Shown here: positions 1-64,000 of the stretch, piece after piece | Layout: each line of letters opens with the position of its first letter | Numbering within the stretch: the stretch's first letter is position 1 | Origin: Escherichia coli | GTDB taxonomy: Bacteria; Pseudomonadota; Gammaproteobacteria; Enterobacterales; Enterobacteriaceae | NCBI RefSeq assembly: GCF_044324875.1 | Contig: NZ_CP172185.1 | Direction: 5' to 3' (one strand) | DNA length: 64,000 nucleotides | Notes under the pieces: generated by a model | Seen by the model: the letters and a program-made list of their open reading frames with translations, nothing else | Database searches by the model: none | Told to the model about the DNA's origin: nothing | Program-made: the position numbers and the translations under genes

Positions 1-22427: not shown

Positions 22428-23483
22428 TCATAATCCCAGCACCAGTTGTCTTTCCATTTGAGGGTCAAGCAACGTCACATGCAGCCCCACCAGTCGCACA
22501 CCGCGCCCGCCGCGGCGTTCATCCCAGGTTTTACGCGCGGTGGCGATTAGATCAGCTTTATTCAGCCGTGGCCAGACGTGCTCCTGAGTGGTTTGCTGGA
22601 AATCGTCGAACTTTAATTTCACTCCCTGACGGGCAATCAGTAAATCAGGTTTTACCTTTGCCAGACGGCGTTCAAGTTCCGGGTACAGCCGCTCGATAAT
22701 CGCTTCACATTCAGACCAGTGATGAATATCTTCCGCCATCGTGCGTTCCACGCCGACGGATTTTCGCAACCGTTCGCTGTTAACGTCGCGCTCGTCAATC
22801 CCCTGACTACGCTCCCACAAAATGCGGCCAAATTTGCCAAAACGTTTGAGCAGAGTCACCAGATCACACTTTTGCACATCACCGCAGGTCCGCAGCCCCA
22901 TCGCTTCCAGTTTTGCCGCCGAGACTTTGCCGACGCCAGGAATTTTTGCCAGCGGTAAGGTTTGCAGAAATGCCGGAACTTCTGCCGGAGTAATCACAAA
23001 CTGACCGTTGGGTTTATTCATGTCGGAAGCGATTTTAGCGAGAAACTTTACCGGCGCAACGCCCGCAGACGCCGTCAGTTGCAGCTCGTTGAAGATTGTC
23101 TGGCGGATTTCCTGGGCGATGAGGGTCGCAGAACCGTGGCAATGCACACTATCGGTGACGTCGAGATAGGCTTCATCCAGTGATAACGGTTCAATGCGCG
23201 AGGTATAGCGCGAGAAAATTTCGCGGATATGATTTGAGGCTTCTTTGTAGGCGTCAAAGCGCCCTGGAAGCAGCGTGAGATGTGGGCAAAATTTGAGCGC
23301 CATCCCTGTCGGCATAGCGCTACGTACGCCAAATTTACGCGCGGGATAATTGGCGGTGCTGATCACCCCCCGACGTTCGCGGCTGCCGCCAATAGCAATA
23401 GGGATATCGCGCAGGGCAGGATTGTCGCGCATCTCCACCGCTGCGAAAAAGCAGTCCATATCCACATGAATGATTTTACGCAT
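22428..23483 (-). CDS. dinB: DNA polymerase IV (Y-family translesion polymerase)
   Basis: 351-aa [36 protein letters not shown]... Confidence 0.95.
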
Positions 23484-23499
23484 TGCTCACCTCTCAACA

Positions 23500-23515
23500 C
23501 TGGTAAAGTATACAG
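23500..23515 (-). promoter_or_regulatory. LexA (SOS) box of the dinB promoter
   Basis: Minus-strand CTGTATACTTTACCAG (CTG-N10-CAG) about 17 bp upstream of the dinB ATG. Confidence 0.7.
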
Positions 23516-23553
23516 TGATTTCAGAGTTTGAGAAATGCATAAAGATTCAGCAT

Positions 23554-24300
23554 TTAACGCGTTCGCTGCGAAAGCACCTGCTGCTTATCCAGCTTTTGCA
23601 CCAGCGGTTGCACCACTTTATCCCCATGCTGACCAAAGTATTGATACAGCGTATCGGACGCACTTTTGGTCAGCACCATAATCTCAATGCGCCGGTTGCC
23701 CGCGCTTTGCGGATTTTTGGCATCCAGCAGCATCTGGTCCGCCATTGCACTTACCTGCATCACTTTATCTTCCGGCATTCCGGCCTCTTCCAGCACCCGA
23801 CGAGCTGAAAGCGCGCGATCGCCCGAAAGGTTCCAGTTGTTGTAGATATTGTTTTTGTAGGCCATCGCATCGGTATGCCCGGTGATGATGATCTTATTGT
23901 CGAGCGAATCAAAAACCGGTGCTAACTCCACCAGCAAAGTTTTAAAGAACGGCATAATCTGCGCGCTGCCGCGTTCAAACATATTGCGGTTCTGGTCATC
24001 TTTAATCAGCACGCGCAGTCCCTGGGGAACAATCTCCATCTCCAGATTCGCTTCCATATGCGCATCACGGGCAATGGTGTTGATACTGGTTGCCAGCTCG
24101 CCAAGCTCAGTAGCGGATTTCTTCTTCAGCAGCGCCGTTTTCTCGTTGACGTCATGCGCTTTTTTCTCCGTCTCTTCCGGCACCGCCACGGTGGCAGGTT
24201 TTGGCGGATGAGACGGTCTGATTTTATTTAACGGCGACAGCCCGCCACCGTTAAAAATCGACTGCCCGTGCAGCGCGGCGATAATGCTTTCACGCTCGGA
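23554..24300 (-). pseudogene. lafU: 5'-truncated lateral-flagellar MotB-like stator gene (Flag-2 remnant)
   Basis: C-terminal OmpA/MotB-like peptidoglycan-binding region present (IIITGHTD..., NRRIEIMVL) but no N-terminal TM segment; 5' boundary approximate. Confidence 0.7.
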
Positions 24301-26023
24301 TTTACTGACGCTGTTGACAATCAACTTTATCGTCGTCACCAAAGGGGCCGAGCGTATTTCCGAGGTTTCTGCCCGCTTTACCTTAGACGCGATGCCTGGC
24401 AAACAGATGGCGATTGACGCCGATCTTAACGCCGGGTTGATCAACCAGGCGCAGGCGCAAACCCGGCGCAAAGATGTTGCCAGCGAGGCCGATTTCTACG
24501 GCGCGATGGACGGGGCATCGAAGTTTGTGCGCGGGGATGCCATCGCCGGGATGATGATTCTGGCGATCAACCTGATCGGCGGCGTCTGTATCGGGATCTT
24601 CAAATACAACCTGAGCGCCGACGCCGCCTTCCAGCAGTATGTACTGATGACCATCGGCGACGGGCTGGTGGCGCAGATCCCTTCTCTGCTGCTCTCCACC
24701 GCAGCGGCGATTATCGTCACCCGCGTCAGCGACAACGGCGATATCGCCCATGATGTGCGCCACCAGCTGCTGGCAAGCCCGTCGGTGCTCTACACCGCCA
24801 CCGGGATCATGTTTGTGCTGGCGGTTGTGCCGGGGATGCCGCATCTGCCGTTTTTGCTGTTCAGCGCCCTGCTTGGTTTTACCGGCTGGCGGATGAGCAA
24901 ACGCCCGCAGGCGGCGGAGGCGGAAGAGAAAAGCCTCGAAACACTGACCCGAACCATCACCGAAACCAGCGAGCAACAGGTCAGTTGGGAAACTATTCCG
25001 CTGATCGAGCCCATCAGCTTAAGCCTCGGCTACAAGCTGGTGGCGCTGGTGGACAAAGCACAGGGTAACCCGCTCACCCAGCGGATTCGCGGCGTGCGGC
25101 AGGTGATTTCTGACGGCAACGGCGTGCTGCTGCCGGAGATCCGCATTCGGGAAAACTTCCGCCTCAAGCCCAGCCAGTACGCCATTTTCATCAATGGCAT
25201 TAAGGCTGATGAAGCGGATATTCCGGCGGATAAACTGATGGCCCTGCCCTCCAGCGAAACCTACGGCGAGATTGACGGCGTGCTGGGGAACGACCCGGCG
25301 TACGGGATGCCGGTGACCTGGATCCAGCCCGCGCAGAAAGCGAAGGCGCTGAATATGGGGTATCAGGTGATCGACAGCGCCAGCGTGATTGCCACCCATG
25401 TGAACAAGATTGTCCGCAGCTATATTCCTGATTTGTTTAACTATGATGACATCACGCAGTTGCATAACCGTTTGTCGTCGATGGCACCGCGCCTGGCGGA
25501 AGATTTGAGCGCGGCGCTCAATTACAGCCAATTGCTGAAAGTGTACCGGGCGCTGCTGACCGAAGGCGTTTCCCTGCGCGATATTGTCACCATCGCCACC
25601 GTGCTGGTCGCCAGTAGCACAGTGACCAAAGATCATATCCTGCTGGCGGCCGATGTGCGCCTGGCATTGCGGCGCAGCATTACCCATCCGTTCGTTCGCA
25701 AGCAGGAGCTGACGGTGTATACGCTGAATAATGAGCTGGAAAATCTGCTCACCAACGTGGTGAATCAGGCGCAACAGGGCGGGAAAGTGATGCTCGACAG
25801 CGTGCCGGTTGACCCGAATATGCTCAACCAGTTCCAGAGTACGATGCCGCAGGTGAAGGAGCAGATGAAAGCAGCGGGGAAAGCCCCTGTGCTGCTGGTG
25901 CCGCCGCAGCTGCGTCCTTTGCTGGCGCGTTATGCAAGGTTGTTTGCGCCGGGTCTGCATGTGCTGTCGTATAACGAAGTGCCGGATGAGCTGGAGTTGA
26001 AGATTATGGGGGCGTTGAGTTGA
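24300..26023 (+). pseudogene. lfhA: 5'-truncated FlhA-like flagellar export gate gene (Flag-2 remnant)
   Basis: Translation enters within the FlhA core (NFIVVTKGAERISEVSARFTLDAMPGKQMAIDADLNAGLI) and runs through the cytoplasmic domain; N-terminal TM region missing; 5' boundary approximate. Confidence 0.7.
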
Positions 26024-26029
26024 TGGCCT

Positions 26030-26350
26030 TTGGGGCGAATCCGGCATCGGTGCACAATTGCCGGATGCGGCGTGAACGCCTTATCCGGCCTACCGATCCG
26101 GCACAAGTTTGTAGGCATGATAAGACGCGTCAGCGTCGCATCAGGCATCTGCGCACAATTGCCGGATGCGGTGTGAACGCCTTATCCAGCCCACCGATCC
26201 GGCACAGGTTTGTAGGCATGATAAGACGCGCCAGCGTCGCATCAGGCACCGGTGCACAATTGCCGGATGCGGTGTGAACGCCTTATCCGGCCCACCGATC
26301 CGGCACAAGTTTGTAGGCATGATAAGACGCGCCTGCGTCGCATCAGGCAT
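26030..26350. repeat. BIME cluster: three tandem ~105-bp units each carrying two REP palindromes
   Basis: Repeated gccggatgcggcgtgaacgccttatccggcc and gtaggcatgataagacgcg.cagcgtcgcatcaggca units seen three times. Confidence 0.8.
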
Positions 26351-26360
26351 CCGCGCACAA

Positions 26361-26858
26361 TTATAAAATAATACGCTCCCCGGCACTAAAATCCGTTATG
26401 TCTCCCGCCCAATCAATGGGATATAACCCTCGCGCTACATCGCGATGGAACGTTGAGAATGGCCAATCACTCACCTGCTTTACCCAGCCATGTTTCACTG
26501 GATTTATATAAATATAATCAACATGATGGCGATAATCTTTTGTATTGCGAATGGCATGCTCCCAAAAACGCGGTTGCCAGATATTTTTCAATCCGCAAGC
26601 ATGGGTGAACTGCTTTTTAATCTCCCGCCAGCGAGAGGAAAAATCATCATCGCTTTCGGGTAATGTCCAGATACAGTGCATATGCTCTGGCAAAACTACC
26701 CAGGCGTTAATTTCAAAAGGTCTGGCCTGCTTAACTTTAATAATGGCGTTACGGAGTGTCTGGTACTGGGTGGTCAAAAGTTGGCTTCGACGATTCCGTA
26801 AATTTACCGTGAAAAACCATGTTCCCCCCTTGATGTAATAACGACGATATTCAGACAT
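26361..26858 (-). CDS. rayT: REP-associated tyrosine transposase (IS200/IS605 HuH family)
   Basis: 165-aa ORF MSEYRRYYIKGGTWFFTVNL... with HuH motif (LPEHMHCIW) and REP clusters on both flanks. Confidence 0.85.
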   Translation of the reverse strand: MSEYRRYYIKGGTWFFTVNLRNRRSQLLTTQYQTLRNAIIKVKQARPFEINAWVVLPEHMHCIWTLPESDDDFSSRWREIKKQFTHACGLKNIWQPRFWEHAIRNTKDYRHHVDYIYINPVKHGWVKQVSDWPFSTFHRDVARGLYPIDWAGDITDFSAGERIIL

Positions 26859-26939
26859 GGCGACTCCTTTTTCTCAACGATAAGAAGAAAAGGAAAAGTC
26901 GACAATGAAGTTGTGTTATATCGGGAAAGCAGCTCGCAA

Positions 26940-27030
26940 AAAATTCGCAGACTCGTAGGCATGATAAGACGCGGCAGCGTCGCATCAGGCATCGGTGCAC
27001 TATTGCCGGATGCGGCGTGAACGCCTTATC
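26940..27030. repeat. REP/BIME element upstream of rayT
   Basis: gtaggcatgataagacgcggcagcgtcgcatcaggcat...gccggatgcggcgtgaacgccttatccgtcctac. Confidence 0.7.
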
Positions 27031-27034
27031 CGTC

Positions 27035-27793
27035 CTACAAAATCGTCTCTTCCGTCAAAATCCTGCGCGCGCCTAAAAAATGATCCTGCCAGAAAGGTTC
27101 AGCTAACCGACTTACCCGAATGGTTTCCCCGGTGCGCGGCGACTCGATAAACTGACCGTCTCCCAGATACACGCCCATATGATCGGCAATCTCACGGCTG
27201 TGAATATGGAAAAACAGCAAATCTCCCCGGCGCAGGTCGTTATTCGCCACAATCGTTGCCCGATGGTAGTGATACATCTCATTGGCCGTGCGCGGGAGCT
27301 TCGCCTCGAGGATCTTGTTGTAGGCATAAAAAACCAACCCGCTACAGTCGAAGCCTTGATCGGGCCGCGTGCCGCCCCAGACGTAAGGCTTACCAAGCTG
27401 CTGCTCCAGGCGGTGAATCGCCACTTCGGTGATGTTGTGCAGATGGTCGCTGCTTAAGAAATGGTTGTTCTCCGCCAGCGCCTGCCAGCGTCTGTCACTC
27501 GCCTTGAGCGGCGCAGGAAACCATTCTGGATGCTGTTTTATCTGTTCGCGGTTGTGCTGGCGCAGCGCCTTTCTGCTTTCGGCATTGCCTTCCACAATAT
27601 AGCTGGCCTGTTTTTTCAGATGGGTTTGGTACTGTTTTAATAAACGCGCACGGTTTTGCATCCGCTGGCGGGCGGCGTAGCTGAAAGAGATATGTGATGT
27701 GGTGGCGCTGGCGAGTAAAGGGAGCAAAACGCATAACGAAAACACGCCTGGATGCAGAAATCTGCCGTGAAAGAACGAAGACATGAAGGACAT
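27035..27793 (-). CDS. yafL: NlpC/P60-family peptidoglycan endopeptidase lipoprotein
   Basis: 252-aa ORF with signal peptide and NlpC/P60 catalytic region (YVWGG...GFDCSGLV...HMGVYLG). Confidence 0.85.
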   Translation of the reverse strand: MSFMSSFFHGRFLHPGVFSLCVLLPLLASATTSHISFSYAARQRMQNRARLLKQYQTHLKKQASYIVEGNAESRKALRQHNREQIKQHPEWFPAPLKASDRRWQALAENNHFLSSDHLHNITEVAIHRLEQQLGKPYVWGGTRPDQGFDCSGLVFYAYNKILEAKLPRTANEMYHYHRATIVANNDLRRGDLLFFHIHSREIADHMGVYLGDGQFIESPRTGETIRVSRLAEPFWQDHFLGARRILTEETIL

Positions 27794-28084
27794 AAACCGG
27801 CTGAATGAAGGGGAGAATTTTAAAAGACCGGAGGAGTAAGCGGGATTATTAATTGCTTATTTGCATATTACTATTGAGGTTTCATAATCTTAGGAAATAA
27901 ATGATACATGCGCTTTTCGGACTAATGAAAACTGCCCCTGTGCTAAATTTGTAAACCCTGCGCCGACAGGCTTGCGTAAAACTCTTTTGGTGATAATGTG
28001 AGCCTTCCAAATCCAGACTATTCCGATTTGGGATCCATTTTGCCGTCCTGGCGTGTGTAACCGTTTTATCAAGGAATAAGCAGT

Positions 28085-28825
28085 ATGCGTAAAATCGCAT
28101 TAATTCTTGCGATGTTGTTGATCCCGTGCGTTTCGTTTGCCGGTTTGCTGGGCAGCAGTAGCTCGACCACGCCAGTGAGCAAAGAGTATAAGCAGCAGTT
28201 GATGGGATCCCCTGTCTACATCCAGATCTTCAAGGAAGAACGTACGCTCGATCTCTACGTCAAAATGGGCGAGCAATATCAACTGCTCGACAGCTATAAA
28301 ATCTGTAAATATTCCGGCGGCTTAGGACCAAAACAGCGTCAGGGCGATTTCAAAAGCCCGGAAGGGTTTTATAGCGTCCAGCGTAATCAGTTAAAACCAG
28401 ACAGCCGTTACTACAAAGCGATTAATATTGGATTCCCCAATGCCTATGACCGTGCGCATGGTTATGAAGGGAAATACCTGATGATCCACGGCGATTGTGT
28501 TTCCATCGGCTGCTACGCGATGACCAATCAGGGTATTGATGAGATCTTCCAGTTCGTTACTGGTGCGCTGGTGTTTGGTCAGCCGAGCGTGCAAGTGAGT
28601 ATTTACCCGTTCCGTATGACCGACGCTAATATGAAGCGCCATAAGTATTCCAACTTTAAGGACTTCTGGGAGCAACTGAAACCGGGCTACGACTACTTTG
28701 AGCAAACCCGTAAGCCACCGACCGTTTCTGTGGTCAATGGCCGTTACGTGGTCAGCAAGCCGTTAAGCCACGAAGTTGTGCAACCACAGCTGGCATCAAA
28801 CTACACGCTCCCCGAGGCAAAATAA
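28085..28825 (+). CDS. yafK: YkuD-fold L,D-transpeptidase-like periplasmic protein
   Basis: 246-aa ORF with signal peptide and YkuD catalytic motif ([18 protein letters not shown]). Confidence 0.85.
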
Positions 28826-29563
28826 GCGCCATTCGCCTGGCATAATCTTTTGCCAGGTTTCATTGCCCGTCAGCGGCTGTGTCGCAATCACCGTGACCAC
28901 ATCATTAGGTGTGGTCTGCGAGCTGAAGTCGATTTCCACATCCTGATCCAGCAACGTTGCCACGCCAAACGGCGCGCGGCGGGTGATCCAGTGTAAATTA
29001 GTCGAGCAATACGCCATTACATAGCGCCCGTCTGAAAGCAGCATGTTGAAAACGCCCTTCTGCCGCAGTTCATCCGCCAGTGAGGCGATATATTTAAACA
29101 CTGCCGCCATGTTGCCCGGTGTGCGCGGGTAACGCTGCGTTAATTTATGCAGGAGCCAGCAAAAGGCTTTTTCGCTATCGGTTTCACCGACCGGGCGGAA
29201 GTTGCCGGTTTCCAGTGATTTGTAGCCCGTCAGTTGCCCGTTATGGGCATAAGTCCAGTTGCGTCCCCATAACTCGCGGGTAAACGGGTGAGTATTTTCC
29301 AGCGCCACCTCGCCCCGATTGGCCTGCCGAATATGAGCCACAACCGAACAGGATTTTATCGGGTAGTCCTGGACAAGTTTGGCGATGGGGGAATTAAAGC
29401 TGGGTTGTGGATCTTTAAATGTGCGACAGCCTTTACCTTCGTAAAAGGTGATGCCCCAGCCATCTTTATGTGGCCCGGTTCCACCACCACGCTGTACAAG
29501 CCCGGTGAAACTAAAGCAGATATCGGTAGGGACGTTGGCGCTCATCCCGAGCAATTCGCACAT
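28796..29563 (-). CDS. yafJ: Class II glutamine amidotransferase-like protein
   Basis: ORF with N-terminal [10 protein letters not shown] (Cys2 nucleophile context); start taken at that Met. Confidence 0.85.
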
Positions 29564-29609
29564 GGGTAACCTCCACAACAGCGGGAGCGCATGGCCCCCG
29601 GCGAAGATT

Positions 29610-29745
29610 GATTTAAGTATTTTCAGGTCGGATGCGGCGTAAACGCATTATTCGGCCTACGGTTCGGGTACAGATTTGTAGGCATGATAAGACGCGTCAG
29701 CGTCGCATCAGGCATCAGCGCACAAATGCCGGATGCGGCGTAAAC
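29610..29745. repeat. REP/BIME elements, the distal one split by the IS insertion
   Basis: gtcggatgcggcgtaaacgcattattcggcctac ... gtaggcatgataagacgcgtcagcgtcgcatcaggcat ... gccggatgcggcgtaaac; the other half-REP (aacgccttatccggcctac) resumes at 31178. Confidence 0.7.
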
Positions 29746-30500
<755 letters not shown>

Positions 30501-30604
30501 ATCAGCATACTTGTCCTTAGCCTTCTGCAGTGACAGCTGGTAGTACAGCGTGCTTCTGGCCAGCCCTGCAGCCTTTAACAGGTCAGACTGGCAGTGTCCG
30601 CACC

Positions 30605-31135
30605 TCAGGCTCCGGATGACTTTCGTTTTTTCTCCAGCTCCTGGCGCTTTTTTTCCAGGAGATGCTCCTGCATGGCTTTCAGATATGCATTTTCTGCGCG
30701 AAGATAACGCAGCTCATTCTTCATCTCTTCCGGCGTCATGTTTGCCTCGTTTTCATGGGTATCATCAGAACGGGTCATGCTTTTCTCCTTCCAGCGCCTG
30801 ATAAAGGCCTCATTACCAGATTTGCGGTAGCCTTTTATCCAGTTTTTAACCGTGTTGTGGCTGGGAATGTTAAACCGGGCAGCTACCCGGGGTAGAGACT
30901 CAGAATGCCCGAGAGCATAAAGAACCACGCAAAGTTTATCTTCAGGAGAATAGCTACGCTTGTGTCTGCAATCCAGTGCCCGAGGACCGTGAAGAAGAAA
31001 AAGATTAATCCAGTGTGAGAGGCTGGTGTGAGAAAGTTGAAAGAGTTTTGCCGTAGAAATGATGCCTGCATGACCGGCCAGGTAGTGATTTACAGCGGCA
31101 AGTTTTACTTCAAATGAATGTTTCATAAACTGCAC
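30605..31135 (-). CDS. IS3-family transposase OrfA (HTH plus leucine zipper)
   Basis: 176-aa ORF upstream of and out of frame with OrfB, typical of IS3 programmed frameshift architecture. Confidence 0.7.
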   Translation of the reverse strand: MQFMKHSFEVKLAAVNHYLAGHAGIISTAKLFQLSHTSLSHWINLFLLHGPRALDCRHKRSYSPEDKLCVVLYALGHSESLPRVAARFNIPSHNTVKNWIKGYRKSGNEAFIRRWKEKSMTRSDDTHENEANMTPEEMKNELRYLRAENAYLKAMQEHLLEKKRQELEKKRKSSGA

Positions 31136-31203
31136 CTTCAGATGTCAGATTATGTCCAACATTTGGGGTGCAGTTCAAACGCCTTATCCGGCCTACGCCA
31201 GAC

Positions 31204-31782
31204 TTACTTAACCATCTCTTTTTCAATTAACTGGATCAGGATATGGATCACTTTAATGTGGATCTCCTGAATGCGGTCGGCATAACCAAAGTGCGGTACG
31301 CGAATTTCGATATCCGCTGTGCCAGCCATTTTACCGCCGTCTTTACCGGTCAGGGTGATCACTTTCATCCCCTTCTCACGCGCCGCCGCGATCGCTTTGA
31401 TCACGTTTGCAGAGTTACCTGAGGTGGAGATCCCCAGCAGTACATCGCCTTCGCGACCTACCGCTTCAACGTAACGGGAGAAAATATCATTGAAACCAAA
31501 ATCGTTACCGACGCAGGAAATATGACTAACGTCGGAAATGGCAATCGCCGGGTAGCCCGGACGGTTTTCACGGTAGCGACCGGTCAACTCTTCGGCAAAG
31601 TGCATAGCGTCGCAATGGGAGCCGCCGTTGCCGCAGGAAAGCACTTTGCCACCAGCTTTAAAGCTGTCTGCTAACAGGACCGCCGCGCGCTGAATGGCGT
31701 GAATATTGGCGTCATCTTTTAAAAAGTTAGCCAGCGTTTCCGCCGCTTCGTTCAGTTCGTTACGAATAAGATCCTGGTACAT
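31204..31782 (-). CDS. gmhA: Sedoheptulose-7-phosphate (phosphoheptose) isomerase
   Basis: 192 codons from [21 protein letters not shown]...; SIS-domain protein (ORF track extends upstream to 31944). Confidence 0.9.
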
Positions 31783-32021
31783 GAGGATATCCTTCAGCAT
31801 AAATGTAATAGACAAAATGCAGTGTACCGGATACCGCCAAAAGCGAGAAGTACGGGCAGGTGCTATGACCAGGACTTTTTGACCTGAAGTGCGGATAAAA
31901 ACAGCAACAATGTGAGCTTTGTTGTAATTATATTGTAAACACATTGCTAAATGTTTTTACATCCACTACAACCATATCATCACAAGTGGTCAGACCTCCT
32001 ACAAGTAAGGGGCTTTTCGTT

Positions 32022-34466
32022 ATGATGATTTTGAGTATTCTCGCTACGGTTGTCCTGCTCGGCGCGTTGTTCTATCACCGCGTGAGCTTATTTATCAGCA
32101 GTCTGATTTTGCTCGCCTGGACAGCCGCCCTCGGCGTTGCTGGTCTGTGGTCGGCGTGGGTACTGGTGCCTCTGGCCATTATCCTCGTGCCATTTAACTT
32201 TGCGCCTATGCGTAAGTCGATGATTTCCGCGCCGGTATTTCGCGGTTTCCGTAAGGTAATGCCGCCGATGTCGCGCACTGAGAAAGAAGCGATCGACGCA
32301 GGCACCACATGGTGGGAAGGCGATTTGTTCCAGGGCAAGCCGGACTGGAAAAAGCTGCATAACTATCCGCAGCCGCGCCTGACCGCAGAAGAGCAAGCGT
32401 TTCTCGATGGCCCGGTAGAAGAAGCCTGCCGGATGGCGAATGATTTCCAGATTACTCATGAGCTGGCTGATTTGCCGCCGGAGTTGTGGGCGTACCTTAA
32501 AGAGCATCGTTTCTTCGCGATGATCATCAAAAAAGAGTACGGCGGGCTGGAGTTCTCGGCTTATGCCCAGTCTCGCGTGCTGCAAAAACTCTCCGGCGTG
32601 AGCGGGATCCTGTCGATTACCGTCGGCGTGCCAAACTCATTAGGCCCGGGTGAGCTACTGCAACATTACGGCACTGACGAGCAGAAAGATCACTATCTGC
32701 CGCGTCTGGCGCGTGGTCAGGAAATCCCTTGCTTTGCACTGACCAGCCCGGAAGCGGGTTCCGATGCGGGCGCGATTCCGGATACCGGGATTGTCTGCAT
32801 GGGGGAATGGCAGGGCCAGCAGGTGCTGGGAATGCGTCTGACCTGGAACAAACGTTACATTACGCTCGCACCGATTGCGACCGTGCTTGGTCTGGCGTTT
32901 AAACTCTCCGACCCGGAAAAACTGCTGGGTGGCGCAGAAGATTTAGGTATTACCTGTGCGCTGATCCCGACCACCACGCCGGGCGTGGAAATTGGTCGTC
33001 GCCACTTCCCGCTGAACGTGCCGTTCCAGAACGGACCGACGCGCGGTAAAGATGTCTTCGTACCGATCGATTACATTATCGGCGGACCAAAAATGGCCGG
33101 GCAAGGCTGGAGGATGCTGGTGGAGTGCCTCTCGGTAGGCCGCGGCATCACCCTGCCTTCCAACTCAACCGGCGGCGTGAAATCGGTAGCGCTGGCAACG
33201 GGTGCGTATGCGCACATTCGCCGTCAGTTCAAAATTTCTATTGGTAAGATGGAAGGGATTGAAGAGCCGCTGGCGCGTATTGCCGGTAATGCCTATGTGA
33301 TGGATGCTGCGGCATCGCTGATTACCTACGGCATTATGCTCGGTGAAAAACCTGCCGTGCTGTCGGCTATCGTTAAGTATCACTGTACCCACCGCGGGCA
33401 GCAGTCGATTATTGATGCGATGGATATCACTGGTGGCAAAGGCATTATGCTCGGGCAGAGCAACTTCCTGGCGCGTGCTTATCAGGGCGCGCCGATTGCC
33501 ATCACCGTTGAAGGGGCTAACATTCTGACCCGCAGCATGATGATCTTCGGACAAGGAGCGATTCGTTGCCATCCGTACGTGCTGGAAGAGATGGAAGCGG
33601 CGAAGAACAATGACGTCAACGCGTTCGATAAACTCCTGTTTAAACATATCGGTCACGTCGGTAGCAACAAAGTTCGCAGCTTCTGGCTGGGCCTGACGCG
33701 CGGTTTAACCAGCAGCACGCCAACCGGCGATGCCACTAAACGCTACTATCAACACCTGAACCGCCTGAGCGCCAACCTCGCCCTGCTTTCTGATGTCTCG
33801 ATGGCTGTGCTGGGCGGCAGCCTGAAACGTCGCGAGCGTATCTCGGCACGTCTGGGGGATATTTTAAGCCAGCTTTACCTCGCCTCTGCCGTTCTGAAGC
33901 GTTATGACGACGAAGGCCGTAATGAAGCCGACCTGCCGCTGGTGCACTGGGGCGTACAGGATGCGCTGTATCAGGCAGAACAGGCGATGGACGATTTACT
34001 GCAAAACTTCCCGAACCGCGTGGTTGCCGGGCTGCTGAATATGGTGATCTTCCCGACCGGACGTCATTATCTGGCACCGTCTGACAAGCTGGATCATAAA
34101 GTGGCGAAGATTTTACAAGTGCCGAACGCCACCCGTTCCCGCATTGGTCGCGGTCAGTACCTGACGCCGAGCGAGCATAACCCGGTTGGCTTACTGGAAG
34201 AGGCGCTGGTGGATGTGATTGCCGCCGACCCAATTCATCAGCGGATCTGTAAAGAGCTGGGTAAAAACCTGCCGTTTACCCGTCTGGATGAACTGGCGCA
34301 TAACGCGCTGGCGAAGGGGCTGATTGATAAAGATGAAGCCGCTATTCTGGTGAAAGCTGAAGAAAGCCGTCTGCGCAGTATTAACGTTGATGACTTTGAT
34401 CCGGAAGAGCTGGCGACGAAGCCGGTAAAGTTGCCGGAGAAAGTGCGGAAAGTTGAAGCCGCGTAA
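32022..34466 (+). CDS. fadE: Acyl-CoA dehydrogenase
   Basis: 814 codons from [24 protein letters not shown]... with N-terminal membrane segment and acyl-CoA dehydrogenase domains. Confidence 0.95.
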
Positions 34467-34475
34467 TTGAATAAC

Positions 34476-34499
34476 GGAGCCGAAAGGCTCCGTTTCTTT
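34476..34499 (+). terminator. Rho-independent terminator after fadE
   Basis: ggagccgaaaggctcc hairpin followed by gtttcttt. Confidence 0.55.
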
Positions 34500-34508
34500 A
34501 TCCGCTAA

Positions 34509-34982
34509 TTATTTAAAATTAAAGCCATCCGGATGGTTTTCCAGGCTGCCGGTCAACGCCGCGAACAGCACCGTTTTACCATCAATCGAAAGCGCATCGT
34601 TCACATTCAACCAGGTGAGTTTCTCTTGCGACGTTTTCTCATCAATAGTCGAGAACAGCCCCGTCATCTGATTAGATTTCTCGGACCACATCACAGCGAT
34701 ACGTTGCGAGCCACAGTCATGCGGTTTGCACGCGCTCATCACCTGATACGTCTCATCTCCCAACGTTACGGTTTGTGCAGGGGTATAAGTCCCGCCTTTC
34801 ATCACCCAGGCAGGCAGCTTATGCCCTTGCACCATCTGATTAAACGCAGCTTTGGTGGTTTCGCCCTTTGCAAGGCTGCTAATGGTTAAATCATCCTGCG
34901 CCATTGCACTGGTGGCGATGACCAGAGCGGCGACTGTCGTTATTGCCTTAAACATCATTCCTCCCGAGCTTATCCTGCCCAT
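34509..34982 (-). CDS. ivy: Inhibitor of vertebrate lysozyme
   Basis: 157-aa ORF with signal peptide and the CKPHDCG loop characteristic of Ivy. Confidence 0.9.
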   Translation of the reverse strand: MGRISSGGMMFKAITTVAALVIATSAMAQDDLTISSLAKGETTKAAFNQMVQGHKLPAWVMKGGTYTPAQTVTLGDETYQVMSACKPHDCGSQRIAVMWSEKSNQMTGLFSTIDEKTSQEKLTWLNVNDALSIDGKTVLFAALTGSLENHPDGFNFK

Positions 34983-35135
34983 GTTATTAACCTCCTAAAG
35001 CCTGGCGATAACACGATAATTTGCAAATCAGATATTTCCAATATCAGCATTTGTTATCAATTTATTCTGCGCTAAGGCAACTGCCTGATAAGGTGTTAAA
35101 GTTATAAAACCCTTCGCATAAAGGAGTTGTACACC

Positions 35136-35906
35136 GTGCCTGGTTTGAAGATTACGCTTTTGCAGCAACCACTGGTGTGGATGGATGGTCCTGCCAACCT
35201 GCGTCATTTTGATCGTCAACTGGAAGATATTACCGGACGCGATGTGATCGTTCTACCGGAGATGTTTACCAGCGGCTTTGCCATGGAAGCGGCAGCTTCG
35301 TCGCTAGCACAAGATGACGTAGTGAACTGGATGACAGCCAAAGCGCAGCAGTGCAATGCGCTGATTGCAGGCAGTGTTGCATTACAAACGGAGTCTGGTT
35401 CGGTTAACCGCTTTTTGCTGGTTGAGCCAGGCGGCACGGTACATTTTTATGATAAGCGTCATCTGTTCCGCATGGCAGATGAGCATCTGCATTATAAAGC
35501 GGGCAATGCGCGAGTGATTGTGGAATGGCGCGGCTGGCGTATTTTGCCGCTGGTGTGCTACGACTTACGTTTTCCTGTGTGGTCGCGCAATCTCAACGAT
35601 TACGACCTCGCCCTGTACGTCGCCAACTGGCCGGCTCCGCGCTCTCTGCACTGGCAGGCATTGCTGACGGCCCGCGCGATTGAGAATCAAGCGTATGTGG
35701 CGGGATGCAATCGCGTCGGCAGCGATGGCAACGGCTGCCATTATCGCGGTGACAGCCGGGTGATTAATCCACAGGGCGAGATTATCGCCACCGCCGACGC
35801 GCATCAGGCAACGCGCATTGATGCGGAGCTGTCGATGGCGGCATTGCGGGAATATAGAGAAAAGTTTCCGGCATGGCGGGATGCGGATGAGTTTAGGTTG
35901 TGGTGA
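35136..35906 (+). CDS. yafV: Omega-amidase (nitrilase/C-N hydrolase superfamily)
   Basis: ORF from a GTG start ([18 protein letters not shown]...); last conserved gene before the T6SS island. Confidence 0.9.
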
Positions 35907-35924
35907 GTGGGTGTTGTGTTTAGG

Positions 35925-36150
35925 GCCGGGGAGAGTCGGGCTAAGACTACGAAAGCCCGCTCCCCTGCGACCACTTTTATCATAGGAGTGTGGAAGCGCT
36001 TTTCCATCAATTGCGATGACGTCTTTATCATTTGATGAATGGCAATCTCGCATCCAGTTAATAAAGCATTCGTGAAATTATACTGAACGGATACAAGACA
36101 TAACTCTAATTATGGTGCCGTGAACAGGATTACCATTTTCAAAATTACGA
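35925..36150 (-). mobile_element. Internally deleted fragment of an H-repeat (ISAs1-family) element
   Basis: 35945-35970 matches the 3' end of the transposase ORF at 37380-37400 (acgaaagcccgctcccc), joined directly to sequence matching 38150-38370 (e.g. ttttccatcaattgcgatgacgtctttatcat shared); translation gives [27 protein letters not shown], cf. the full copy [27 protein letters not shown]. Confidence 0.55.
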
Positions 36151-36177
36151 TATTATTTGCAGTAATTATGTTATTAA

Positions 36178-36690
36178 TCATTGTGATATTTCCATCTCTG
36201 TGATTAATACCGGATAAGCATTTAATTGCAGAGTTTGCACGAAATTATCGCAGATAACTGGCAATAACAATAACCCATCAGCCCGCTGCTGTAATACCTC
36301 CATTCGTTCTACTGATTCAACATTAACAACCAAACCAAGGGCATTTAGCGATTTAAGGATCTCCAGATGTTCACTCATCCAGCGCAGAGAAAAAGGATCA
36401 TCACCAATTATAAAAACAGGCCCCCAGCCGGTTAATAACTGGCGTTTCATTACGGAGCCAGGATGAAGTCGAGTACATATTACAGGAAATACCCCCTGTT
36501 GCGATGGTTCCGATGATGTGGATAATTCAGAAATATTTTCCATTGTTAGTGAAGAATTAACATCCATTAATAATGGTGAAACAACCTCACTTTCCTTGCT
36601 AGTAATGGCTGCACTAATCTGAAAGGAAAATAACAATATTATTACGTACAAACTTATTTTTAACATAACACATTCAATCCGTTTATTCAT
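36178..36690 (-). CDS. Hypothetical protein with N-terminal signal/TM segment (possible orphan immunity protein)
   Basis: 170-aa ORF, N-terminal hydrophobic stretch LKISLYVIILLFSFQISAA; AT-rich; no recognised domain. Confidence 0.35.
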   Translation of the reverse strand: MNKRIECVMLKISLYVIILLFSFQISAAITSKESEVVSPLLMDVNSSLTMENISELSTSSEPSQQGVFPVICTRLHPGSVMKRQLLTGWGPVFIIGDDPFSLRWMSEHLEILKSLNALGLVVNVESVERMEVLQQRADGLLLLPVICDNFVQTLQLNAYPVLITEMEISQ

Positions 36691-36756
36691 GTTATAGAAT
36701 AATAATGCTATAAATCATCATTAATGTTCAATTATTTAATCACACAATTTAAAAAA

Positions 36757-37260
36757 TCATCGACCAATGTGAATTGGCAATGTACCACTCAAGTTAAAAT
36801 CACTGAATATTTTATCAATTTCTCTTGCAGTTTCTATATATTTAACCTCTTTCGTACTTGCATTATAAATAGCCCAAGCCTCGGGATGGGATGTTCCACC
36901 AAACCTTACAAAAAAACTTGATTTCATATTATTATATAAATTAACATCAGGAAAAGGATCTTCTCCAAAATTAGTAGTATTAAATAATGAAAGTTCGTAT
37001 CGCTTAGAAAATTCTGTTGGTAGGATAGCTTCACTGCCATCAATAGCATTCATCCAGAGTTTGTTACCATTATATTCCAACAATAATCTCTGTTTTGCAT
37101 GTGTCTTATCTCGTTCTTTAACGACAGCGAATACCTTTTTAACAACTTGCTGTGCGGATGGTCCTATTGTATTACCAAAAGCTGGCAACCCGATTTTGCC
37201 ATAAACACTCTCCTGAATGAAATAAATATCCGTTTTATCGGCCTCGACAATATCTACCAT
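36757..37260 (-). CDS. Hypothetical cytoplasmic protein (possible orphan immunity or toxin-tip protein)
   Basis: 167-aa ORF, AT-rich, no recognised catalytic motif; lies between the two H-repeat copies. Confidence 0.35.
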   Translation of the reverse strand: MVDIVEADKTDIYFIQESVYGKIGLPAFGNTIGPSAQQVVKKVFAVVKERDKTHAKQRLLLEYNGNKLWMNAIDGSEAILPTEFSKRYELSLFNTTNFGEDPFPDVNLYNNMKSSFFVRFGGTSHPEAWAIYNASTKEVKYIETAREIDKIFSDFNLSGTLPIHIGR

Positions 37261-37369
37261 TTATCCCTCCAAACAAGACCTGACTCCAGGACAAGAGCAT
37301 AGTGTGTAGTAAACACTTCATGCTCTTGCCCTGACCATTGAAATAACAACTTTCGTTTGTTTACTGTAC

Positions 37370-38530
37370 CAGGGCAAGATTACGAAAGCCCGCTCCCCGC
37401 AAGGACTGACGCCAGGTAGTTTCTGTCCATGGCTGCTTTTCGCATCTTACGTCTTAACCCTGCCTTGAATACCTTATCATTCGTCAAAATATTAATAGCA
37501 ATGTGCCGTATCCCTGAAAATAATTCTGCTGCGTTTCCTCTTCTTATTTTGCAGTCGTCTTCATTCATTACCACGTCCAGACGCCAGTGCAGCTTATTCT
37601 CCACGTGCCAGTGGTTTCGGATTGCTGTGGCGAACTTCTCTGCGGTTAAATCAGCAGAACTGATATAATATCTGACCGTCATTTCGGGCTCTTTCTTTTG
37701 TTCTGCTATTATTGACCGAAAGGAGACTGCCACGCATAATTTCTTCAGACCTTTCCATTCAAACGTGAAATCAATAAGTTCATCAGGGACATCGCAAACA
37801 ATATGAAGACGGATTTCTTCTCTGCCGTGACTCTTTTCACTCATTGCGTAACTGTCATGCTCTGGATTATTTAATTCTTTCAGTGGGAATTTTTCCTCAA
37901 AGGCTTTATTAAGCCGCCCCTGATTTCCTTTTACAGCGAATAAATAATCACCGCCCTGTTTTTGTATCTTCTCTGCAATATCTTTCTGGCAACCCATCGC
38001 ATCAGTTGTGATGATTTTTCCTTTAATATCCAGCATGTTAAGAAGTTCTGGGATAGCTGTAATCTCATTGGATTTCTCATCCGTCTTGATCTGTCCGATG
38101 ACCAGGCTGTGCATTGTTGAGAACGCACTAATGACATGAATCGCTCCCCTGCGGCGACTCTTGTCATAAGAGTGCCGGAGCGTTTTTCCATCAATTGCGA
38201 TGACGTCTTTATCATCTGAAGTATGGCAGTCTCGCATCCAGTTAATAAAGCACTCGTGAAATTTTGCAGGACTGATACAGGATACAACTCTGGCGATGGT
38301 ATCGTGAACAGGAATACCATTTTCAAAATCACCGTATTGTTTTAAAAAATCGAGATGTGTTTCCCCAAAATCCTCTATATCTTCCCAACCTTCTGCACCC
38401 GAAATAACGGCACAAATAGTCAACAGTAGAATATCCGACAATTTATGTTCCACTTTCCAGGCTTGTCTGTAATCGGGAATAACAGAAATATGCTCCATCA
38501 ATTTTTAAGTTCCATTTTGTTCCCCTTAAT
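37370..38530 (-). mobile_element. H-repeat (ISAs1-family) element, apparently intact
   Basis: Encloses a full-length transposase ORF; ends approximate, inverted repeats not resolved by eye. Confidence 0.6.
37380..38501 (-). CDS. ISAs1-family (H-repeat-associated) transposase
   Basis: 373-aa [50 protein letters not shown]... typical of Rhs-associated H-rpt proteins. Confidence 0.8.
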
Positions 38531-38810
38531 TATGTAAGGAGTATTTGATCATGTATAAGTAATAAAAAACAGCCTCAGGTAATGAGGAATATCTCAAATT
38601 TTAAACATAAAATGCGAATTATTTAGTACAAAAAAGCAGCGTTACGTGATCTTTCCCTGTGCCGGTACCTTTGTCGTTTAATCTGGCAGCTAAAGGCATA
38701 TTGTTTTCCTGTCTGGAATATCAGCGACAAAAAATTTAAAAAACGGTAAGGTGCTTAACTCAGTAATAATCACCTTACCGGACATCCTGATTTGTAGCCC
38801 AACAGGTTAA

Positions 38811-39821
38811 TCAAGTAACAGGGATAAACTGACCATCAATCAGCGAAAATACCGGAGCGTAATACCCCATACGCTCTTCACCACTTTCATCTGTAAAACG
38901 GTAAGTCAGTGGGGAATATATTGGTTTCGATTTATTATATAGCTGCACCATACGTCCACCATTCATAACCCGGACGGCATAATCGTCCCACCTGATGGGC
39001 TGCATTCTGGCTTTCCCTCCCTCCACATTATCTTTTGAGAAGAGTGAGAGTAATATGTCATCCTCAGAGTCACCGGTTGTGGCTGACCATGCCTTCAGCG
39101 CCTCTTTGTTATAAGCTTTCAGACGTGCCCTGTCCCGGCTACTGATGATGCTTGCCATTTCGGTATAGGCGGCTTTTAACTTCCGTAACTGCTCGTCGCT
39201 TCCGGTATAGGGGGTTGCCCGCGTCCAGGCCCATTCAGGAAGCCCTGTCACGGTAACTTTTTGAGTGAACTGATACACCTTCATCCCTTTCGGGAAATAG
39301 GTTTCATCAAAATAATCTGGATCAATAAATCCTGGCTCCGCCTGCTCAGCCAAAATCTCTTTCCGGATAACGGGATGCACGCTGTCTGGCCGGGCTTCAG
39401 GTATGCCCTGCTGGTTGATGGTCACTTTTATTGAAGAAAGCAGCGTTTCCTCCTGTTTAATAAAACGAACCAAATCCAGGCTGCATCCTGCTTTTGGAAA
39501 AAAACGCCCCCGTTCTTCCATACTGGCAGGCTTGTCAGAAAACCATCCTAATGCCCCAATCTCCAGACTGATTTCATTTTCTCCATTCGCCATCAGCATC
39601 ATGGCATTGGTGCTGGATATGGCCCCGGTTGAATCACCATTTGCCCGCCAGGCACTTCTTCGGTTACTGAACCCGAGGACGCCATTAGTCTTAATGGCAC
39701 AATATGACTCTTCAATATTAAACTTACTGCGAATTTTTTGCTGGTTATCGTTAGAGCAAAATCCAGTTCCCATAACAACTCCTGACAGTAAAATAACCGA
39801 TATTAAATGTTTTGCCTTCAT
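38811..39821 (-). CDS. Secreted protein, candidate T6SS immunity protein
   Basis: 336-aa ORF with signal peptide and cysteine at the end of the hydrophobic region (MKAKHLISVILLSGVVMGTGFC); immediately downstream of the candidate effector; AT-rich. Confidence 0.45.
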   Translation of the reverse strand: MKAKHLISVILLSGVVMGTGFCSNDNQQKIRSKFNIEESYCAIKTNGVLGFSNRRSAWRANGDSTGAISSTNAMMLMANGENEISLEIGALGWFSDKPASMEERGRFFPKAGCSLDLVRFIKQEETLLSSIKVTINQQGIPEARPDSVHPVIRKEILAEQAEPGFIDPDYFDETYFPKGMKVYQFTQKVTVTGLPEWAWTRATPYTGSDEQLRKLKAAYTEMASIISSRDRARLKAYNKEALKAWSATTGDSEDDILLSLFSKDNVEGGKARMQPIRWDDYAVRVMNGGRMVQLYNKSKPIYSPLTYRFTDESGEERMGYYAPVFSLIDGQFIPVT

Positions 39822-39887
39822 AATTATTCTCTCTCAAAAGGGGAAAATACTCATTATACTGTTCACTTTTAATTTCTGTAATATCAC

Positions 39888-41459
39888 TTAATAATCCATA
39901 CCTATCGTCCACGTTGTCACTGGCTTCGGCGGTGTTACTTTTTTCTCCACAGTGCGTTCTTTACCGTATAAATTAACCCGTAATGGTGAATCCTTTACCT
40001 CCATAGGATCACATAACTGCCACTCAACGGTATCTTTCTTCTCAGGTTTTTCGCTCTTTTCCTTCCCCTTTCCTTTTTCATCAACTTCACCATGAGACAC
40101 ATCAATCTTAAATTCAAACTTCCCTTTAATGCCGTCATGAAATAATGCTAGGTCCAGTCCGTCATCATGTGAATCAAATCCAAATCCAGCTTTCGCTTCT
40201 ATAGAGGCAGTCGCTTCGGCGGTCAGTTGTACAACAAAAACATTCGCCTCAAACGTCGCACTCACCACACCTTTTAAACCGAGCTTGATGTTACTTTCCT
40301 TTACATTAAACTCCCATTTTTTATCCTTTTCAGCGTATACTGCGCCAAGATCAAGATTAATCTCCGCTGAAATCTCGATATAGCATTCAACACTGGCTCC
40401 GTTTTTACGGAGATATTCACGACATCTGTTGACCAATGACTCGACTTTACAATATGCACATATAAATGAAATAATATCGAATCTGAACGACGCTTCAAAA
40501 AATGGGGCACCAAACAAACCATAAAAATGACAGGGGCCATCCTGGATATCGGTATATTGATAGGCATACGATATACCCAGTTTAACGGGTTCTATTTTTG
40601 CACTGAACAATGCATATTTGCGCGTACCATTATTATTGTCAGGATCTGGCGCAAAATATTTATTGACATTCTTGACCAGAGAGTCAATTCTTCCTATCTG
40701 TTCCAGTTGCTTTGTTTGTCGAAGTTTTTTTATCTCTTTTTCATATTCACTTGTGTGTTCAACATTAGCTATTTTTACGCCAAAATCGACAGTCAGGGAA
40801 GTCTTGTTTATCCACTCAAACTCAGCAGTGGTATTTGTCCAGCCGCTACGGAGTTTATTTTTATCCCTGGGCTTGGTGTTCTCCATTGCGTCCCTGGCTT
40901 TTATTCTTTCGTCACGCCGCTCTTTTACTGTTCTCGTCTGTTTTGATGACGAAATCTCATAGCTGAACCCTGTAGTAAACCTAATTTCCACTGTAGGATA
41001 AACATCAATTTCAACATAATTGCCACATTCGTAACAACTGTCAATTCTGACTGAATAATGGGCAGGTTCATAATGATTCTTAAGTGGAGAGGATATTGCC
41101 CCCAAATAATCCCATGGTACTCGAAATGTACCCATAGCAATTATTTCACCTTCAGACAAGTTATCATCCAAAGTGACCTTATTAGGTATTCCGAAAGGTT
41201 GCAGTATCTTATGATTATTTTCTGATTCTTCCTCTAACCATGCCTCATGTGTTCCACTTTTATCGCACTGGTAGGTAATGGTAATTATACCATCACATCC
41301 GGAACCATCATCCAGTAGCTTAAAACGCGCCACTCCTTCTTTTGACCAGAAATGTTTCTCGCCGGCCTCTGGAAAATCACTAATAACATCAAAAATACAT
41401 GGATCAGGAATGCCGCATTCCACACAGGGCTTTCCGGCTGTCGAAGATGGAGATGTCAT
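39888..41459 (-). CDS. Candidate T6SS cargo effector of unknown function
   Basis: 523-aa ORF downstream of the DUF4123 adaptor gene; Cys-rich N-terminus (CVECGIPDPC, CYECGNY), charged coiled-coil-like middle, Lys/Glu-rich C-terminus; no motif I recognise; AT-rich. Confidence 0.45.
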   Translation of the reverse strand: MTSPSSTAGKPCVECGIPDPCIFDVISDFPEAGEKHFWSKEGVARFKLLDDGSGCDGIITITYQCDKSGTHEAWLEEESENNHKILQPFGIPNKVTLDDNLSEGEIIAMGTFRVPWDYLGAISSPLKNHYEPAHYSVRIDSCYECGNYVEIDVYPTVEIRFTTGFSYEISSSKQTRTVKERRDERIKARDAMENTKPRDKNKLRSGWTNTTAEFEWINKTSLTVDFGVKIANVEHTSEYEKEIKKLRQTKQLEQIGRIDSLVKNVNKYFAPDPDNNNGTRKYALFSAKIEPVKLGISYAYQYTDIQDGPCHFYGLFGAPFFEASFRFDIISFICAYCKVESLVNRCREYLRKNGASVECYIEISAEINLDLGAVYAEKDKKWEFNVKESNIKLGLKGVVSATFEANVFVVQLTAEATASIEAKAGFGFDSHDDGLDLALFHDGIKGKFEFKIDVSHGEVDEKGKGKEKSEKPEKKDTVEWQLCDPMEVKDSPLRVNLYGKERTVEKKVTPPKPVTTWTIGMDY

Positions 41460-41480
41460 ATAATCTATCCGTTTGTCTTT

Positions 41481-42323
41481 TTATTGTGGGATAAATCCCA
41501 GTTCCTGTTGTGCAAGTTCATGTACCCGAATATGTCCCGGGTATGACTGATTGCTGAGTTGTTCATACCAGTCATCCGGAATATATCTGAGATCGATTAT
41601 ATTTTTTTTCAGTAATATAAGCGTCATTGTTCTGACGGAACGATCATCTGCTATATTTAATGACTGGCAAAAAGAGAAATAATCTTCTGCCAGAATTCGG
41701 GATGATTCAGCTTTTGATGAATCATCCCATCCGTTTTTATCTACATTTTCTTCGATAAATGCAGATAATATATCAAGATAATTATCCCGTGCCTTTCGTT
41801 CCAGTTGGCTATATTGTCTGTAACTCAGCGTCAGTTGTGATGGCCGTTCTGCCCTTATATTCATAGTTTCTGCGGGACGGACGGAAGAAAAATTATCCTC
41901 ACGACATTCTTCACCATAACGGGTACTTAGCTGTCTGACGGGACTGATAAAAGAAAGACGCTGGCGGGGGGTCAGAACTTCCACTAATACCCATATATTC
42001 CGGGGATCATAAAATCGCATGAGAACAGGTTTCTCCTGTTCGGGGATCCTAACCCACAGATAACGTCTGAAGTGTTGCTGTAGCTCACGCATGGATGACT
42101 CAGAAGTCAGATATATTCCCCATGGCGACGCCTTAACACTCAGCCATGCTTCAACCTCCGGAACGACTTCCACGAGATAGGGGGCTAGCGCGACCAGATC
42201 CAGTTGTATGGGTTCTGCATACAGACAACAGTGCGGGGGATTCACCTCGTTCAGAAAATCCAGCAATCCTTCCTCCACAGCGCCATCCACAATGGCGTAC
42301 TGCACGGGTGCCGTTTCCATCAC
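41481..42323 (-). CDS. DUF4123-family T6SS effector adaptor/chaperone (Tap/Tec-like)
   Basis: 280-aa ORF with the family's N-terminal YAIVDGA-type motif; start overlaps the vgrG stop (ATGA). Confidence 0.7.
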   Translation of the reverse strand: MMETAPVQYAIVDGAVEEGLLDFLNEVNPPHCCLYAEPIQLDLVALAPYLVEVVPEVEAWLSVKASPWGIYLTSESSMRELQQHFRRYLWVRIPEQEKPVLMRFYDPRNIWVLVEVLTPRQRLSFISPVRQLSTRYGEECREDNFSSVRPAETMNIRAERPSQLTLSYRQYSQLERKARDNYLDILSAFIEENVDKNGWDDSSKAESSRILAEDYFSFCQSLNIADDRSVRTMTLILLKKNIIDLRYIPDDWYEQLSNQSYPGHIRVHELAQQELGFIPQ

Positions 42324-44278
42324 TTATCCTCCTTCGGGCAGTGCGCCACAAACATTGTCCCGCTTCCGGCTGCGGCTTTCAGGATCACCGGGCGCATCGG
42401 CAGGATCACGTCTCCCGGACTGCCTCCGCCGTTAAGATTGATTTTCGCGCCCTTAATATCCACGCCGCCGGAATGGATCACCACAAATGAACCGCCCACC
42501 CGCAGACTGATTTTGCTGTCGCTCTGTAAAACAATATCGCCCTGTACGCTGATACCCAGCGCGCCGCTTATTTTCTGTGCCAGATCGCCTTTCACCTCCA
42601 GCCCCTGATTGCCCTCTGTCAGGCTGACATGGTCTTTGGTGGTTTTATGGTCCTGTTTACCTTCAACCGTCACTTTCCGGTCATTTGCCACCACCAGGGA
42701 TTCATCATGCCCGATGCTGACCGTCCGGTCATAGTTGACCCGCTTATCCTTGCTGTTCAGCACAACGACTTGCATATTTTTCTGTGCGTGCAGGTAAATT
42801 TCTTCCTTGTCCGTCGCGTCCTCGAACCGCAGTTCATTAAAGCCGCTTCCTTTATAGGTCTTCGATCGTATCGTCATCTGCGTCTTCGTCCCCGGCAGAC
42901 TCCCCGGCGAACGGTTGTCCTCATGGTACGTCCGCCCCATGATTATCGGCTGGTCCGGGTCGCCGTTCAGGAAGTCTACAATCACTTCCTGGCCGATGCG
43001 CGGTATCGCCAGGTTACCAAATCCCGGCCCCGCCCACGCCTGCGACACCCTCACCCAGCATGAACTCGCCTCCGTTGCCGGGTTATACCTGTCCCAGTGA
43101 AACTGCACTCGCACACGTCCGTGTTCGTCGCAGAAGATTTCCTCTCCCGCAGGACCGGTGACAATGGCGCTCTGTGGCCCGTCCACCTTCGGTTTGCTTT
43201 GCAGCCGTGGACGCCACGTCCGGTCCGCCGGTATCACCTCTAACTGATTTCCCAGCATGGTTCCTCTCCCCTGGCTGCCGTGCAGCGCCTGCGGCTGGTC
43301 CCCTGACAGAATACTCTGTACCACCTGCCATTCACGGTTCAGCATCTTCTGCGGATGCCCCGTCAGCGTAAACCGCGTTCCCGGCCACAGCTTCGGTGAA
43401 TTACTCTGCCCTGTGGCCTTTTCCGCATCACTGCGCAGGCTCTCCATCTGGTACAGCGTGAAATCCTTGCCGTGCTGTTCATCCTTGAACCTTCCCGGAT
43501 AATCAAATATCTCATACTGCTCCAGCTGTCCGTTCAGGTTCTCACCCTGCTGCTCATACATCCCCGGCCAGTCCGGCACCTTAAACGTGTAATCCTGGCT
43601 CTGCACCGACGACGGGCGGACATACGCCTCATAACGGAACATACTGACACACTCTGTCTCCGCTCCTGCCGATGTGTCCGGGTTAAACGGAAGCTCTCCC
43701 GCCTGTGACAGCCCCGCCACATCGTCGCACAGCGTCAGCTTCTGCTCCGGACTGTCCGCCGCAAACCGCTCAAAGAAGAAAATTCCCTCCTCCGCCCACA
43801 ACCGCGCCAGAAACGCCAGGTCGCTTTCCCCGTACTGGACACAGAACTCCCGCGCCGGATGGTCCTCATAAAACAGCGGTGTCCACTCCGTGACGCCGTT
43901 CTCGTTCAGTAACGTGGCCGATATCGTCCGGATATCCTGCTGCTGGAAGATACGGAAGTTCTGCCGCAGCCCGCACCGCCATAACGGCGGCTCAATACGC
44001 AGGTGATAACGCATCTGCCAGCCATTGTTCTCCTGCATGCCAAAACCCGCCACCACGCCGGTGACATAACGCAGCGGGATGACGCCCTGCCAGATGGTCA
44101 GCGTCGCCTTCTTCTCCAGCAGCATCTCCGCCGTCTGCATAAAAGAGTCGCTGGCAACATCCACACTCATCACAAACGGATAAGACTGGTTCTGGATTAA
44201 CCTGAAATGCACCACTGCAAAGGTGTCCGGCTCCTGGCCGTCAATCTCCAGCGTAAAGCGCAGACCTTTTAAGGACAT
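42320..44278 (-). CDS. vgrG: T6SS spike protein VgrG
   Basis: 652-aa ORF MSLKGLRFTLEIDGQE... with gp27/gp5-like VgrG architecture and C-terminal beta-helical repeats. Confidence 0.9.
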   Translation of the reverse strand: MSLKGLRFTLEIDGQEPDTFAVVHFRLIQNQSYPFVMSVDVASDSFMQTAEMLLEKKATLTIWQGVIPLRYVTGVVAGFGMQENNGWQMRYHLRIEPPLWRCGLRQNFRIFQQQDIRTISATLLNENGVTEWTPLFYEDHPAREFCVQYGESDLAFLARLWAEEGIFFFERFAADSPEQKLTLCDDVAGLSQAGELPFNPDTSAGAETECVSMFRYEAYVRPSSVQSQDYTFKVPDWPGMYEQQGENLNGQLEQYEIFDYPGRFKDEQHGKDFTLYQMESLRSDAEKATGQSNSPKLWPGTRFTLTGHPQKMLNREWQVVQSILSGDQPQALHGSQGRGTMLGNQLEVIPADRTWRPRLQSKPKVDGPQSAIVTGPAGEEIFCDEHGRVRVQFHWDRYNPATEASSCWVRVSQAWAGPGFGNLAIPRIGQEVIVDFLNGDPDQPIIMGRTYHEDNRSPGSLPGTKTQMTIRSKTYKGSGFNELRFEDATDKEEIYLHAQKNMQVVVLNSKDKRVNYDRTVSIGHDESLVVANDRKVTVEGKQDHKTTKDHVSLTEGNQGLEVKGDLAQKISGALGISVQGDIVLQSDSKISLRVGGSFVVIHSGGVDIKGAKINLNGGGSPGDVILPMRPVILKAAAGSGTMFVAHCPKEDK

Positions 44279-44452
44279 AATGACCTCCCTGATTTATTCA
44301 CGGACCAAATGATTCTTACCATGCAGCAAAGGGTGCCAGTGCAGCGTTACACTCATCTTTACATTTTCAGGTACGCTACCGCCCGGGTTTCCGGCATCCG
44401 CCATCTCCCTCATGAAAGCGTAACTCCTTACTGACACTCATTTTTTACACGT

Positions 44453-44488
44453 ACAAAAACAACATCCTGCACGAAGGCAGGATGTTGT
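44453..44488 (-). terminator. Hairpin terminator/attenuator between hcp and vgrG
   Basis: Minus-strand CAACATCCTGCC-ttcgtg-GGCAGGATGTTG followed by TTTTTG immediately after the hcp stop. Confidence 0.45.
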
Positions 44489-44498
44489 TGACTCAGAT

Positions 44499-45017
44499 TT
44501 ATGCTTCCAGCGGTGCACGCCAGTCATCGGCACCAGAAGTACCGGATTTGATGTGCTCCCACTCAACCTTACGGTATGCCAGTGATACTGCGAGCAATTG
44601 CGTAAACTCACGCTGTGCAGGGTCCTGGCAGTGCGGCATGTGCAGGTTCATGTCCACAATCGTCGCGTCAGTAAGACGTGTGGTGAAGTAGTGCTCCTGC
44701 TTGCCTTCAACTGAAGTACGCCACCAGTGCAGCTCCACTTTCGGCAGCATTTCACCGGAGGCCAGCGCGTTGTACAGCAGCGGAACGGCTTTGTTCAGCG
44801 CCACGGTGAAAATGAACGGTTTGTGCGCGCGCTGCCCGGAAGGTTGACCAGACTGTGGATCGGTTGGAACAGTAACGTTATGCAGAAACTCCTGCACCAG
44901 CATTTCATCTTCGTGTCCCTGCACGTAGATATTGCCGACAGAATCTGCGGTGAAAGCACCGGCAGTGATGTTCCCCTGGGTCTGACCTGTAATTGAAATG
45001 TAACATGGGGTTGGCAT
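44499..45017 (-). CDS. hcp: T6SS inner tube protein Hcp
   Basis: 172-aa ORF MPTPCYISITGQTQGNITAGAF... typical Hcp. Confidence 0.9.
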   Translation of the reverse strand: MPTPCYISITGQTQGNITAGAFTADSVGNIYVQGHEDEMLVQEFLHNVTVPTDPQSGQPSGQRAHKPFIFTVALNKAVPLLYNALASGEMLPKVELHWWRTSVEGKQEHYFTTRLTDATIVDMNLHMPHCQDPAQREFTQLLAVSLAYRKVEWEHIKSGTSGADDWRAPLEA

Positions 45018-45396
45018 TTATGAACTCCTTGTGAAATTATCAACTGCTGTTTTACGAACAACCCGTCGTTAATCCCCGACGGGTTAGAGTGTGATGCGGC
45101 TCACATCAGGAACCACACCCTTTTCTTTATTCGAGTTACAGGCACACGTAATTAGCACCTACTGAAAAACTCTTTTATGGTGTTTAAATATATTTTTAGT
45201 CAATTTCAGAACACGGTCACATAAGCTAAAAATATATCAACTTCAACAGCAGAATTATCCATAACGTATCCTTCCCCCCATAAAAATCCACAGCCGCGTC
45301 AAAAACAAATTATTACGACACTTACTCAGCCATCGTTCCAGCACGCAATTAAGACATTCCTTAAAGGAATTCCTTATGATGTATTTCCAGCAATTA

Positions 45397-45406
45397 ATCA
45401 ATTGAT
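45397..45406. promoter_or_regulatory. Perfect 10-bp palindrome in the divergent hcp/tssB control region (candidate regulator binding site)
   Basis: ATCAATTGAT within AATTAATCAATTGATAAAA in the ~700-bp AT-rich intergenic region; resembles AT-rich Fur-type half sites but not verified. Confidence 0.2.
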
Positions 45407-45719
45407 AAAACCATACATAAAACTTATTAATAAATTTAATAAATACATATAAATCAATATATTATGGCATTTTATTGACCGTAAAATCATATTCATCAAG
45501 TCTATAAATACCAAAATTTATTTCACTATAATATATTAGCAAGGAAGAATACATCTCTTTCTAAAATATAAATAGTTCTTTTAATATTTTATTTCATGAG
45601 TAGAATACCGATCACAACAGAAGGAAGGTTACATTATCTAACTGCCACTGAAACGGTATCTTCGGTATTTTTATGCAGTACGAAAATGCTGTGCTCATGG
45701 CCTGAACGGGAACATTTTT

Positions 45720-46223
45720 ATGAGCAAAATGAACAACAATGGCGGCAGTGTCGCGCCGAAAGAAAGAATCAGCGTTCGGTATACACCAAAAGTTGATGGG
45801 GTGGCTGCTGATATCGAATTGCCGCTGAATTTATTGATCACCGGCAATCTGAAAGGGAAACCAGATAACACGCCGTTGGACGAGCGAACTGCCATTGCTA
45901 TCAACCGCTATAACCTCAACGCAGTCATTTCAGAAGCTGACATTGAACGGGAGTTTGTTGTTCCGGCTGAACTCAGTGACGCTCCCAATGAGCAAATGTA
46001 CGTCAACCTGAAAGTCAAATCTATGGATGACCTTTCTCCGGACCATATTGCCAGCCAGGTACCAGAAATAAAACGTCTGCTCGAATTGCGTGAAGCTCTG
46101 GTCGCACTTAAGTCTCCACTAGGCAATATTCCGGCCTTCCGCGCACAACTTCAGGCGCTACTGGAAAACGAAGACAGCCGCGAGCAGCTGATCCAAGAAC
46201 TGGGTATCGCCGCTCAGAAATAA
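45720..46223 (+). CDS. tssB: T6SS contractile sheath small subunit
   Basis: 167-aa ORF, first gene after the divergent promoter region, followed by tssC. Confidence 0.9.
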   Translation: MSKMNNNGGSVAPKERISVRYTPKVDGVAADIELPLNLLITGNLKGKPDNTPLDERTAIAINRYNLNAVISEADIEREFVVPAELSDAPNEQMYVNLKVKSMDDLSPDHIASQVPEIKRLLELREALVALKSPLGNIPAFRAQLQALLENEDSREQLIQELGIAAQK

Positions 46224-46245
46224 TTTTCACAGAAGGATTTTCAGT

Positions 46246-47730
46246 ATGTCAGTAAAGGAAGATATTGCTCCCGTCAGCGCGTCGCAAACCGCCGCGCCCC
46301 CATCTCTGCTTGATGAAATCATGGCGCAAACCCGCGTCCAGCCTAAATCAGAAAGCTACGATATCACCCGCCAGGGCGTGAGCGCCTTTATTGCCGCCAT
46401 GTTACAGGGCGACAGTAGCGCTGAACCTATCAATATCCTGGCCGTTGACGCCATGATTGCTGATATTGATGCCCGAACCAGCAGGCAGATGGATGCCATT
46501 ATTCATGCCCCGGAGTTTCAGGAACTGGAATCCCTGCTGCGCTCGCTGAAGCTGCTGGTTGAACGCGCGGATACACGGGAAAACATCAAGGTCCATTTCC
46601 TGAATGTCACTCAGGAAGAACTGCTGGATGATTTCGAATTTGCACCTGAAATCACGCAGTCTGCGTATTACAAGCATGTATATTCAAGCGGTTACGGACA
46701 ATTTGGCGGTGAGCCAGTGGCGGCGGTAATCGGCAACTTTGCCTTTAAGAACACCACGCCGGATATGAAGTTGCTGAAATATATCAGCCAGGTCAGTGCG
46801 ATGGCGCACAGCCCGTTCCTCTCATCAGTATCATCCGAATTTTTCGGTCTGGACTCATGGACAGAGTTACCAGGGATCAAAGAACCAGGAGCAATCTTTG
46901 AAGGCCCGGCCTATTCCCGCTGGCGTGCCTTGCGTGAATCTGAAGATTCACGCTACCTGGGACTGACTGCCCCCCGGTTCCTGCTGCGTCACCCTTACTC
47001 GCCAGATGAGAACCCAGCCAGGACCTTCCGTTACCATGAAGACGTCAGCCAGAGTCACGAGTCTTATTTGTGGGGGAACACCTCGTTTTTACTAGCTGCG
47101 AACCTGGCTGAAAGTTTTGCTAAATATCGCTGGTGTCCCAATATCATTGGCCCTTCCAGCGGCGGCGCAGTCAAAGACCTCCCGGTGCATCTGTATGAAT
47201 CCATGGGGCAAATGCAGGCAAAAATTCCGACTGAAGTGTTGATCACTGACCGGAGAGAGTATGAGCTGGCGGAAGAAGGCTTTATCACACTGACCATGCG
47301 TAAAGGATCTGATAATGCGTGCTTTTTCTCGGCCAACTCGGTGCAGAAACCCAAAAAATTCCCCAAAACCCCCGAAGGCAAGGCTGCGGAGACCAACTAT
47401 AAACTCGGCACTCAGCTGCCATACTTATTTGTAATCAGTAGGTTAGCGCATTACATCAAGGTAATTCAGCGCGAACAGCTTGGCTCATGGAAAGAACGCA
47501 GTGACCTGGAGCGTGAGCTGAACACCTGGATTCGCCAGTATGTGGCCGACCAGGAGAATCCGCCTGCCGAAGTCCGCAGCCACCGACCATTACGTCAGGC
47601 GAAGATCGAGGTACTTGATGTGGATGGTGAGCCAGGCTGGTACCAGGTCGCGATTTCTGTCAGACCGCATTTTAAATACATGGGTGCCAGTTTCGACCTG
47701 AGTCTGGTCGGACGACTGGATAAGGAATAA
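46246..47730 (+). CDS. tssC: T6SS contractile sheath large subunit
   Basis: 494-aa ORF directly after tssB. Confidence 0.9.
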   Translation: MSVKEDIAPVSASQTAAPPSLLDEIMAQTRVQPKSESYDITRQGVSAFIAAMLQGDSSAEPINILAVDAMIADIDARTSRQMDAIIHAPEFQELESLLRSLKLLVERADTRENIKVHFLNVTQEELLDDFEFAPEITQSAYYKHVYSSGYGQFGGEPVAAVIGNFAFKNTTPDMKLLKYISQVSAMAHSPFLSSVSSEFFGLDSWTELPGIKEPGAIFEGPAYSRWRALRESEDSRYLGLTAPRFLLRHPYSPDENPARTFRYHEDVSQSHESYLWGNTSFLLAANLAESFAKYRWCPNIIGPSSGGAVKDLPVHLYESMGQMQAKIPTEVLITDRREYELAEEGFITLTMRKGSDNACFFSANSVQKPKKFPKTPEGKAAETNYKLGTQLPYLFVISRLAHYIKVIQREQLGSWKERSDLERELNTWIRQYVADQENPPAEVRSHRPLRQAKIEVLDVDGEPGWYQVAISVRPHFKYMGASFDLSLVGRLDKE

Positions 47731-47734
47731 TCAG

Positions 47735-48160
47735 ATGCAAAGACGGGATTCAGGGCCAACCAGCAGTCTTTTTGAACGTATTCGTGAGGCGGCCAACCCG
47801 CCTTCATACCAGAATACAAAAGAAGCACTGATACGTTCCATCAGACGTAACCTGCGACAGGTCCTGAATACCCGCTCCGGCAGTTGTTATGGCTCACCAG
47901 AGCTGGGGATTACTGATTTAAATGATGAATCGCTGGCCTCCAGCGATTTCAGACGAGAAATCCGTAAGTCCATTAGCCAGTGCATTTTACATTACGAACC
48001 TCGTATTACCGATGTTGTTGTTACGGCTGCGGCACCGGATGAATACGCCCCTGTGGAACTACGTTTTCATATTGTGGCTACGGTCGATGTCAGCGAAACC
48101 AGGGGAGTGTTTGAATTTGACATTTTGCTGGACAATCATCAACGCTATTGTGTGGAGTGA
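47735..48160 (+). CDS. tssE: T6SS baseplate protein (gp25-like)
   Basis: 141-aa ORF, gp25-like lysozyme-fold baseplate subunit. Confidence 0.8.
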   Translation: MQRRDSGPTSSLFERIREAANPPSYQNTKEALIRSIRRNLRQVLNTRSGSCYGSPELGITDLNDESLASSDFRREIRKSISQCILHYEPRITDVVVTAAAPDEYAPVELRFHIVATVDVSETRGVFEFDILLDNHQRYCVE

Positions 48161-50007
48161 TCTCTGTGGCTTTTGAAGAACGTTACTACCGCGAAGAGCT
48201 GGATTATCTTCGCCAGCTTGGCAAACTGCTGGCGCAGGAAAAACCACATCTGGCCCACTTTCTGGCCGAGAAAGAGGGTGATCCGGACGTGGAGCGTCTG
48301 ATGGAAGCCTTTGCCTTTATGTCCGGTAGCCTGCGTCAGAAACTTGAGGACGAATTCCCCGAATTCACCCATGGGCTAATCCGTATGCTGTGGGCAAACT
48401 ATTTACGCCCAGTTCCGGCCATGACGGTTATTGCCTATGAACCCAAAACCGATCAGTTAAAAGTCCCTGTTCAAGTCTGCCGTAATGAACTGATCAGAAG
48501 CCGCTCAGAAAAGTCCGCCCTGGCTGCTCAGAAGGTGCTGTCTGACAATCATGATAAAATCGTTTCTTCCGTAGCCTGTCATTTCACGCTGGCGCGCGAT
48601 ATCTGGCTGCAACCACTGCGCATTCTCGACACCCACAACGCCAGCAGCCTGAAAGAAGGCATCATAGATATCAGTTTTACCGCAGATAACAATGTCTCCC
48701 CCGCCATGCTTGACCTGAACAAAATAACGTTCTGGCTGGGTAATGAAGACGATTATACCCGACACCAACTTTATCTGTGGTTTTGCGAATGCCTGATGGA
48801 TGCGGAACTGATTGCCGGAGAGTACCGCCTGCCGCTGCCGGATCTGTGGCTGGAGGCCGCCGGATTTGAAAACCAGGACGCACTGCTGCCGTGGCCGAAA
48901 AATGTCCACAGCGGCTATCGGGTACTCCAGGAGTATTTCTGCTATCCCGAAGCCTTCTTTTTTTTCCATCTGCGCGATGTTGCGCCACTACCGGACGATT
49001 TCCCGGCCAGCGCGTTTACGCTGCGCCTGCACTTTAACCGCCCGTTACCTGCCGACATCAAGCTACGCCGGGACTCACTGCGTCTGCACTGTACGCCAGC
49101 CATTAACCTGTTTACGCATTATGCGGAACCCGTCAGGCCTGATGGGCGGATAGCGGAATACCCGCTGCGCGCCAGCCACCGGCATCCCGACGCTTATGAC
49201 ATTTTTCAGATAAGCACAGTCACCAGCAAAGTCAAAGTTTCAGGTACTGAATCCAACCCTGGCAGCCAGGCGCGTGTCTGGCCCGAATTTGAAAGTTTCC
49301 AGCACCAGATGGAGTACAGCCGCCAGCGGGAAGTCGTCTACTGGCATCACCGGACTAAAACATCCCTGTTTCACCGCGGGCTTGAACATAGTATCGCCTT
49401 TGTCCATGCGGACGGCAGCATTCCGGACAGCTCACGGTTTAATGATGATGTGATCACCACGTCATTAATCTGTACCAACCGTATGATCCCTGCTCGGCTG
49501 CATATCGGCGATATCTGCGTGGCCGTCAACAAAAACCCGGCGGTGGCCTCATTTCATAATGTCACACGCCCGACGCAGCCGCTCTGGCCAGTCACGGACG
49601 GCGACATGCACTGGTCGCTGATTTCCGCGATGAACCTGAACTACCTATCCCTGCTGGACAGGGAGACACTGATCCAGATCCTGCGGACCTTCGACCTGCC
49701 AGGCGCTCACCATCCGCAGCGGGCCAGACTGTCGCGCCAGAAACTGGATGCCATAGAAAAACTCGAAACCAAACCTGTTGACAGGTTGTTTAAAGGCGTG
49801 CCGGTTCGCGGGCTGGCGACCACGCTGTGGATACGTCCCGATCCATTTATCTGCGAAGGTGAAATTTATCTTCTTGGTACAGTGCTCTCGCACTTTTTTG
49901 CTCTCTACGCCAGCATCAATTCGTACCACTGTCTGAAAATCATCAACACGGAAAGTCAGGAGGCCTGGGAATGGCAGGAGAAAATGGGTCAGCACGCCCT
50001 TATATAG
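48148..50007 (+). CDS. tssF: T6SS baseplate protein TssF
   Basis: 619-aa ORF overlapping the tssE stop. Confidence 0.85.
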   Translation: MCGVISVAFEERYYREELDYLRQLGKLLAQEKPHLAHFLAEKEGDPDVERLMEAFAFMSGSLRQKLEDEFPEFTHGLIRMLWANYLRPVPAMTVIAYEPKTDQLKVPVQVCRNELIRSRSEKSALAAQKVLSDNHDKIVSSVACHFTLARDIWLQPLRILDTHNASSLKEGIIDISFTADNNVSPAMLDLNKITFWLGNEDDYTRHQLYLWFCECLMDAELIAGEYRLPLPDLWLEAAGFENQDALLPWPKNVHSGYRVLQEYFCYPEAFFFFHLRDVAPLPDDFPASAFTLRLHFNRPLPADIKLRRDSLRLHCTPAINLFTHYAEPVRPDGRIAEYPLRASHRHPDAYDIFQISTVTSKVKVSGTESNPGSQARVWPEFESFQHQMEYSRQREVVYWHHRTKTSLFHRGLEHSIAFVHADGSIPDSSRFNDDVITTSLICTNRMIPARLHIGDICVAVNKNPAVASFHNVTRPTQPLWPVTDGDMHWSLISAMNLNYLSLLDRETLIQILRTFDLPGAHHPQRARLSRQKLDAIEKLETKPVDRLFKGVPVRGLATTLWIRPDPFICEGEIYLLGTVLSHFFALYASINSYHCLKIINTESQEAWEWQEKMGQHALI

Positions 50008-51020
50008 CGACAAAACCGCCGTTATCGGCGGATGTGCGCAACTGCAATTTCTATGTGCTGATGGAGGCGCTGTACCGTCGGTATGGCGCTCCGGGCCAGG
50101 ATATTTCCCTGCGTACCGAGCCAGCCCAAGAGATCGTGCGTTTCAGCTCTGACGCCAATATCGGTTTTCCGGGTACGGACCTGAGTGTGCTTTCCCGTAG
50201 CCAGAACGGACAGTATGTACTGCAAACCCGTTTCCTGGGCTTTTCCGGCAGCCAGTCGCCGCTACCGGGCTATTATCTGGATCAGATGGCGCAGGAGTCC
50301 GCACAGAACGAAGACGGCCTGAAAGAATTTCTCGATCTATTCAGCCACCGCTGGACACAGTTTGCCTATCATGCCTGGCGCAAATACCGCTACTACATCT
50401 GCTTTCGTAACGGCGGTACTGACACCTTTTCACAGCGCATGTACGCACTGGTCGGGCTGGGTAATCAGAGCGTGCGTGACAGGCTTGCCATTAACCACAG
50501 CAAAATGCTGGCCTACGCCGGAATTCTGGCAACACCAGGCCGCGCGCCGGAGGTTATCTGTAATCTGGTGTCGCACTGTTTTGATTTGCCGGATGTCACC
50601 ATTGAACGCTGGCAACTGCGTAAAGTCGCCATTGATCCGGCACACCAGAACCGGCTGGGTGTACGTAATCCGAAAGGAAAAACGGCTGGACATATTCCGG
50701 GACGCTCCATACTCGGCGTTAATTTTACCCTCGGCGCACGGGTGCCGGATCGCAGCGGAAAATTCCTGTTGCAGATTGGCGGCCTGTCGCGGGAGCGTTA
50801 TCTCTCATTTTTACCCGATGGCGAAAATCACCTGCCGCTGACCATGTTCCTTTCCTTTATTCTGCGCGACCAGTTTGCCTGGGATTTACGGCTGTGCCTA
50901 GCACCACAGCAGGCTAAAGGGATGCGCCTTGGCGATCCTGCCAGCTCCCGCCTCGGCAGAACCAGCTTTATTGGTCAGCCGAAAGTACCGCCCGCCATCA
51001 CAATCCGAATCAGGGAATAA
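49971..51020 (+). CDS. tssG: T6SS baseplate protein TssG
   Basis: 349-aa ORF overlapping the tssF 3' end; exact start uncertain. Confidence 0.8.
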   Translation: MAGENGSARPYIATKPPLSADVRNCNFYVLMEALYRRYGAPGQDISLRTEPAQEIVRFSSDANIGFPGTDLSVLSRSQNGQYVLQTRFLGFSGSQSPLPGYYLDQMAQESAQNEDGLKEFLDLFSHRWTQFAYHAWRKYRYYICFRNGGTDTFSQRMYALVGLGNQSVRDRLAINHSKMLAYAGILATPGRAPEVICNLVSHCFDLPDVTIERWQLRKVAIDPAHQNRLGVRNPKGKTAGHIPGRSILGVNFTLGARVPDRSGKFLLQIGGLSRERYLSFLPDGENHLPLTMFLSFILRDQFAWDLRLCLAPQQAKGMRLGDPASSRLGRTSFIGQPKVPPAITIRIRE

Positions 51021-51026
51021 TTCTAT

Positions 51027-52317
51027 GGAACCACTTATGGCTGAGGAAAAACAGCAATCCCGCCAGGCCTCACTGACTTTACAGGTGATGAATGGCAACG
51101 AACTGGAAAGCGGACGCGCCGCAAAATGCCTGTTCAGCGAAAACGGCGGTGATATTGGCCATACGCCGGAATGTCACTGGCAGGTACAGGACCGGGCGGG
51201 AAGCATTGCTGCGCGTGCCTGTACCGTTATCCGGCACGACGGAGCCTATTGCCTGCGGTGCCTGACGCCGGGACTGATGATTAATCTGGCCCCGGTCTCT
51301 TCCGATGCGCTCATCCGCCTGCGCCAGGGGGATGAGATCCAGCTCGGCGCACTGGCGCTGAAAGTGTTTCTGCATGACGGTGTAGCTGTTATCTATGACG
51401 AGCGGATGGCGACCCCGGAAACGATTGTAATGAACCGCGACAGTCTGGCGGACACCCTGTTGACCACCGAGGGACAACCGGCGTATCCGGGAATGCCGTT
51501 CCAGCATCAGCTTGCCCCCACGGTTGCGCACGGTTTTTCCAGCGATCCGCTCCAGGCACTCCAGACGGAAAGCCTGATGGTGGCAGATGATCCGATCGCC
51601 CCACGCGTTTCCCGGCCCGTTGCCCCCGCCTCCGATCTGACAGGTGCAAACGGGATCAACACGCCGTTTATGGATCTGCCGCCCGGCAATGCCCGTCATG
51701 AGGACGGCGATGAATTTTCTGCCATGGCGCAGTACCACCTGGCCGTAACCCCGCTGCTGCGCGGTATGGAGTGTCCGCTGACGCTGCACAATTCTCAGGA
51801 TGCGGATGAGTTTCTCGAAGAGGCCGGACGGGCGTTGCAGGCCGCCATTAAGGGATTGCTGAGTCTGCAACAACAACAGAACAGCCTGTCGGATAAACAC
51901 CTGCGTCCACTGGAAGACAACCCGTTGCGCCTTGATATGGACTATCCCACCGCGCTGAACGTCATGTTCGCCGAGGGTAAAAGCCCGGTACATCTCGCCG
52001 CACCTGCGGCCATCGCCGAAAGCCTGCGCAACATCCGGCATCATGAAGAGGCCAACCGGGCGGCGATTGTGGAAGCGTTGCGTGTCATGCTGGACGCCTT
52101 CTCGCCGGGCAACCTGATGCGCCGCTTTGCGCAATACCGCCGCAGCCATGAGCTGCGCCAGAAAATGGACAACGCCTGGGCATGGCAGATGTACAGCAAC
52201 TATTACGATGAACTGGCCTCCAGCCGACAGCAGGGATTTGAAATGCTGTTCAATGAAGTTTATGCCCAGGTCTATGACCGGGTGCTGCGCGAAAAACAGC
52301 GGGAGCCGGAAGCATGA
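51027..52317 (+). CDS. tagH: T6SS-associated FHA-domain protein (TagH/Fha-like)
   Basis: N-terminal region reads as an FHA fold (…GHTPECHWQVQD…VIRHDGAYCLRCL…GLMINLAP…GDEIQLG); rest of protein uncharacterised. Confidence 0.6.
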
Positions 52318-52838
52318 ACGGCAAAGCGTTTCTGGCCTGCGTTCTGATGAGCGTTGTGTTAACTGGCTGTGAAACAGCGAAAAAAATCAGCCAGGTGATC
52401 CGCAATCCGGATATTCAGGTCGGAAAGCTGATGGATCAGTCAACCGAGCTGACCGTCACGCTGCTGACCGAGCCGGACAGCAACCTGACGGCGGACGGTG
52501 AAGCCGCGCCGGTGGATGTCCAGTTGGTGTATCTGAGCGACGACTCCAAATTCCAGGCCGCCGATTACGATCAGATTGCCACCACCGCGCTGCCCGACGT
52601 GCTGGGGAAGAACTATATCGATCACCAGGACTTCAACCTGTTGCCGGACACCGTAAAAACACTGCCGCCGATCAAGCTGGATGAGAAAACCGGTTATATC
52701 GGTGTCATTGCCTATTTTTCAGACGACCAGGCCACAGAATGGAAACAAATTGAGCCGGTAGAAAGTATCGGCCACCACTATCGCCTGCTGGTGCATATCC
52801 GCGCCAGTGCGATTGAGATGAAAAAAGAGGAAAACTGA
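52314..52838 (+). CDS. tssJ: T6SS outer-membrane lipoprotein TssJ
   Basis: 174-aa ORF with lipoprotein signal and lipobox (VVLTGC). Confidence 0.8.
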   Translation: MNGKAFLACVLMSVVLTGCETAKKISQVIRNPDIQVGKLMDQSTELTVTLLTEPDSNLTADGEAAPVDVQLVYLSDDSKFQAADYDQIATTALPDVLGKNYIDHQDFNLLPDTVKTLPPIKLDEKTGYIGVIAYFSDDQATEWKQIEPVESIGHHYRLLVHIRASAIEMKKEEN

Positions 52839-52840
52839 CG

Positions 52841-54187
52841 ATGGCAACAATGAAAAACAAGGTGATCTGGCAGGAAGGGCTGTTTGCCCTGCCGCAGCAT
52901 TTTCAGCAACAGCAGCGTCATTGCGAGTACCTGCTGAACCGTCGTCTGGATGCACTGGGTGATTTTTTCTGGGGCTTTACGGAACTCTCCATCAATACCG
53001 AACTGCTTGCCCAGGGCAAAATCATGATTGACCGTGCGGCGGGCTGTATGCCTGACGGCACCGTATTCAGCATTCCCGACCAGGATCTGCTGCCGGAACC
53101 TTTCCAGCCGGGAACCCTTTCATCGAAAGAGAGCCACAATATTTATCTGGCGCTGCCTGTAATCAGCGACGTGATCAATGAAATCCAGGGGTTGCACAGC
53201 GCCGGTCAGGGTACGGAGCGTTACCGCCTCACCCATACCCGCGTCCGTGATTTTCACACTGACGAAGGCGACGAACAGCCGGTCGGTCTGGGGCAGTTGA
53301 TCCCCAGGATAGTCAGCGGCGCAGATGATCTCAGCGCGATGGTGACCCTCCCCCTGTGCCGTATCCTCAATAAAAATGCTACCGGCGCACTGGTGCTGGA
53401 CAACACCTTTATTCCCACCATTCAGGCCGTCCGTGTCAGCGGGTTGCTCGGGGCATTCTCCGGCGAGGTGCAGGGGCTGCTTGCCACCCGCGCCGCCGAC
53501 CTGGCCGGGCGCATCGGTTCGCCTGAACAGAGCGGGATCGCCGATGTGGCCGAATTTATGATGTTGCAGATGCTTAACCGCCATCAAATGCAGTTCACGC
53601 ACCGTTCACAACTGCACACGCTGCATCCGGAAGCCTTCTACCAAGATCTGGTGGGGCTGCTGGGAGAACTGATGACCTTTACCGAAGGTAATCGCCTGCC
53701 CTGCACCGTGGAGCCGTATAATCACCGGGATCTTACCGCGACCTTCACCAGAACCGTGATCCCGGAACTGCGGCGCGCACTCAATACCGTACTGGTGCCG
53801 CGTGCGCAGAATCTGCCGCTGTTCTTTTCAGAGGGGACCTGGATCGCCACCATCAGCGATCCCACACTGTTGCAGTCCTGCAAGCTGGTACTGGCAGTGC
53901 GCGCCAGGATGCCCTACGACCAGGTACAACGCCAGTTCATCCAGCAGTCAAAAGTGGCCGCTACCGACAAAATCCGCAGCGTGGTCAGCGTGCAGGTGCC
54001 GGGTATTCCGCTGCACACTCTTACCGCTGCGCCGCGTCAGTTGCCCTGGCATGAAGGTTATGTTTACTTCGAACTGGAAAAAGGCACCCCAGCCTGGCAG
54101 GACGTGATAAAAGCGGGCGCGCTGGCGCTGCATATCTCCGGCACCTTCCCCGATCTGAACCTTCAGCTCTGGGCGATAAGGGGATAA
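52841..54187 (+). CDS. tssK: T6SS baseplate/membrane-complex connector TssK
   Basis: 448-aa ORF between tssJ and tssL. Confidence 0.85.
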   Translation: MATMKNKVIWQEGLFALPQHFQQQQRHCEYLLNRRLDALGDFFWGFTELSINTELLAQGKIMIDRAAGCMPDGTVFSIPDQDLLPEPFQPGTLSSKESHNIYLALPVISDVINEIQGLHSAGQGTERYRLTHTRVRDFHTDEGDEQPVGLGQLIPRIVSGADDLSAMVTLPLCRILNKNATGALVLDNTFIPTIQAVRVSGLLGAFSGEVQGLLATRAADLAGRIGSPEQSGIADVAEFMMLQMLNRHQMQFTHRSQLHTLHPEAFYQDLVGLLGELMTFTEGNRLPCTVEPYNHRDLTATFTRTVIPELRRALNTVLVPRAQNLPLFFSEGTWIATISDPTLLQSCKLVLAVRARMPYDQVQRQFIQQSKVAATDKIRSVVSVQVPGIPLHTLTAAPRQLPWHEGYVYFELEKGTPAWQDVIKAGALALHISGTFPDLNLQLWAIRG

Positions 54188-54191
54188 GTGA

Positions 54192-54965
54192 ATGAGCGAT
54201 ATCAGCGATATGGGTGAACCGTCGGTTTTTCCCATGGAGCCGGAGAGCGGAACATCAGGACGTCAGTACCGTCTCGCCCTTCGCGGCAACAGCCTGAACC
54301 CAATGATTGACGCCGCCACGCCGTTGCTCGGCATGGTGATGCGTCTGTCCACCATGAACAGCCAGGCCATGCCGGAACATCTGTTTGCCCAGGTGGTAAC
54401 CGATGTCCAGGCTGTGGAACAACTACTCCAGGAGCAGGGTTACGAGCCGGGCGTCATTGTTTCGTTCCGCTACATTCTCTGCACGTTTATTGACGAAGCG
54501 GCGCTGGGCAACGGCTGGTCCAACAAAAACGAATGGATAAAACAGTCGCTACTGGTTCATTTCCATAACGAAGCCTGGGGCGGCGAGAAAGTGTTTATCC
54601 TGCTCGAACGCCTGATCCGGGAGCCGGTACGTTACCAGGATCTGCTGGAATTTTTATACCTCTGCTTTTCGCTGGGCTTTCGCGGGCGCTACAAGGTTGC
54701 CATTCAGCAACAGGATGAATTTGAGCGGATCTACCAGCGCCTGCACCATGCCCTGCACAAACTGCGCGGTGACGCGCCATTTCCGCTGCTTCACCAGAAG
54801 AACAACATACAGGGCGGGCGTTATCAGTTAATCCGGCGGCTGACCATCAGGCATGTACTGTGCGGCGGTCTTGTTGTGCTGGCCGTATTTTATCTGTTTT
54901 ATCTGCTGCGTCTGGACAGCCAGACACAGGATATTCTGCATCAGCTCAATAAATTACTCCGATAA
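54192..54965 (+). CDS. tssL: T6SS membrane complex protein TssL (DotU-like)
   Basis: 257-aa ORF with single C-terminal TM helix (VLCGGLVVLAVFYLFYLL). Confidence 0.8.
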   Translation: MSDISDMGEPSVFPMEPESGTSGRQYRLALRGNSLNPMIDAATPLLGMVMRLSTMNSQAMPEHLFAQVVTDVQAVEQLLQEQGYEPGVIVSFRYILCTFIDEAALGNGWSNKNEWIKQSLLVHFHNEAWGGEKVFILLERLIREPVRYQDLLEFLYLCFSLGFRGRYKVAIQQQDEFERIYQRLHHALHKLRGDAPFPLLHQKNNIQGGRYQLIRRLTIRHVLCGGLVVLAVFYLFYLLRLDSQTQDILHQLNKLLR

Positions 54966-54974
54966 GGACATCTT

Positions 54975-64000: not shown

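Follow-up and report, generated by a model that had tools for sequence, protein, structure and literature searches.

In Escherichia coli K-12 and B, the genes fhiA (lfhA) and mbhA (lafU) are the terminal remnants of the Flag-2 lateral flagellar gene cluster (PMC3032704). Truncated lfhA/lafU pairs have also been reported in 531 of 4,028 Enterobacterales strains (PMC6993521). Since these two sources describe the lfhA/lafU remnants, the feature itself is already known. The lafU/lfhA pair has also been listed among 'overlapping genes' (PMC1940028). We analyzed a stretch of 64,000 nucleotides (64 kb) from an E. coli chromosome, hereafter called the window, and compared its lafU/lfhA locus with that of K-12 and with the intact Flag-2 locus of enteroaggregative E. 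coli 042.

The gene order in the window is rtcB, yafP, yafO', yafN, dinB, lafU', lfhA', a REP array, rayT, yafL, dpaA and yafJ. This segment corresponds to the K-12 yafJ-pepD region in reversed orientation. The scar lies between dinB and rayT/yafL, and the same synteny is found in K-12 and 042. The span at positions 23554-26023 contains a minus-strand open reading frame (ORF) of 305 amino acids (23554-24471) and a plus-strand ORF of 579 amino acids (24284-26023). The features of the locus are as follows.

22428-23483, minus strand: dinB, which is conserved as the gene to the left of the Flag-2 site
23554-24322, minus strand: lafU' remnant, the 3' 769 nt of a 924-nt MotB-like lateral stator gene, with its stop codon at 23554-23556
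24320-24322: deletion junction, the triplet ATC, which is present in both parental sequences
24320-26023, plus strand: lfhA' remnant, the 3' 1704 nt of a 2094-nt FlhA-like export-gate gene, with the frame open to its natural stop
24284-24319, plus strand: artefactual 5' extension of the lfhA' ORF (MLSRSDLLTLLT), encoded by antisense lafU', with an ATG at 24284
24323-24471, minus strand: artefactual 5' extension of the lafU' ORF, encoded by antisense lfhA', with a TTG at 24471

An earlier note on this DNA had claimed that only the 3' parts of a MotB-like and an FlhA-like gene are left here, on opposite strands. The ORFs, Pfam searches and alignments to K-12 and 042 confirmed this. In lafU', about 52 N-terminal codons including the transmembrane helix and the plug are gone, and the OmpA-like domain is retained. 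The 255 lafU-derived amino acids matched only OmpA in Pfam, whereas full-length LafU of 042 (307 amino acids) matched MotB_plug at residues 19-70 in addition. In lfhA', 130 N-terminal codons are absent relative to 042. The 566 lfhA-derived amino acids covered positions 104-656 of the 657 positions in the FHIPEP profile, whereas full-length LfhA of 042 (697 amino acids) covered positions 1-656. Thus, the 5' ends are missing from both genes. The missing N-terminal parts of lafU and lfhA were found nowhere in the 64-kb window, so that no intact N-terminal region of either gene contradicts the claim. The two remnants face each other with their 5' ends, and no interior gene of Flag-2 is present between or near them. 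When the 36,005-bp Flag-2 interior of 042 was searched against the 64-kb window, REP-type repeats were the sole matches. A functional lateral flagellar system of the Flag-2 or Vibrio laf type has about 40 structural, export, motor and regulatory genes; only two truncated genes are left at this locus.

The junction was placed by aligning the window with K-12 and with each end of the intact 042 Flag-2 locus, and by an ungapped SNP map. The window follows antisense lafU up to ...GCTGTTGACAATC, where 042 goes on with CACAG. From ATCAACTTTATC the window follows lfhA, and the preceding sequence in 042 is ...CTGATGATC. The parental sequences at the junction are ...GTTGACAATC, continued by CACAG across the breakpoint, in antisense lafU, and ...GATGATCATC, continued by AACTTT, in lfhA. 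The ATC triplet is the only perfect microhomology at the junction, and 9 of 12 positions match in the 12 bp ending there. Relative to 042, the deletion removed 36,005 bp and one copy of the triplet (approximately 36.0 kb). It took out the initial 155 nt of lafU and the initial 390 nt of lfhA, together with all genes from lafT to lfhB.

The two genes had also been described as overlapping at about 24280-24470. Overlapping ORFs do exist in this interval; however, the gene remnants themselves do not overlap but meet at the 3-bp microhomology. In the RefSeq annotation of K-12, the pair appears as lafU and an N-terminally truncated FlhA pseudogene with a 35-bp overlap, and the start of the K-12 'lafU' coding sequence is equivalent to position 24339 of the window. 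Both overlaps arise because the ORFs run on across the junction. An Rfam scan of the 21-30 kb region gave only REP-derived naRNA4 matches, and none of them was within the scar.

We aligned the junction to K-12 and to the intact 042 locus, as the earlier note had proposed, and the junction nucleotide was identical to that of K-12. Positions 24220-24420 of the window aligned to the K-12 lafU-lfhA junction without a gap and with a single C/T difference at 24331. Against 042, the same interval aligned, again without a gap, to each end of the intact Flag-2 locus. An 80-mer spanning the junction was found at 100% identity in, for example, O157:H7 genomes, and at 98.8% (one base) in K-12. An uninterrupted match was present in about 4,085 of the 5,426 complete E. 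coli genomes (75%). The genomes in which only part of the 80-mer or of the full span was matched were mostly those with an intact locus, matched at two separate places. The K-12 pair, lafU (mbhA) and lfhA (fhiA), shares with the window the genes, their truncations, the neighbours (dinB; rayT/yafL) and the junction nucleotide, at an overall identity of 96.0%. The alignments, the prevalence and the literature thus support the earlier view that this is the known Flag-2 deletion scar of many E. coli strains. We are highly confident that the window carries this scar, in non-functional form and with the K-12 junction. For the strain itself, the scar is mainly a marker for the absence of lateral flagella despite a 042-like backbone.

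The backbone was compared with 042 in several segments. Identity was 99.945% over the 16.3-kb region of the type VI secretion system (T6SS; cluster at 37574-53835), 99.5% over yafJ-rayT, and 99.1% over 12.6 kb leftward of the junction. The parts of lafU and lfhA that are retained in the window are collinear with the intact 042 locus, and the two backbones are 99.1-99.9% identical; unlike the window, 042 keeps the 36.0-kb interior. Two further differences are 49 sites in lfhA' and, on the lafU side, a tract at 23031-24253 that is divergent in 042. This tract of 042 runs from inside dinB through the 3' part of lafU, with 43 SNPs relative to the window and to the strains M7424 and 118UI. Thus, intact strains are mosaic here too.

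Within lfhA' and at its right border, two further features were located.

24397-25783: recombinant tract inside lfhA', 1.39 kb, with 48 SNPs relative to the scar strain M7424
26039-26362: REP/BIME array between lfhA' and rayT, in which a 101-bp unit is repeated in tandem 3.2 times

The window was identical to M7424 in all 200-bp bins outside 24397-25783. Inside this interval it is equal to the scar strain MEW, and it is equal to the intact strain KY178 until 1,295 bp past the junction; the lfhA' of K-12 differs from that of the window in this MEW/KY178-type tract. The left end of the tract falls within 24254-24396, and the junction is inside this interval. The lafU' of the window is 100% identical both to the intact lafU of strain 118UI and to the scar strain M7424. 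In the scar strain C4, the left flank is KY178-like and the right flank is of the 042 type, so that the haplotype switches at the junction. From the mosaic flanks and the switches at the junction, we conclude that recombination reshuffles the flanks around a fixed junction.

Further differences were observed around the locus. Unlike those of K-12, the flanks of the window are 042-like in lacking dinJ-yafQ, in the internal stop of yafO and in the intact rtcB-prfH. The toxin-antitoxin pair dinJ-yafQ, which lies between yafL and dpaA in K-12, is absent at 27794-28084 as in 042, with about 224 bp in place of the roughly 830 bp present in K-12. The yafO gene is interrupted at 21883-22080, leaving an ORF of 65 amino acids, and the antitoxin gene yafN is intact. 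The yafO sequence is identical to that of 042, whose RefSeq yafO is flagged 'internal stop'. The rtcB-prfH genes are full length at 19279-21041, as in 042 and M7424, and K-12 has fragments of both. A single ISAs1-family copy is present at 37369-38660, next to the T6SS cluster; at this place in 042, ISAs1 is split by a group II intron (ltrA), and a second ISEc1 is present. REP sequences at 26039-26362 and 26958-27035 gave three naRNA4 matches above the gathering score. Repeats akin to the REP/BIME array were also found at 29629-29745, and the number of units varies between strains. The right border is variable in E. coli: 118UI has ISEc31 between rayT and lfhA, a hicB-like gene replaces rayT in KY178, and MEW is without rayT, yafN and yafO.

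The exact E. coli junction was also scanned as a 35-mer against species-representative genomes. Only the E. albertii type strain and two contigs of metagenome-assembled genomes (MAGs) matched, and the MAG contigs look like E. coli contamination. More distant taxa were therefore reached by protein searches. The E. albertii type strain shares 89% identity with the window in its flanks. Its lfhA' is frameshifted by a 22-bp deletion, equivalent to about 25253-25275 of the window; no other examined scar showed a clear sign of decay. With the lfhA' ORF as query, a protein search detected N-terminally truncated LfhA proteins that open with an antisense-lafU peptide. The DNA of each of these loci was compared, and the same junction nucleotide was found in Atlantibacter subterranea, Atlantibacter hermannii, Ewingella americana (Yersiniaceae), a Cedecea-like lineage ('Enterobacter sp. 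Ap-916') and three further lineages (taxa V, Y and Z). The consensus across genera reads ...AT(C/T) before the junction and AACTT(T/C)... after it. Thus, the junction is common to nine lineages including E. coli and E. albertii. The genes neighbouring the scar differ among E. albertii, Atlantibacter, Ewingella, the Cedecea-like lineage and the others. Between lineages, synonymous sites are saturated (dS > 1), and the dN/dS of 0.03-0.2 between genera is accordingly an upper bound.

The scar proteins were then compared with intact LfhA of the same taxon. At the protein level, scar LfhA' and intact LfhA were 99.1% identical in A. subterranea, 99.8% in Ewingella, 99.8% in the Cedecea-like lineage, 99.3% in taxon V and 98.95% in taxon Y. 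In A. hermannii an intact form of LfhA was looked for and none was seen, and in taxon Z the nearest intact LfhA was 92% identical. The LfhA proteins were listed with one representative per 90% cluster. Ewingella at first appeared to be scar-only, with the nearest listed intact LfhA at 75%. This was rejected, as the cluster holds intact members of 694-697 amino acids that are 99-99.8% identical to the scar protein. Short E. coli LfhA' clusters (P0056 and P0110) were considered as a sign of decay and dropped, because most of their named members are 'partial' entries at contig ends.

The reading that we prefer, and regard as probable, is one old illegitimate deletion whose junction has persisted as a presence/absence allele. 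An ancestral lateral flagellar cluster of about 40 genes would have lain between dinB and rayT/yafL, with lfhA and lafU at its edges, both transcribed outwards. One illegitimate recombination at the 3-bp microhomology (ATC), presumably independent of RecA, may have removed 36.0 kb (in 042 coordinates). LafU' has lost the transmembrane/plug segment together with its partner LafT, and LfhA' the 130 N-terminal membrane-domain residues together with the rest of the export apparatus, and the remnants would probably be unable to build anything. The junction in the window would then be identical by descent to that of K-12, the scar allele having later been moved and reshuffled by homologous recombination. 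In the window, this allele is set in a 042-like backbone with a further 1.39-kb imported tract in lfhA'. The flanks may be continually overwritten from co-existing intact alleles, with conversion tracts ending where homology ends. Such overwriting is proposed to explain why the flanks look young and why haplotypes switch at the junction.

The sequences at the breakpoint are consistent with such an accident. The lafU and lfhA genes share several perfect direct repeats of 9-11 bp, which rank far above the junction diagonal and were not used. Thus, the 3-bp junction looks like a single accident, not like a homology hot spot. A hot spot of microhomology or short repeats was rejected, since better direct repeats than the one at the junction were available. 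Furthermore, the lafU-side junction sequence varies between genera, and this speaks against a sequence-specific recombinase. Pseudo-scars were constructed from the flanks of 042 and KY178. Among 4,071 scar genomes, neither had an exact twin, and the best identities were 99.4% and 98.9%.

A single origin is nevertheless strained by three observations. The first is the near-identity of the scar strain M7424 and the intact strain 118UI. On the lafU side they are identical over 5.3 kb right to the junction, and on the lfhA side 1 of 1,995 bp differs, followed by no difference in 4.1 kb, with no imported SNPs. The second is the low dN/dS of the remnants, which is 0.03-0.06 within Escherichia, even between scar strains. 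All E. coli scars examined have open frames, and the private substitutions in scar alleles are almost all synonymous; for one allele on a MAG contig, the counts are 28 synonymous and 0 non-synonymous. The third is the junction shared by the nine lineages. Given this junction and the near-identical intact alleles, a one-off event must be very old and must have been kept polymorphic through speciation with its flanks refreshed.

Among the other explanations, recurrent precise excision survives best, although we think it unlikely. In this explanation, Flag-2 was lost repeatedly in strains and genera and was always cut at about codon 52 of lafU and codon 130 of lfhA, and the scar of the window arose in a 042-like lineage independently of that of K-12. 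The population pattern fits it well: the matched pair M7424 (scar) and 118UI (intact) shows no foreign SNPs on either side, the remnants look young everywhere, with open frames and the low dN/dS within Escherichia, the same junction, flanked by native sequence, occurs in six or more species from two families, and one junction is overwhelmingly dominant among the sampled E. coli genomes. However, we find no fitting mechanism, given a microhomology of 2-3 bp and the better 9-11-bp repeats left unused. The lafU-side sequence varies by genus (GTTGACAATC, GCTTAGAATT, CCCCATAATT and others), so that there is no shared recognition site. No recombinase gene is annotated in 042 Flag-2, and the 042 and KY178 haplotypes are without exact scar twins. 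An att site of a tyrosine or serine recombinase would have a conserved core with inverted-repeat arms common to the two ends, and a cognate recombinase; at this junction, only 3 bp are shared. An 8-bp inverted repeat flanking the E. coli lafU breakpoint was considered as a recombinase-type site and rejected, because Ewingella, the Cedecea-like lineage and taxon V do not conserve it.

Retention of the truncated genes for a function appears improbable. Here the remnants would form a conserved two-gene module in which, for example, a truncated FlhA-like protein modulates the primary flagellar export gate. The 566-codon lfhA' and 249-286-codon lafU' frames are open in most lineages, the dN/dS between scar alleles of different genera is low even as an upper bound (0.03-0.2, dS being saturated), and the lafU'/lfhA' pair is kept in 75% of E. 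coli. However, lfhA' is frameshifted in the E. albertii type strain by the 22-bp deletion. Moreover, neither remnant has a conserved start codon or signal peptide across the lineages, and LafU' is without an export signal for its periplasmic domain. The signature of purifying selection could also be lent through recombination by the near-identical intact alleles of the same taxon, except in A. hermannii and taxon Z.

That the scar is an empty attB-like integration site, at which a Flag-2 island inserts and completes both genes, is highly improbable: the same junction does occur in many taxa, and the scar and intact forms are allelic at one locus, but the 042 cluster contains no integrase, no repeat or core beyond 3 bp is common to its two ends, the divergence between intact alleles is smooth across the junction position without the predicted 'landing-pad' step, and two truncated genes are implausible as an ancestral state.

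Thus, we retain the single old deletion as the preferred reading. It is a more doubtful proposition that Flag-2 loss is a position-specific recurrent event across the Enterobacterales, or that a single junction has been carried as a balanced polymorphism through the divergence of families. If the loss were recurrent and position-specific, it could mean that a 36-kb flagellar cluster is excised precisely by a mechanism not yet recognised. In either case, Flag-2 is a natural test case of a large cluster that stays polymorphic, or is lost repeatedly at one base, over long times.

The closest comparison outside E. coli is the 'en bloc deletion' of lfhA-lafU described by De Maayer et al. (2020), who report truncated pairs in taxa that also have complete flag-2 loci (PMC6993521). 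Our analysis confirms such pairs at the nucleotide level in Atlantibacter, Ewingella, the Cedecea-like lineage and others. It further shows that the junction is at the same base in all of these taxa, a statement absent from the passages of that report considered here. The scar itself being known, this identity across families is the one point worth following.

A parallel within E. coli is the ETT2 type III secretion cluster. Both are ancestral clusters for secretion or motility, and in most strains they are degraded. The decay of ETT2 has proceeded by many different lesions; the loss of Flag-2, by contrast, is dominated by one junction.

Follow-up and report, generated by a model that had tools for sequence, protein, structure and literature searches.

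The closest described counterpart of the locus analysed here is the REPtron of Escherichia coli K-12 (Nunvar et al. 2010; Ton-Hoang et al. 2012; Messing et al. 2012; PDB 4ER8). Ton-Hoang et al. (2012), who named the REPtron, located it in 74 of 110 genomes (67%), at a unique site between yafL and fhiA, with one BIME 5' of rayT and a variable number 3' of it. That article attributes loss of the REPtron either to replacement by hicAB, in 24 strains (22%) that are mostly B1, or to precise excision with the BIMEs left behind, in seven B2 strains, and states that REP numbers barely differ between rayT+ and rayT- strains. It also defines BIME-2 elements by alternation of Y and Z2 REPs, short linkers and tandem arrangement. 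For Nunvar et al. (2010), flanking by inverted cognate REPs is the criterion of a RAYT, and RAYT genes in many genera are always so flanked.

The activity of the K-12 enzyme has been characterised in vitro, where single-stranded DNA is its only substrate. A folded REP is bound only if it carries both a 5' GTAG and a stem mismatch, and any single-base change in the GTAG abolishes binding and cleavage. Cuts are made at C|T, both within linkers and at the sites TGCC|TGAT and GGCC|TAC, which lie to either side of neighbouring inverted REPs; the C|T is indispensable for cleavage, a 5'-phosphotyrosine link is formed, the strands can be rejoined, and recombination products contain an additional REP. 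These data all refer to the K-12 protein, from which RayT of the present locus differs at 6 of 165 residues.

Three further groups of elements provide points of comparison. IS200/IS605 elements (e.g. IS608, ISDra2) likewise combine an HUH/Y1 enzyme with sub-terminal imperfect hairpins preceded by a 5' tetranucleotide, and share single-strand DNA chemistry via a 5'-phosphotyrosine intermediate; in contrast to their transposases, TnpA-REP is monomeric and has a C-terminal extension (Messing et al. 2012), and the REPtron, unlike these elements, is single-copy, fixed and immobile, with hairpins on both strands as inverted pairs. The REPIN-RAYT system of Pseudomonas (Bertels & Rainey 2011) is similar in having a single-copy RAYT and cognate REP doublets, whereas the E. 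coli doublet pairs different REP types (Y and Z2) and occurs in tandem arrays. Other E. coli BIME-2 arrays, such as REP325, which lies between yjdM and yjdN, also show inversely alternating Y and Z2 REPs, short linkers, tandem organisation and copy number that varies between strains; the array described here differs in lying directly against the stop codon of rayT, whose product is its recognising nuclease.

The stretch of E. coli DNA considered here, 64 kb in length and referred to below as the window, contains a REPtron made up of the domesticated HUH/Y1 gene rayT, present once in the window, with a lone Z2/Y BIME-2 5' of it and a three-unit BIME-2 array 3' of it. Gene and locus (lfhA-rayT-yafL) are those of the K-12 REPtron, and the Y and Z2 REP types, the single 5' Z2/Y BIME, the linkers of 12 and 17 nt and the 101-bp unit are common to both. 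The two differ in the number of 3'-side units, three here against two in K-12, in the GTGG and weakened upper stem found here in the Y REPs of units 2 and 3, and in dinJ-yafQ, which lies beside yafL in K-12 and is absent here.

Results

The rayT gene (tnpA-REP, yafM; 26361-26858, minus strand) is an open reading frame of 165 codons for an intact HUH/Y1 single-strand DNA nuclease. A preliminary description of this DNA had recognised it as a REP-associated tyrosine transposase, an identification that is borne out both by the NCBIfam equivalog model of that name (NF047646; 178.3 bits, cut-off 80) and by a match over residues 1-164 to the crystallised E. coli TnpA-REP, i.e. the K-12 protein (PDB 4ER8 chain A, 'TnpArep'; E = 8e-114), with which 159 of 165 residues are identical. 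The six substitutions relative to K-12 are M34T, H37N, R44Q, D45A, G69S and V154I. When the active-site residues listed by Messing et al. (2012) are considered, all are kept, namely the HUH motif H59-M60-H61, the catalytic Y115, N119, H123 and E161, and K82, which contacts the stem mismatch (bulge), is kept also. Searching RayT against Pfam at E <= 0.001 gave no match, and relaxing the threshold to E <= 10 gave a match to the IS200/IS605 family Y1_Tnp (PF01797) at residues 20-69 (17.3 bits, E = 0.0052) that falls short of the gathering score of 23 bits. The family assignment was therefore taken from the NCBIfam and PDB matches, and the sub-threshold Y1_Tnp score fits the published view of RAYTs as a clade apart from the IS200/IS605 transposases. 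No second copy of rayT was found within the 64-kb window. The ribosome-binding site of the gene, and its own promoter if it has one, must lie in the 96 nt upstream (26859-26954, minus strand); a consensus scan for promoters and terminators across 25900-27200 returned no sites, so that no sigma-70-like promoter was located in 26859-26954. The length of this upstream region is kept at 95-96 nt among the sampled alleles in which a 5'-side Z2 REP was detected.

REPs were sought across the entire 64-kb window by Hamming distance to E. coli Y, Z1 and Z2 consensus sequences, which agree with the E. coli entries in Table 1 of Nunvar et al. (2010). Ten intact REPs were located, eight of them inside the rayT kilobase, where they flank the gene on both sides as the preliminary description had stated. 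Their order is Y(-) Z2(+) three times, then rayT, then Z2(+) Y(-); this Y/Z2 alternation, together with short linkers (12 and 17 nt), tandem repetition (3.2 copies) and the lack of the long IHF-binding L linker of BIME-1, marks the elements as BIME-2. As single-stranded DNA, six of the eight fold canonically, with GTAG left unpaired ahead of a stem that contains a 2x2 internal mismatch; their energies span -9.0 to -12.2 kcal/mol and their z-scores -2.7 to -4.7. These fold energies, and the presence of eight of the ten REPs within 1 kb, show that the cluster around rayT is not due to chance. The Z2 REP at 26313-26349 (plus strand) and the Y REP at 27004-27038 (minus strand) face each other across rayT with their GTAG heads outermost, i.e. 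the gene is bordered by inverted, cognate, GTAG-headed REPs as described for RAYTs, with additional REPs on both sides.

On the 5' side of rayT the single BIME consists of a Z2 REP (26955-26991, plus strand; two mismatches to the consensus; hairpin -9.7 kcal/mol, z -4.5) and a Y REP (27004-27038, minus strand; GTAGGACGG...) identified by consensus scan and hairpin fold. The existence of a second REP pair had been noted previously, with limits of 26940-27030 that now require correction to 26955-27038. With the crystallised oligonucleotide taken as quoted in Messing et al. (2012), the sequence of this Y REP (GTAGGACGGATAAGGCGTTCACGCCGCATCCGGCA) is that of the REP co-crystallised in 4ER8 except for one loop base, and its CTAC contains the stop codon of yafL (TAG, 27035-27037). 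A repeat search also retrieved the region 26948-27038 as a fifth, direct copy of the array unit, with 90% identity to the reference unit.

On the other side of rayT, 3' of the gene, Tandem Repeats Finder (TRF) delimited the tandem BIME-2 array to 26039-26362, scoring it at 564 and resolving 3.2 copies of a 101-bp period with 92% matches and 0% indels; an independent repeat search gave copy spacings of 101, 101 and 101 bp. Three units are thus present as previously proposed, with a period of 101 bp in place of the approximately 105 bp, and limits in place of the 26030-26350, that had been suggested; their alignment, the check recommended at the time, is gapless and identifies them as tandem duplicates. 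Each unit is composed of a 12-nt linker, which joins Z2 to Y, a 35-nt Y REP, a 17-nt linker joining Y to Z2 and a 37-nt Z2 REP, making 101 bp. In unit 1 the Y REP (26059-26093, minus strand) has a GTAG head, matches the consensus with no mismatches and folds at -12.2 kcal/mol (z -4.4), and the Z2 REP (26111-26147, plus strand) has two mismatches and a hairpin of -9.7 kcal/mol (z -4.7). The Y REP of unit 2 (26160-26194, minus strand) is degenerate, with three mismatches, a GTGG head, a broken upper stem and one additional stem mismatch (-6.2 kcal/mol, z -1.3); the Z2 REP that follows it (26212-26248, plus strand) has one mismatch and a hairpin of -9.7 kcal/mol. Unit 3 again contains a degenerate Y REP (26261-26295, minus strand; two mismatches, GTGG head, -9.4 kcal/mol, z -2.9), the upper stem of which is altered by the identical change to that in unit 2, and 11 nt separate the end of its Z2 REP (26313-26349, plus strand) from the stop codon of rayT. 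As in REPINs, a single long hairpin is available to a Y-12 nt-Z2 doublet (-18.7 kcal/mol, z -2.5); with a minimum free energy (MFE) structure frequency of 0.04, this form has no clear advantage over a pair of separate hairpins.

Pairwise comparison of the three units gives 8, 6 and 6 differences per 101 positions when the TRF register is used, and 7, 5 and 6 in a register beginning at the 12-nt linker. Nine sites are variable among them and, when polarised against units of the other sampled strains, support conflicting groupings. Sites 25 and 45 unite units 2 and 3 through derived changes absent from all other sampled alleles, i.e. a C->T substitution within the upper stem of the Y REP and the conversion of CTAC to CCAC; the latter replaces GTAG by GTGG in the minus strand and, in the plus strand, removes the C|T of the type II cleavage site. 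Sites 3 and 5, within the 12-nt linker, instead unite units 1 and 3, and both linker variants occur in other strains. Unit 1 most resembles the first units in EC1515, ECNB21 and PT62, with three differences. These conflicts point to recombination or conversion between units rather than to clock-like divergence. The units do differ at a few positions, as the preliminary description observed, but the use it foresaw for these differences, the dating of the duplications, is weak because the units are mosaic; an attempt at ordering and dating was dropped, since the nine variable sites conflict and are too few to make the order statistically secure.

The derived changes shared by units 2 and 3 imply that the extra unit would be a copy of one in which the Y REP was already degenerate. 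Extrapolation from point mutants of another REP predicts that RayT should not bind a Y REP headed by GTGG. Given that the published point-mutant data make this Y REP a predicted non-substrate, the last duplication probably did not proceed by RayT acting via the Y REP; host slippage or unequal recombination between the 101-bp units would be favoured over that route, and an alternative origin for the extra unit could be RayT acting via the intact Z2 REPs, on the other strand. The duplicated unit without a GTAG-headed Y REP may accordingly serve as a natural example that suggests array expansion without recognition of that REP by RayT.

The left neighbour of the REPtron is lfhA (fhiA; 24284-26023, plus strand), the 3' part of a lateral-flagellar flhA pseudogene, the open reading frame of which matches Pfam FHIPEP (E = 3.4e-189) across profile positions 99-656 only; its counterpart in strain M7424 is annotated as a partial flhA without the N-terminus. 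To the right lies yafL (27035-27793, minus strand), which encodes a C40 peptidase of the NlpC/P60 type (Pfam NLPC_P60, E = 3.2e-33). Region 25900-27150 matches E. coli M7424 at 99.9%, and gene order in that strain is dinB, lafU, partial flhA (lfhA), rayT, yafL, dpaA. In every example inspected rayT lies between flhA/lfhA and yafL, in the order found in K-12, identifying this as a fixed locus.

Variation at this locus was surveyed in 5,426 complete E. coli genomes, in which a REPtron was called where at least 80% of region 25900-27150 was covered. By this measure 3,120 genomes (57%) carry the REPtron. Other alleles at the lfhA-yafL intergenic site contain hicA-hicB and no REPs (L004; 1,370 genomes, 25%), BIMEs without rayT (L009, an allele of the B2 precise-excision type), or a 101-bp spacer free of REPs (L003; 128 genomes). 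The proportions with REPtron (57%) and hicAB (25%) are close to the 67% and 22% given by Ton-Hoang et al. (2012), in a set of genomes fifty-fold larger. The exact three-unit allele of the window was found in only four records among the 5,426 genomes, M7424, M00057, M11957 and VTB96959v.

Twelve REPtron alleles were parsed into REPs: that of the window, its duplicate in M7424, and ten others. On the 5' side of rayT there is one Z2/Y BIME across the 12 alleles, that of OV24 being represented by the only REP detected there, a Y. The 3' side ranges from about one unit (strains 118 and PT62) through 1.5 units with an internally deleted Y REP (EC1515, PapRG-06-5, Res13 and TB06051), two units (K-12 and OV24) and 2.5 units (ECNB21) to three (K71-77 and the window), where the counts for OV24, K71-77 and ECNB21 include a REP that was too diverged for the scan and was recognised by reading the sequence. 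This comparison of copy number among strains, proposed in the preliminary description as a means of checking its reading, had already been published by Ton-Hoang et al. (2012).

Discussion

Taken as a whole, the locus is, with high confidence, best explained as the E. coli REPtron at its fixed lfhA-yafL site. On this explanation RayT would act in trans on single-stranded DNA to bring about excision, insertion and local amplification of BIMEs genome-wide, while the REPtron itself would be immobile; BIMEs would, as the authors of that proposal infer, diversify by use of alternative cleavage sites and then undergo local, rolling-circle-like amplification. The 3'-side array varies in copy number from lineage to lineage. 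The preliminary description had related the layout of the locus to RayT-mediated proliferation of REPs, a connection also made by Nunvar et al. (2010) and Ton-Hoang et al. (2012). In the literature covered, no demonstration of RayT-driven BIME transposition or amplification in vivo in E. coli was found, and a mobilome study reported no circular BIME intermediates.

Several features of the locus could be read differently. It is possible, albeit unlikely, that the BIMEs are mainly 3'-UTR elements and that their adjacency to rayT says little about transposition, in which case they would serve as terminators and stabilisers of three transcripts, the convergent ones of lfhA and rayT and that of yafL. 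A 2026 preprint describes the BIME-2 REP325 as a partly Rho-dependent terminator and mRNA stabiliser, and another preprint mentions a 15-nt rule that governs how REPs regulate translation. The positions of the REPs suit such a role, with the stop codon of yafL inside the 5'-side Y REP and that of rayT 11 nt from the last Z2 REP; being less than 15 nt from the stop codons, the BIMEs would on this reading be expected to throttle translation of both yafL and rayT. An effect on translation of REPs close to stop codons was reportedly described by Liang, Rudd and Deutscher in Molecular Cell in 2015. A 3'-UTR function is compatible with the REPtron explanation, in that BIMEs may serve in this capacity also, or instead. 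However, it leaves unexplained both the presence of cognate REPs at RAYT genes of many genera and the specific binding and cutting by RayT of exactly these REPs.

A narrower proposal, which we consider improbable, is that the BIME-2 array at the rayT stop codon and the REP over that of yafL constitute a copy-number-tunable throttle on RayT expression. Were this the case, the throttle would act through mRNA stability, termination or ribosome stalling, and the dosage of REPs in the REPtron would feed back on the level of the REP-processing enzyme. The same proposal would allow host recombination to go on enlarging arrays in which the Y REPs no longer carry the GTAG required by RayT.

Very little weight attaches to the suggestion that the Z2-S-Y doublets are genes for nucleoid-associated small RNAs resembling naRNA4. 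Covariance-model matches to Rfam RF02564 (naRNA4) were obtained on the minus strand at 26114-26191, 26215-26292 and 26958-27035, with scores of 72.1-75.9 bits that exceed the gathering score of 59.5; since this model was defined from the BIME-2 REP325, and any Y/Z2 doublet will score, such matches restate the BIME-2 assignment. Against a small-RNA function, the consensus scan of 25900-27200 located no promoter-like site nearby, and a 2026 preprint finds REP325/naRNA4 to be without measurable nucleoid compaction. Finally, that the REPs and rayT make up an autonomous IS200/IS605-type insertion sequence moving as a block is scarcely credible. A Y1/HUH gene bordered by hairpins is indeed IS200/IS605-like and has a weak Y1_Tnp match near its HUH region, but that match (17.3 bits) is under the Pfam cut-off of 23, rayT occupies the identical lfhA-yafL place in all examples inspected rather than transposing with its REPs as a unit, and this fixed location, together with the literature, effectively excludes such an element.

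The layout of the locus and its variation between strains are real but ordinary and already known, having been published in 2010-2012. The anatomy, polymorphism and in vitro chemistry of the REPtron have been in print since 2010 (2010-2021), and the locus is the textbook case in which an HUH transposase has been domesticated and is accompanied by its cognate repeats. What is new is small: the rare three-unit allele, the GTGG shared by its units 2 and 3, the mosaic differences between units, and updated allele frequencies. The minor REP-less allele (L003) is likewise absent from the descriptions in the available part of Ton-Hoang et al. (2012). Beyond correct annotation these points have little significance; the field asks if RayT mobilises or amplifies REPs in vivo, and by what means, and one extra allele adds nothing to the testability of that question.

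A last observation concerns the orientation of the locus. GC skew on the plus strand of the window is -0.028 overall, and all but one of the eight 8-kb bins are negative. Read in the conventional way, and allowing for the weakness of the signal, this skew would make the minus strand the lagging-strand template. If so, the lagging-strand template would be the strand that carries the Y REPs GTAG-first, in the orientation recognised by RayT, and rayT and yafL would be co-directional with replication.

Possible recombination and REP placement at the rayT locus

The REPtron, i.e. rayT (26361-26858, minus strand) with its flanking BIME-2 REP pairs, differs from that of M7424, a strain carrying the same three-unit allele, at a single position in 1,251 bases (window 25900-27150), whereas the adjoining lfhA pseudogene (24397-25600) differs at approximately 50 positions, mostly at spacings that are multiples of three. 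Such uneven divergence from M7424 suggests that a breakpoint of recombination separates lfhA from the REPtron.

Both genes bordering the REPs have a stop codon with a REP less than 15 nt away: the yafL stop codon TAG (27035-27037) falls within the CTAC of the Y REP on the 5' side, and the last Z2 REP of the 3'-side array lies 11 nt from the rayT stop codon (gap and stop codon together, 26350-26363). In strains with the hicAB allele the yafL stop codon is TAA, versus TAG here. Each complete Z2-linker-Y doublet matches the Rfam family naRNA4 (RF02564) above the gathering score (26114-26191, 26215-26292 and 26958-27035, all on the minus strand); these matches reflect the BIME-2 origin of RF02564.

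Rearranged and REP-less alleles in other strains

The 3'-side array is internally rearranged in other REPtron alleles (loci L013 and L010/L011/L014). In TB06051 (L013 424-760) the last ~110 bp of flhA are duplicated and embedded between BIMEs, and in EC1515, PapRG-06-5 and Res13 a 31-bp deletion has occurred between CCGG repeats inside one Y REP. In MS20675 (L008, at ~1490-1500) an IS-associated rearrangement, with an ISEc31 remnant and a group II intron lying upstream, removes lfhA and truncates the same three-unit 3'-side array as in the window at the GTAG of the unit-2 Z2 REP, or a few bases 5' of it.

Besides hicAB and BIMEs alone, the lfhA-yafL spacer has a third rayT-less state, found in 128 of 5,426 genomes, that is 101 bp long and contains no intact REP. 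The example from E. coli HCP5S3_I2 (L003 3125-3225) ends in GCAGTATTGCCG followed by TCCTAC, which, judged from its sequence, looks like the 12-nt linker joined to a Y REP that has lost its hairpin core, a deletion of 24 bp between CCG repeats. The same spacer also contains the GC-rich hairpin CCCCTCGCCCCTTTGGGGAGAGGG, and flhA was intact in both examples of strains with the REP-less spacer that were seen.

Flanking regions of the window

The spacer separating yafL from dpaA (yafK) is only 291 bp long (27794-28084); the dinJ-yafQ toxin-antitoxin pair, which occupies this position in K-12, is absent between yafL and dpaA in both the window and M7424. A further Y REP, part of a BIME between yafJ and lpcA, is interrupted by an IS3-family element of 1,432 bp with two overlapping ORFs (29746-31177; flanks 29727-29745 and 31178-31193), which has 99.9% identity to annotated copies of IS1397, an insertion sequence known for targeting REP loops. 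The insertion point is exactly the loop of the Y REP, GCGGCGTAAAC preceding and AACGCCTTATCCGGCCTAC following the element, and is accompanied by a 3-bp duplication, AAC; M7424 has no IS1397-like element at this site.

Further differences from M7424 lie elsewhere in the window. Beside a minus-strand tRNA gene (10493-10565; identified with Rfam, and annotated as tRNA-Thr in M7424) the window has ~1.3 kb (within 9185-10565, which includes the tRNA gene), against ~0.34 kb in M7424. Collinearity with M7424 stops at ~42.9 kb of the window, where the end in M7424 adjoins truncated secretion-system remnants and IS elements; the window carries a type VI secretion gene cluster (42000-64000; tssM, tssH, vgrG, tssF, tssC and others) that is 100% identical to its counterparts in several strains, among them E. 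coli 042. GC skew is strongly negative, at -0.11, in the bin 40001-48000.

Follow-up and report, generated by a model that had tools for sequence, protein, structure and literature searches.

In the Escherichia coli strain analyzed here, the dinJ-yafQ toxin-antitoxin pair is missing between yafL and yafK. Comparison with other genomes makes it very probable that the interval between these two genes is native and was never occupied, that the cassette entered only part of the species, and that the K-12 type represents a replacement of the native sequence. The unoccupied dinJ-yafQ site is an ordinary, already described polymorphism of E. coli.

In the window, i.e. the whole 64-kb stretch of DNA that was analyzed, the genes are arranged in the order dinB-yafN-yafO-yafP, the lafU/lfhA remnant of the Flag-2 cluster, REP arrays, rayT and yafL, followed beyond the gap by yafK (dpaA), yafJ, an insertion sequence, lpcA (gmhA) and fadE. 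The distance of about 290 bp between yafL and yafK given in the first-pass annotation is exactly 291 bp (27794..28084) when it is counted from the longest yafL ORF; the RefSeq start of yafL is Met4 at 27784, which results in a gap of 300 bp, and strains 118UI and M00057 are annotated in this way. The yafK product scored 428 bits against the DpaA/YafK equivalog model (cut-off 365). The features relevant to the analysis are:

21682..22080, minus strand: yafO pseudogene, codon 66 GAA in K-12 changed to TAA, stop at 21883-21885
22083..22376: yafN antitoxin gene, upstream of yafO, intact
27035..27793, minus strand: yafL, NlpC/P60 (C40) peptidase, longest ORF; signal-peptide codons at 27714-27793 of the type native to Escherichia rather than the K-12 type
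27714..27944, unstranded: allele-specific segment of 231 bp, comprising the yafL signal-peptide codons and yafL-proximal intergenic DNA
27794..28084, unstranded: yafL-yafK divergent intergenic region, 291 bp from the longest yafL ORF
27860..27888, plus strand: sigma-70 promoter-like site from a consensus scan, TTTGCA-17 nt-CATAAT, facing dpaA
27944..27945, unstranded: right-hand polymorphism boundary, where the end of the K-12 cassette (18 bp past the yafQ stop) abuts
27945..28084, plus strand: yafK-proximal intergenic DNA common to both alleles, 100% identity to K-12
28085..28825, plus strand: yafK (dpaA), peptidoglycan meso-diaminopimelic acid protein amidase, intact

Several neighboring elements were recorded along with this locus. 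Arrays of REP/BIME elements flank rayT and follow yafJ (26018-26378, 26958-27035 and 29681-29755), and three of their matches to the Rfam family naRNA4 lie above the gathering score. An IS1397 copy (IS3 family, orfA/orfB with a frameshift; 29746-31176) is inserted in a REP element between yafJ and lpcA (gmhA) with about 4 bp duplicated at its junction; an insertion at this site was apparently found in only two genomes of the collection (NRZ14408 and LT599825) and is absent in M00057 and 118UI. An RtcB-family RNA ligase gene and prfH are intact in the window (19279-21041; ORFs of 383 and 232 aa), and both are truncated pseudogenes in K-12. The segment 23554-26023 contains a Flag-2 remnant as in K-12, consisting of lafU and an N-terminally truncated flhA-like gene. 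In 118UI and also in NRZ14408, the strains with the closest yafL-yafK allele, an intact Flag-2 cluster lies next to it, indicating that loss of the Flag-2 cluster and the empty toxin-antitoxin site occur independently of each other. In Nissle 1917 (phylogroup B2) rayT is lacking between the lfhA remnant and yafL, but it is present in the window, K-12, CE10 and O157.

The first-pass annotation had seen no frame resembling DinJ or YafQ between yafL and yafK, and this absence was borne out by nucleotide, protein and motif tests. When K-12 DinJ, a RelB/DinJ-family antitoxin of ~86 aa, was searched against the 64-kb window by tblastn, the best match had an E value of 6.2 and no DinJ-like ORF was found in the interval. 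Likewise, the best match of K-12 YafQ, a RelE/ParE-fold toxin of ~92 aa, lay elsewhere in the window (E=0.3), and there was none in 27794-28084. The ORFs of the interval, of 60 and 72 aa, are confined to the minus strand and matched no NCBIfam family, and the larger one is interrupted by an 11-bp indel in other strains. The LexA box (CTG-N10-CAG) and the dinJ operator palindrome (GCTCA..TGAGC), which can both be recognized in K-12, are absent from both strands of the interval. In addition, an Rfam scan of positions 26000-30000 at permissive thresholds gave no match in the interval, and the REP-derived naRNA4 was detected outside it only. The first-pass annotation was correct in placing dinJ-yafQ between yafK and yafL in K-12, the actual order being yafL - dinJ - yafQ - dpaA (yafK), with 209 bp between yafL and dinJ and 155 bp between yafQ and dpaA.

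Alignment to K-12 demonstrated that the flanks of the two loci are near-identical up to window position 27713 and again from 27945, and that between these boundaries (27713/27714 and 27944/27945) the window contains 231 bp compared to 840 bp in K-12, the latter comprising a different yafL 5' end, the 209-bp spacer, dinJ, yafQ and 18 bp. Comparison of the two segments by blastn with a word size of 7 and by global alignment against dinucleotide shuffles revealed similarity in the shared flanks only. On the left, the boundary falls within yafL, where the signal-peptide codons end and the shared ASATTSH follows, and the replacement extends ~24-27 codons into the gene, YafL beginning with MSSFFHGRFLHPGVFSLCVLLPLL in the window and with MSLPSIPSFVLSGLLLICLPFSSF in K-12. 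When examined as possible diverged homologues, the two signal peptides were of equal length and had M1, S2, F9, G13 and C18 in common, and the ungapped nucleotide identity of their codons was 42% versus 36 +/- 5% in the null comparison (p about 0.15). Since the 231-bp and 840-bp segments have no detectable similarity and the boundary is located inside yafL, the two alleles are related by replacement rather than by simple insertion or deletion. The presence/absence difference implied by the first-pass annotation thus holds for the toxin-antitoxin pair, which is absent, but not for the alleles as a whole, which differ by a replacement of 231 bp versus 840 bp reaching into yafL. Inspection of the K-12 alignment by eye did not reveal signatures of a transposon, an integrase or a target duplication at the junctions.

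A third version of the yafL 5' region, also lacking dinJ-yafQ, was observed in strain BS-01 (L087:1350-1778). It contains the 14-mer CAACAGTAATCCCG, which is otherwise confined to the signal-peptide codons of the K-12 type, and may represent a recombinant or a noisy assembly. Outside the replaced segment, the divergence between K-12 and the window is 6-10% over yafL and rayT and 0-4% over the first ~1 kb on the dpaA side. A haplotype block in yafL/rayT linked to the cassette was considered and rejected, because a wider comparison showed rapid evolution of the yafL core in every strain and no grouping according to the cassette. As the yafL core is not sorted by cassette presence, the alleles have been shuffled by recombination.

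The origin of the unoccupied allele was examined in the yafK neighborhoods of 80 species-level lineages, each represented by one genome per species. A yafL gene adjoins yafK without DinJ/YafQ in E. albertii, in Escherichia sp. E1V33 and in the record SCPM-O-B-8794, as well as in ten Citrobacter loci and one Phytobacter locus. The whole interval of the window is collinear with those of E. albertii, E1V33 and SCPM-O-B-8794, with a mean column identity of 89% and only small indels, and its yafK-proximal part (27945..28084) is 93-98% identical in other Escherichia species. Bit scores of the region upstream of yafL were between 281 and 392 within the set formed by the window and these outgroups, compared to about 18-24 against the K-12 type. 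Similarly, the YafL N-terminus of the window, MSSFFHGRFLHPGVFSLCVLLPLLASA, resembles those of E. albertii and E1V33, and the Citrobacter N-termini have the -LSLCV- core of the window type, none of them being of the K-12 type. The K-12-type N-terminus, MSLPSIPSFVLSGLLLICLPFSSFASA, was found in K-12-type alleles only. One non-coli Escherichia record, MOD1-EC7003, has such an allele; the identity to K-12 is 96.9% in its 840-bp segment but only 89% in its yafL core, which suggests that the K-12-type allele was acquired by recombination. Since deletion from a K-12-like locus could not produce the collinearity with the outgroups, the empty site is ancestral. The question raised in the first-pass annotation, whether this is an ancestral empty site or a deletion, therefore resolves in favor of the former. 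The window allele does contain a small derived deletion in its ancestral-type spacer, because 11 bp that are missing at about 27897 (alignment columns 255-265) are present in the B2 strains and in all three Escherichia outgroups.

Within E. coli, the unoccupied allele, represented by the 231-bp segment, was present in 2,084 of 5,426 complete genomes (about 38%) and the dinJ-yafQ allele, represented by the K-12 segment, in 3,340, the two together covering all but two of the genomes. Carriers of the unoccupied allele include Nissle 1917, ST131, O25:H4 strains and the 'Seattle 1946' strain, whose version of the segment has about 92% identity to the window and the extra 11 bp. The closest allele is that of strain 118UI (99.6-99.9% identity, 99.9% over 1.9 kb, with an identical DpaA protein), which belongs to ST69 and phylogroup D (PMC8900328). 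The loci of 118UI, M00057, Nissle 1917 and ST131 have the same gene order and the same unoccupied type of intergenic allele as the window, and M00057 is collinear with the window without gaps at 99.1% identity over 18.9 kb. In line with these results, yafQ-dinJ has been reported to occur in every genome of the E/B1/A lineage and to be restricted to phylogroup F among the genomes of the F/G/B2 lineage, and phylogroup D has been reported to lack the pair (PMC6896753). As a discovery the empty site has little weight, because published work already documents that dinJ-yafQ is missing in phylogroups D, G and B2, and the allele is present in public genomes with the same annotation. In cassette-bearing strains yafQ was sometimes found to be broken with dinJ intact, yafQ being frameshifted in O157:H7 Rafaela_II (L091:2044-2320) and carrying an internal stop in ETEC1720 (L092:2044-2313). 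Such decay, in which the toxin is lost first, is the usual course.

Had dinJ-yafQ been deleted de novo from a K-12-like locus, the shorter interval would be explained, but nothing else speaks in favor of this. Such an event cannot create 231 bp that are absent from K-12 yet collinear with E. albertii and other Escherichia, and it would have had to leave behind none of the K-12-type yafL 5' end, spacer, operator or LexA box, so that we consider it hardly conceivable. A collapse of the region by an assembly or sequencing artefact can be given just as little credence in view of the identical structure in 2,084 complete genomes and the gap-free collinearity with M00057. It is also unlikely, although not to the same extreme degree, that an ancestor of this strain carried dinJ-yafQ here and that the lineage secondarily regained the empty allele by homologous recombination with DNA of a strain in which the site was empty. 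Recombination at the locus is indicated by the occurrence of the cassette allele on several yafL backgrounds, and the yafL core of the window is closer to that of CE10, a phylogroup F strain with the cassette (96.9% identity), than to that of Nissle 1917, a B2 strain with the empty site (94.8%), the value for K-12 being 93.8%. However, the CE10 pattern is equally well explained by a gain of the cassette in phylogroup F. Moreover, the reported lack of the pair in phylogroup D (PMC6896753) argues against a secondary loss, and the ~8% divergence and 11-bp indel separating the 231-bp segment from the B2 version mark it as old and not as a recent import from B2.

According to the favored interpretation, that of a native site, the 291-bp interval would be the never-occupied yafL-dpaA divergent intergenic region of Escherichia, and the unoccupied allele of this strain would be the type of phylogroups D, B2 and G. 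The dinJ-yafQ pair, presumably a mobile toxin-antitoxin cassette with plasmid-borne relatives, would have entered the yafL-dpaA site in only part of E. coli, namely phylogroups E, B1, A and F as judged from the literature. In K-12-type strains, ~221 bp of a highly diverged yafL 5' region together with the 619-bp cassette would then have replaced the native sequence. The replacement probably took this direction and occurred by homologous recombination with a diverged donor. Plasmid relatives of YafQ with 78-81% amino-acid identity are encoded on Yersinia pestis pYC and on ~40-kb plasmids of Klebsiella, Enterobacter and Citrobacter, and nucleotide homology to these plasmid cassettes is restricted to positions 2432-3016 of the K-12 locus, from the operator to yafQ. 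The remaining left 221 bp of the K-12 allele (L001:2211-2431), which are close in length to the 231 bp of the window, consist of yafL codons 1-24 and the yafL-proximal spacer. Outside of K-12-type alleles, the sole similarity of these 221 bp was to the yafL-yafK spacer of Citrobacter amalonaticus S646 (L021:3682-3729; 48 nt, 81%, z=8 versus dinucleotide shuffles). A protein search with the first 59 aa of K-12 YafL did not find a donor of the K-12-type yafL 5' end and returned only nine fragments, and all of those with a source name came from Escherichia or Shigella. We infer that the source of the K-12 allele may have been a diverged enterobacterial yafL locus in which the cassette was already present, and that the allele entered by homologous recombination; the crossovers would then have been located in the conserved part of yafL coding for the mature protein and in the likewise conserved spacer beside dpaA.

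Judging from the consensus scan and from sequence conservation, the interval probably functions as a divergent promoter region for yafL and dpaA. Both hexamers of the promoter-like site facing dpaA are located within a block (about 27843-27900) that is conserved across Escherichia species, the 17-nt spacer between them being variable, and this block upstream of dpaA is not part of the K-12 allele. In K-12, no promoter is known between yafQ and yafK, and yafK is probably co-transcribed with the toxin-antitoxin pair (PMC5120126). It is conceivable, albeit doubtful, that the 840-bp replacement provided YafL with a new signal peptide and promoter from the diverged locus and perhaps placed dpaA under the SOS- and DinJ-regulated dinJ promoter. 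If this were the case, two cell-wall enzymes could be expressed or exported differently in phylogroups that carry the cassette and in those that do not, and what has been ascribed to the deletion of dinJ-yafQ in K-12 could in part reflect polarity on dpaA. Since both the 5' end of yafL and the sequence ahead of dpaA are exchanged in the K-12 allele, studies in which the dinJ-yafQ locus is deleted or compared should watch for effects on the peptidoglycan enzymes encoded by yafL and dpaA; the same concern has been raised on other grounds (PMC5120126). In addition, because K-12 is derived at this locus, conclusions on the physiology of dinJ-yafQ are not transferable to about 38% of sequenced E. 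coli.

The yafO nonsense allele pointed out in the first-pass annotation was recovered in the comparison with K-12 as a change of Glu66 to a stop codon at base 21885, and the window has no intact 132-aa YafO ORF, codon 66 being TAA; the yafP gene is intact. At the sequence level, this neighborhood does lack two type II toxins as had been claimed, one through the absence of dinJ-yafQ and the other through the premature stop in yafO. The exact 51-mer around the yafO stop is present in 140 of the 5,426 genomes, including 118UI. M00057 shares the Flag-2 remnant of the window as well as the internal stop in yafO, which is annotated as a pseudogene in RefSeq. Since both 118UI and M00057 also have the empty site, public annotated genomes in which an empty dinJ-yafQ site coincides with a broken yafO already exist.

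The K-12 yafL-dinJ-yafQ-dpaA locus resembles that of the window in its flanking genes and in the 140 bp upstream of dpaA, which are 100% identical, and differs from it in the presence of dinJ, yafQ, the operator and the LexA box as well as in the yafL-proximal spacer and the YafL signal peptide. The B2 strains share the unoccupied site with the window, but their 231-bp segment is about 8% diverged from it and contains the extra 11 bp that are also present in the outgroups. In the literature covered, we found no earlier description of the replacement of the yafL signal-peptide codons and the dpaA-upstream region. Chromosomal toxin-antitoxin pairs are known as patchy, horizontally acquired inserts between core genes (PMC7167474, PMC5120126). 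An uneven distribution of the K-12 pairs over the E. coli phylogroups (PMC7167474, citing Fiedoruk et al., 2015) and a horizontal gain of such cassettes between core genes (PMC5120126, citing Ramisetty and Santhosh, 2016) are described. Likewise, yafNO in dinB-yafP and mazEF in relA-mazG are cassettes located between core genes in some phylogroups, and their sites without the cassette are undisturbed operons (PMC7167474). Unlike these two systems, the occupied dinJ-yafQ allele in addition replaces the 5' end of the neighboring gene.

Follow-up and report, generated by a model that had tools for sequence, protein, structure and literature searches.

Two direct H-rpt copies at the yafV border of an Escherichia coli T6SS island as a probable substrate for deletion by homologous recombination

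The window analysed here is a 64,000-nucleotide stretch of Escherichia coli DNA, the best match of which is strain 300444 (99.7%). Part of it probably corresponds to the yafV-proximal end of the aspV T6SS island, where two H-rpt copies in direct orientation very probably supply the homology for recombination that deletes the DNA between them. The copies would matter without transposing, by offering portable homology: homologous recombination by the host would delete the DNA between them, and gene conversion would patch the copies themselves. Passive homology of this kind is the best-supported role of the H-rpt copies. Recombination was deduced from genome comparison and not from direct observation; the survey set consisted of 5,426 complete E. 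coli genomes. The H-rpt arrangement at the yafV edge is common, annotated and already known, and represents ordinary, well understood biology.

Organization of the border

The last conserved chromosomal gene ahead of the island is yafV, the stop codon of which lies at 35904-35906. The order from left to right in strain 300444 is fadE, ivy, yafV, an ISAs1 pseudogene, an 'integrating conjugative element protein', a hypothetical protein and an ISEc1-family transposase. Further right follow two hypothetical proteins, DUF4123, VgrG, Hcp and tssB, C, E, F and G, and after tssG come tagH, tssJ, K, icmH (DotU-type), tssH and onward. A preliminary description made from the sequence alone had called this region a T6SS island border, and the yafV-ivy-fadE genes on the left and DUF4123/VgrG/Hcp/tss genes on the right of strain 300444 bear this out. 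Strain 042 has the same island border as the window, and the 042 genome paper assigns the T6SS to the aspV tRNA locus. The window contains the tss genes and the yafV side of the island but does not reach aspV; a position of the island between aspV and yafV is probable from collinear strains and from the 042 genome paper. The features of the border are listed in Table 1.

Table 1. Features at and around the yafV-side border, in window coordinates
Feature	Position	Strand	Basis or remark
yafV (2-oxoglutaramate amidase)	35136..35906	+	annotation of 99.7%-identical strain 300444, mapped by offset; ORF list
30-bp spacer from yafV stop to H-rpt terminus	35907..35936	.	side-by-side junction sequences
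Fossil block 1: terminal inverted repeat CGGGCTAAGACTACG, stop codon, last transposase codons	35937..35965	-	
Deletion-junction octamer CGCTCCCC (microhomology)	35958..35965	.	overlap of fossil blocks 1 and 2
Fossil block 2: internal transposase segment, truncated on 5' side	35958..36158	-	
Gene for secreted DUF2859 / PFL_4695-family 'integrating conjugative element' protein	36178..36690	-	TIGR03765, PF11072
167-aa ORF, small uncharacterised family	36757..37260	-	remote homologues
21-nt-arm hairpin in spacer between 167-aa ORF and complete H-rpt	37287..37333		inverted repeat, 81% complementary
Complete H-rpt / ISEc1-like element (ISAs1 family), 1290 bp	37370..38659	-	alignment to other strains
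Terminal inverted repeat, transposase 3' side: CAGGGCAAGATTACG	37370..37384		
Transposase ORF, intact, 372-373 aa	37380..38501	-	NF033564 match
Crossover interval inside complete copy	37750..37802		site-by-site three-way alignment
Terminal inverted repeat, transposase 5' side (reverse complement CAGGGAAAGATCACG)	38645..38659		
Two unannotated genes (336-aa lipoprotein-like, 523-aa)	38811..41459	-	ORF list, strain 300444 annotation

Junctions were compared side by side in the window, K-12, L004, L008, L009 and L010. The spacer after yafV is common to strains with and without H-rpt at this position. The copy next to yafV, referred to here as the fossil, had been described as following the yafV stop codon immediately; it begins 30 bp after the stop, at 35937, and is a 222-bp remnant of an H-rpt/ISEc1-like (ISAs1-family) element ending at 36158. 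Self-comparison of 35500-39000 gave two direct-repeat families, which are collinear and correspond to the two fossil blocks. In block 1, 35943-35965 is identical to 37376-37398 at 22 of 23 positions in the self-comparison. Block 2 (35958-36158) matches 38142-38342 over 201 nt with 84% identity by self-comparison and alignment, with a BLAST E value of about 1e-55 to 1e-58 against the complete copy. The two-block match beside yafV that had been noticed from the sequence was thus recovered when the alignment was run.

The octamer CGCTCCCC was read twice from the sequence of the complete copy, at 37391-37398 and 38142-38149. Because it stands at both breakpoints, the fossil corresponds to a 751-bp internal deletion within 8-bp microhomology, in keeping with the earlier suggestion of an internally deleted second copy and with the annotation of an ISAs1 pseudogene in RefSeq ('ISAs1 family transposase; internal stop; missing N- and C-terminus' in strains 042 and 300444). 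Similarity ends near 36158, so that the fossil also lacks the 5' 317 bp of the element (38343-38659). It keeps 222 of about 1291 bp, the 751-bp deletion breaks the frame and only one inverted repeat is present; the fossil is a pseudogene and not a functional ISAs1 member. The two copies point the same way, their transposase sequences lying on the minus strand. With the full-length H-rpt copies found in the 5,426 E. coli genomes and among plasmids, the internal block of the fossil shares no more than 80-88% identity. The search of both sources brought up no close full-length counterpart of this divergent block, the best match being 85-88% identical. Fossil alleles of distant strains (042 versus S88) differ by 5-13% per 100 bp, and full-copy-like bases were seen around 36032-36045 in the B2-type fossil.

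The ends of the complete element were defined by a 1291-bp copy in strain ETEC4069, which aligns to 37370 and 38659 exactly; the element end ...TCTTTCCCTG is kept in four strains. The preliminary description had ended the element at 38530, about 130 bp too early. The two terminal inverted repeats match at 13 of 15 positions, and both they and the length of the element agree with the ISAs1 family (about 1.2-1.3 kb). The transposase matched NF033564 transpos_ISAs1 with an E value of 1.6e-125 and a score of 418 (cut-off 70) over positions 1-314 of 314. With the whole ISAs1 model covered and both inverted repeats present, the earlier view of this copy as an intact H-rpt in direct orientation was upheld, and on paper the predicted element has all that an ISAs1 element needs. 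Its flanks, ...TTTACTGTAC and TGCCGGTACC..., have no direct repeat in common that would represent a target-site duplication; for a hybrid such as the complete copy, the flanks of which derive from different parental copies, no duplication would be expected. The authors of the E. coli W genome paper note that H-rpt has not been observed to transpose.

Recombination between the copies and rival histories

Strains of the PO06101/ATCC 8739 type lack the DUF2859 gene and the 167-aa ORF and carry a yafV-side element with the same terminus and the same CGCTCCCC junction as the fossil. Informative sites were taken as the positions separating the fossil of the window from its complete copy. The first 12 consecutive sites of the PO06101/ATCC 8739 element (35970-36038) are fossil-type; of the 32 sites from 36045 onwards, 29 are full-copy-type and three agree with 042 copy 1. 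Identity of the fossil-like part is 94.8% with fossils and does not exceed 82.8% with full copies; for the second part it is 98.8% with the cassette-adjacent copy of 042 and 82.6% with fossils. The ATCC 8739-type element is the product expected of a crossover between the fossil and the complete copy. The hybrid junction was 100% identical over 621 bp in 30/30 genomes among the matches listed, which suggests a recent single origin. The longest perfect runs shared by the fossil and the complete copy are 32 and 23 bp; since 84% homology with such short perfect runs is weak for RecA, crossovers between them should be rare, and this fits the single apparent origin of the hybrid. Of the deletion or exchange of the intervening cassette that had been proposed for this configuration, deletion gained support from the ATCC 8739-type hybrids without the two ORFs. 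Exchange did not: across genomes the slot holds the same two genes at at least 98.5% identity, a 76%-identical allele pair or nothing.

The complete copy of the window is a hybrid in its turn. In 042 and in most of the 539 genomes with the whole 3-kb arrangement there are two tandem H-rpt copies, the second of which is split by a group II intron. The complete copy of the window matches 042 copy 1 at 9/10 informative sites up to 37749 and 042 copy 2 at 42/44 informative sites from 37803, and contains neither the group II intron nor the copy junction of the 042 tandem. On this three-way alignment, the 'intact' H-rpt of the window is a hybrid of the tandem pair found in 042. Only strain 300444 among the 5,426 genomes is collinear with the window across the arrangement. 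In a comparison of the window with S88 per 100 bp, both H-rpt segments were 86-95% identical and unique DNA was 96-100% identical; this divergence of H-rpt relative to its surroundings would fit exchange among the paralogous H-rpt copies of each genome.

The survey counts were obtained from joined BLAST pieces and are approximate, and the classes can overlap, the ATCC 8739 class for example falling into both the fossil and the undeleted-end counts: the yafV end with the fossil (at least 80% query coverage) was found in 1,007 genomes, the whole 3-kb arrangement in 539, the DUF2859 gene and 167-aa ORF both complete in 541, any part of these two genes in 758, and an undeleted H-rpt 3' end abutting yafV in about 2,871. 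In other states of the border, yafV lies directly beside tRNA-Asp, is followed by a small Hcp remnant with no H-rpt, or is abutted by a full H-rpt downstream of an Rhs toxin and immunity gene. The yafV-border locus corresponds to b0215-b0221, for which the E. coli W genome paper records an Rhs element. Undeleted H-rpt copies at the yafV site are 97-99% like the complete copy of the window.

The fossil cannot move, because it has one end and no transposase, and it probably arose by deletion in place. The ATCC 8739-type and window hybrids would have arisen by RecA-type crossing-over, and the direction of the events was probably deletion and not insertion. Simple in-place decay fails to explain the divergence of the fossil, since an undeleted copy at the same site is 97% like the complete copy. 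It is conceivable, though rather improbable, that the fossil was instead formed by joining a resident H-rpt terminus at CGCTCCCC to a divergent H-rpt that arrived with the DUF2859 segment. Such a junction would agree with an internal block at most 88% identical to any full-length H-rpt (5,426 genomes and plasmids) next to a terminal 23 bp identical at 22/23 positions to the complete copy, at a site where undeleted copies are 97-99% like the complete copy of the window; strains without the T6SS also share the fossil and the DUF2859 gene as a block to 36712. Both histories yield an identical sequence, however, and the window cannot discriminate between them; no donor element with the divergent block was found, and a full H-rpt beside a DUF2859 allele in strain L012 indicates that complete elements do occupy the slot.

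A mosaic pattern alone carries no direction, so the ATCC 8739-type hybrid might in principle be ancestral, the two ORFs having been inserted homologously from a circle, or might reflect conversion without crossover, of which patches are seen elsewhere (in the B2-type fossil, around 36032-36045). We regard either course as quite unlikely. The hybrid junction is invariant in the 30 listed genomes and fossil alleles are diverged (5-13% per 100 bp), so that the fossil would seem the older of the two and the hybrid recent, and deletion the likelier direction; conversion on its own leaves the absence of 1.2 kb of unique DNA unexplained. Still less credence, very little indeed, can be given to the fossil and the complete copy forming a composite transposon that brought the two ORFs to the site. 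A direct-orientation composite needs outer ends of two different types, and these are present, but no target-site duplication surrounds the unit, the left junction is identical in strains with H-rpt only and no cassette, and the fossil has no transposase and one end of its own. The cassette moreover occurs once per genome and nearly always at this site (median 1, maximum 2 places), and the E. coli W genome paper reports that H-rpt transposition was not observed. Composite-transposon membership was rejected on the lack of a flanking duplication and the single place per genome. A chance or low-complexity match between the two copies can be dismissed altogether in view of the 201 nt at 84% identity (E about 1e-55), the two collinear blocks and the presence of the fossil in about 1,000 genomes.

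The comparison connects yafF of K-12 (a pseudogene), the double H-rpt of ATCC 8739 and the 'fossil - two genes - H-rpt' order of 042 and S88 as alternative forms of a single locus, related through recombination between H-rpt copies. Island variants cease to be homologous precisely where the complete H-rpt has its outer end, and at this point the VgrG-linked effector module changes. These observations support the long-held view of H-rpt as recombination substrates rather than active transposons. Their practical value lies mainly in annotation and strain comparison, and they raise no new question.

Genes in and beside the slot

As described earlier, the copies bracket two small ORFs; both lie on the minus strand. 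The product of the first (36178-36690) bears a signal peptide and matched TIGR03765 (E 2.2e-35) and PF11072 (E 2.4e-28). The 167-aa protein gave no match in family profile and Pfam searches. Its 31 remote homologues come from Serratia, Morganella, Rahnella and metagenomes, those of the three genera being named only 'hypothetical'; most full-length members measure about 190 aa. One member of the family lies directly after an orphan hcp and another directly after tssB-tssC. In all four complete non-E. coli loci examined the family gene is followed by a 145-157-aa protein; these downstream proteins look, by eye, like putative hydrophobic multi-pass membrane proteins, and a family gene with a membrane-like protein downstream has the layout of an effector-immunity pair. 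The E. coli partner of the 167-aa protein is the secreted DUF2859 protein and not a membrane-like protein.

Both the DUF2859 gene (dN/dS 0.32 versus a diverged allele) and the 167-aa ORF are under purifying selection. A 76%-identical allele of the gene pair adjoins a full H-rpt. A model fold obtained from the two-gene slot had no solved relative, and PADLOC gave no match for the two ORFs of the slot and two neighbouring genes. That the two genes constitute a functional, undescribed T6SS-linked pair is a tentative suggestion, which we consider doubtful. They do not form one unit, because other strains share the parts separately: strains with a different aspV island match the window only to 36712 (the fossil and the DUF2859 gene), and a strain in which IS1 cuts the 167-aa ORF matches the window only from 36996.

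Identity of the 167-aa family with the Serratia effectors Ssp6 or Ssp4 was considered and rejected, as the N-termini disagree: those deduced from published primers are MAKG for ssp6 and MADA for SMDB11_0810, and the Serratia homologue of the 167-aa protein begins with MDDIN. Against Ssp6 there is also the presence of two transmembrane helices in Sip6, and against Ssp4 its mostly alpha-helical structure (13 helices, one beta-sheet) and its location in the ilv cluster.

The variable effector module starts where the complete H-rpt ends. It consists of the 523-aa/336-aa gene pair after DUF4123 in the window and 042, of DUF2169-Cpe1-Cpi1 in S88 and of Rhs in others. The window and S88 lose their homology to each other at about 38600-38660, where the complete element has its outer end. 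The 336-aa and 523-aa genes lie downstream of DUF4123-VgrG-Hcp; family searches with both proteins gave no matches, nor did Pfam for the 523-aa protein. An Rfam scan of 35000-42000 (E up to 0.1) detected no RNA family, and promoter and terminator counts in 35850-38850 were no higher than in shuffled sequence.

Comparison with known systems

Tandem and defective copies are typical of H-rpt elements. The H-rpt/ISEc1 of E. coli Rhs elements resembles the copy in the window in its length (about 1.29 kb), its ISAs1 transposase and its short terminal inverted repeats, and likewise follows closely downstream of a toxin-immunity module; other strains have the order Rhs core, immunity, H-rpt and yafV at this very position. 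In the window, by contrast, the upstream module is a VgrG-DUF4123 cargo pair with no Rhs protein, and the complete copy is a recombinant of two tandem copies. IS-mediated deletion offers a further parallel, in which direct IS repeats bracket unique DNA and the derivatives retain one hybrid IS with the DNA gone. Unlike two intact IS copies, one partner is here a 222-bp fossil of 84% identity and would be a much poorer substrate.

The K-12 pseudogene yafF (b4503) is, like the fossil, an H-rpt remnant abutting yafV at the same nucleotide and in the same orientation, and both may be regarded as leftovers of the same island border. It differs in that the 3' 280 bp of H-rpt run through without interruption, at 98.9% identity to the complete copy of the window, and in having neither the 751-bp deletion nor the divergent internal block of the fossil. 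Unlike the window, the K-12 border has lost the T6SS and the two ORFs. A literature search on yafF or 'H repeat' and on H-rpt recombination returned only the E. coli W genome paper.

In a recent survey ISAs1 was primarily linked to chromosomal orphan islands (P = 1.23e-30; ISME Commun 2026, PMC13098142). The orphan T6SS islands of that survey resemble the window in having ISAs1 beside hcp/vgrG/effector genes; in the window, unlike in those islands, ISAs1 borders a complete T6SS cluster.

H-rpt remnants at the yafV border

The internal block of the fossil H-rpt copy next to yafV (window 35966–36158) was compared with 5,426 E. coli genomes and a plasmid collection, and no full-length relative above ~85–88% identity was found in either. 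The H-rpt elements of the B2-type strains (Table) carry a different internal deletion, which corresponds to window positions 37817–38128; decay of the border H-rpt copies has thus set in on more than one independent occasion. The group II intron of strain 042 is gone from the window through recombination between two tandem H-rpt copies.

When window positions 35901–38660 were aligned with the S88 locus, both H-rpt segments were 86–95% identical, in contrast to 96–100% for the surrounding unique DNA. This lower identity suggests that the segments have undergone gene conversion with the other H-rpt copies of each genome.

Features located in the window and in the compared loci (L001, strain 042; L013, S88; L007, another B2-type locus)
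Feature	Location	Strand	Remarks
H-rpt with internal deletion	L013 7317–8081; L007 7494–8258		Downstream of Cpe1–Cpi1 in B2-type strains
Second, tandem H-rpt copy	L001 8982–12002		Interrupted by group II intron (ltrA)
Repeat copies, several	Window 26036–27038		Period ~101 bp; 85–90% identical; match strain 042 yafJ–lpcA intergenic sequence
~1.43 kb insertion	Window 29746–31176		Between yafJ and lpcA; IS3-family orfA/orfB (176 and 240 aa)
167-aa ORF	Window 36757–37260	Minus	Also loci L015, L016, L017, L020, L023
Genes for 523-aa and 336-aa proteins	Window 38811–41459	Minus	Downstream of DUF4123–VgrG
VgrG gene	Window 42320–44278	Minus	652-aa ORF

The 167-aa ORF and the genes downstream of DUF4123–VgrG

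A small family of uncharacterized proteins of ~190 aa (Serratia, Morganella, Rahnella and metagenomes) includes the 167-aa ORF; the genes for its members lie 3′ of an orphan hcp or 3′ of tssBC. A hydrophobic protein of 145–157 aa is encoded after the family member in all four complete non-E. coli loci, and the arrangement looks like that of an effector–immunity pair. No solved structural relative was found for the AF2 model of the 167-aa protein.

The 523-aa and 336-aa proteins had no matches in NCBIfam or PADLOC; Pfam, searched with the 523-aa protein alone, also gave none. Their location makes them candidates for an effector and a lipoprotein-like immunity protein. For strain 300444, which is near-identical, the annotation lists the VgrG gene itself as a pseudogene lacking the C-terminus; in the window its ORF has 652 aa.

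The yafJ–lpcA region

The ~101 bp period repeats are probably of the REP/BIME type. The IS3-family insertion, located in a repeat-rich intergenic region, is missing in strains 042 and 300444; its size and target suggest that it may be IS1397.

What the first reader, a model, noticed from the sequence alone, without database searches (positions are those of the whole stretch)
36178..37260. Two small unknown ORFs bracketed by direct H-repeat copies, possible orphan immunity/toxin cassette
A 167-aa cytoplasmic-type ORF and a 170-aa ORF with an N-terminal signal/TM segment lie between the deleted H-rpt fragment and the intact H-rpt element, on the same strand as the vgrG cargo. T6SS and Rhs loci commonly accumulate orphan modules next to H-rpt elements, and the AT-rich composition again indicates foreign origin. 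Their function is unknown.
Basis: inference. Interest (0 to 1): 0.5.

Follow-up and report, generated by a model that had tools for sequence, protein, structure and literature searches.

The report
T6SS toxin-like gene with ICE-derived partner
At the far end of an E. coli type VI secretion island lie two intact, conserved small genes, one from an unnamed family that looks like a secreted antibacterial toxin and one borrowed from a conjugative element, and they probably work as a toxin and antidote pair, although nobody has tested this.

Summary
Both ORFs exist at the stated coordinates, on the vgrG strand, in 27-40% GC DNA, between an internally deleted H-rpt (ISAs1) remnant and an intact ISEc1.

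"Function unknown" is only half right. The 170-aa ORF (more likely 162 aa, starting at 36666) is a clear DUF2859/TIGR03765 "PFL_4695" protein. It has a signal peptide, a disordered linker and a thioredoxin-like fold without CxxC. Its nearest relatives outside E. coli all sit in complete MPF_G conjugative-element T4SS modules.

The 167-aa ORF is a short member of an unnamed family of about 190 aa, with no match in the domain libraries or PDB structures searched. Relatives lie directly after an orphan hcp, after tssBC inside a T6SS cluster, or in two-gene islets. In five of the six settings where it could be read, the neighbouring gene encodes a 145-157-aa four-TM protein.

The ORF167/DUF2859 pairing was found only in E. 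coli. Two deeply diverged alleles are both intact (dN/dS about 0.32). The pair follows three different hcp-vgrG cargo modules. ORF167 almost never occurs without ORF170, and ORF170 alone is a pseudogene.

Best reading: a T6SS effector-immunity cassette whose immunity slot was filled by an ICE gene (confidence about 0.45). SUKH was not supported.

The parts
36757..37260 (-). ORF167: short (167 aa) member of an unnamed, beta-rich protein family of about 190 aa; no signal peptide; candidate T6SS (probably Hcp-borne) antibacterial effector. A GGAGGG Shine-Dalgarno sequence lies 4 nt upstream.
36178..36666 (-). ORF170 (162 aa from the conserved ATG at 36666; 170 aa if started at 36690): secreted DUF2859/TIGR03765 (PFL_4695) protein of ICE origin, with a thioredoxin-like fold lacking CxxC; candidate periplasmic immunity partner of ORF167.
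35943..36158 (-). Internally deleted, 5'-truncated H-rpt (ISAs1-family) remnant, starting 19 nt downstream of ORF170 and ending about 35 nt from the convergent yafV stop.
   Evidence: Direct repeats D1 (201 nt, 84%) and D2 (23 nt, 96%) with the intact ISEc1. RefSeq annotates it as a partial ISAs1 transposase pseudogene. The corresponding copy is full length in the other allele.
37287..37333 (.). 47-nt palindrome (21-nt arms, 5-nt loop) whose arms both start with the ISAs1 terminal motif CAGGGCAAGA. It may be a collapsed IS with only its two ends left, lying 26 nt upstream of ORF167.
   Evidence: Inverted repeats I2 and I4. Pattern matches at 37287, 37320, 37370 and 38646. The right arm is homologous in the other allele, where an end-like CAGGGCAAGCG motif lies about 215 nt further upstream.
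37370..38659 (-). Intact ISEc1 (H-rpt, ISAs1 family) separating the cassette from the VgrG cargo in this strain.
   Evidence: 373-aa ORF. RefSeq names it an ISAs1-like element ISEc1 family transposase. Ends located. It is absent from this position in ETEC6335.
38811..45017 (-). Context: the hcp - vgrG - DUF4123/Tla1-like adaptor - 523-aa protein - 336-aa protein string, which the cassette terminates. The 336-aa protein has an N-terminal hydrophobic stretch ending in Cys and may be a lipoprotein.
   Evidence: ORFs. RefSeq names in E. coli 042. The adaptor has a weak, below-cut-off Tla1 match. The lipoprotein reading is from the sequence alone and was not tested.

Best explanation
The two ORFs form one conserved two-gene unit at the distal end of the E. 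coli T6SS-1 (aspV-side) island. It most likely works as a T6SS effector-immunity pair of mixed ancestry.

ORF167 is a 19-kDa protein with no signal peptide, from an uncharacterised beta-rich family. By inference, it would be loaded into the Hcp tube, fired into neighbouring bacteria, and act in the periplasm or at the inner membrane. No catalytic set of residues is conserved in the family, so a non-enzymatic, membrane-directed action is the best guess.

In other bacteria the gene next to a family member usually encodes a 145-157-aa four-TM inner-membrane protein, the presumed immunity protein. In E. coli that slot is occupied by ORF170. ORF170 is a Sec-exported protein with a thioredoxin-like fold and no CxxC, taken from the T4SS module of an MPF_G integrative conjugative element. 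By inference, it would bind and neutralise incoming ORF167 in the periplasm.

Shown here: the family assignments, the gene contexts, the linkage, the purifying selection and the co-occurrence pattern. Inferred: secretion, toxicity, the Hcp route and the immunity role.
For: 1. ORF167 family and T6SS. Five non-E. coli settings had readable flanks. In one the gene is 16 nt downstream of an orphan hcp (Hcp confirmed). In another it lies directly after tssB-tssC inside a T6SS cluster, among other effector/immunity-like genes.
2. Layout. In five of the six settings where the neighbouring gene could be read, it encodes a 145-157-aa protein with four predicted TM helices and almost no sequence conservation. 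In four it lies immediately downstream, abutting or overlapping the family gene; after the orphan hcp it lies convergent on the opposite strand. This is the pattern of the proven Serratia pair Ssp4-Sip4, and Ssp6-Sip6 has a similar layout with a smaller two-TM immunity protein (PMC12669606, PMC6889166).
3. All 31 family representatives are stand-alone proteins of 217 aa or less with no signal peptide, small enough for Hcp.
4. In E. coli the pair is co-oriented with, and terminates, three different hcp-vgrG cargo modules.
5. Two alleles are 76% identical at the DNA level, while the flanking yafV is 97.5% identical. Both alleles keep both ORFs intact, with dN/dS 0.316 and 0.321 (Fisher p = 8e-7 and 4e-6).
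6. ORF167 is in 554 genomes, ORF170 in 754, and both together in 553 of 5,426. The presumed toxin is thus almost never without its partner.
7. Where ORF167 was lost (CFT073/EC93 lineage), ORF170 carries a frameshift and a W-to-stop change.
8. ORF170 is exported, as expected for immunity to a periplasm-acting toxin.
Against: - No experiment exists, and no paper in the library mentions either protein.
- DUF2859 was found in no other T6SS or toxin setting. The nearest relatives that could be placed all lie in complete ICE T4SS modules between an SLT-type transglycosylase and TraD. ORF170 keeps every family-invariant residue, as if its original molecular function were retained.
- E. coli ORF167 lacks a segment of about 30 aa present in all long family members, and it lacks the usual four-TM partner. 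It may therefore be an inactive or repurposed form.
- Three of the five non-E. coli settings have no T6SS gene nearby.
- A dN/dS of 0.3 is only moderate constraint.
- The pseudogene argument rests on one lineage.
- ORF170 has no obvious Shine-Dalgarno sequence.
Confidence: 0.45

Rival explanations
1. The two genes have no joint function. ORF170 is a relic of an MPF_G conjugative element that once lay here or was captured between H-rpt copies. ORF167 is an unrelated orphan gene, possibly a disabled effector. Their adjacency is a by-product of IS-mediated rearrangement.
For: - ORF170's nearest relatives are all ICE T4SS genes, in a fixed SLT-DUF2859-TraD order.
- The pairing is unique to E. coli.
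- The cassette is embedded in IS debris.
- ORF170 is a pseudogene in about 200 genomes.
- ORF167 lacks a family segment of about 30 aa and the usual four-TM partner.
Against: - Relics should decay, yet both genes are intact in two alleles separated by dS 0.42-0.57, with dN/dS about 0.32.
- The listed records among the 553 genomes with the pair show both products, and the CDS tables of 042 and IHE3034 carry no pseudogene flag on either.
- No other ICE gene survives nearby.
- The unit keeps the same position and orientation behind three different cargo modules.
Confidence: 0.3
2. ORF167 is a genuine T6SS effector, but ORF170 is not its immunity protein. Self-protection would be unnecessary (the target is absent from E. 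coli, or is eukaryotic or another species) or provided elsewhere. ORF170 would have a separate role in the periplasm.
For: - The T6SS context of the ORF167 family.
- The partner in every other genome is a four-TM protein, not a DUF2859 protein.
- ORF170 retains the ICE-family invariant residues.
Against: - ORF167 and ORF170 co-occur almost perfectly, and ORF170 decays when ORF167 is absent.
- No four-TM homologue is encoded anywhere in the 64-kb window.
- ORF170 occupies exactly the position of the downstream partner gene in other genomes.
Confidence: 0.15
3. The unit is cargo of a former ISAs1 composite transposon, with a function unrelated to T6SS. One example would be a chromosomal DUF2859 decoy that interferes with incoming MPF_G conjugation (exclusion-like).
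For: - ISAs1 ends or copies flank the pair on both sides in both alleles.
- DUF2859 is a T4SS-module protein.
Against: - The pair is found at a single chromosomal site only, with a median of one place per genome.
- No target-site duplications were identified.
- This does not explain the T6SS links of ORF167's relatives.
- There is no precedent or test for a decoy function.
Confidence: 0.07

Closest known systems
TIGR03765 / Pfam DUF2859 (PFL_4695 family) proteins of MPF_G integrative conjugative elements (PFGI-1, PAPI-1/pKLC102-type elements, pEB102)
   Same: ORF170 scores well above the curated cut-off over the whole domain. It has the same length, signal peptide and variable linker, and it keeps all 22 invariant residues. 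It is 43-57% identical to enterobacterial ICE copies.
   Different: ORF170 is not in an ICE. It has no SLT gene upstream, no TraD downstream and no other T4SS gene in the window. Instead it follows ORF167 at the end of a T6SS island, is fixed at one chromosomal site, and exists as deep alleles.
Ssp4-Sip4 of Serratia marcescens (T6SS pore-forming effector with a four-TM inner-membrane immunity protein; PMC12669606)
   Same: - A small stand-alone effector with no recognisable domain.
- The adjacent gene encodes a four-TM membrane protein.
- Loci are mostly far from T6SS genes, but sometimes next to hcp or vgrG or inside T6SS clusters.
- This matches the ORF167 family outside E. coli.
   Different: Ssp4 is described as 13 alpha-helices plus one beta-sheet, with predicted TM helices. 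ORF167 is mainly beta with no hydrophobic segment. The Serratia member of the ORF167 family lies next to katG, not in the ilv cluster. In E. coli the partner is a soluble exported protein, not a four-TM protein.
Ssp6-Sip6 of Serratia marcescens (ion-selective pore-forming T6SS effector family of Enterobacterales; PMC6889166)
   Same: The same logic of small effector plus small downstream immunity gene, the same mix of contexts (isolated, orphan hcp, inside a cluster), and toxicity from the periplasm.
   Different: Nearly all listed Ssp6 homologues are 636-735 bp (about 212-245 aa), and Sip6 is 67 aa with two TM helices. The ORF167 family is 167-217 aa with partners of 145-157 aa. No E. coli or Morganella entries appear in the part of their homologue list that was read. 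Sequence identity could not be tested because Ssp6 is not held here.
TraF-type thioredoxin-fold proteins without CxxC in F-like conjugation systems (recalled from general knowledge, not tested here)
   Same: A periplasmic protein with a thioredoxin fold, no redox motif, and encoded in a T4SS module. This resembles what the ORF170 model shows.
   Different: No sequence relationship was tested. DUF2859 belongs to MPF_G systems, not MPF_F.

Membership tests
TIGR03765 / DUF2859 (PFL_4695 ICE protein), tested on ORF170 | HMM score above the curated cut-off, over the full domain | tested here: met
   120.6 bits against a 59.75 cut-off, profile positions 1-105 of 105. PF11072 at 2.4e-28.
TIGR03765 / DUF2859 (PFL_4695 ICE protein), tested on ORF170 | N-terminal signal peptide, variable linker, and the conserved C-terminal domain with the family-invariant residues | tested here: met
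   One hydrophobic segment at the N-terminus. Linker residues 25-64 are disordered in the model. All 22 columns that are invariant across the 28 aligned sequences, ORF170 among them, include P69, V70, G96-D97-D98, W104, N123 and Y159-P160.
TIGR03765 / DUF2859 (PFL_4695 ICE protein), tested on ORF170 | Encoded within an ICE or plasmid MPF_G T4SS module (SLT upstream, TraD coupling protein downstream) | tested here: not met
   All 7 ICE or plasmid loci examined have the order SLT (or an unnamed gene in that position) - DUF2859 - TraD. The window, 042, ETEC6335 and IHE3034 have ORF167 upstream and an H-rpt downstream, with no T4SS gene.
T6SS effector-immunity pair | The effector family is genetically linked to T6SS delivery genes (hcp, vgrG or the core cluster) | tested here: met
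   L005 lies 16 nt after an orphan hcp. L014 lies directly after tssBC. E. coli has it at the tail of three hcp-vgrG cargo strings. Three other settings are unlinked.
T6SS effector-immunity pair | An adjacent gene encodes an envelope-located protein, and the toxin is not found without it | tested here: met
   Four-TM partners in other genomes and the exported ORF170 in E. coli. Genome counts: 554 with ORF167, 553 with both, 754 with ORF170.
T6SS effector-immunity pair | T6SS-dependent secretion, toxicity in target cells, and neutralisation by the cognate immunity protein | not testable with these tools
   This needs secretome, competition and co-expression experiments. No paper in the library reports them.
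Ssp4-like pore-forming effectors | Alpha-helical fold with predicted membrane-spanning helices | tested here: not met
   The ORF167 model is mainly beta (three strands of 15-16 residues) with no hydrophobic segment. Ssp4 is described as 13 alpha-helices (PMC12669606).
Ssp6-like pore-forming effectors | Sequence homology to Ssp6 (about 212-245 aa), with an immunity protein of about 67 aa and two TM helices | tested here: inconclusive
   The size ranges barely overlap, the partner differs, and no E. coli or Morganella entry appears in the part of their homologue table that was read. No Ssp6 sequence was available for a direct comparison.
Redox-active thioredoxin superfamily (ORF170 domain) | Thioredoxin fold plus a CxxC active site | tested here: not met
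ISAs1 composite transposon | Two IS copies flanking the cargo, and evidence of mobility (several sites, target duplications) | tested here: inconclusive
   Flanking copies or remnants are present. However, the unit occurs at one locus only, and no target-site duplication was sought.

The most novel reading that the evidence does not exclude
ORF167 founds a new beta-rich family of small T6SS antibacterial effectors, widespread in Enterobacterales and also present in Burkholderia and some marine Gammaproteobacteria. In Escherichia, the usual four-TM immunity gene was replaced by a domesticated periplasmic component of a conjugative-element T4SS (DUF2859). That would be a first case of a conjugation-machinery protein recruited as T6SS immunity, and it would also give a first functional handle on DUF2859.
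Probability: 0.3. Interest if true: 0.6.

Novelty: new variant of a known kind. Interest (0 to 1): 0.45.

Why it matters
If the reading is right, it adds an effector family of unknown fold and mechanism to the T6SS repertoire of Serratia, Pantoea, Morganella, Yersinia, Citrobacter and pathogenic E. coli (042, IHE3034/ST95 and avian-pathogenic APEC lineages).

It would also show that immunity genes can be replaced by unrelated proteins taken from another secretion system's mobile element.

It would give DUF2859, a conserved but functionally blank component of PAPI-1/pKLC102-type ICEs, a testable binding activity.

If the rival holds, the locus is simply an IS-scrambled island edge carrying an ICE relic, and is ordinary.

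Tried and rejected
- **Profile libraries on ORF167 and relatives.** Pfam, NCBIfam, PADLOC and PHROGs gave nothing significant.
- **PDB sequence searches for both proteins.** These returned only noise.
- **ORF167 as a diverged copy of the SLT gene that precedes DUF2859 in ICEs.** Rejected: BLASTP E 0.45, and an HMM of the family finds nothing in seven ICE loci.
- **ORF167 as a peptidoglycan hydrolase, with DUF2859 as its inhibitor.** Not supported. No conserved Glu or catalytic set exists; only D101 is a conserved polar residue. Partners elsewhere are membrane proteins.
- **ORF167 family as Ssp6 or Ssp4.** Rejected on size, partner and fold as far as could be tested.
- **Broad genome and metagenome scans with family alignments.** The narrower scan gave only 8 loci. 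The metagenome scan was not run.
- **Rfam scan of 35800-38800.** No match.
- **Promoter and terminator scan.** Promoter-like sites were at chance level (7 found, 6.3 expected); the 3 terminator-like sites (1.2 expected) all lie inside the ORFs.
- **Literature.** Searches for both protein accessions, DUF2859 and PFL_4695 found no functional study.
Full report
**Where the window comes from.** The region is E. coli. It is 99.9% identical to EAEC 042 over 35900-37400 and covers the gmhA-fadE-ivy-yafV side of the aspV-associated T6SS island. Reading along the minus strand, the order is:
- hcp (44499-45017), then vgrG (42320-44278)
- a DUF4123/Tla1-like adaptor (41481-42323), then a 523-aa protein, then a 336-aa protein with an N-terminal hydrophobic stretch ending in Cys (a possible lipoprotein, not tested)
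- an intact ISEc1, then ORF167, then ORF170
- an H-rpt remnant, then the convergent yafV.

**Observation.** Both ORFs exist exactly as reported.
- The downstream remnant is a real H-rpt fragment in direct orientation. A 201-nt stretch is 84% identical to an internal part of the intact copy, and it is fused to a 23-nt copy (96%) of the IS right end.
- The intact ISEc1 runs from about 37370 to 38659.
- GC falls to 0.275-0.41 across the cassette. ORF167 is 0.347 and ORF170 is 0.38, against 0.52 for the window.
- One correction: ORF170 probably starts at the second ATG (36666, 162 aa). RefSeq uses that start, and in the diverged allele the upstream ATG is followed by an in-frame stop.
- The 162-aa ORF at 35565-36053, overlapping yafV and the remnant, is an artefact of reading through the IS fragment.

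**ORF170.** This protein is not unknown.
- It hits NCBIfam TIGR03765 ("PFL_4695 family integrating conjugative element protein") at 2.2e-35. The score is 120.6 bits against a 59.75 cut-off and covers the whole profile. It also hits Pfam DUF2859 at 2.4e-28. RefSeq already names it so.
- A profile search returned 824 DUF2859 proteins. The closest ones outside Escherichia are 43-57% identical and come from Citrobacter freundii, Erwinia psidii, Salmonella Redlands and one metagenomic contig.
- All four lie in complete MPF_G T4SS modules with the same order: topoisomerase III ... SLT-type transglycosylase - DUF2859 - TraD - DtrJ-like - RAQPRD - DUF3262 - DUF2976 - DUF3487 - DUF2895 - DUF3438 ... 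TraC.
- The Erwinia billingiae plasmid pEB102 shows the same SLT-DUF2859-TraD order. In a P. aeruginosa MPF_G plasmid the gene in the SLT position is unnamed.
- ORF170 keeps all 22 family-invariant residues.
- The AlphaFold model has a signal-peptide helix, a disordered linker (residues 25-64) and a confident domain (pLDDT above 90 from about residue 70).
- ORF170 is therefore an exported, redox-inactive thioredoxin-fold protein of ICE origin. Here it sits with no other T4SS gene.

**ORF167.** This protein has no match in Pfam, NCBIfam, PADLOC or PHROGs.
- The word-indexed search found only E. coli sequences, including a 68%-identical variant.
- The exhaustive search of 1.84 billion representatives found 31 proteins. 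They form a family of about 180-217 aa (alignment A1). None is fused to a larger protein.
- All members with a database name are called "hypothetical". They come from Serratia, Pantoea, Morganella, Erwinia, Yersinia, Citrobacter, Cedecea, Enterobacter, Burkholderia, Halopseudomonas and Marinobacterium.
- The conserved core is a G-x-D-P-x-P-x3-L-Y motif and an F-x4-G-G motif. The only near-invariant polar residue is D101, so no catalytic set is apparent.
- Both E. coli alleles lack a segment of about 30 residues that every long member has.

**Contexts of the ORF167 family.**
- In L005 the gene starts 16 nt after an orphan hcp. The Hcp identity was confirmed by TIGR03344 at 1.5e-12.
- In L014 the gene lies directly after tssB-tssC inside a T6SS cluster (tssM, tagF, tssA, tssBC ... 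impE, tssE). It is followed by a 145-aa four-TM gene and then further effector/immunity-like genes, including one that reads like a Cys-His amidase (my reading of the sequence; it has no NCBIfam match).
- In Serratia (next to katG), Morganella (between can and hpt) and a soil metagenome, the gene forms a small islet with no T6SS gene nearby.
- In five of the six settings where the neighbouring gene could be read, it encodes a 145-157-aa protein with four predicted TM helices. In four it lies immediately downstream, abutting or overlapping the family gene. After the orphan hcp it lies convergent on the opposite strand. These partners share architecture but almost no sequence.
- A sixth setting (Erwinia rhapontici) has no ORF of at least 110 aa next to the gene; smaller ones were not examined.
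- This is the layout of the experimentally proven Serratia pair Ssp4-Sip4, where Sip4 is a four-TM inner-membrane immunity protein. The same context argument was used by those authors for Ssp4 and Ssp6 homologues (PMC12669606, PMC6889166).
- The ORF167 family is not Ssp4, which is alpha-helical. By size and partner it is unlikely to be Ssp6.

**The E. coli pairing.** A family HMM for ORF167 finds nothing in the seven ICE loci. A DUF2859 HMM finds nothing in the 20 or so loci of ORF167 relatives. The two families meet only in E. coli. No four-TM homologue is encoded anywhere in the window.

Genome counts among 5,426 complete E. coli genomes (at least 80% of each query covered) are below.

| Feature | Genomes |
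|---|---|
| ORF167 | 554 |
| ORF170 | 754 |
| Both together | 553 |

- The roughly 200 genomes with ORF170 alone belong to one allele group at 96.7% identity (CFT073, clone D i2, EC93). In these, an IS630 remnant and a large beta-strand-repeat/Ig-like protein gene with two HTH regulator genes (probably the tos adhesin operon, by recollection) replace everything upstream, from about 25 nt before the ORF170 start.
- In that group ORF170 carries a 1-nt deletion at nt 152 and a TGG-to-TAG stop.
- A second, deeply diverged allele of the whole pair is 76% identical at the DNA level (68% and 74% at the protein level). It occurs in 12 genomes at the same site.
- Both of its ORFs are intact, with dS 0.57 and 0.42 and dN/dS 0.316 and 0.321 (Fisher p = 8e-7 and 4e-6). 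The adjacent yafV differs by only 2.5%.

The pair terminates three different cargo strings:
- vgrG - DUF4123 adaptor - 523 aa - 336 aa in 042 and the window
- vgrG - DUF6484 - DUF2169 - DUF4150 - PAAR-like - WD40 - TIGR02270-like - thioredoxin-like in ETEC6335
- vgrG - DUF2169 - PAAR-like - 96 aa in IHE3034.

It is therefore a constant terminal module beside variable cargo, not a by-product of one cargo type.

**IS structure.** In ETEC6335 the downstream H-rpt is full length (with an internal stop) and there is no ISEc1 upstream. In IHE3034 the upstream copy is frameshifted.

Just upstream of ORF167 the window has a 47-nt palindrome. Both arms begin with the ISAs1 terminal motif. In the other allele the right arm is homologous, and an end-like motif lies about 215 nt further upstream.

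The bracketing by ISAs1 sequences thus seems older than the present intact copy. The unit occurs at one locus only, and I found no sign of current mobility.

**Interpretation.** The evidence best fits a T6SS effector-immunity cassette of mixed ancestry.

ORF167 would be a small effector with no signal peptide, small enough to fit the Hcp lumen. It would act from the periplasm or on the inner membrane, as suggested by the membrane partners of its relatives. ORF170 would be a periplasmic protein captured from an ICE that took over the immunity slot.

The linkage, selection and co-occurrence data argue that the two genes depend on each other. They do not prove toxicity or protection.

The main rival is that ORF170 is an ICE relic and the adjacency means nothing. 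Supporting it:
- the strictly ICE-bound distribution of DUF2859
- the full retention of family-invariant residues
- the missing segment in ORF167
- the fact that the pseudogene argument rests on one lineage.

I put the effector-immunity reading at about 0.45, the relic reading at 0.3, and an effector with unrelated immunity at 0.15.

**Novelty and score.** The kind of system (a T6SS effector-immunity pair at an island edge) is well known, and one component belongs to a named family. What would be new is the effector family itself and the recruitment of a conjugation-module protein as its partner. Without experiments this remains a well-supported hypothesis, so interest is moderate at 0.45.

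Noticed in passing
window 37287-37333: A 47-nt near-perfect palindrome whose two arms both start with the ISAs1 terminal motif CAGGGCAAGA, 36 nt beyond the end of the intact ISEc1 and 26 nt before ORF167. It looks like an IS collapsed to its two ends. The diverged allele (L002 about 9750-9975) has the right arm and an end-like motif about 215 nt upstream.
   Followed up: partly
window 29778-31135: Two minus-strand ORFs (176 aa and 240 aa) that look like transposase orfA/orfB, possibly IS3-family, lie between yafJ and gmhA. E. coli 042 has no insertion there (L001 9099-9305).
   Followed up: no
L001 16793-19802 (E. coli 042), compared with window 38660-38810: 042 carries a second H-rpt copy interrupted by a group II intron (ltrA) between the intact ISEc1 and the 336-aa cargo gene. 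The window lacks this, so it is not strain 042 itself despite 99.9% identity across the cassette.
   Followed up: no
L003 8100-9512 and L032 9001-10407 (EC93 pCP127, CFT073): In the CFT073/EC93 lineage ORF167 is replaced by an IS630 remnant next to two HTH regulator genes and a large repeat-protein gene (probably the tos adhesin operon, by recollection). ORF170 is a pseudogene there (1-nt deletion plus a TGG-to-TAG stop). The EC93 'plasmid' pCP127 carries chromosomal genes yafV-ivy-fadE-lpcA.
   Followed up: partly
L004 8826-9318 (Salmonella Senftenberg record NZ_LN868946.1): A frameshifted ORF167-family gene (pieces of 59 and 131 aa) lies between sseK1 and rpoC. The record is labelled a plasmid but carries rpoBC and the thi genes.
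   Followed up: no
L030 14212-14475 and L002 12555-12818: In strains with the diverged allele, an 87-aa acidic ORF (WP_000027646.1) lies between the downstream H-rpt and yafV. It is absent from the window and may be another orphan small gene.
   Followed up: no
L030 17456-21797 (ETEC6335): The cargo upstream of the diverged cassette is a PAAR-like 547-aa protein, a WD40 beta-propeller, a TIGR02270-like 411-aa protein (87 bits, below the cut-off) and a 137-aa thioredoxin-like protein with a WCNNC motif. This is an uncharacterised VgrG cargo set.
   Followed up: no
L014 6608-10586: A metagenomic T6SS cluster carries, after the ORF167 relative and its four-TM partner, several small signal-peptide proteins and a 126-aa protein that reads like a Cys-His amidase (no NCBIfam match). 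It appears to be an array of several effector/immunity-like pairs between tssC and tssE.
   Followed up: no
window 42320-44278: The VgrG ORF is 652 aa. RefSeq flags the corresponding 042 gene as incomplete (missing its C-terminus), which bears on whether this T6SS cargo string is functional in this lineage.
   Followed up: no

Follow-up and report, generated by a model that had tools for sequence, protein, structure and literature searches.

Does the gene block that follows vgrG in this Escherichia coli locus encode a new T6SS effector, as a sequence-only reading of the window (the whole stretch of 64,000 nucleotides analysed here) had proposed? In our view the region is very probably a complete antibacterial T6SS cargo module, in which a Bte3-like periplasmic toxin comes with its adaptor and its immunity protein. 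The cassette is not new, however: it is a known member of a published toxin family and not a new system.

Organization of the locus

All features described here lie on the minus strand, which carries hcp, vgrG, a DUF4123 adaptor gene, a gene for a 523-aa protein and a gene for a 336-aa protein. The open reading frames are found exactly where they had been placed before, and the proposed order (vgrG, adaptor, large protein, signal-peptide protein) stands. The hcp gene (172 aa; 44499..45017, minus strand) leads the hcp-vgrG-cargo transcription unit; its counterpart in the identical locus of E. coli 042 is labelled Hcp family T6SS effector. The vgrG spike gene (652 aa; 42320..44278, minus strand) matches TIGR03361 (VI_Rhs_Vgr) with E=4.4e-179 and is equally long in E. 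coli E15 and Nissle. The pseudogene flag on vgrG in the 042 annotation appears to be an annotation artefact.

The adaptor gene (DUF4123, Tap/Tec-type; 41481..42323, minus strand) encodes 280 aa from a GTG at 42323, or 279 aa from an ATG at 42320. PF13503 (DUF4123) matches residues 9-122 with E=2.7e-25, and the presence of such a protein between vgrG and the effector gene is a feature of DUF4123 (Tap/Tec) cargo. The match to the NCBIfam model of the Tle1 chaperone Tla1 is weak and scores far under the cutoff (39.6 versus 200 bits). At the junction (AAGGAGGATAAGTGATGG) the TGA of vgrG shares 1 nt with the ATG of the adaptor (4 nt with the GTG), and a Shine-Dalgarno sequence, AAGGAGG, sits within the 3' end of vgrG. 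Codon overlap and AAGGAGG together bear out the suggestion that the adaptor start is coupled to the vgrG stop; through this coupling the adaptor is made in step with VgrG.

The effector gene (39888..41459, minus strand) has a GC content of 40.4%, against 57.4% for vgrG and 56.3% for the T6SS core. The immunity gene (38811..39821, minus strand) reaches 46.6%. The two genes had been described as markedly AT-richer than the core, which is correct for the effector gene but only modestly so for the immunity gene. Within the adaptor gene the GC content breaks midway, from 51% in the 5' half to 39% in the 3' half. The AT-rich module and this internal break agree with the separate acquisition that had been suggested, and the position of the break inside the gene shows that the effector-specific C-terminal half of the adaptor moves with the cargo.

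The spacer between effector and immunity gene contains a sigma-70-like match (ATTACA-18-TATAAT; 39853..39882, minus strand), found by a consensus scan that does not imply function; it is possible that it provides the immunity gene with an independent promoter. An Rfam search of the region gave no match above chance level.

Earlier descriptions of the cassette

The sequence-only reading took the effector to be uncharacterised and possibly new, a claim that the literature overturns. Genes ECUMN_0231-0233 of UPEC UMN026 have been proposed as chaperone, effector and immunity protein (PMC11114119, PeerJ 2024). Matched on gene lengths (1,572 and 1,011 bp) and signal peptide, all of which are identical, these are apparently the genes of the window; there too vgrG overlaps the DUF4123 gene and the locus belongs to a T6SS-2 cluster. 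The UMN026 study is confined to bioinformatic predictions, prevalence data from PCR, RT-PCR and competition assays with wild-type strains, and includes no mutants, toxicity test or fold assignment.

A second study (PMC13402684; Valguarnera et al., Nat Commun 2026) describes EcBte3/EcBti3 of Nissle 1917, linked to a DUF4123 chaperone, as structural orthologues of Bte3/Bti3 of Bacteroides fragilis. EcBte3 kills only when it is directed to the periplasm (as pelB-EcBte3), and an immunity function is reported for Bti3 of B. fragilis. The proteins of the Nissle locus are 76% (effector), 84% (immunity protein) and 94% (adaptor) identical to those of the window. Three points, namely the link to DUF4123, the domain boundaries (22-155) and the strain, lead us to infer that EcBte3 is Nissle WP_001529091, the protein with 76% identity to the window effector, which makes the latter a probable EcBte3 orthologue and its partner EcBti3-like. 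The window nonetheless holds a different allele: hardly anything differs between the two strains in the adaptor and in effector residues 1 to ~95, and the effectors diverge mostly after this point.

The window effector has in common with Bte3-like proteins a predicted beta-sandwich followed by a C-terminal barrel-like sheet, and in the model of its partner, as in Bti3, a signal peptide precedes an N-terminal beta-sandwich. In B. fragilis, Bte3 consists of three beta-sandwiches, and the accessories Ate3/Pte3 replace DUF4123. Similarity of the window effector to Bacteroidota proteins is seen in the fold only, with no detectable sequence similarity, in a comparison that did not extend to B. fragilis Bte3 itself. 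Since the 523-aa protein thus falls in a described effector family, the case for a new effector is largely lost. The name "Bte3" is also used in PMC12718326 for a renamed 638R toxin, which may be another protein; the batD result given there is left aside.

Homologues and distribution

A full HMM search over 1.84 billion representatives yielded only 79 relatives, and none of the ten clusters that were looked up carries a functional name. A second, word-indexed search with a broad alignment added no further relatives and no domain fusions. Even at 14-20% identity to the window protein, the homologues always come after vgrG-DUF4123, and between one and three paralogues of the 336-aa protein come next. 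The arrangement is vgrG-DUF4123-effector-three immunity paralogues-PAAR in Pectobacterium, hcp-vgrG-DUF4123-effector-two paralogues-PAAR in Morganella and hcp-vgrG-DUF4123-effector-two paralogues in Photobacterium, whereas Photorhabdus has vgrG-DUF4123-PAAR and then at least eight effector/partner pairs. By hhalign (probabilities 99.8, 98.0 and 100) the partners are homologous to the 336-aa protein, and in all four loci examined effector and partner are found together.

Among 5426 complete E. coli genomes the two genes occur in 328 and 329 (~6%), leaving no evident orphan immunity genes. Among the carriers are EAEC 042, Nissle 1917 as a probiotic strain and, going by PMC11114119, UPEC UMN026. 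Because the homologues retain vgrG-DUF4123 upstream and immunity paralogues downstream, the effector/immunity reading is well supported.

These patterns also bear on a reading in which the 523-aa protein is mainly a structural or accessory part of the spike, or acts against the host in connection with urinary tract infection, and the 336-aa protein is an unrelated periplasmic protein and not an immunity protein. The T6SS of B. fragilis requires Bte3 for its function, and the three genes are reported to be over-represented among UTI isolates; both points speak for this reading. Yet the genes showed no association with UTI symptoms, the lethality of EcBte3 in E. coli is specific to the periplasm, and tandem partner paralogues and effector/partner pairs are hallmarks of toxin and immunity. 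We regard this reading as highly improbable.

The probable immunity protein (336 aa)

The 336-aa protein starts with a hydrophobic signal sequence (MKAKHLISVILLSGVVMG; KD19 maximum 1.72 at residues 5-23), and a signal peptide is conserved in 42 homologues. RefSeq starts the gene at Met17 (320 aa), which cuts the signal peptide off; given its conservation across homologues we prefer the longer reading frame. The protein has no match in Pfam. In the AF2 model (pLDDT 91) the signal peptide is followed by a beta-sandwich (28-191) and a putative NTF2-like domain (209-334), the latter made up of helices (209-266) and then a sheet. Immunity proteins of the NTF2 fold (Imm-NTF2 type), characterised by an NTF2-like alpha+beta cone domain, are reported from polymorphic toxin systems (Zhang et al. 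2012). Position 22 is a Cys in the window protein but a Tyr in Nissle, so that the former may be a lipoprotein.

The probable effector (523 aa)

Sequence searches with the 523-aa protein gave nothing significant in Pfam (best APG12, E=0.13), no match in NCBIfam and, both as a single query and as a family profile against PDB sequences, only Windbeutel (E=0.35). A scan for GxSxG, HxxD, HExxH and HxKxxxxD found none of these motifs. The earlier statement that no catalytic signature can be assigned is therefore upheld. The protein has no signal peptide, nor does it contain a hydrophobic segment of transmembrane-helix length (KD19 maximum 1.19 against a threshold of 1.6).

The AF2 model is of moderate quality (pLDDT 69, pTM 0.61) and predicts an all-beta protein with a few helices, composed of an N-terminal beta-sandwich (~22-167) and a C-terminal, long-stranded amphipathic beta-sheet or barrel (~285-500) with strands of 15-23 residues. 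In the alignment these strands alternate strictly between hydrophobic and polar residues throughout the family. Foldseek relatives are all uncharacterised and include proteins of Bacteroides uniformis (E=1.7e-12), Flavobacterium columnare (E=1.3e-15) and F. hercynium, with a probability of 1.00. The B. uniformis and Flavobacterium matches are presumably Bte3 orthologues; PMC13402684 names B. uniformis and F. columnare solely for T6SS clusters with Ate3 adaptor orthologues. The best structural matches of the effector are transmembrane barrels and autotransporter barrels.

The long strands with their strict dyad amphipathicity, together with these barrel matches, might suggest a beta-barrel pore former that belongs to the same module and oligomerises or, from the periplasmic side, inserts in the inner (or outer) membrane, leading to depolarisation or leakage. 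For such a toxin few molecules suffice, and B. fragilis Bte3 yields an SDS-resistant high-molecular-weight species (PMC13402684). We consider a pore of this kind rather unlikely.

Cys, Pro, Gly and Tyr make up most of the only about 12 positions that are near-invariant in the effector family. The few near-invariant polar residues include D328, H441 and S491, in members with as little as 14% identity to the window protein. It might be argued that Asp328/His441/Ser491 or a conserved Cys form the catalytic site of a cryptic enzyme, such as a hydrolase with peptidoglycan, lipid or lipoprotein as its substrate, again within the same module, with the barrel as a scaffold as in OMPLA, PagL and the omptins. 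A large soluble periplasmic immunity partner would fit, as it is also seen with Tle and Tae and is less typical for pore formers. In addition, a T6SS firing delivers few molecules, which favours catalytic toxins. Nevertheless, known catalytic motifs are absent and the near-invariant positions are mainly of the Cys, Pro, Gly or Tyr kind; a hidden enzyme is in our opinion not likely.

Comparison with other known systems

The order vgrG-DUF4123-effector-immunity is the same as for the cargo VasX, TseL and Tde1 (DUF4123: Tap-1/TEC/VasW), and these systems likewise have an adaptor whose effector-specific C-terminal half goes with the cargo. In sequence and fold, however, the window effector has no relation to the colicin-like helical VasX, the TseL/Tle lipases or the nuclease Tde. 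The Tle1-Tli1-Tla1 modules of EAEC Sci-1 and Enterobacter likewise combine periplasm-acting cargo with periplasmic immunity.

Several candidate identities of the effector were considered and rejected. A Tle1-5 phospholipase does not fit, given the lack of GxSxG, HxKxxxxD and any lipase, DUF2235 or PLD domain, nor does a Tae/Tge peptidoglycan hydrolase, as there is no NlpC/P60, CHAP, amidase or lysozyme-like match and the fold is all-beta with a few helices. A helical pore former (VasX, Ssp6, Tme, Tse5-CT) is at odds with the low KD19 maximum and with the dominance of beta-strands in the predicted structure. TseVF differs by its length of 1141 aa and by the helical fold of its toxin domain. BteO of B. 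fragilis was set aside as a match: it is described as an OmpA binder (PMC12541434), and no solved structure matched the window effector by sequence. As a MIX-type motif only LRSGW was seen by eye, which does not match hRxGhhYhh.

Proposed mode of action

The sequence-only reading of a periplasm-acting effector, loaded through VgrG and DUF4123, paired with a secreted immunity protein and acquired as an AT-rich module of its own, is well supported by synteny, paired co-occurrence and published work. By analogy with known DUF4123 adaptors, the adaptor would bind the conserved N-terminus of the effector and load it onto the VgrG spike, and firing of the T6SS would then carry the effector into an adjacent Gram-negative bacterium, to its periplasm. 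The near-invariance of the adaptor and of effector residues 1 to ~95 between the two E. coli alleles fits, indirectly, a complex of adaptor, effector and VgrG on which secretion would depend. The 336-aa protein would be exported to the periplasm of the producer and neutralise the toxin by direct binding, as synteny, tandem paralogues and the Bti3 data suggest.

For the lethal step, the predicted beta-sandwich and amphipathic barrel-like sheet, along with the periplasm-only toxicity of the presumed orthologue EcBte3, lead us to propose tentatively that killing is non-enzymatic and directed at the envelope, an assignment that may well turn out otherwise. Here the exposed barrel might insert into, or bind, a conserved component of the outer membrane or envelope. 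Against this speak the soluble periplasmic immunity partner, a kind seen more with enzymatic effectors (Tle, Tae) than with pore formers, and the near-invariant D328, H441 and S491, which could make up a catalytic site. BteO/BtiO of B. fragilis offer a precedent, BteO being described as killing non-enzymatically from the periplasm via a conserved envelope protein, OmpA (PMC12541434).

In a bolder and decidedly speculative version, the family would be a class of non-enzymatic toxins that spans phyla. Through strand augmentation, an amphipathic beta-barrel left unclosed would dock on a universally conserved outer-membrane assembly machine (with the BamA lateral gate and LptD/Lpt as candidates), or it would insert as a rogue barrel. 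If true, this would account for the killing of Bacteroidota and Enterobacteria alike, and the alleles of the two E. coli strains would represent variants of a single weapon without cross-immunity.

The toxin family is common to Bacteroidota and Proteobacteria, and PMC13402684 reports that it gives a strong advantage in colonising the neonatal gut. As its target seems to be conserved between phyla, identifying this target could expose a new weak point in the envelope of Gram-negative bacteria.

Distal end of the module

The module is bounded distally by an ISAs1-family (ISEc1) transposase gene (37380..38501, minus strand; NF033564, E=1.6e-125; ISEc1 in the 042 annotation), with the IS end at ~38660. 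The element interrupts a PAAR gene, of which a remnant of 26 codons is left (38619..38699, minus strand; ORF MPLAARLNDKGTGTGKDH...) that resembles the PAAR N-termini of the Morganella and Pectobacterium loci. At this position E. coli E15 and Nissle have an intact PAAR gene, the gene with which the intact module closes in other strains. The insertion of ISAs1 has thus cost this strain its PAAR gene, along with any further module found after it elsewhere, and the loss raises doubt on how well the module is delivered here. Between immunity gene and remnant lies a terminator-like hairpin (38738..38780, minus strand) with a 10-bp stem (CGGTAAGGTG/CACCTTACCG), a 17-nt loop and a T6 tract; as the loop exceeds the range of the terminator scanner, the hairpin was identified by direct reading.

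Locus organization and base composition

The region 38700-42400 is 100% identical to EAEC 042 and many further strains, and is present in 339 of 5426 complete genomes. It is situated at the end of a T6SS-2-type cluster, adjoining fadE-ivy-yafV. All genes of the proposed order (vgrG, adaptor, large protein, signal-peptide protein) were found on the minus strand, together with hcp (44499-45017): vgrG (42320-44278; TIGR03361, E=4.4e-179), the DUF4123 adaptor (41481-42323; PF13503, E=2.7e-25), the 523-aa effector (39888-41459) and the 336-aa immunity protein (38811-39821). The adaptor start overlaps the vgrG stop (junction AAGGAGGATAAGTGATGG) and is preceded by a strong Shine-Dalgarno sequence within the vgrG 3' end, which confirms the translational coupling noted from the sequence. 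In the 042 locus, RefSeq flags vgrG (L001 15678-17579) as an incomplete pseudogene; its 652-aa ORF has the same length in other strains.

As the sequence-only reading had noted, the cargo is AT-richer than the T6SS core. The effector gene has a GC content of 40.4% and the immunity gene one of 46.6%, whereas vgrG reaches 57.4% and the core 56.3%. The composition break lies inside the adaptor gene, with 51% GC in its 5' half and 39% in its 3' half. A swapped cassette in which the C-terminal part of the adaptor travels with the effector and immunity genes fits this pattern, and the drop halfway through the adaptor gene suggests that the recombination boundary of the cassette separates the VgrG-facing DUF4123 domain from the effector-specific C-terminal half.

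The immunity gene is followed by a terminator-like hairpin (38738-38780) and then by a 26-codon PAAR remnant (MPLAARLNDKGTGTGKDH...; 38619-38699, minus strand) cut by ISAs1/ISEc1 (IS end near 38660). An intact 94-aa PAAR gene occupies this position in E15 and Nissle, so the cluster in the window, its cassette intact, may lack a dedicated PAAR tip; in E15 a second vgrG-DUF2169-PAAR-like effector module follows. Two very AT-rich ORFs adjoining yafV (36178-37260, minus strand; GC 35-38%) are flanked by the ISAs1/ISEc1 copy and an ISAs1 fragment (beside yafV in the 042 annotation). The product of one belongs to the PFL_4695 family of integrating-conjugative-element proteins (TIGR03765, E=2.2e-35); that of the other (167 aa) matched no family. 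Both ORFs look like the remains of a further mobile element.

Conservation of the effector/immunity pair

Effector and partner occur together across large evolutionary distances. The order is vgrG-DUF4123-effector-three partner paralogues-PAAR in Pectobacterium, hcp-vgrG-DUF4123-effector-two partner paralogues-PAAR in Morganella, and the same up to the two paralogues in Photobacterium; in Photorhabdus thracensis at least eight effector/partner pairs follow vgrG-DUF4123-PAAR. Alignment with hhalign (probability 98-100) shows these partners to be genuinely homologous to the 336-aa protein, and within E. coli the two genes co-occur (328 and 329 genomes, two alleles). The partner genes occur as tandem paralogues, only the partner bears a signal peptide, and linkage to vgrG and DUF4123 is strict; taken together, these features mark the module as an effector that acts in the periplasm and its immunity protein. 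The functional reading made from the sequence was correct.

The P. thracensis pairs (CP011104; L010 1873-21596 and L004) are tandem and translationally coupled, each combining a full-length effector homologue (481-531 aa) with a signal-peptide partner (286-307 aa); the array is unusually long for complete pairs behind a single spike gene. Several E. coli strains (H1, H16, H40, H52, H58) have IS1 insertions within the effector or immunity gene, which suggests repeated inactivation of the module.

The immunity protein belongs to a family with 193 matches, all hypothetical. In its confident model (pLDDT 91) a signal peptide is followed by a beta-sandwich (28-191) and then by an NTF2-like domain (209-334). 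Homologues retain the N-terminal signal sequence, with mostly Ala-X-Ala-type cleavage sites. Cys22 of the window allele is not kept among them, which makes its status as a lipoprotein uncertain. The RefSeq annotation begins at Met17 (320 aa; 042, L001 12112-13074) and thereby drops the signal peptide. In the 66-bp effector-immunity spacer a sigma-70-like consensus match (ATTACA-18-TATAAT; 39853-39882, minus strand) could be the immunity gene's own promoter; such a promoter was speculated from expression data for UMN026 (PMC11114119).

Relation to published systems

The cassette is real but already known. The sequence-only reading proposed a candidate new effector; apparently the same genes were described in UPEC UMN026, from bioinformatics and wild-type competition assays, with gene lengths (1,572 and 1,011 bp), vgrG overlap and signal peptide MKAKHLISVILLSGVVMG exactly matching the window (PMC11114119). 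The effector also probably belongs to a characterised family, Bte3, which is largely the outcome that the sequence-only reading had named as refuting its proposal. Bacteroides fragilis Bte3/Bti3 has been characterised, with Bti3 in the periplasm and outer membrane, and EcBte3/EcBti3 of E. coli Nissle 1917 are reported as its structural orthologues in Pseudomonadota (Nat Commun 2026, PMC13402684). EcBte3 contains a single beta-sandwich (22-155), its locus encodes a DUF4123 chaperone, and the protein was lethal when fused to pelB but not in the cytosol (PMC13402684).

The Nissle locus reads PAAR-vgrG-DUF4123-516 aa-321 aa-PAAR, with 76%, 84% and 94% identity to the window for effector, immunity protein and adaptor. 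Foldseek matched the window effector to proteins of B. uniformis and F. columnare, both named for T6SS clusters with orthologues of Ate3, the Bte3 adaptor (PMC13402684). On the basis of strain, context, domain boundaries and these matches, the 516-aa protein is presumably EcBte3. The two effector alleles (39888-41459; Nissle, L009 8055-9605) are ~99% identical in the first ~95 residues, diverge sharply at 96-135 and show scattered differences in the barrel.

Effector family and proposed mode of action

Neither the effector sequence alone nor its family profile matched anything in Pfam, NCBIfam or the PDB sequences, and a motif scan found no lipase, PLD or metalloprotease motif, in line with the reported absence of a catalytic signature. 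Its family is small (37 clusters at 90% identity in a word-indexed search; 79 representatives out of 1.84 billion in a full HMM search) and spans Enterobacterales and Vibrionaceae, the members looked up all being annotated as hypothetical. Counting members down to 14% identity with the window protein, only C15, C21, C65, Y135, C142, P155, P319, D328, R347, H441, G443 and S491 are (near-)invariant. The strands show near-perfect hydrophobic/polar alternation throughout the family, and no hydrophobic stretch reaches the length of a transmembrane helix. Many homologues end in a short C-terminal motif, PWAMG(S/T)NP (A1, the effector-homologue alignment, columns ~535-573), doubled in Pectobacterium and relatives; the window effector has only a degenerate copy, TWTIGMDY.

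The adaptor would bind the effector N-terminus, whose first ~95 residues, like the adaptor itself, hardly differ between the two E. coli alleles, and place the effector onto VgrG. Delivery would then be into the prey periplasm, and in sibling cells the 336-aa protein would sequester the incoming toxin. For EcBte3, presumed to be the 76%-identical orthologue, toxicity is reported in the periplasm only. As to the lethal step, we tentatively favour a toxin without enzymatic activity whose amphipathic barrel acts on a component of the outer membrane or envelope. This view is supported by the very few conserved polar residues, the barrel-like amphipathic strands and the fact that activity extends across phyla. 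Assembly into an oligomer or barrel is compatible with the SDS-resistant species of Bte3 (PMC13402684). Two alternatives stay live: the toxin may be a cryptic enzyme acting through D328/H441/S491 or a cysteine, or it may be a genuine pore former. That the immunity protein is soluble counts somewhat for the enzyme and against the pore. How Bte3-like toxins kill and what they target is no easier to test in the window than in the published strains. The name Bte3 denotes the open-barrel toxin in PMC13402684 and a renamed B. fragilis 638R toxin in PMC12718326 (PNAS 2025), where batD was enriched in a resistance screen; if the two are one protein, batD would be a lead to the Bte3 target.

Follow-up and report, generated by a model that had tools for sequence, protein, structure and literature searches.

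The intergenic gap between hcp and vgrG considered here spans 220 nt (positions 44279–44498) of a window of 64,000 nt, the whole stretch of Escherichia coli DNA that was analysed. On its distal side, vgrG is the first gene of a segment comprising vgrG, a DUF4123 adaptor gene and cargo, located 3′ of a terminator-type hairpin and a predicted ops element, and two minus-strand genes without a Pfam family lie 3′ of the adaptor gene. Downstream of ops, the vgrG, DUF4123 and cargo genes extend over at least 5.5 kb, with a GC content of ~40% in the cargo segment compared to 51–61% in hcp and vgrG. On the other side, upstream of hcp, is an AT-rich region of 700 bp from which tssB and tssC are divergently oriented. 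Over 401 nt spanning the hairpin, the sequence is 100% identical to E. coli strain 118UI, whose hcp counterpart carries the annotation Hcp family protein, as well as to further genomes of the ExPEC/APEC type, and by its annotated neighbours the locus is a complete T6SS island adjoining yafV-ivy-fadE. A distant BLAST search with the gap recovered this sequence from 549 E. coli genomes and a ~76–77% identical version (query positions 6–133) from the same locus of 2194 further E. coli genomes, which carry an O157-type T6SS. The gap is single-copy per genome, which ruled out a repeated or mobile element (REP, MITE).

Table 1. Features in and around the hcp–vgrG gap (positions are those of the window).
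Feature	Position	Strand	Basis or remark
hcp (T6SS tube protein, 172 aa)	44499–45017	−	Pfam PF05638 T6SS_HCP, E = 1.5e-32
hcp stop codon TAA	44501–44499	−	
Terminator-type hairpin	44458–44489	−	5′ arm 44489–44477, loop 44476–44471 (CUUCGU), 3′ arm 44470–44458
U-tract UUUUUGUA	44452–44459	−	6 T in 8-nt tail; directly 3′ of 11-bp core
Conserved non-coding leader block (UGUCAGUAAGGAGUUACG ... GGGAGAUGGCGGAUGCCGGAAAC ... ops ... GUGUAACGCUGCACUGG)	44336–44441	−	Alignments, conservation profile
47-codon ORF (39 codons from ATG), overlaps ops	44294–44437	−	Judged not to be a real gene
Predicted ops GGCGGTAGCGTA	44372–44383	−	Non-template strand, 11/12 match to GGCGGTAGnnTG, G12 to A
vgrG ribosome-binding site AGGGAGG	44290–44284	−	Sequence
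vgrG start codon ATG	44278–44276	−	Aligned with vgrG starts of relatives
vgrG (652 aa)	42320–44278	−	Pfam Phage_GPD 5.5e-74, Phage_base_V, Gp5_trimer_C
DUF4123 adaptor gene	41481–42323	−	Pfam

The preliminary description of this DNA had noted a perfect 12-bp stem followed by a T-run directly after hcp. Both the perfect stem and the T-run are there, but an inverted-repeat search gives a stem of 13 bp, which has six G–C pairs and encloses a loop of 6 nt. Read on the coding strand, the order is TAA-AUCUGAGUC-AACAACAUCCUGC-CUUCGU-GCAGGAUGUUGUU-UUUGUA, the hairpin beginning 9 nt past the hcp TAA and in the same orientation as hcp. Its folding energy is −20.3 kcal/mol (z = −4.67 versus dinucleotide shuffles, only one of 200 of which folds as well), and hairpins with a perfect stem of 12 bp or more and a loop of 3–8 nt number two in the 64-kb window, this one included, and zero in 30 first-order Markov simulations. 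The base of the stem is A–U rich and the U5 run is interrupted by a G. Since the first two U's of UUUUUGUA are able to pair with the AA at 44489–44488, opening the two terminal A–U pairs leaves an 11-bp stem closed by C–G and followed by UUUUUGUA. This also bears on a consensus terminator scan of the window, which did not list the hairpin: its rule takes the maximal stem and then requires at least five T in the 8-nt tail, and the 13-bp stem leaves four because its extension absorbs two T's, so that the miss looks like an artefact of the rule and not a true absence of a terminator. Rfam searches of the gap gave no family at threshold, and matches of the hairpin to sRNA terminators and miRNA stems were rejected as chance.

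Conservation of the hairpin was examined in 80 loci encoding close Hcp relatives, fetched with one genome per species, and in an alignment (A2) of the 27 enterobacterial sequences with a homologous hairpin. In the latter, eight of the 13 stem pairs are changed on both sides and 94.9% of cells are paired; none of 500 shuffles reaches the observed value on any of five measures, and sliding the partner by 1–3 columns leaves 33–62% pairing. Between the O157-type and window stems two pairs differ, both in a compensatory manner (A–U to G–C and U–A to G–C). The T-run shows no or almost no variation in A2 and falls in the top conservation bin of a 19-sequence comparison; among the aligned variants there are four different loop sequences, with the U-run constant. 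These compensatory changes across genera show that selection has maintained the hairpin as a structure. More widely, 81% of the 80 Hcp loci, in Gammaproteobacteria, have a hairpin with z < −2 within the first 75 nt after hcp, at a median distance of 12 nt from the stop codon. At least five T occur in the 8 nt after the hairpin in 31 of the 80, and as many (31/80, hairpins of other genera) have three T or fewer. A stem-loop after hcp is therefore the rule in this Hcp family, the full terminator anatomy appearing in Enterobacteriaceae, and the hairpin in the window can be regarded as a real, conserved Rho-independent terminator, whose RNA 3′ ends we infer from the EHEC homologue described below.

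Conservation does not end with the hairpin, since ~105 nt on its 3′ side are conserved in Escherichia, Citrobacter, Yokenella, Superficieibacter, Atlantibacter, Buttiauxella, Lelliottia, Phytobacter and others, including the 60 nt between hairpin and ops, which contain TTGTCA in O157-type sequences. In a column-wise profile, the conservation peak of the gap is at 44381–44372, its most conserved decamer (mean 0.96), within the predicted ops. This element lies ~75 nt 3′ of the hairpin and 95 nt upstream of the vgrG ATG. The perfect GGCGGTAGCGTG is present in most other genera as well as in the O157-type gap (16 fetched loci are perfect), and in 18 of the 80 Hcp loci, representing ~10 genera, GGCGGTAGnnTn lies between +114 and +132 counted from the hcp stop, on the sense strand throughout; on the antisense strand there is none in 471 kb of fetched loci. 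One-mismatch matches to ops number seven in the window against 3.7 expected, and an 11/12 match on its own is not credible. The window ops gains credibility, rather, from its homology to the perfect sites, from its intact core, bases 3–8 (CGGTAG, 44381–44376), and from an identical string bound by RfaH in UPEC CFT073. The core bases make up the hairpin of the non-template strand and contact RfaH, with a G12C change the pause at U11 is lost but RfaH is still recruited, and the RfaH effect in vivo is lowered by every ops substitution but G2C (PMC5995543); the G12A change in the window should weaken the U11 pause. In CFT073, GGCGGTAGCGTA is one of eight RfaH ChIP-seq sites (PMC9765446 supplement) and lies upstream of a PAAR-vgrG-DUF4123 island, whose vgrG has 1959 nt, like that of the window.

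The element also resembles those of the known RfaH/ops (JUMPStart) systems rfa, rfb, kps, hly and tra in being a 12-nt, untranslated ops on the non-template strand, preceding a segment that is long, AT-rich and horizontally acquired. AT-rich segments are typical RfaH/H-NS targets, and RfaH is not recruited to ops within translated regions (PMC9765446). The ops of the gap differs from those systems in its location 3′ of a terminator inside a transcription unit, and not after a mapped promoter. The Rfam JUMPstart model (RF01707) reached 12.4 bits on the gap versus a gathering threshold of 35 (E = 1.6–5.5), with only the ops end aligning well and the sub-threshold match ending exactly at ops, and a wider Rfam search gave no JUMPstart match. 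On this score we do not assign the block to the JUMPstart family. The failure says little about ops function, because the T6SS ops loci validated in EAEC and CFT073 (L088 and L089) give no gathering-level JUMPstart match either. We describe the ops in the gap as a predicted RfaH loading and pause site, of a kind already tied to T6SS.

Other readings of the leader block were tried. A structured riboregulator was dropped once ops explained the conservation peak, the RNAalifold consensus for the block being weak (−11.5 kcal/mol, covariation term −0.05), with a possible flanking stem GUUACGC/GYGUAAC and a small hairpin before ops showing almost no covariation. A sigma-54 promoter at TGGCACCCTTTGC (44337–44325) was discarded, as its GG-to-GC spacing is 8 and not 10 nt and it is absent from the O157-type sequence, and so was a CTGT...ACAG site of LexA type, wrongly spaced, in the O157-type sequence.

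The O157-type version of the gap has been dissected experimentally in EHEC O157:H7 EDL933, where the hcp3–vgrG3 gap was named h3R (Vazquez-Lopez et al., Microbiol Spectr 2026, PMC13141884). It is a true homologue of the window gap, located in the same island (aspV/yafV side), where the genes have the same order, and sharing 76% identity over 128 nt, with the hairpin in the same position (the two compensatory pair changes apart), an identical U-run UUUUUGUA and the conserved block, which corresponds to region II of h3R, downstream. The window differs in being the ExPEC/APEC-type variant, with another loop, an 8-nt insertion after ops and the G12A change in ops, whereas the O157-type gap has the perfect GGCGGTAGCGTG. 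The published EHEC hairpin (+8, 32 nt, 14 pairs; PMC13141884) exactly matches L004 and L019 among the aligned O157-type sequences. In wild-type EHEC no RT-PCR product spanning hcp3–vgrG3 was obtained although vgrG3 RNA was detectable, and junction RNA went up on deletion of the hairpin, region I, alone or of regions I and II together (PMC13141884), so that in this close homologue there is a drop in transcripts across the junction. Deleting the hairpin region also doubled a downstream mCherry reporter, and deletion of region I lowered hcp3 mRNA to 6% and Hcp3 or GFP to ~50% (PMC13141884).

These data bear directly on the attenuation proposed in the preliminary description, in which the hairpin would end most transcripts after hcp to give a high ratio of Hcp to VgrG and effector, with read-through supplying the genes beyond. 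Terminator anatomy, covariation and the EHEC tests speak for it, but termination cannot by itself account for high Hcp, since only 6% of hcp3 mRNA is left without the hairpin in EHEC and the hairpin thus also stabilises hcp mRNA. By analogy with EHEC, where it was already demonstrated, the attenuation idea would be largely right, and not new. Nor is the terminator, correctly recognised as such, the whole content of the gap, given the ops/RfaH site at 44372–44383, which goes unmentioned in the preliminary description. The EHEC study placed in region II a promoter and transcription-factor sites, predicted by software alone, and favoured a separate vgrG3 operon (PMC13141884), whereas we read the same region as an ops leader; its text mentions neither ops nor RfaH. 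No tested condition gave more than twofold activation of the h3R reporter, and in plasmid tests VgrG3 was raised by deleting regions I and II (PMC13141884), from which region II appears to be net inhibitory under those conditions. An inhibitory region II is compatible with an ops pause at limiting RfaH, and offers no evidence of activation.

The same order of elements is found in a gap of a different T6SS family. In EAEC Sci1, frameshifting rfaH or mutating ops1, which lies in the hcp–clpV gap, abolishes downstream but not upstream expression, the ops after hcp is intra-operonic, and a consensus ops after hcp was noted in several enterobacteria (bioRxiv 10.1101/2025.02.08.637259). We found that the hcp–clpV gap of EAEC 042 contains a 10-bp GC hairpin and AUUUUUAUUUUUU, starting 9 nt past the hcp stop, then a second hairpin, and then GGCGGTAGCGTG ~125 nt after the hcp stop. 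Sci1 thus shares with the window the terminator-then-ops order directly after hcp and differs in T6SS family and gene order (hcp–clpV), the two gap sequences being unrelated save for GGCGGTAGCGTGCCTGA. As the order is the same in an unrelated gap, it recurs independently of sequence similarity. The text of the preprint contains no mention of a terminator (bioRxiv 10.1101/2025.02.08.637259).

Whether vgrG is reached by read-through or from a promoter of its own can be weighed with these data. If nearly every hcp transcript ended at the hairpin, vgrG and the cargo would form an operon with its own promoter and ops would be an ordinary 5′-leader element. The missing RT-PCR product across the junction in the presence of vgrG3 RNA and the sites predicted in region II would fit such an arrangement (PMC13141884), as would the conserved 60 nt between hairpin and ops with their TTGTCA and the description of all eight CFT073 RfaH sites as 5′-leader sites (PMC9765446). 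The region II promoter is, however, a computational prediction in a region whose reporter never exceeded twofold activation (PMC13141884), and it overlaps the 3′ end of the small ORF and so is downstream of ops, which it would leave untranscribed. A scan of the minus strand from 44279 to 44458 for sigma-70-like sites (at least 9/12 hexamer matches, 16–18 nt spacing; sigma-70 being the only sigma factor it covers) gave none, and no acceptable −10 element was seen by eye at the right spacing from TTGTCA/GTGTCA. Moreover, the gaps of eight relatives are 65–80 nt long and nearly filled by the hairpin, which leaves no room for a promoter, so that vgrG must be transcribed through the hairpin in these; in L038, a U8 tail lies 20 nt before the vgrG RBS. 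The intra-operonic ops after hcp in EAEC (bioRxiv 10.1101/2025.02.08.637259) points the same way. In Lelliottia and C. werkmanii, hairpin and ops stay beside hcp, with 2–2.6 kb of other genes (including one for a DUF4225 protein) before vgrG; because the insertions separate vgrG and not the module from hcp, the module seems to serve whatever is distal to hcp. On balance, read-through past the hairpin is the somewhat more probable source of vgrG transcripts, an internal promoter feeding ops is doubtful, and a full stop at the hairpin with a separate vgrG operon is unlikely.

Two further explanations, one for the hairpin and the other for the conserved block, carry less weight. The hairpin might act mainly as a stabiliser of mRNA 3′ ends or processing products against 3′–5′ exonucleases, the Hcp/VgrG ratio then arising by differential decay of one transcript. 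The loss of hcp3 mRNA and the halving of Hcp3 or GFP upon region I deletion (PMC13141884) and the hairpins with T-poor tails in 31 of the 80 loci agree with this, but a pure stabiliser would need no U-run, which in enterobacteria is as conserved as the stem, and deleting the hairpin region raised both junction RNA and the downstream reporter (PMC13141884). The two roles are not exclusive, stabilisation being already part of the explanation that we favour, and a stabiliser without termination is thus quite improbable. Least probable, to the point of being scarcely credible, is that the conserved block encodes a small protein (MADAGNFGGSVPE...), with GGCGGTAGCG conserved as Gly-Gly-Ser codons. 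The peptide core MADAGNFGGSVPE is in the same frame relative to ops and open in most relatives, often with a conserved ATG, and some genomes list the O157 counterpart of the ORF as a hypothetical protein (EDL933_0238, WP_001297813.1). Against this, the frame is shifted by an 8-nt indel between the two E. coli variants and broken by a 2-nt deletion in Buttiauxella A111 (L020), the ATG is AAG in B. brennerae (L018), and in Atlantibacter (L021) a stop comes right after ops. Lengths vary from 8 to 58 aa with C-termini unrelated among relatives, GGGAG abuts the ATG with no spacer, no third-position substitution bias was seen by eye in the alignment, and there is no Pfam match. Translation would, furthermore, defeat ops, since RfaH is not recruited in translated regions (PMC9765446). 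The ORF at 44294–44437 is probably a by-product of constraint at the nucleotide level, and the annotated hypothetical protein spurious.

We interpret the gap as a bipartite control region for transcription, lying within the transcription unit hcp-vgrG-cargo of the T6SS island, a reading to which we assign a probability of roughly 0.72. The anatomy of the gap, the covariation and conservation described above and the reappearance of terminator and ops in this order in an unrelated T6SS gap are its basis here, and homologues provide, by analogy, what others have shown of activity: terminator and stabiliser function in EHEC, dependence of the genes behind hcp on ops and RfaH in EAEC, and RfaH binding of the variant ops in CFT073. 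In the first part (44452–44489), the Rho-independent terminator would end most hcp transcripts at 44452–44458, and the 3′ hairpin would shield hcp mRNA from exonucleases to give abundant hcp mRNA; termination and protection together would yield far more Hcp than VgrG. Each firing, or tube, uses several hundred copies of Hcp and three of VgrG (one trimer). In the second part (44372–44383), polymerases that get past the terminator would pause at ops (U11 = 44373), exposing the non-template-strand ops hairpin, and load RfaH, which would exclude NusG and Rho and allow H-NS-coated DNA to be crossed. The RfaH-loaded minority would thereby be carried through the long AT-rich stretch of vgrG, DUF4123 adaptor and cargo genes. 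That RfaH acts at the window ops is likewise what we infer from these homologues. Given the 9-nt spacing from stop codon to stem, we also speculate that a trailing ribosome could modulate formation of the hairpin.

The first part has familiar counterparts. The stem-loops after papA, the gene for the major pilin, and the rplL-rpoB attenuator set subunit ratios, and end or stabilise most transcripts. As in these systems, a major subunit gene is followed here by a stem-loop with the distal genes lower, and we know of no ops/RfaH site directly behind attenuators of the papA or rplL-rpoB type. The hairpin itself is an ordinary terminator, and the ops is of a known kind already linked to T6SS. Novelty may be confined to recognising the terminator–ops pair as a conserved module and to rereading region II in EHEC. 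It is conceivable, at somewhat less than even odds, that a terminator-then-ops pair directly behind hcp acts as a general gate-and-escort module in enterobacterial T6SS clusters and arose at least twice, in the hcp–vgrG gap of the window and of EHEC and in the hcp–clpV gap of EAEC Sci1.

If so, the terminator would set a low, fixed flux past hcp and RfaH would decide whether transcription reaches the spike, adaptor and toxin genes, and region II of EHEC h3R would be an RfaH site and not a promoter. The ops reading joins two recent lines of work, the EHEC h3R study, in which ops and RfaH do not figure, and the EAEC RfaH preprint, in which the terminator does not. How one transcription unit delivers unequal amounts of its subunits is also a practical question for switching on silent T6SSs. 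Reading region II as ops offers a candidate explanation for the failure of promoter swapping and hns deletion to yield VgrG3 in EHEC, and RfaH availability could be the missing factor that silences VgrG3/PAAR, and hence the whole EHEC T6SS, in vitro.

The intergenic gap between hcp and vgrG is only 65-80 nt long in eight of the loci fetched from relatives (L017, L024, L027, L028, L030, L031, L037 and L038), and in each of these the hairpin is present and the block carrying ops, the predicted RfaH loading site, is absent; several of these hairpins also lack the U-run. Judged from these short gaps, the ops block behaves as a discrete insertion/deletion unit of ~150 nt. In the window, the terminator tail and ops are separated by a 58-nt stretch (UGUCAGUAAGGAGUUACGC...GGGAGAUGGCGGAUGCCGGAAAC) that scores 0.8-0.9 in the conservation profile, and this conservation is not accounted for by ops alone; a search of the stretch for a promoter, covarying structure or coding signal found nothing convincing.

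Features in the window and in related loci, with their coordinates
Feature	Window coordinates	Coordinates in related locus	Context
Second ops-like string, GGCGGTAGAATA	6916-6927 (+)		within overlapping ORFs, outside any leader
Perfect hairpin, CTCAGTCCGGTA-TTC-TACCGGACTGAG	29796-29822		start of a 240-aa minus-strand ORF, in an IS/transposase-rich stretch
ltrA insertion (118UI annotation)	~35760-37010	L001 27591-28841	just past the T6SS cargo genes
Two proteins, 523 aa and 336 aa	38811-41459		downstream of the DUF4123 adaptor, in ~40% GC DNA
vgrG, 652 aa	42320-44278		
Conserved 58-nt stretch	44384-44441		terminator tail to ops
hcp-tssH gap of E. coli 042 Sci1		L088 29172-29339	

Another string with an intact ops core occurs in the window and is probably a chance match. 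Besides the hairpin after hcp, the window has a single perfect hairpin of 12 bp or longer, which may represent the end of an IS element or a terminator. In the Sci1 cluster of E. coli 042, the hcp-tssH gap holds a second, near-perfect hairpin of 19 bp (UUCUUCAGCAUCUGUUGGCGGGUGCUGAAGAA region), placed after the hcp terminator and before ops1, the ops element of that gap; folding of this entire gap gave z = -4.76.

The vgrG of the window is annotated by RefSeq in strain 118UI as a pseudogene ('missing C-terminus'). Since the orphan island c1882-c1889 of the UPEC strain CFT073 carries a vgrG of equal length (1959 nt) followed by a DUF4123 gene, the cargo module appears to be common to the main cluster and orphan islands. 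The two proteins encoded downstream of the adaptor, which matched no family in a Pfam search, presumably form an uncharacterised effector/immunity pair. In the annotation of strain 118UI, ltrA, encoding a group II intron reverse transcriptase/maturase, interrupts a disrupted ISAs1-family transposase gene.

Finally, in two Lelliottia loci (L023 and L025) and in C. werkmanii (L034), additional genes, among them one for a DUF4225 protein, separate the hairpin-ops module (the intrinsic terminator hairpin followed by ops) from vgrG, at +200 to +2600 after hcp. Insertions at this position suggest that the hairpin-ops module marks a hotspot for cargo insertion.

Follow-up and report, generated by a model that had tools for sequence, protein, structure and literature searches.

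T6SS-2 is the commonest T6SS of E. coli, and its silence in the laboratory has blocked research into what it does in EHEC, ExPEC and Shigella. The bidirectional T6SS-2 promoter of EHEC, including its start sites, has reportedly been studied by Kim et al. 2022 (J Microbiol 60:928). The EHEC system is repressed by H-NS and derepressed in an hns mutant (PMC5363993), and H-NS binding has been reported at the hcp3-tssB region (PMC13141884). Furthermore, CsrA is described as a negative regulator of EHEC hcp3 and tssC (Wang et al. 2017, as cited in PMC13141884). Inactivation of hns in the APEC strain TW-XM, whose T6SS2 is that of the aspV island in ST95 strains, raised clpV2, hcp2A and hcp2B, and iron limitation and fur inactivation had no effect on clpV2 or hcp2B (PMC5874247). 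The T6SS2 of ST95 strains is located at tRNA-Asp, with yafT and ramA on either side (PMC4232414).

We analysed the corresponding region in a 64-kb stretch of E. coli DNA (64,000 nucleotides), hereafter the window. An earlier note, made from the letters of this DNA, had described about 700 bp of very AT-rich sequence between divergent hcp-vgrG and tssB-to-tssM units. This was confirmed. The gap measures exactly 702 bp and has a GC content of 32.9%, against 52.1% for the window. The region and the two genes that border it are as follows.

45018-45719, no strand assigned: the whole hcp/tssB intergenic control region, 702 bp, 32.9% GC
44499-45017, minus strand: hcp (Hcp2B type), which opens the hcp-vgrG-effector unit (Pfam T6SS_HCP PF05638, E 1.5e-32)
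45720-46223, plus strand: tssB, first gene of the structural operon (Pfam T6SS_VipA PF05591, E 1.2e-44; annotated tssB in E. coli 042)

The Hcp protein, WP_001142963.1, is annotated identically in E. coli 042 and UTI89, and it is 94% identical to the EHEC Hcp; TssB is only 55% identical to its EHEC counterpart. Genes for VgrG and a DUF4123 protein are found downstream of hcp. On the other side tssB is followed by tssC/E/F, and the remaining operon through tssM is seen in the E. coli 042 record. The intergenic region is 99.9% identical to positions 263117-263818 of the E. coli 042 chromosome, near yafV, ivy and fadE, with the tRNA-Asp outside the window, and it is about 92% identical to the UTI89 and APEC O1 alleles. 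Judging by these alignments, it is the control region of the T6SS-2, probably the aspV-side one, in its ExPEC/EAEC allele, and a diverged counterpart of the EHEC "bidirectional promoter". The allele is present in 552 of 5426 complete E. coli genomes, a patchy distribution as expected of horizontal acquisition, and IS and ICE remnants are located close to the locus in the E. coli 042 record. The evidence supports the reading of the region as one that controls the divergent units of a T6SS gained by horizontal transfer.

We consider it probable that this bidirectional region combines an AT-rich centre occupied by H-NS with a tssB core promoter at one end and a structured, CsrA-type hcp leader at the other. 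The H-NS repression, the lack of a Fur or iron effect and, for EHEC, the action of CsrA on hcp are parts of this explanation that come from the literature.

The AT-richness is concentrated in a core at 45381-45600, with a GC content of 19.5%. The region ranks fifth among 1266 sliding windows for AT-richness, and a comparable stretch occurs only at about 36.3-37.3 kb of the window. The divergent layout with a long spacer was found in all 16 orthologous loci from other Enterobacteriaceae, where the gap is 523-706 bp long with 29-37% GC. Divergence between the 042 and UTI89 types is about 11% in the central region and 1-3% at the ends, and collinear blocks between genera are confined to the two ends. 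The central 350-400 bp thus appear to be conserved in length and AT-richness only. A consistent 10-11-bp helical periodicity of AA/TT, indicative of A-tract phasing, was not found in the central region of the 16 orthologues. A higher conservation of the leaders than of the adjoining genes was not generally seen on comparison.

Such AT-rich composition is what H-NS targets, and silencing by H-NS would fit the region. This reading rests on composition together with the published hns-mutant data for this locus type; the T6SS2 of TW-XM was taken as the same type on the basis of PMC4232414 and the comparison with the UTI89 and APEC O1 sequences. The main text of an RNA-seq study of an E. coli 042 hns mutant lists a neighbouring island gene, and tssB and hcp are absent from that text. 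The best match in the region to the high-affinity H-NS motif tCGATAAATT is 8/10, which 88% of shuffles equal; the motif is not obligatory for binding. The remark in the earlier note that the region is typical of H-NS-silenced acquired promoters fits the composition, the distribution over genomes and the related loci (PMC5874247, PMC5363993), and finds no support in a nucleation motif. By analogy with those loci we infer that H-NS binds the 042-type allele. The central 350-400 bp would most likely serve as its landing pad, keeping both divergent units off under laboratory conditions, with the sequence-specific elements placed at the two ends of the region.

The centre contains the perfect 10-bp palindrome to which the earlier note had drawn attention, at the position that it gave, along with other short symmetrical sequences.

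45397-45406, no strand assigned: perfect 10-bp palindrome ATCAATTGAT, inside a minus-strand IHF-core match at 45395-45407, TATCAATTGATTA
45356-45375, no strand assigned: overlapping palindromes ATTCCTTAAAGGAAT (45356-45370) and AAGGAATTCCTT (45364-45375), from a sequence scan
45452-45464, plus strand: second IHF-core match, AATCAATATATTA, kept in UTI89 and E. whittamii and lost in Pseudocitrobacter and EHEC

Perfect 10-bp palindromes number five in the region, against a mean of 1.2 in dinucleotide shuffles, and AAGGAATTCCTT is longer, with 12 bp. With several palindromes in such AT-rich DNA, a single 10-bp palindrome in 702 bp is unremarkable. In other E. coli ATCAATTGAT reads ATTAATTGAT or ATTAATTTAT, or is split by a 4-bp insertion, and it is missing from all ten other aligned orthologues. 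We rejected it as a regulator site on these grounds, and it is in all appearance a strain-specific accident. The 15-bp palindrome ATTCCTTAAAGGAAT is intact in the 042, UTI89 and E. whittamii types; half of it survives in EHEC, and Pseudocitrobacter has lost it.

No Fur box stands out from chance. The best 19-mer match in the region is 12/19, and 91% of shuffles are as good; for the 7-1-7 form the best match is 9/14, and 100% of shuffles are as good. Since the APEC T6SS2 does not respond to iron or Fur either (PMC5874247), Fur control was rejected, and with it the suggestion of a Fur-like or other dimeric regulator at the palindrome. Consensus scans of the region for Fis, Lrp, ArcA, PhoP, SlyA and LeuO gave no match above chance.

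Alternatively, IHF might bind at the palindrome in an architectural role, bending the long spacer and aiding or opposing H-NS. The two matches to WATCAANNNNTTR, at 45395-45407 (minus) and 45452-45464 (plus), are perfect, any match at all is found in only 12% of shuffles, and the second site is retained in UTI89 and E. whittamii. However, the UTI89 type has lost the first site, EHEC and Pseudocitrobacter retain neither, and a core consensus this short and AT-rich will often be matched by chance in such DNA. We regard a role for IHF as quite unlikely.

At the tssB end, conservation between genera outlines a promoter and a leader.

45601-45606, plus strand: predicted tssB -10 hexamer TAGAAT, from the orthologue alignment
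45547-45589, plus strand: two blocks conserved ahead of the tssB promoter, GAATAC-N2-CTCTTT (45547-45560) and AGTTCTTTTAATATTT (45574-45589)
45610-45613, no strand assigned: lone GATC, 3 nt past the predicted -10 and approximately at the predicted transcription start
45644-45711, plus strand: conserved tssB leader, with candidate helices GCCA/UGGC (45644-47 with 45698-701) and ACGGUAU/AUGCUGU (45653-59 with 45686-92) from RNAalifold
45696-45704 and 45708-45711, plus strand: elements of the tssB leader, CAUGGCCUG and the GGGA ribosome-binding site

Each of the 11 orthologues compared has a -10-like hexamer 116-130 nt from the tssB ATG: TA(A/G)AAT in nine, TAATAT in one and TCATAT in one. The upstream blocks are collinear in Pseudocitrobacter and Buttiauxella, 144-146 nt from the tssB ATG, and the motif is also found in EHEC, Superficieibacter, Salmonella and one metagenome locus. 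A consensus promoter scan of the region returned six promoter-like sites against 3.9 expected, none of them conserved; the tssB promoter was missed because of its weak -35. The tssB side would carry a sigma-70-type promoter made up of the conserved -10, a weak -35 and the AT-rich upstream blocks, and with a start site placed by the position of the -10 the leader would be about 107 nt long. Covariation for the candidate helices of this leader is weak, and the fold z-score is -0.86.

The GATC was placed near 45609 in the earlier note; it is present, at 45610-45613, and is the only one in the region, compared with 1.75 in shuffles and about 2.6 from the window average of 3.7 per kb. There is thus no enrichment, and the region scans found no regulator site overlapping it. 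Because a GATC recurs 2-3 nt past the conserved -10 in 7 of 11 orthologues, often as the sole GATC of the gap, an influence of Dam is a weak possibility despite the lack of enrichment, and that much of the suggested Dam control is left standing.

The sci-1 (T6SS-1) promoter of EAEC is reportedly under Fur and Dam control (Brunet et al. 2011, summarised in PMC5874247). A switch of this epigenetic type, with ATCAATTGAT occupied by iron-loaded Fur or a different dimeric regulator and this occupancy tuned by Dam methylation at the GATC, could be proposed here from the presence of both elements and from the recurring position of the GATC behind the -10. Several observations speak against it. The palindrome lies 204 bp away from the GATC and the predicted -10, it is one of five and is not maintained in other E. 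coli or the other orthologues, the Fur-box matches are no better than in shuffles, GATC is not enriched, and clpV2 and hcp2B of APEC were unchanged by iron limitation or fur inactivation (PMC5874247). Unlike sci-1, the region has no Fur box over the core promoter, and no GATC inside a regulator site or the -10. We find such a switch highly improbable.

The hcp end of the region is dominated by an element that is conserved as RNA.

45025-45034, minus strand: hcp ribosome-binding site, UCACAAGGAG on the hcp-sense strand, which carries the second GGA; ACAAGGAGUU is nearly invariant across genera
45060-45085, minus strand: hairpin 1 of the hcp leader, AACCCGUCG-GGGAUUAA-CGACGGGUU, from RNAalifold, with the loop GGA at 45073-45075
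45094-45118, minus strand: hairpin 2 of the hcp leader, GUGUGGUUC...GAGCCGCAU, predicted by RNAalifold on the hcp-sense strand only

The two-hairpin element spans 45060-45118 on the minus strand, and covariation extends over at least six genera and one metagenome contig. It was seen in Escherichia, Pseudocitrobacter, Salmonella, Superficieibacter, Buttiauxella, Lelliottia and the metagenome contig, and in weaker form in Enterobacter. RNAalifold predicted both hairpins on the hcp-sense strand at -20.7 kcal/mol, against -9.6 kcal/mol with C.A mismatches on the opposite strand. Taken together, 95% of cells in the two hairpins are paired, 7 of 18 pairs are compensatory, and the covariation score is reached by none of 500 shuffles. 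Hairpin 1 shows compensatory changes in six of its nine pairs (7/9 in a larger alignment), and its U.G wobbles are valid on the hcp-sense strand only; in hairpin 2, 96% of cells are paired, mainly via changes from G.U to G-C. The larger alignment has 11 of 18 compensatory pairs for both hairpins, and it leans towards structure, being fitted to the covariance model and including one weak plus-strand match. In support of the structure, the single-sequence fold of the leader has a z-score of -2.99, and the covariance model matches Lelliottia (64.7 bits) and Enterobacter (35.6 bits) leaders, both untrained. EHEC-type leaders match at about 85.5 bits. The more distant Trabulsiella, Phytobacter, Kluyvera and Citrobacter have different hairpins, without a match to the model.

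A search of the rest of the window and of the 042 locus found no further copy of the leader motif, not even in front of the second hcp. A search of Rfam at a permissive threshold (E up to 1, positions 44800-45950) returned one chance miRNA match inside tssB and no family match, and a terminator scan found none at the hairpins. Transcription of hcp would start upstream of 45118, so that the leader folds into the two conserved hairpins. A consensus scan and inspection by eye found no convincing sigma-70 site upstream of hairpin 2. By eye, a TTGACT was noticed at 45198-45203, with no good -10 to accompany it.

The E. coli glgC and pgaA leaders are controlled by CsrA. Leaders of this kind have at least two GGA, in a hairpin loop and in the ribosome-binding site, at a spacing within 10-63 nt. 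The hcp leader has the same arrangement, with one GGA in the loop of hairpin 1 and, 47 nt away, a second that lies within 45025-45030 in the ribosome-binding site. The latter GGA, with ACA upstream, fits the CsrA consensus. The loop, (A/G)GGAUUAA, is more conserved than the stem of hairpin 1, and 8 of 11 close orthologues retain its GGA. Loci without the loop GGA are Salmonella P0010, Salmonella P0016 and Enterobacter. The pair of GGAs suggests that hcp may be controlled by CsrA. Binding in this classic layout for a CsrA dimer would block translation or destabilise the mRNA. We tentatively propose that the hcp leader of T6SS-2-type clusters is an undescribed conserved two-hairpin RNA which puts Hcp synthesis under CsrA independently of H-NS. 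If true, control by CsrA would help explain the merely partial activity of T6SS-2 after hns deletion or promoter swapping.

Hairpins in this position could also act as 5' stem-loops against RNase E, or be the site of another RNA-binding protein or a small RNA. The structure is conserved even though 3 of the 13 loci with the hairpin 1 motif lack the GGA in the loop, no GGA occurs in hairpin 2, and mRNA-stabilising hairpins matter elsewhere in the T6SS operon (PMC13141884). Conservation of the loop beyond that of the stem, the agreement of the ribosome-binding-site GGA and its upstream ACA with the CsrA consensus, and the effect of csrA on EHEC hcp3, as cited in PMC13141884, argue against this, and we hold a function other than CsrA binding to be somewhat doubtful.

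A further element overlaps the 3' arm of hairpin 2.

45090-45105, no strand assigned: perfect CRP core, TGTGA-N6-TCACA

No other such site occurs in the 64 kb, for which the expectation is 0.04, and none of 500 shuffles of the region reach it. The core does not vary among six E. coli of the 042 and UTI89 types, scores 9/10 in Pseudocitrobacter and E. whittamii and 8/10 in one metagenome locus, and its left half is deleted in EHEC. Its position over hairpin 2 suggests that there may be an additional or alternative layer of control. Direct control of hcp by cAMP-CRP from this site, as a roadblock or repressor in the leader or as an activator of another start site, would account for a perfect and unique core maintained in two lineages of E. 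coli and nearly so beyond them, and CRP sites have been predicted in silico in the S. sonnei counterpart too (PMC10924462). Nevertheless, the EHEC type lacks the left half-site, and the flanks and GC-rich spacer fit the 22-bp consensus poorly (14/22, with 35% of shuffles as good). No -10 is found downstream at class I or class II spacing, the overlap with the RNA-conserved hairpin arm may itself explain why the site is conserved, and S. sonnei reporters were unaffected by glucose (PMC10924462). Control through CRP thus seems rather unlikely to us.

For strategies aimed at activating T6SS-2, the useful information would lie at the ends of the region, in the conserved tssB core promoter and the structured hcp leader. 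The centre would be a merely compositional platform for H-NS, and Fur or iron would not be the cue. Two hypotheses that tie T6SS-2 to carbon and nutritional state are provided by the candidate CsrA site and the CRP core. The hcp-leader RNA element, the CRP core and the long AT-rich spacer shared by all 16 loci are features beyond those in the earlier note.

Overall the region is ordinary, largely known and of an already described type; the conserved RNA structure of the hcp leader has not been pointed out before. The sci-1 promoter of EAEC likewise drives a T6SS of E. coli 042 and has a GATC close to its core promoter, but it belongs to another T6SS family at another chromosomal site, whereas the hcp/tssB region has no Fur box and a single, non-enriched GATC. 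The CsrA- and RsmA-controlled leaders share with the hcp leader a GGA in a hairpin loop and a GGA in the ribosome-binding site, here at a distance that a CsrA dimer could bridge; the hcp leader differs in having two GGA only, the loop GGA being missing in some orthologues, and its CsrA site is a candidate. T6SS mRNAs of Pseudomonas are controlled by RsmA, as cited in PMC13141884. The Salmonella SPI-6 T6SS is H-NS-silenced according to Brunet et al. 2015, as cited in PMC5874247 and PMC5363993. Like the hcp/tssB region, it has the AT-rich promoter of a laboratory-silent T6SS gained by horizontal transfer, with another gene order; H-NS binding to the hcp/tssB region is presumed.

The T6SS2 of APEC TW-XM and NMEC RS218 (hcp2B-vgrG2 versus vipA2...hcp2A) is the locus type of the UTI89/APEC O1 allele (PMC5874247, PMC4224132, PMC4232414), and it is divergent, derepressed in the absence of hns and unresponsive to iron and Fur. 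The window carries the 042-type allele, about 8% different from the UTI89/APEC O1 allele and mostly so in the centre, and the effector cargo downstream of vgrG is DUF4123 in the window versus DUF2169/XmtU in TW-XM.

The T6SS-2 "t6sP" region of EHEC O157:H7 EDL933 (hcp3/tssB) has the same divergent arrangement of hcp-vgrG and the tssB operon as the window (PMC13141884; PMC5363993). EHEC has an extra 225-bp ORF between tssB and tssC, its central region cannot be aligned with the window beyond composition, and it lacks the left CRP half-site, the ATCAATTGAT palindrome and the GATC after the -10, all of which the window has. The two gaps are nevertheless close in length and composition (696 bp and 32.8% GC in EHEC, 702 bp and 32.9% here). 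Common to both are the hcp ribosome-binding site, both leader hairpins, the tssB -10 and the GAATAC..CTCTTT block, together with the leader block GUACGAA.AUGC.GU..CAUGGCCUG.

The gap between the divergent hcp and tssB genes is the known, H-NS-repressed control region of the E. coli T6SS-2. Its bounds were placed correctly in the earlier note. Pfam confirms both genes, as does the annotation of E. coli 042 (99.9% identical), where tssB stands at the head of tssC-E-F-G-tagH-J-K-L-H-vasI-A-M and hcp at the head of vgrG and a DUF4123 gene. The gap spans 702 bp with 32.9% GC, against 52.1% window-wide, and its core (45381-45600) has 19.5%. The vgrG downstream of hcp (42320-44278) is an intact ORF of 652 aa; in the 042 locus, the annotation gives its counterpart (L001, 17360-19261) as a pseudogene truncated at the C-terminus. 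The window thus stems from a close relative of 042 rather than from that strain.

Features of the hcp/tssB gap and its flanking genes (window coordinates)
44499-45017, minus strand: hcp
45090-45105: perfect TGTGA-N6-TCACA CRP core, TGTGATGCGGCTCACA, overlapping the 3' arm of hairpin 2 in the hcp leader
45397-45406: palindrome ATCAATTGAT, inside a perfect IHF core match
45547-45560: conserved block GAATAC-N2-CTCTTT, tssB side
45574-45589: conserved block AGTTCTTTTAATATTT, tssB side
45601-45606: conserved hexamer TAGAAT, predicted tssB -10
45610-45613: GATC, 3 nt after TAGAAT
45720-46223, plus strand: tssB

Among the 5426 complete E. coli genomes, 552 carry the allele of the window, 174 of them matching at 99% or above (042 type) and 353 at 90-95%, including UTI89 and APEC O1. 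A more sensitive search revealed a diverged counterpart in about 2200 further genomes, among them EHEC EDL933. The ExPEC allele is the 'T6SS2' of the literature, located at tRNA-Asp with yafT on one side and ramA on the other (PMC4232414), and its Hcp proteins share more than 99% identity with those of RS218 (PMC5874247; PMC4224132). IS elements break up the region in some strains. In E. coli SCU-176 (L007, 3001-3855) an IS1 sits 142 bp away from hcp, only the hcp leader is kept and the cluster is rearranged, and strain S1-ISR-02-A (NZ_CP145636.1) carries an insertion of about 1.2 kb in the hcp-tssB stretch, consistent with the annotated IS5.

Silencing by H-NS had been proposed from the sequence, and both the AT-rich composition and the patchy distribution fit it. 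Published data on this locus type agree: inactivation of hns in APEC TW-XM raised clpV2, hcp2A and hcp2B, which were not raised by anaerobiosis, osmolarity or temperature (PMC5874247), T6SS transcripts of EHEC were up to 60-fold higher after hns deletion (PMC5363993), and the hcp3-tssB region is stated to be H-NS-bound (PMC13141884). For the allele of the window itself, we infer binding. A gap of 523-706 bp with 29-37% GC is kept in all 16 orthologous loci (named genera: Escherichia, Pseudocitrobacter, Salmonella, Superficieibacter, Trabulsiella, Buttiauxella, Enterobacter, Phytobacter, Kluyvera, Citrobacter and Lelliottia), next to hcp and tssB coding DNA of 46-57% GC in the 11 loci measured. 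Collinear blocks between orthologues are confined to the two gap ends, and within E. coli the centre has diverged by about 11% and the ends by 1-3%. The constraint on the centre is thus one of length and composition, not of sequence, and this is what an H-NS platform would predict. Two results speak against that reading: within the gap, a scan for the Lang high-affinity H-NS motif performed no better than chance, and no A-tract phasing was found. Just one other part of the window matches the gap in AT-richness (36300-37300, about 32% GC); it encodes a hypothetical protein and an 'integrating conjugative element protein' and contains remnants of ISAs1/ISEc1. From the equivalent portion of the 042 island, an hns mutant expressed a hypothetical-protein gene, EC042_RS01270, 13.6-fold (37 C) and 88-fold (25 C) more strongly (PMC7582179).

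The palindrome ATCAATTGAT, put forward as a site for a Fur-like or other dimeric regulator, is present but statistically unremarkable. A strain with 98% identity has ATTAATTGAT at this position, the UTI89 type has either ATTAATTTAT or a 4-bp insertion that splits the palindrome, and none of the 10 other aligned orthologues contains it. The gap holds five perfect 10-bp palindromes (shuffle mean 1.2) and a previously overlooked 12-bp one, AAGGAATTCCTT (45364-45375). The latter overlaps the palindrome ATTCCTTAAAGGAAT in 45356-45375, in an otherwise variable gap centre. The 15-bp one of the two is shared by the lineages of 042, UTI89 and E. whittamii; neither could be matched to a regulator. The IHF core match around ATCAATTGAT (45395-45407) is not conserved. 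Across the whole gap no Fur-box match exceeded 12/19, a score at least equalled by 91% of shuffles, and in APEC neither iron limitation nor fur inactivation affected clpV2 and hcp2B, whereas both control the T6SS1 of that strain (PMC5874247). On these grounds we reject the Fur reading. The palindrome lead of the earlier note is wrong too; its overall framing of the region is right.

On the tssB side, a -10-like hexamer lies 116-130 nt from the tssB ATG in all 11 orthologues examined; nine of them have TA(A/G)AAT, and the other two have TAATAT and TCATAT. GAATAC-N2-CTCTTT, AGTTCTTTTAATATTT and TAGAAT, together with a weak -35, suggest a sigma-70 promoter with a predicted start near 45613. The GATC for which Dam regulation had been raised does exist. 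Its count is not notable (one, with 1.75 expected), but its placement is of more interest: in 7/11 orthologues a GATC follows the hexamer by 2-3 nt, often as the only one in the gap. The recurrence may come from constraint on the start region and not on Dam; a Dam effect is possible but unlikely. Several segments of the tssB leader (about 107 nt) are conserved, namely the tandem repeat CGGTATCTT/CGGTATTTT, GCAGUACGAAAAUGCUGU, CAUGGCCUG and a GGGA ribosome-binding site. The leader is also predicted to form a candidate long-range helix, with weak covariation and a fold that is not unusual (z = -0.86). The 9-nt direct repeat (45654-45671) follows a YGGYATTTY-twice pattern also seen in EHEC, Salmonella, metagenome and Buttiauxella tssB leaders. 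A conserved AUG within CAUGGCCUG (45697-45705) starts a two-codon mini-ORF, AUG GCC UGA, and in one Salmonella locus (L015, ~1565-1600) tssB is in frame with this conserved leader AUG. Among the TssB entries of the database, several (P0096, P0098, P0101, P0103) are 204-210 aa long, so the annotated start codon varies.

The hcp side has a conserved leader structure missed in the earlier note, which we regard as a modest new lead. The 110 nt upstream of the hcp ATG fold on the minus strand into two hairpins, hairpin 1 (45060-45085) and hairpin 2 (45094-45118), with a single-sequence z of -2.99. RNAalifold predicted both from 10 orthologues (-20.7 kcal/mol, covariation term -1.9), with compensatory changes in 7/18 pairs and 95.3% of cells paired; none of 500 shuffles reached the covariation score, and sliding the partners by 1-3 columns left pairing in just 32-48% of cells. 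Folding the opposite strand yielded a single hairpin of -9.6 kcal/mol; its covariation term was positive, and the U.G wobbles turned into C.A mismatches. It is therefore RNA of hcp polarity, and not DNA, that is under constraint. A covariance model built from these leaders found one copy per locus and matched untrained leaders of Lelliottia (64.7 bits) and Enterobacter (35.6 bits); in the enlarged alignment fitted to it, 11/18 pairs were compensatory. An Rfam search of the leader returned no family match. The hairpin 1 loop is (A/G)GGAUUAA in most sequences, and the only other GGA of the leader lies 47 nt downstream, in the nearly invariant ribosome-binding site ACAAGGAGUU. A GGA in a hairpin loop together with one in the ribosome-binding site is the standard CsrA geometry. 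The loop GGA is missing in 3/13 loci with the hairpin 1 motif, and more distant genera have different hairpins, several with GGA in or adjoining the loop (e.g., UGGAAA in Kluyvera). According to a report cited in PMC13141884, CsrA negatively regulates hcp3 and tssC in EHEC; PMC13141884 points out the AGGA at the ribosome-binding site, not the hairpins.

The CRP core is the only one in the 64-kb window (0.04 expected) and does not vary among the six aligned E. coli sequences from the 042 and UTI89 types; its flanks are poor (14/22). Transcription of the hairpins would place the core within the leader. It may serve as a repressor or roadblock site specific to this lineage, or may follow from conservation of the RNA sequence. 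For the S. sonnei counterpart, CRP sites have likewise been noted in silico, and glucose had no effect there (PMC10924462).

In EHEC EDL933, where the gap has been named the 'bidirectional promoter t6sP' (PMC13141884), hcp and tssB are likewise divergent, with 696 bp between them. Comparing 44499-46223 of the window with 1801-3516 of the EDL933 locus (L008), Hcp is 94% identical but TssB just 55%; the two sides of the gap therefore differ in history. With divergence thus mosaic, the recombination boundary between cargo and machine sides lies inside the intergenic region. Furthermore, the left half of the CRP core is deleted in EHEC, and an additional 225-bp hypothetical ORF (L008, 3551-3775) occupies its tssB-tssC interval, whereas the window lacks this ORF and its two genes are 22 nt apart (46224-46245).
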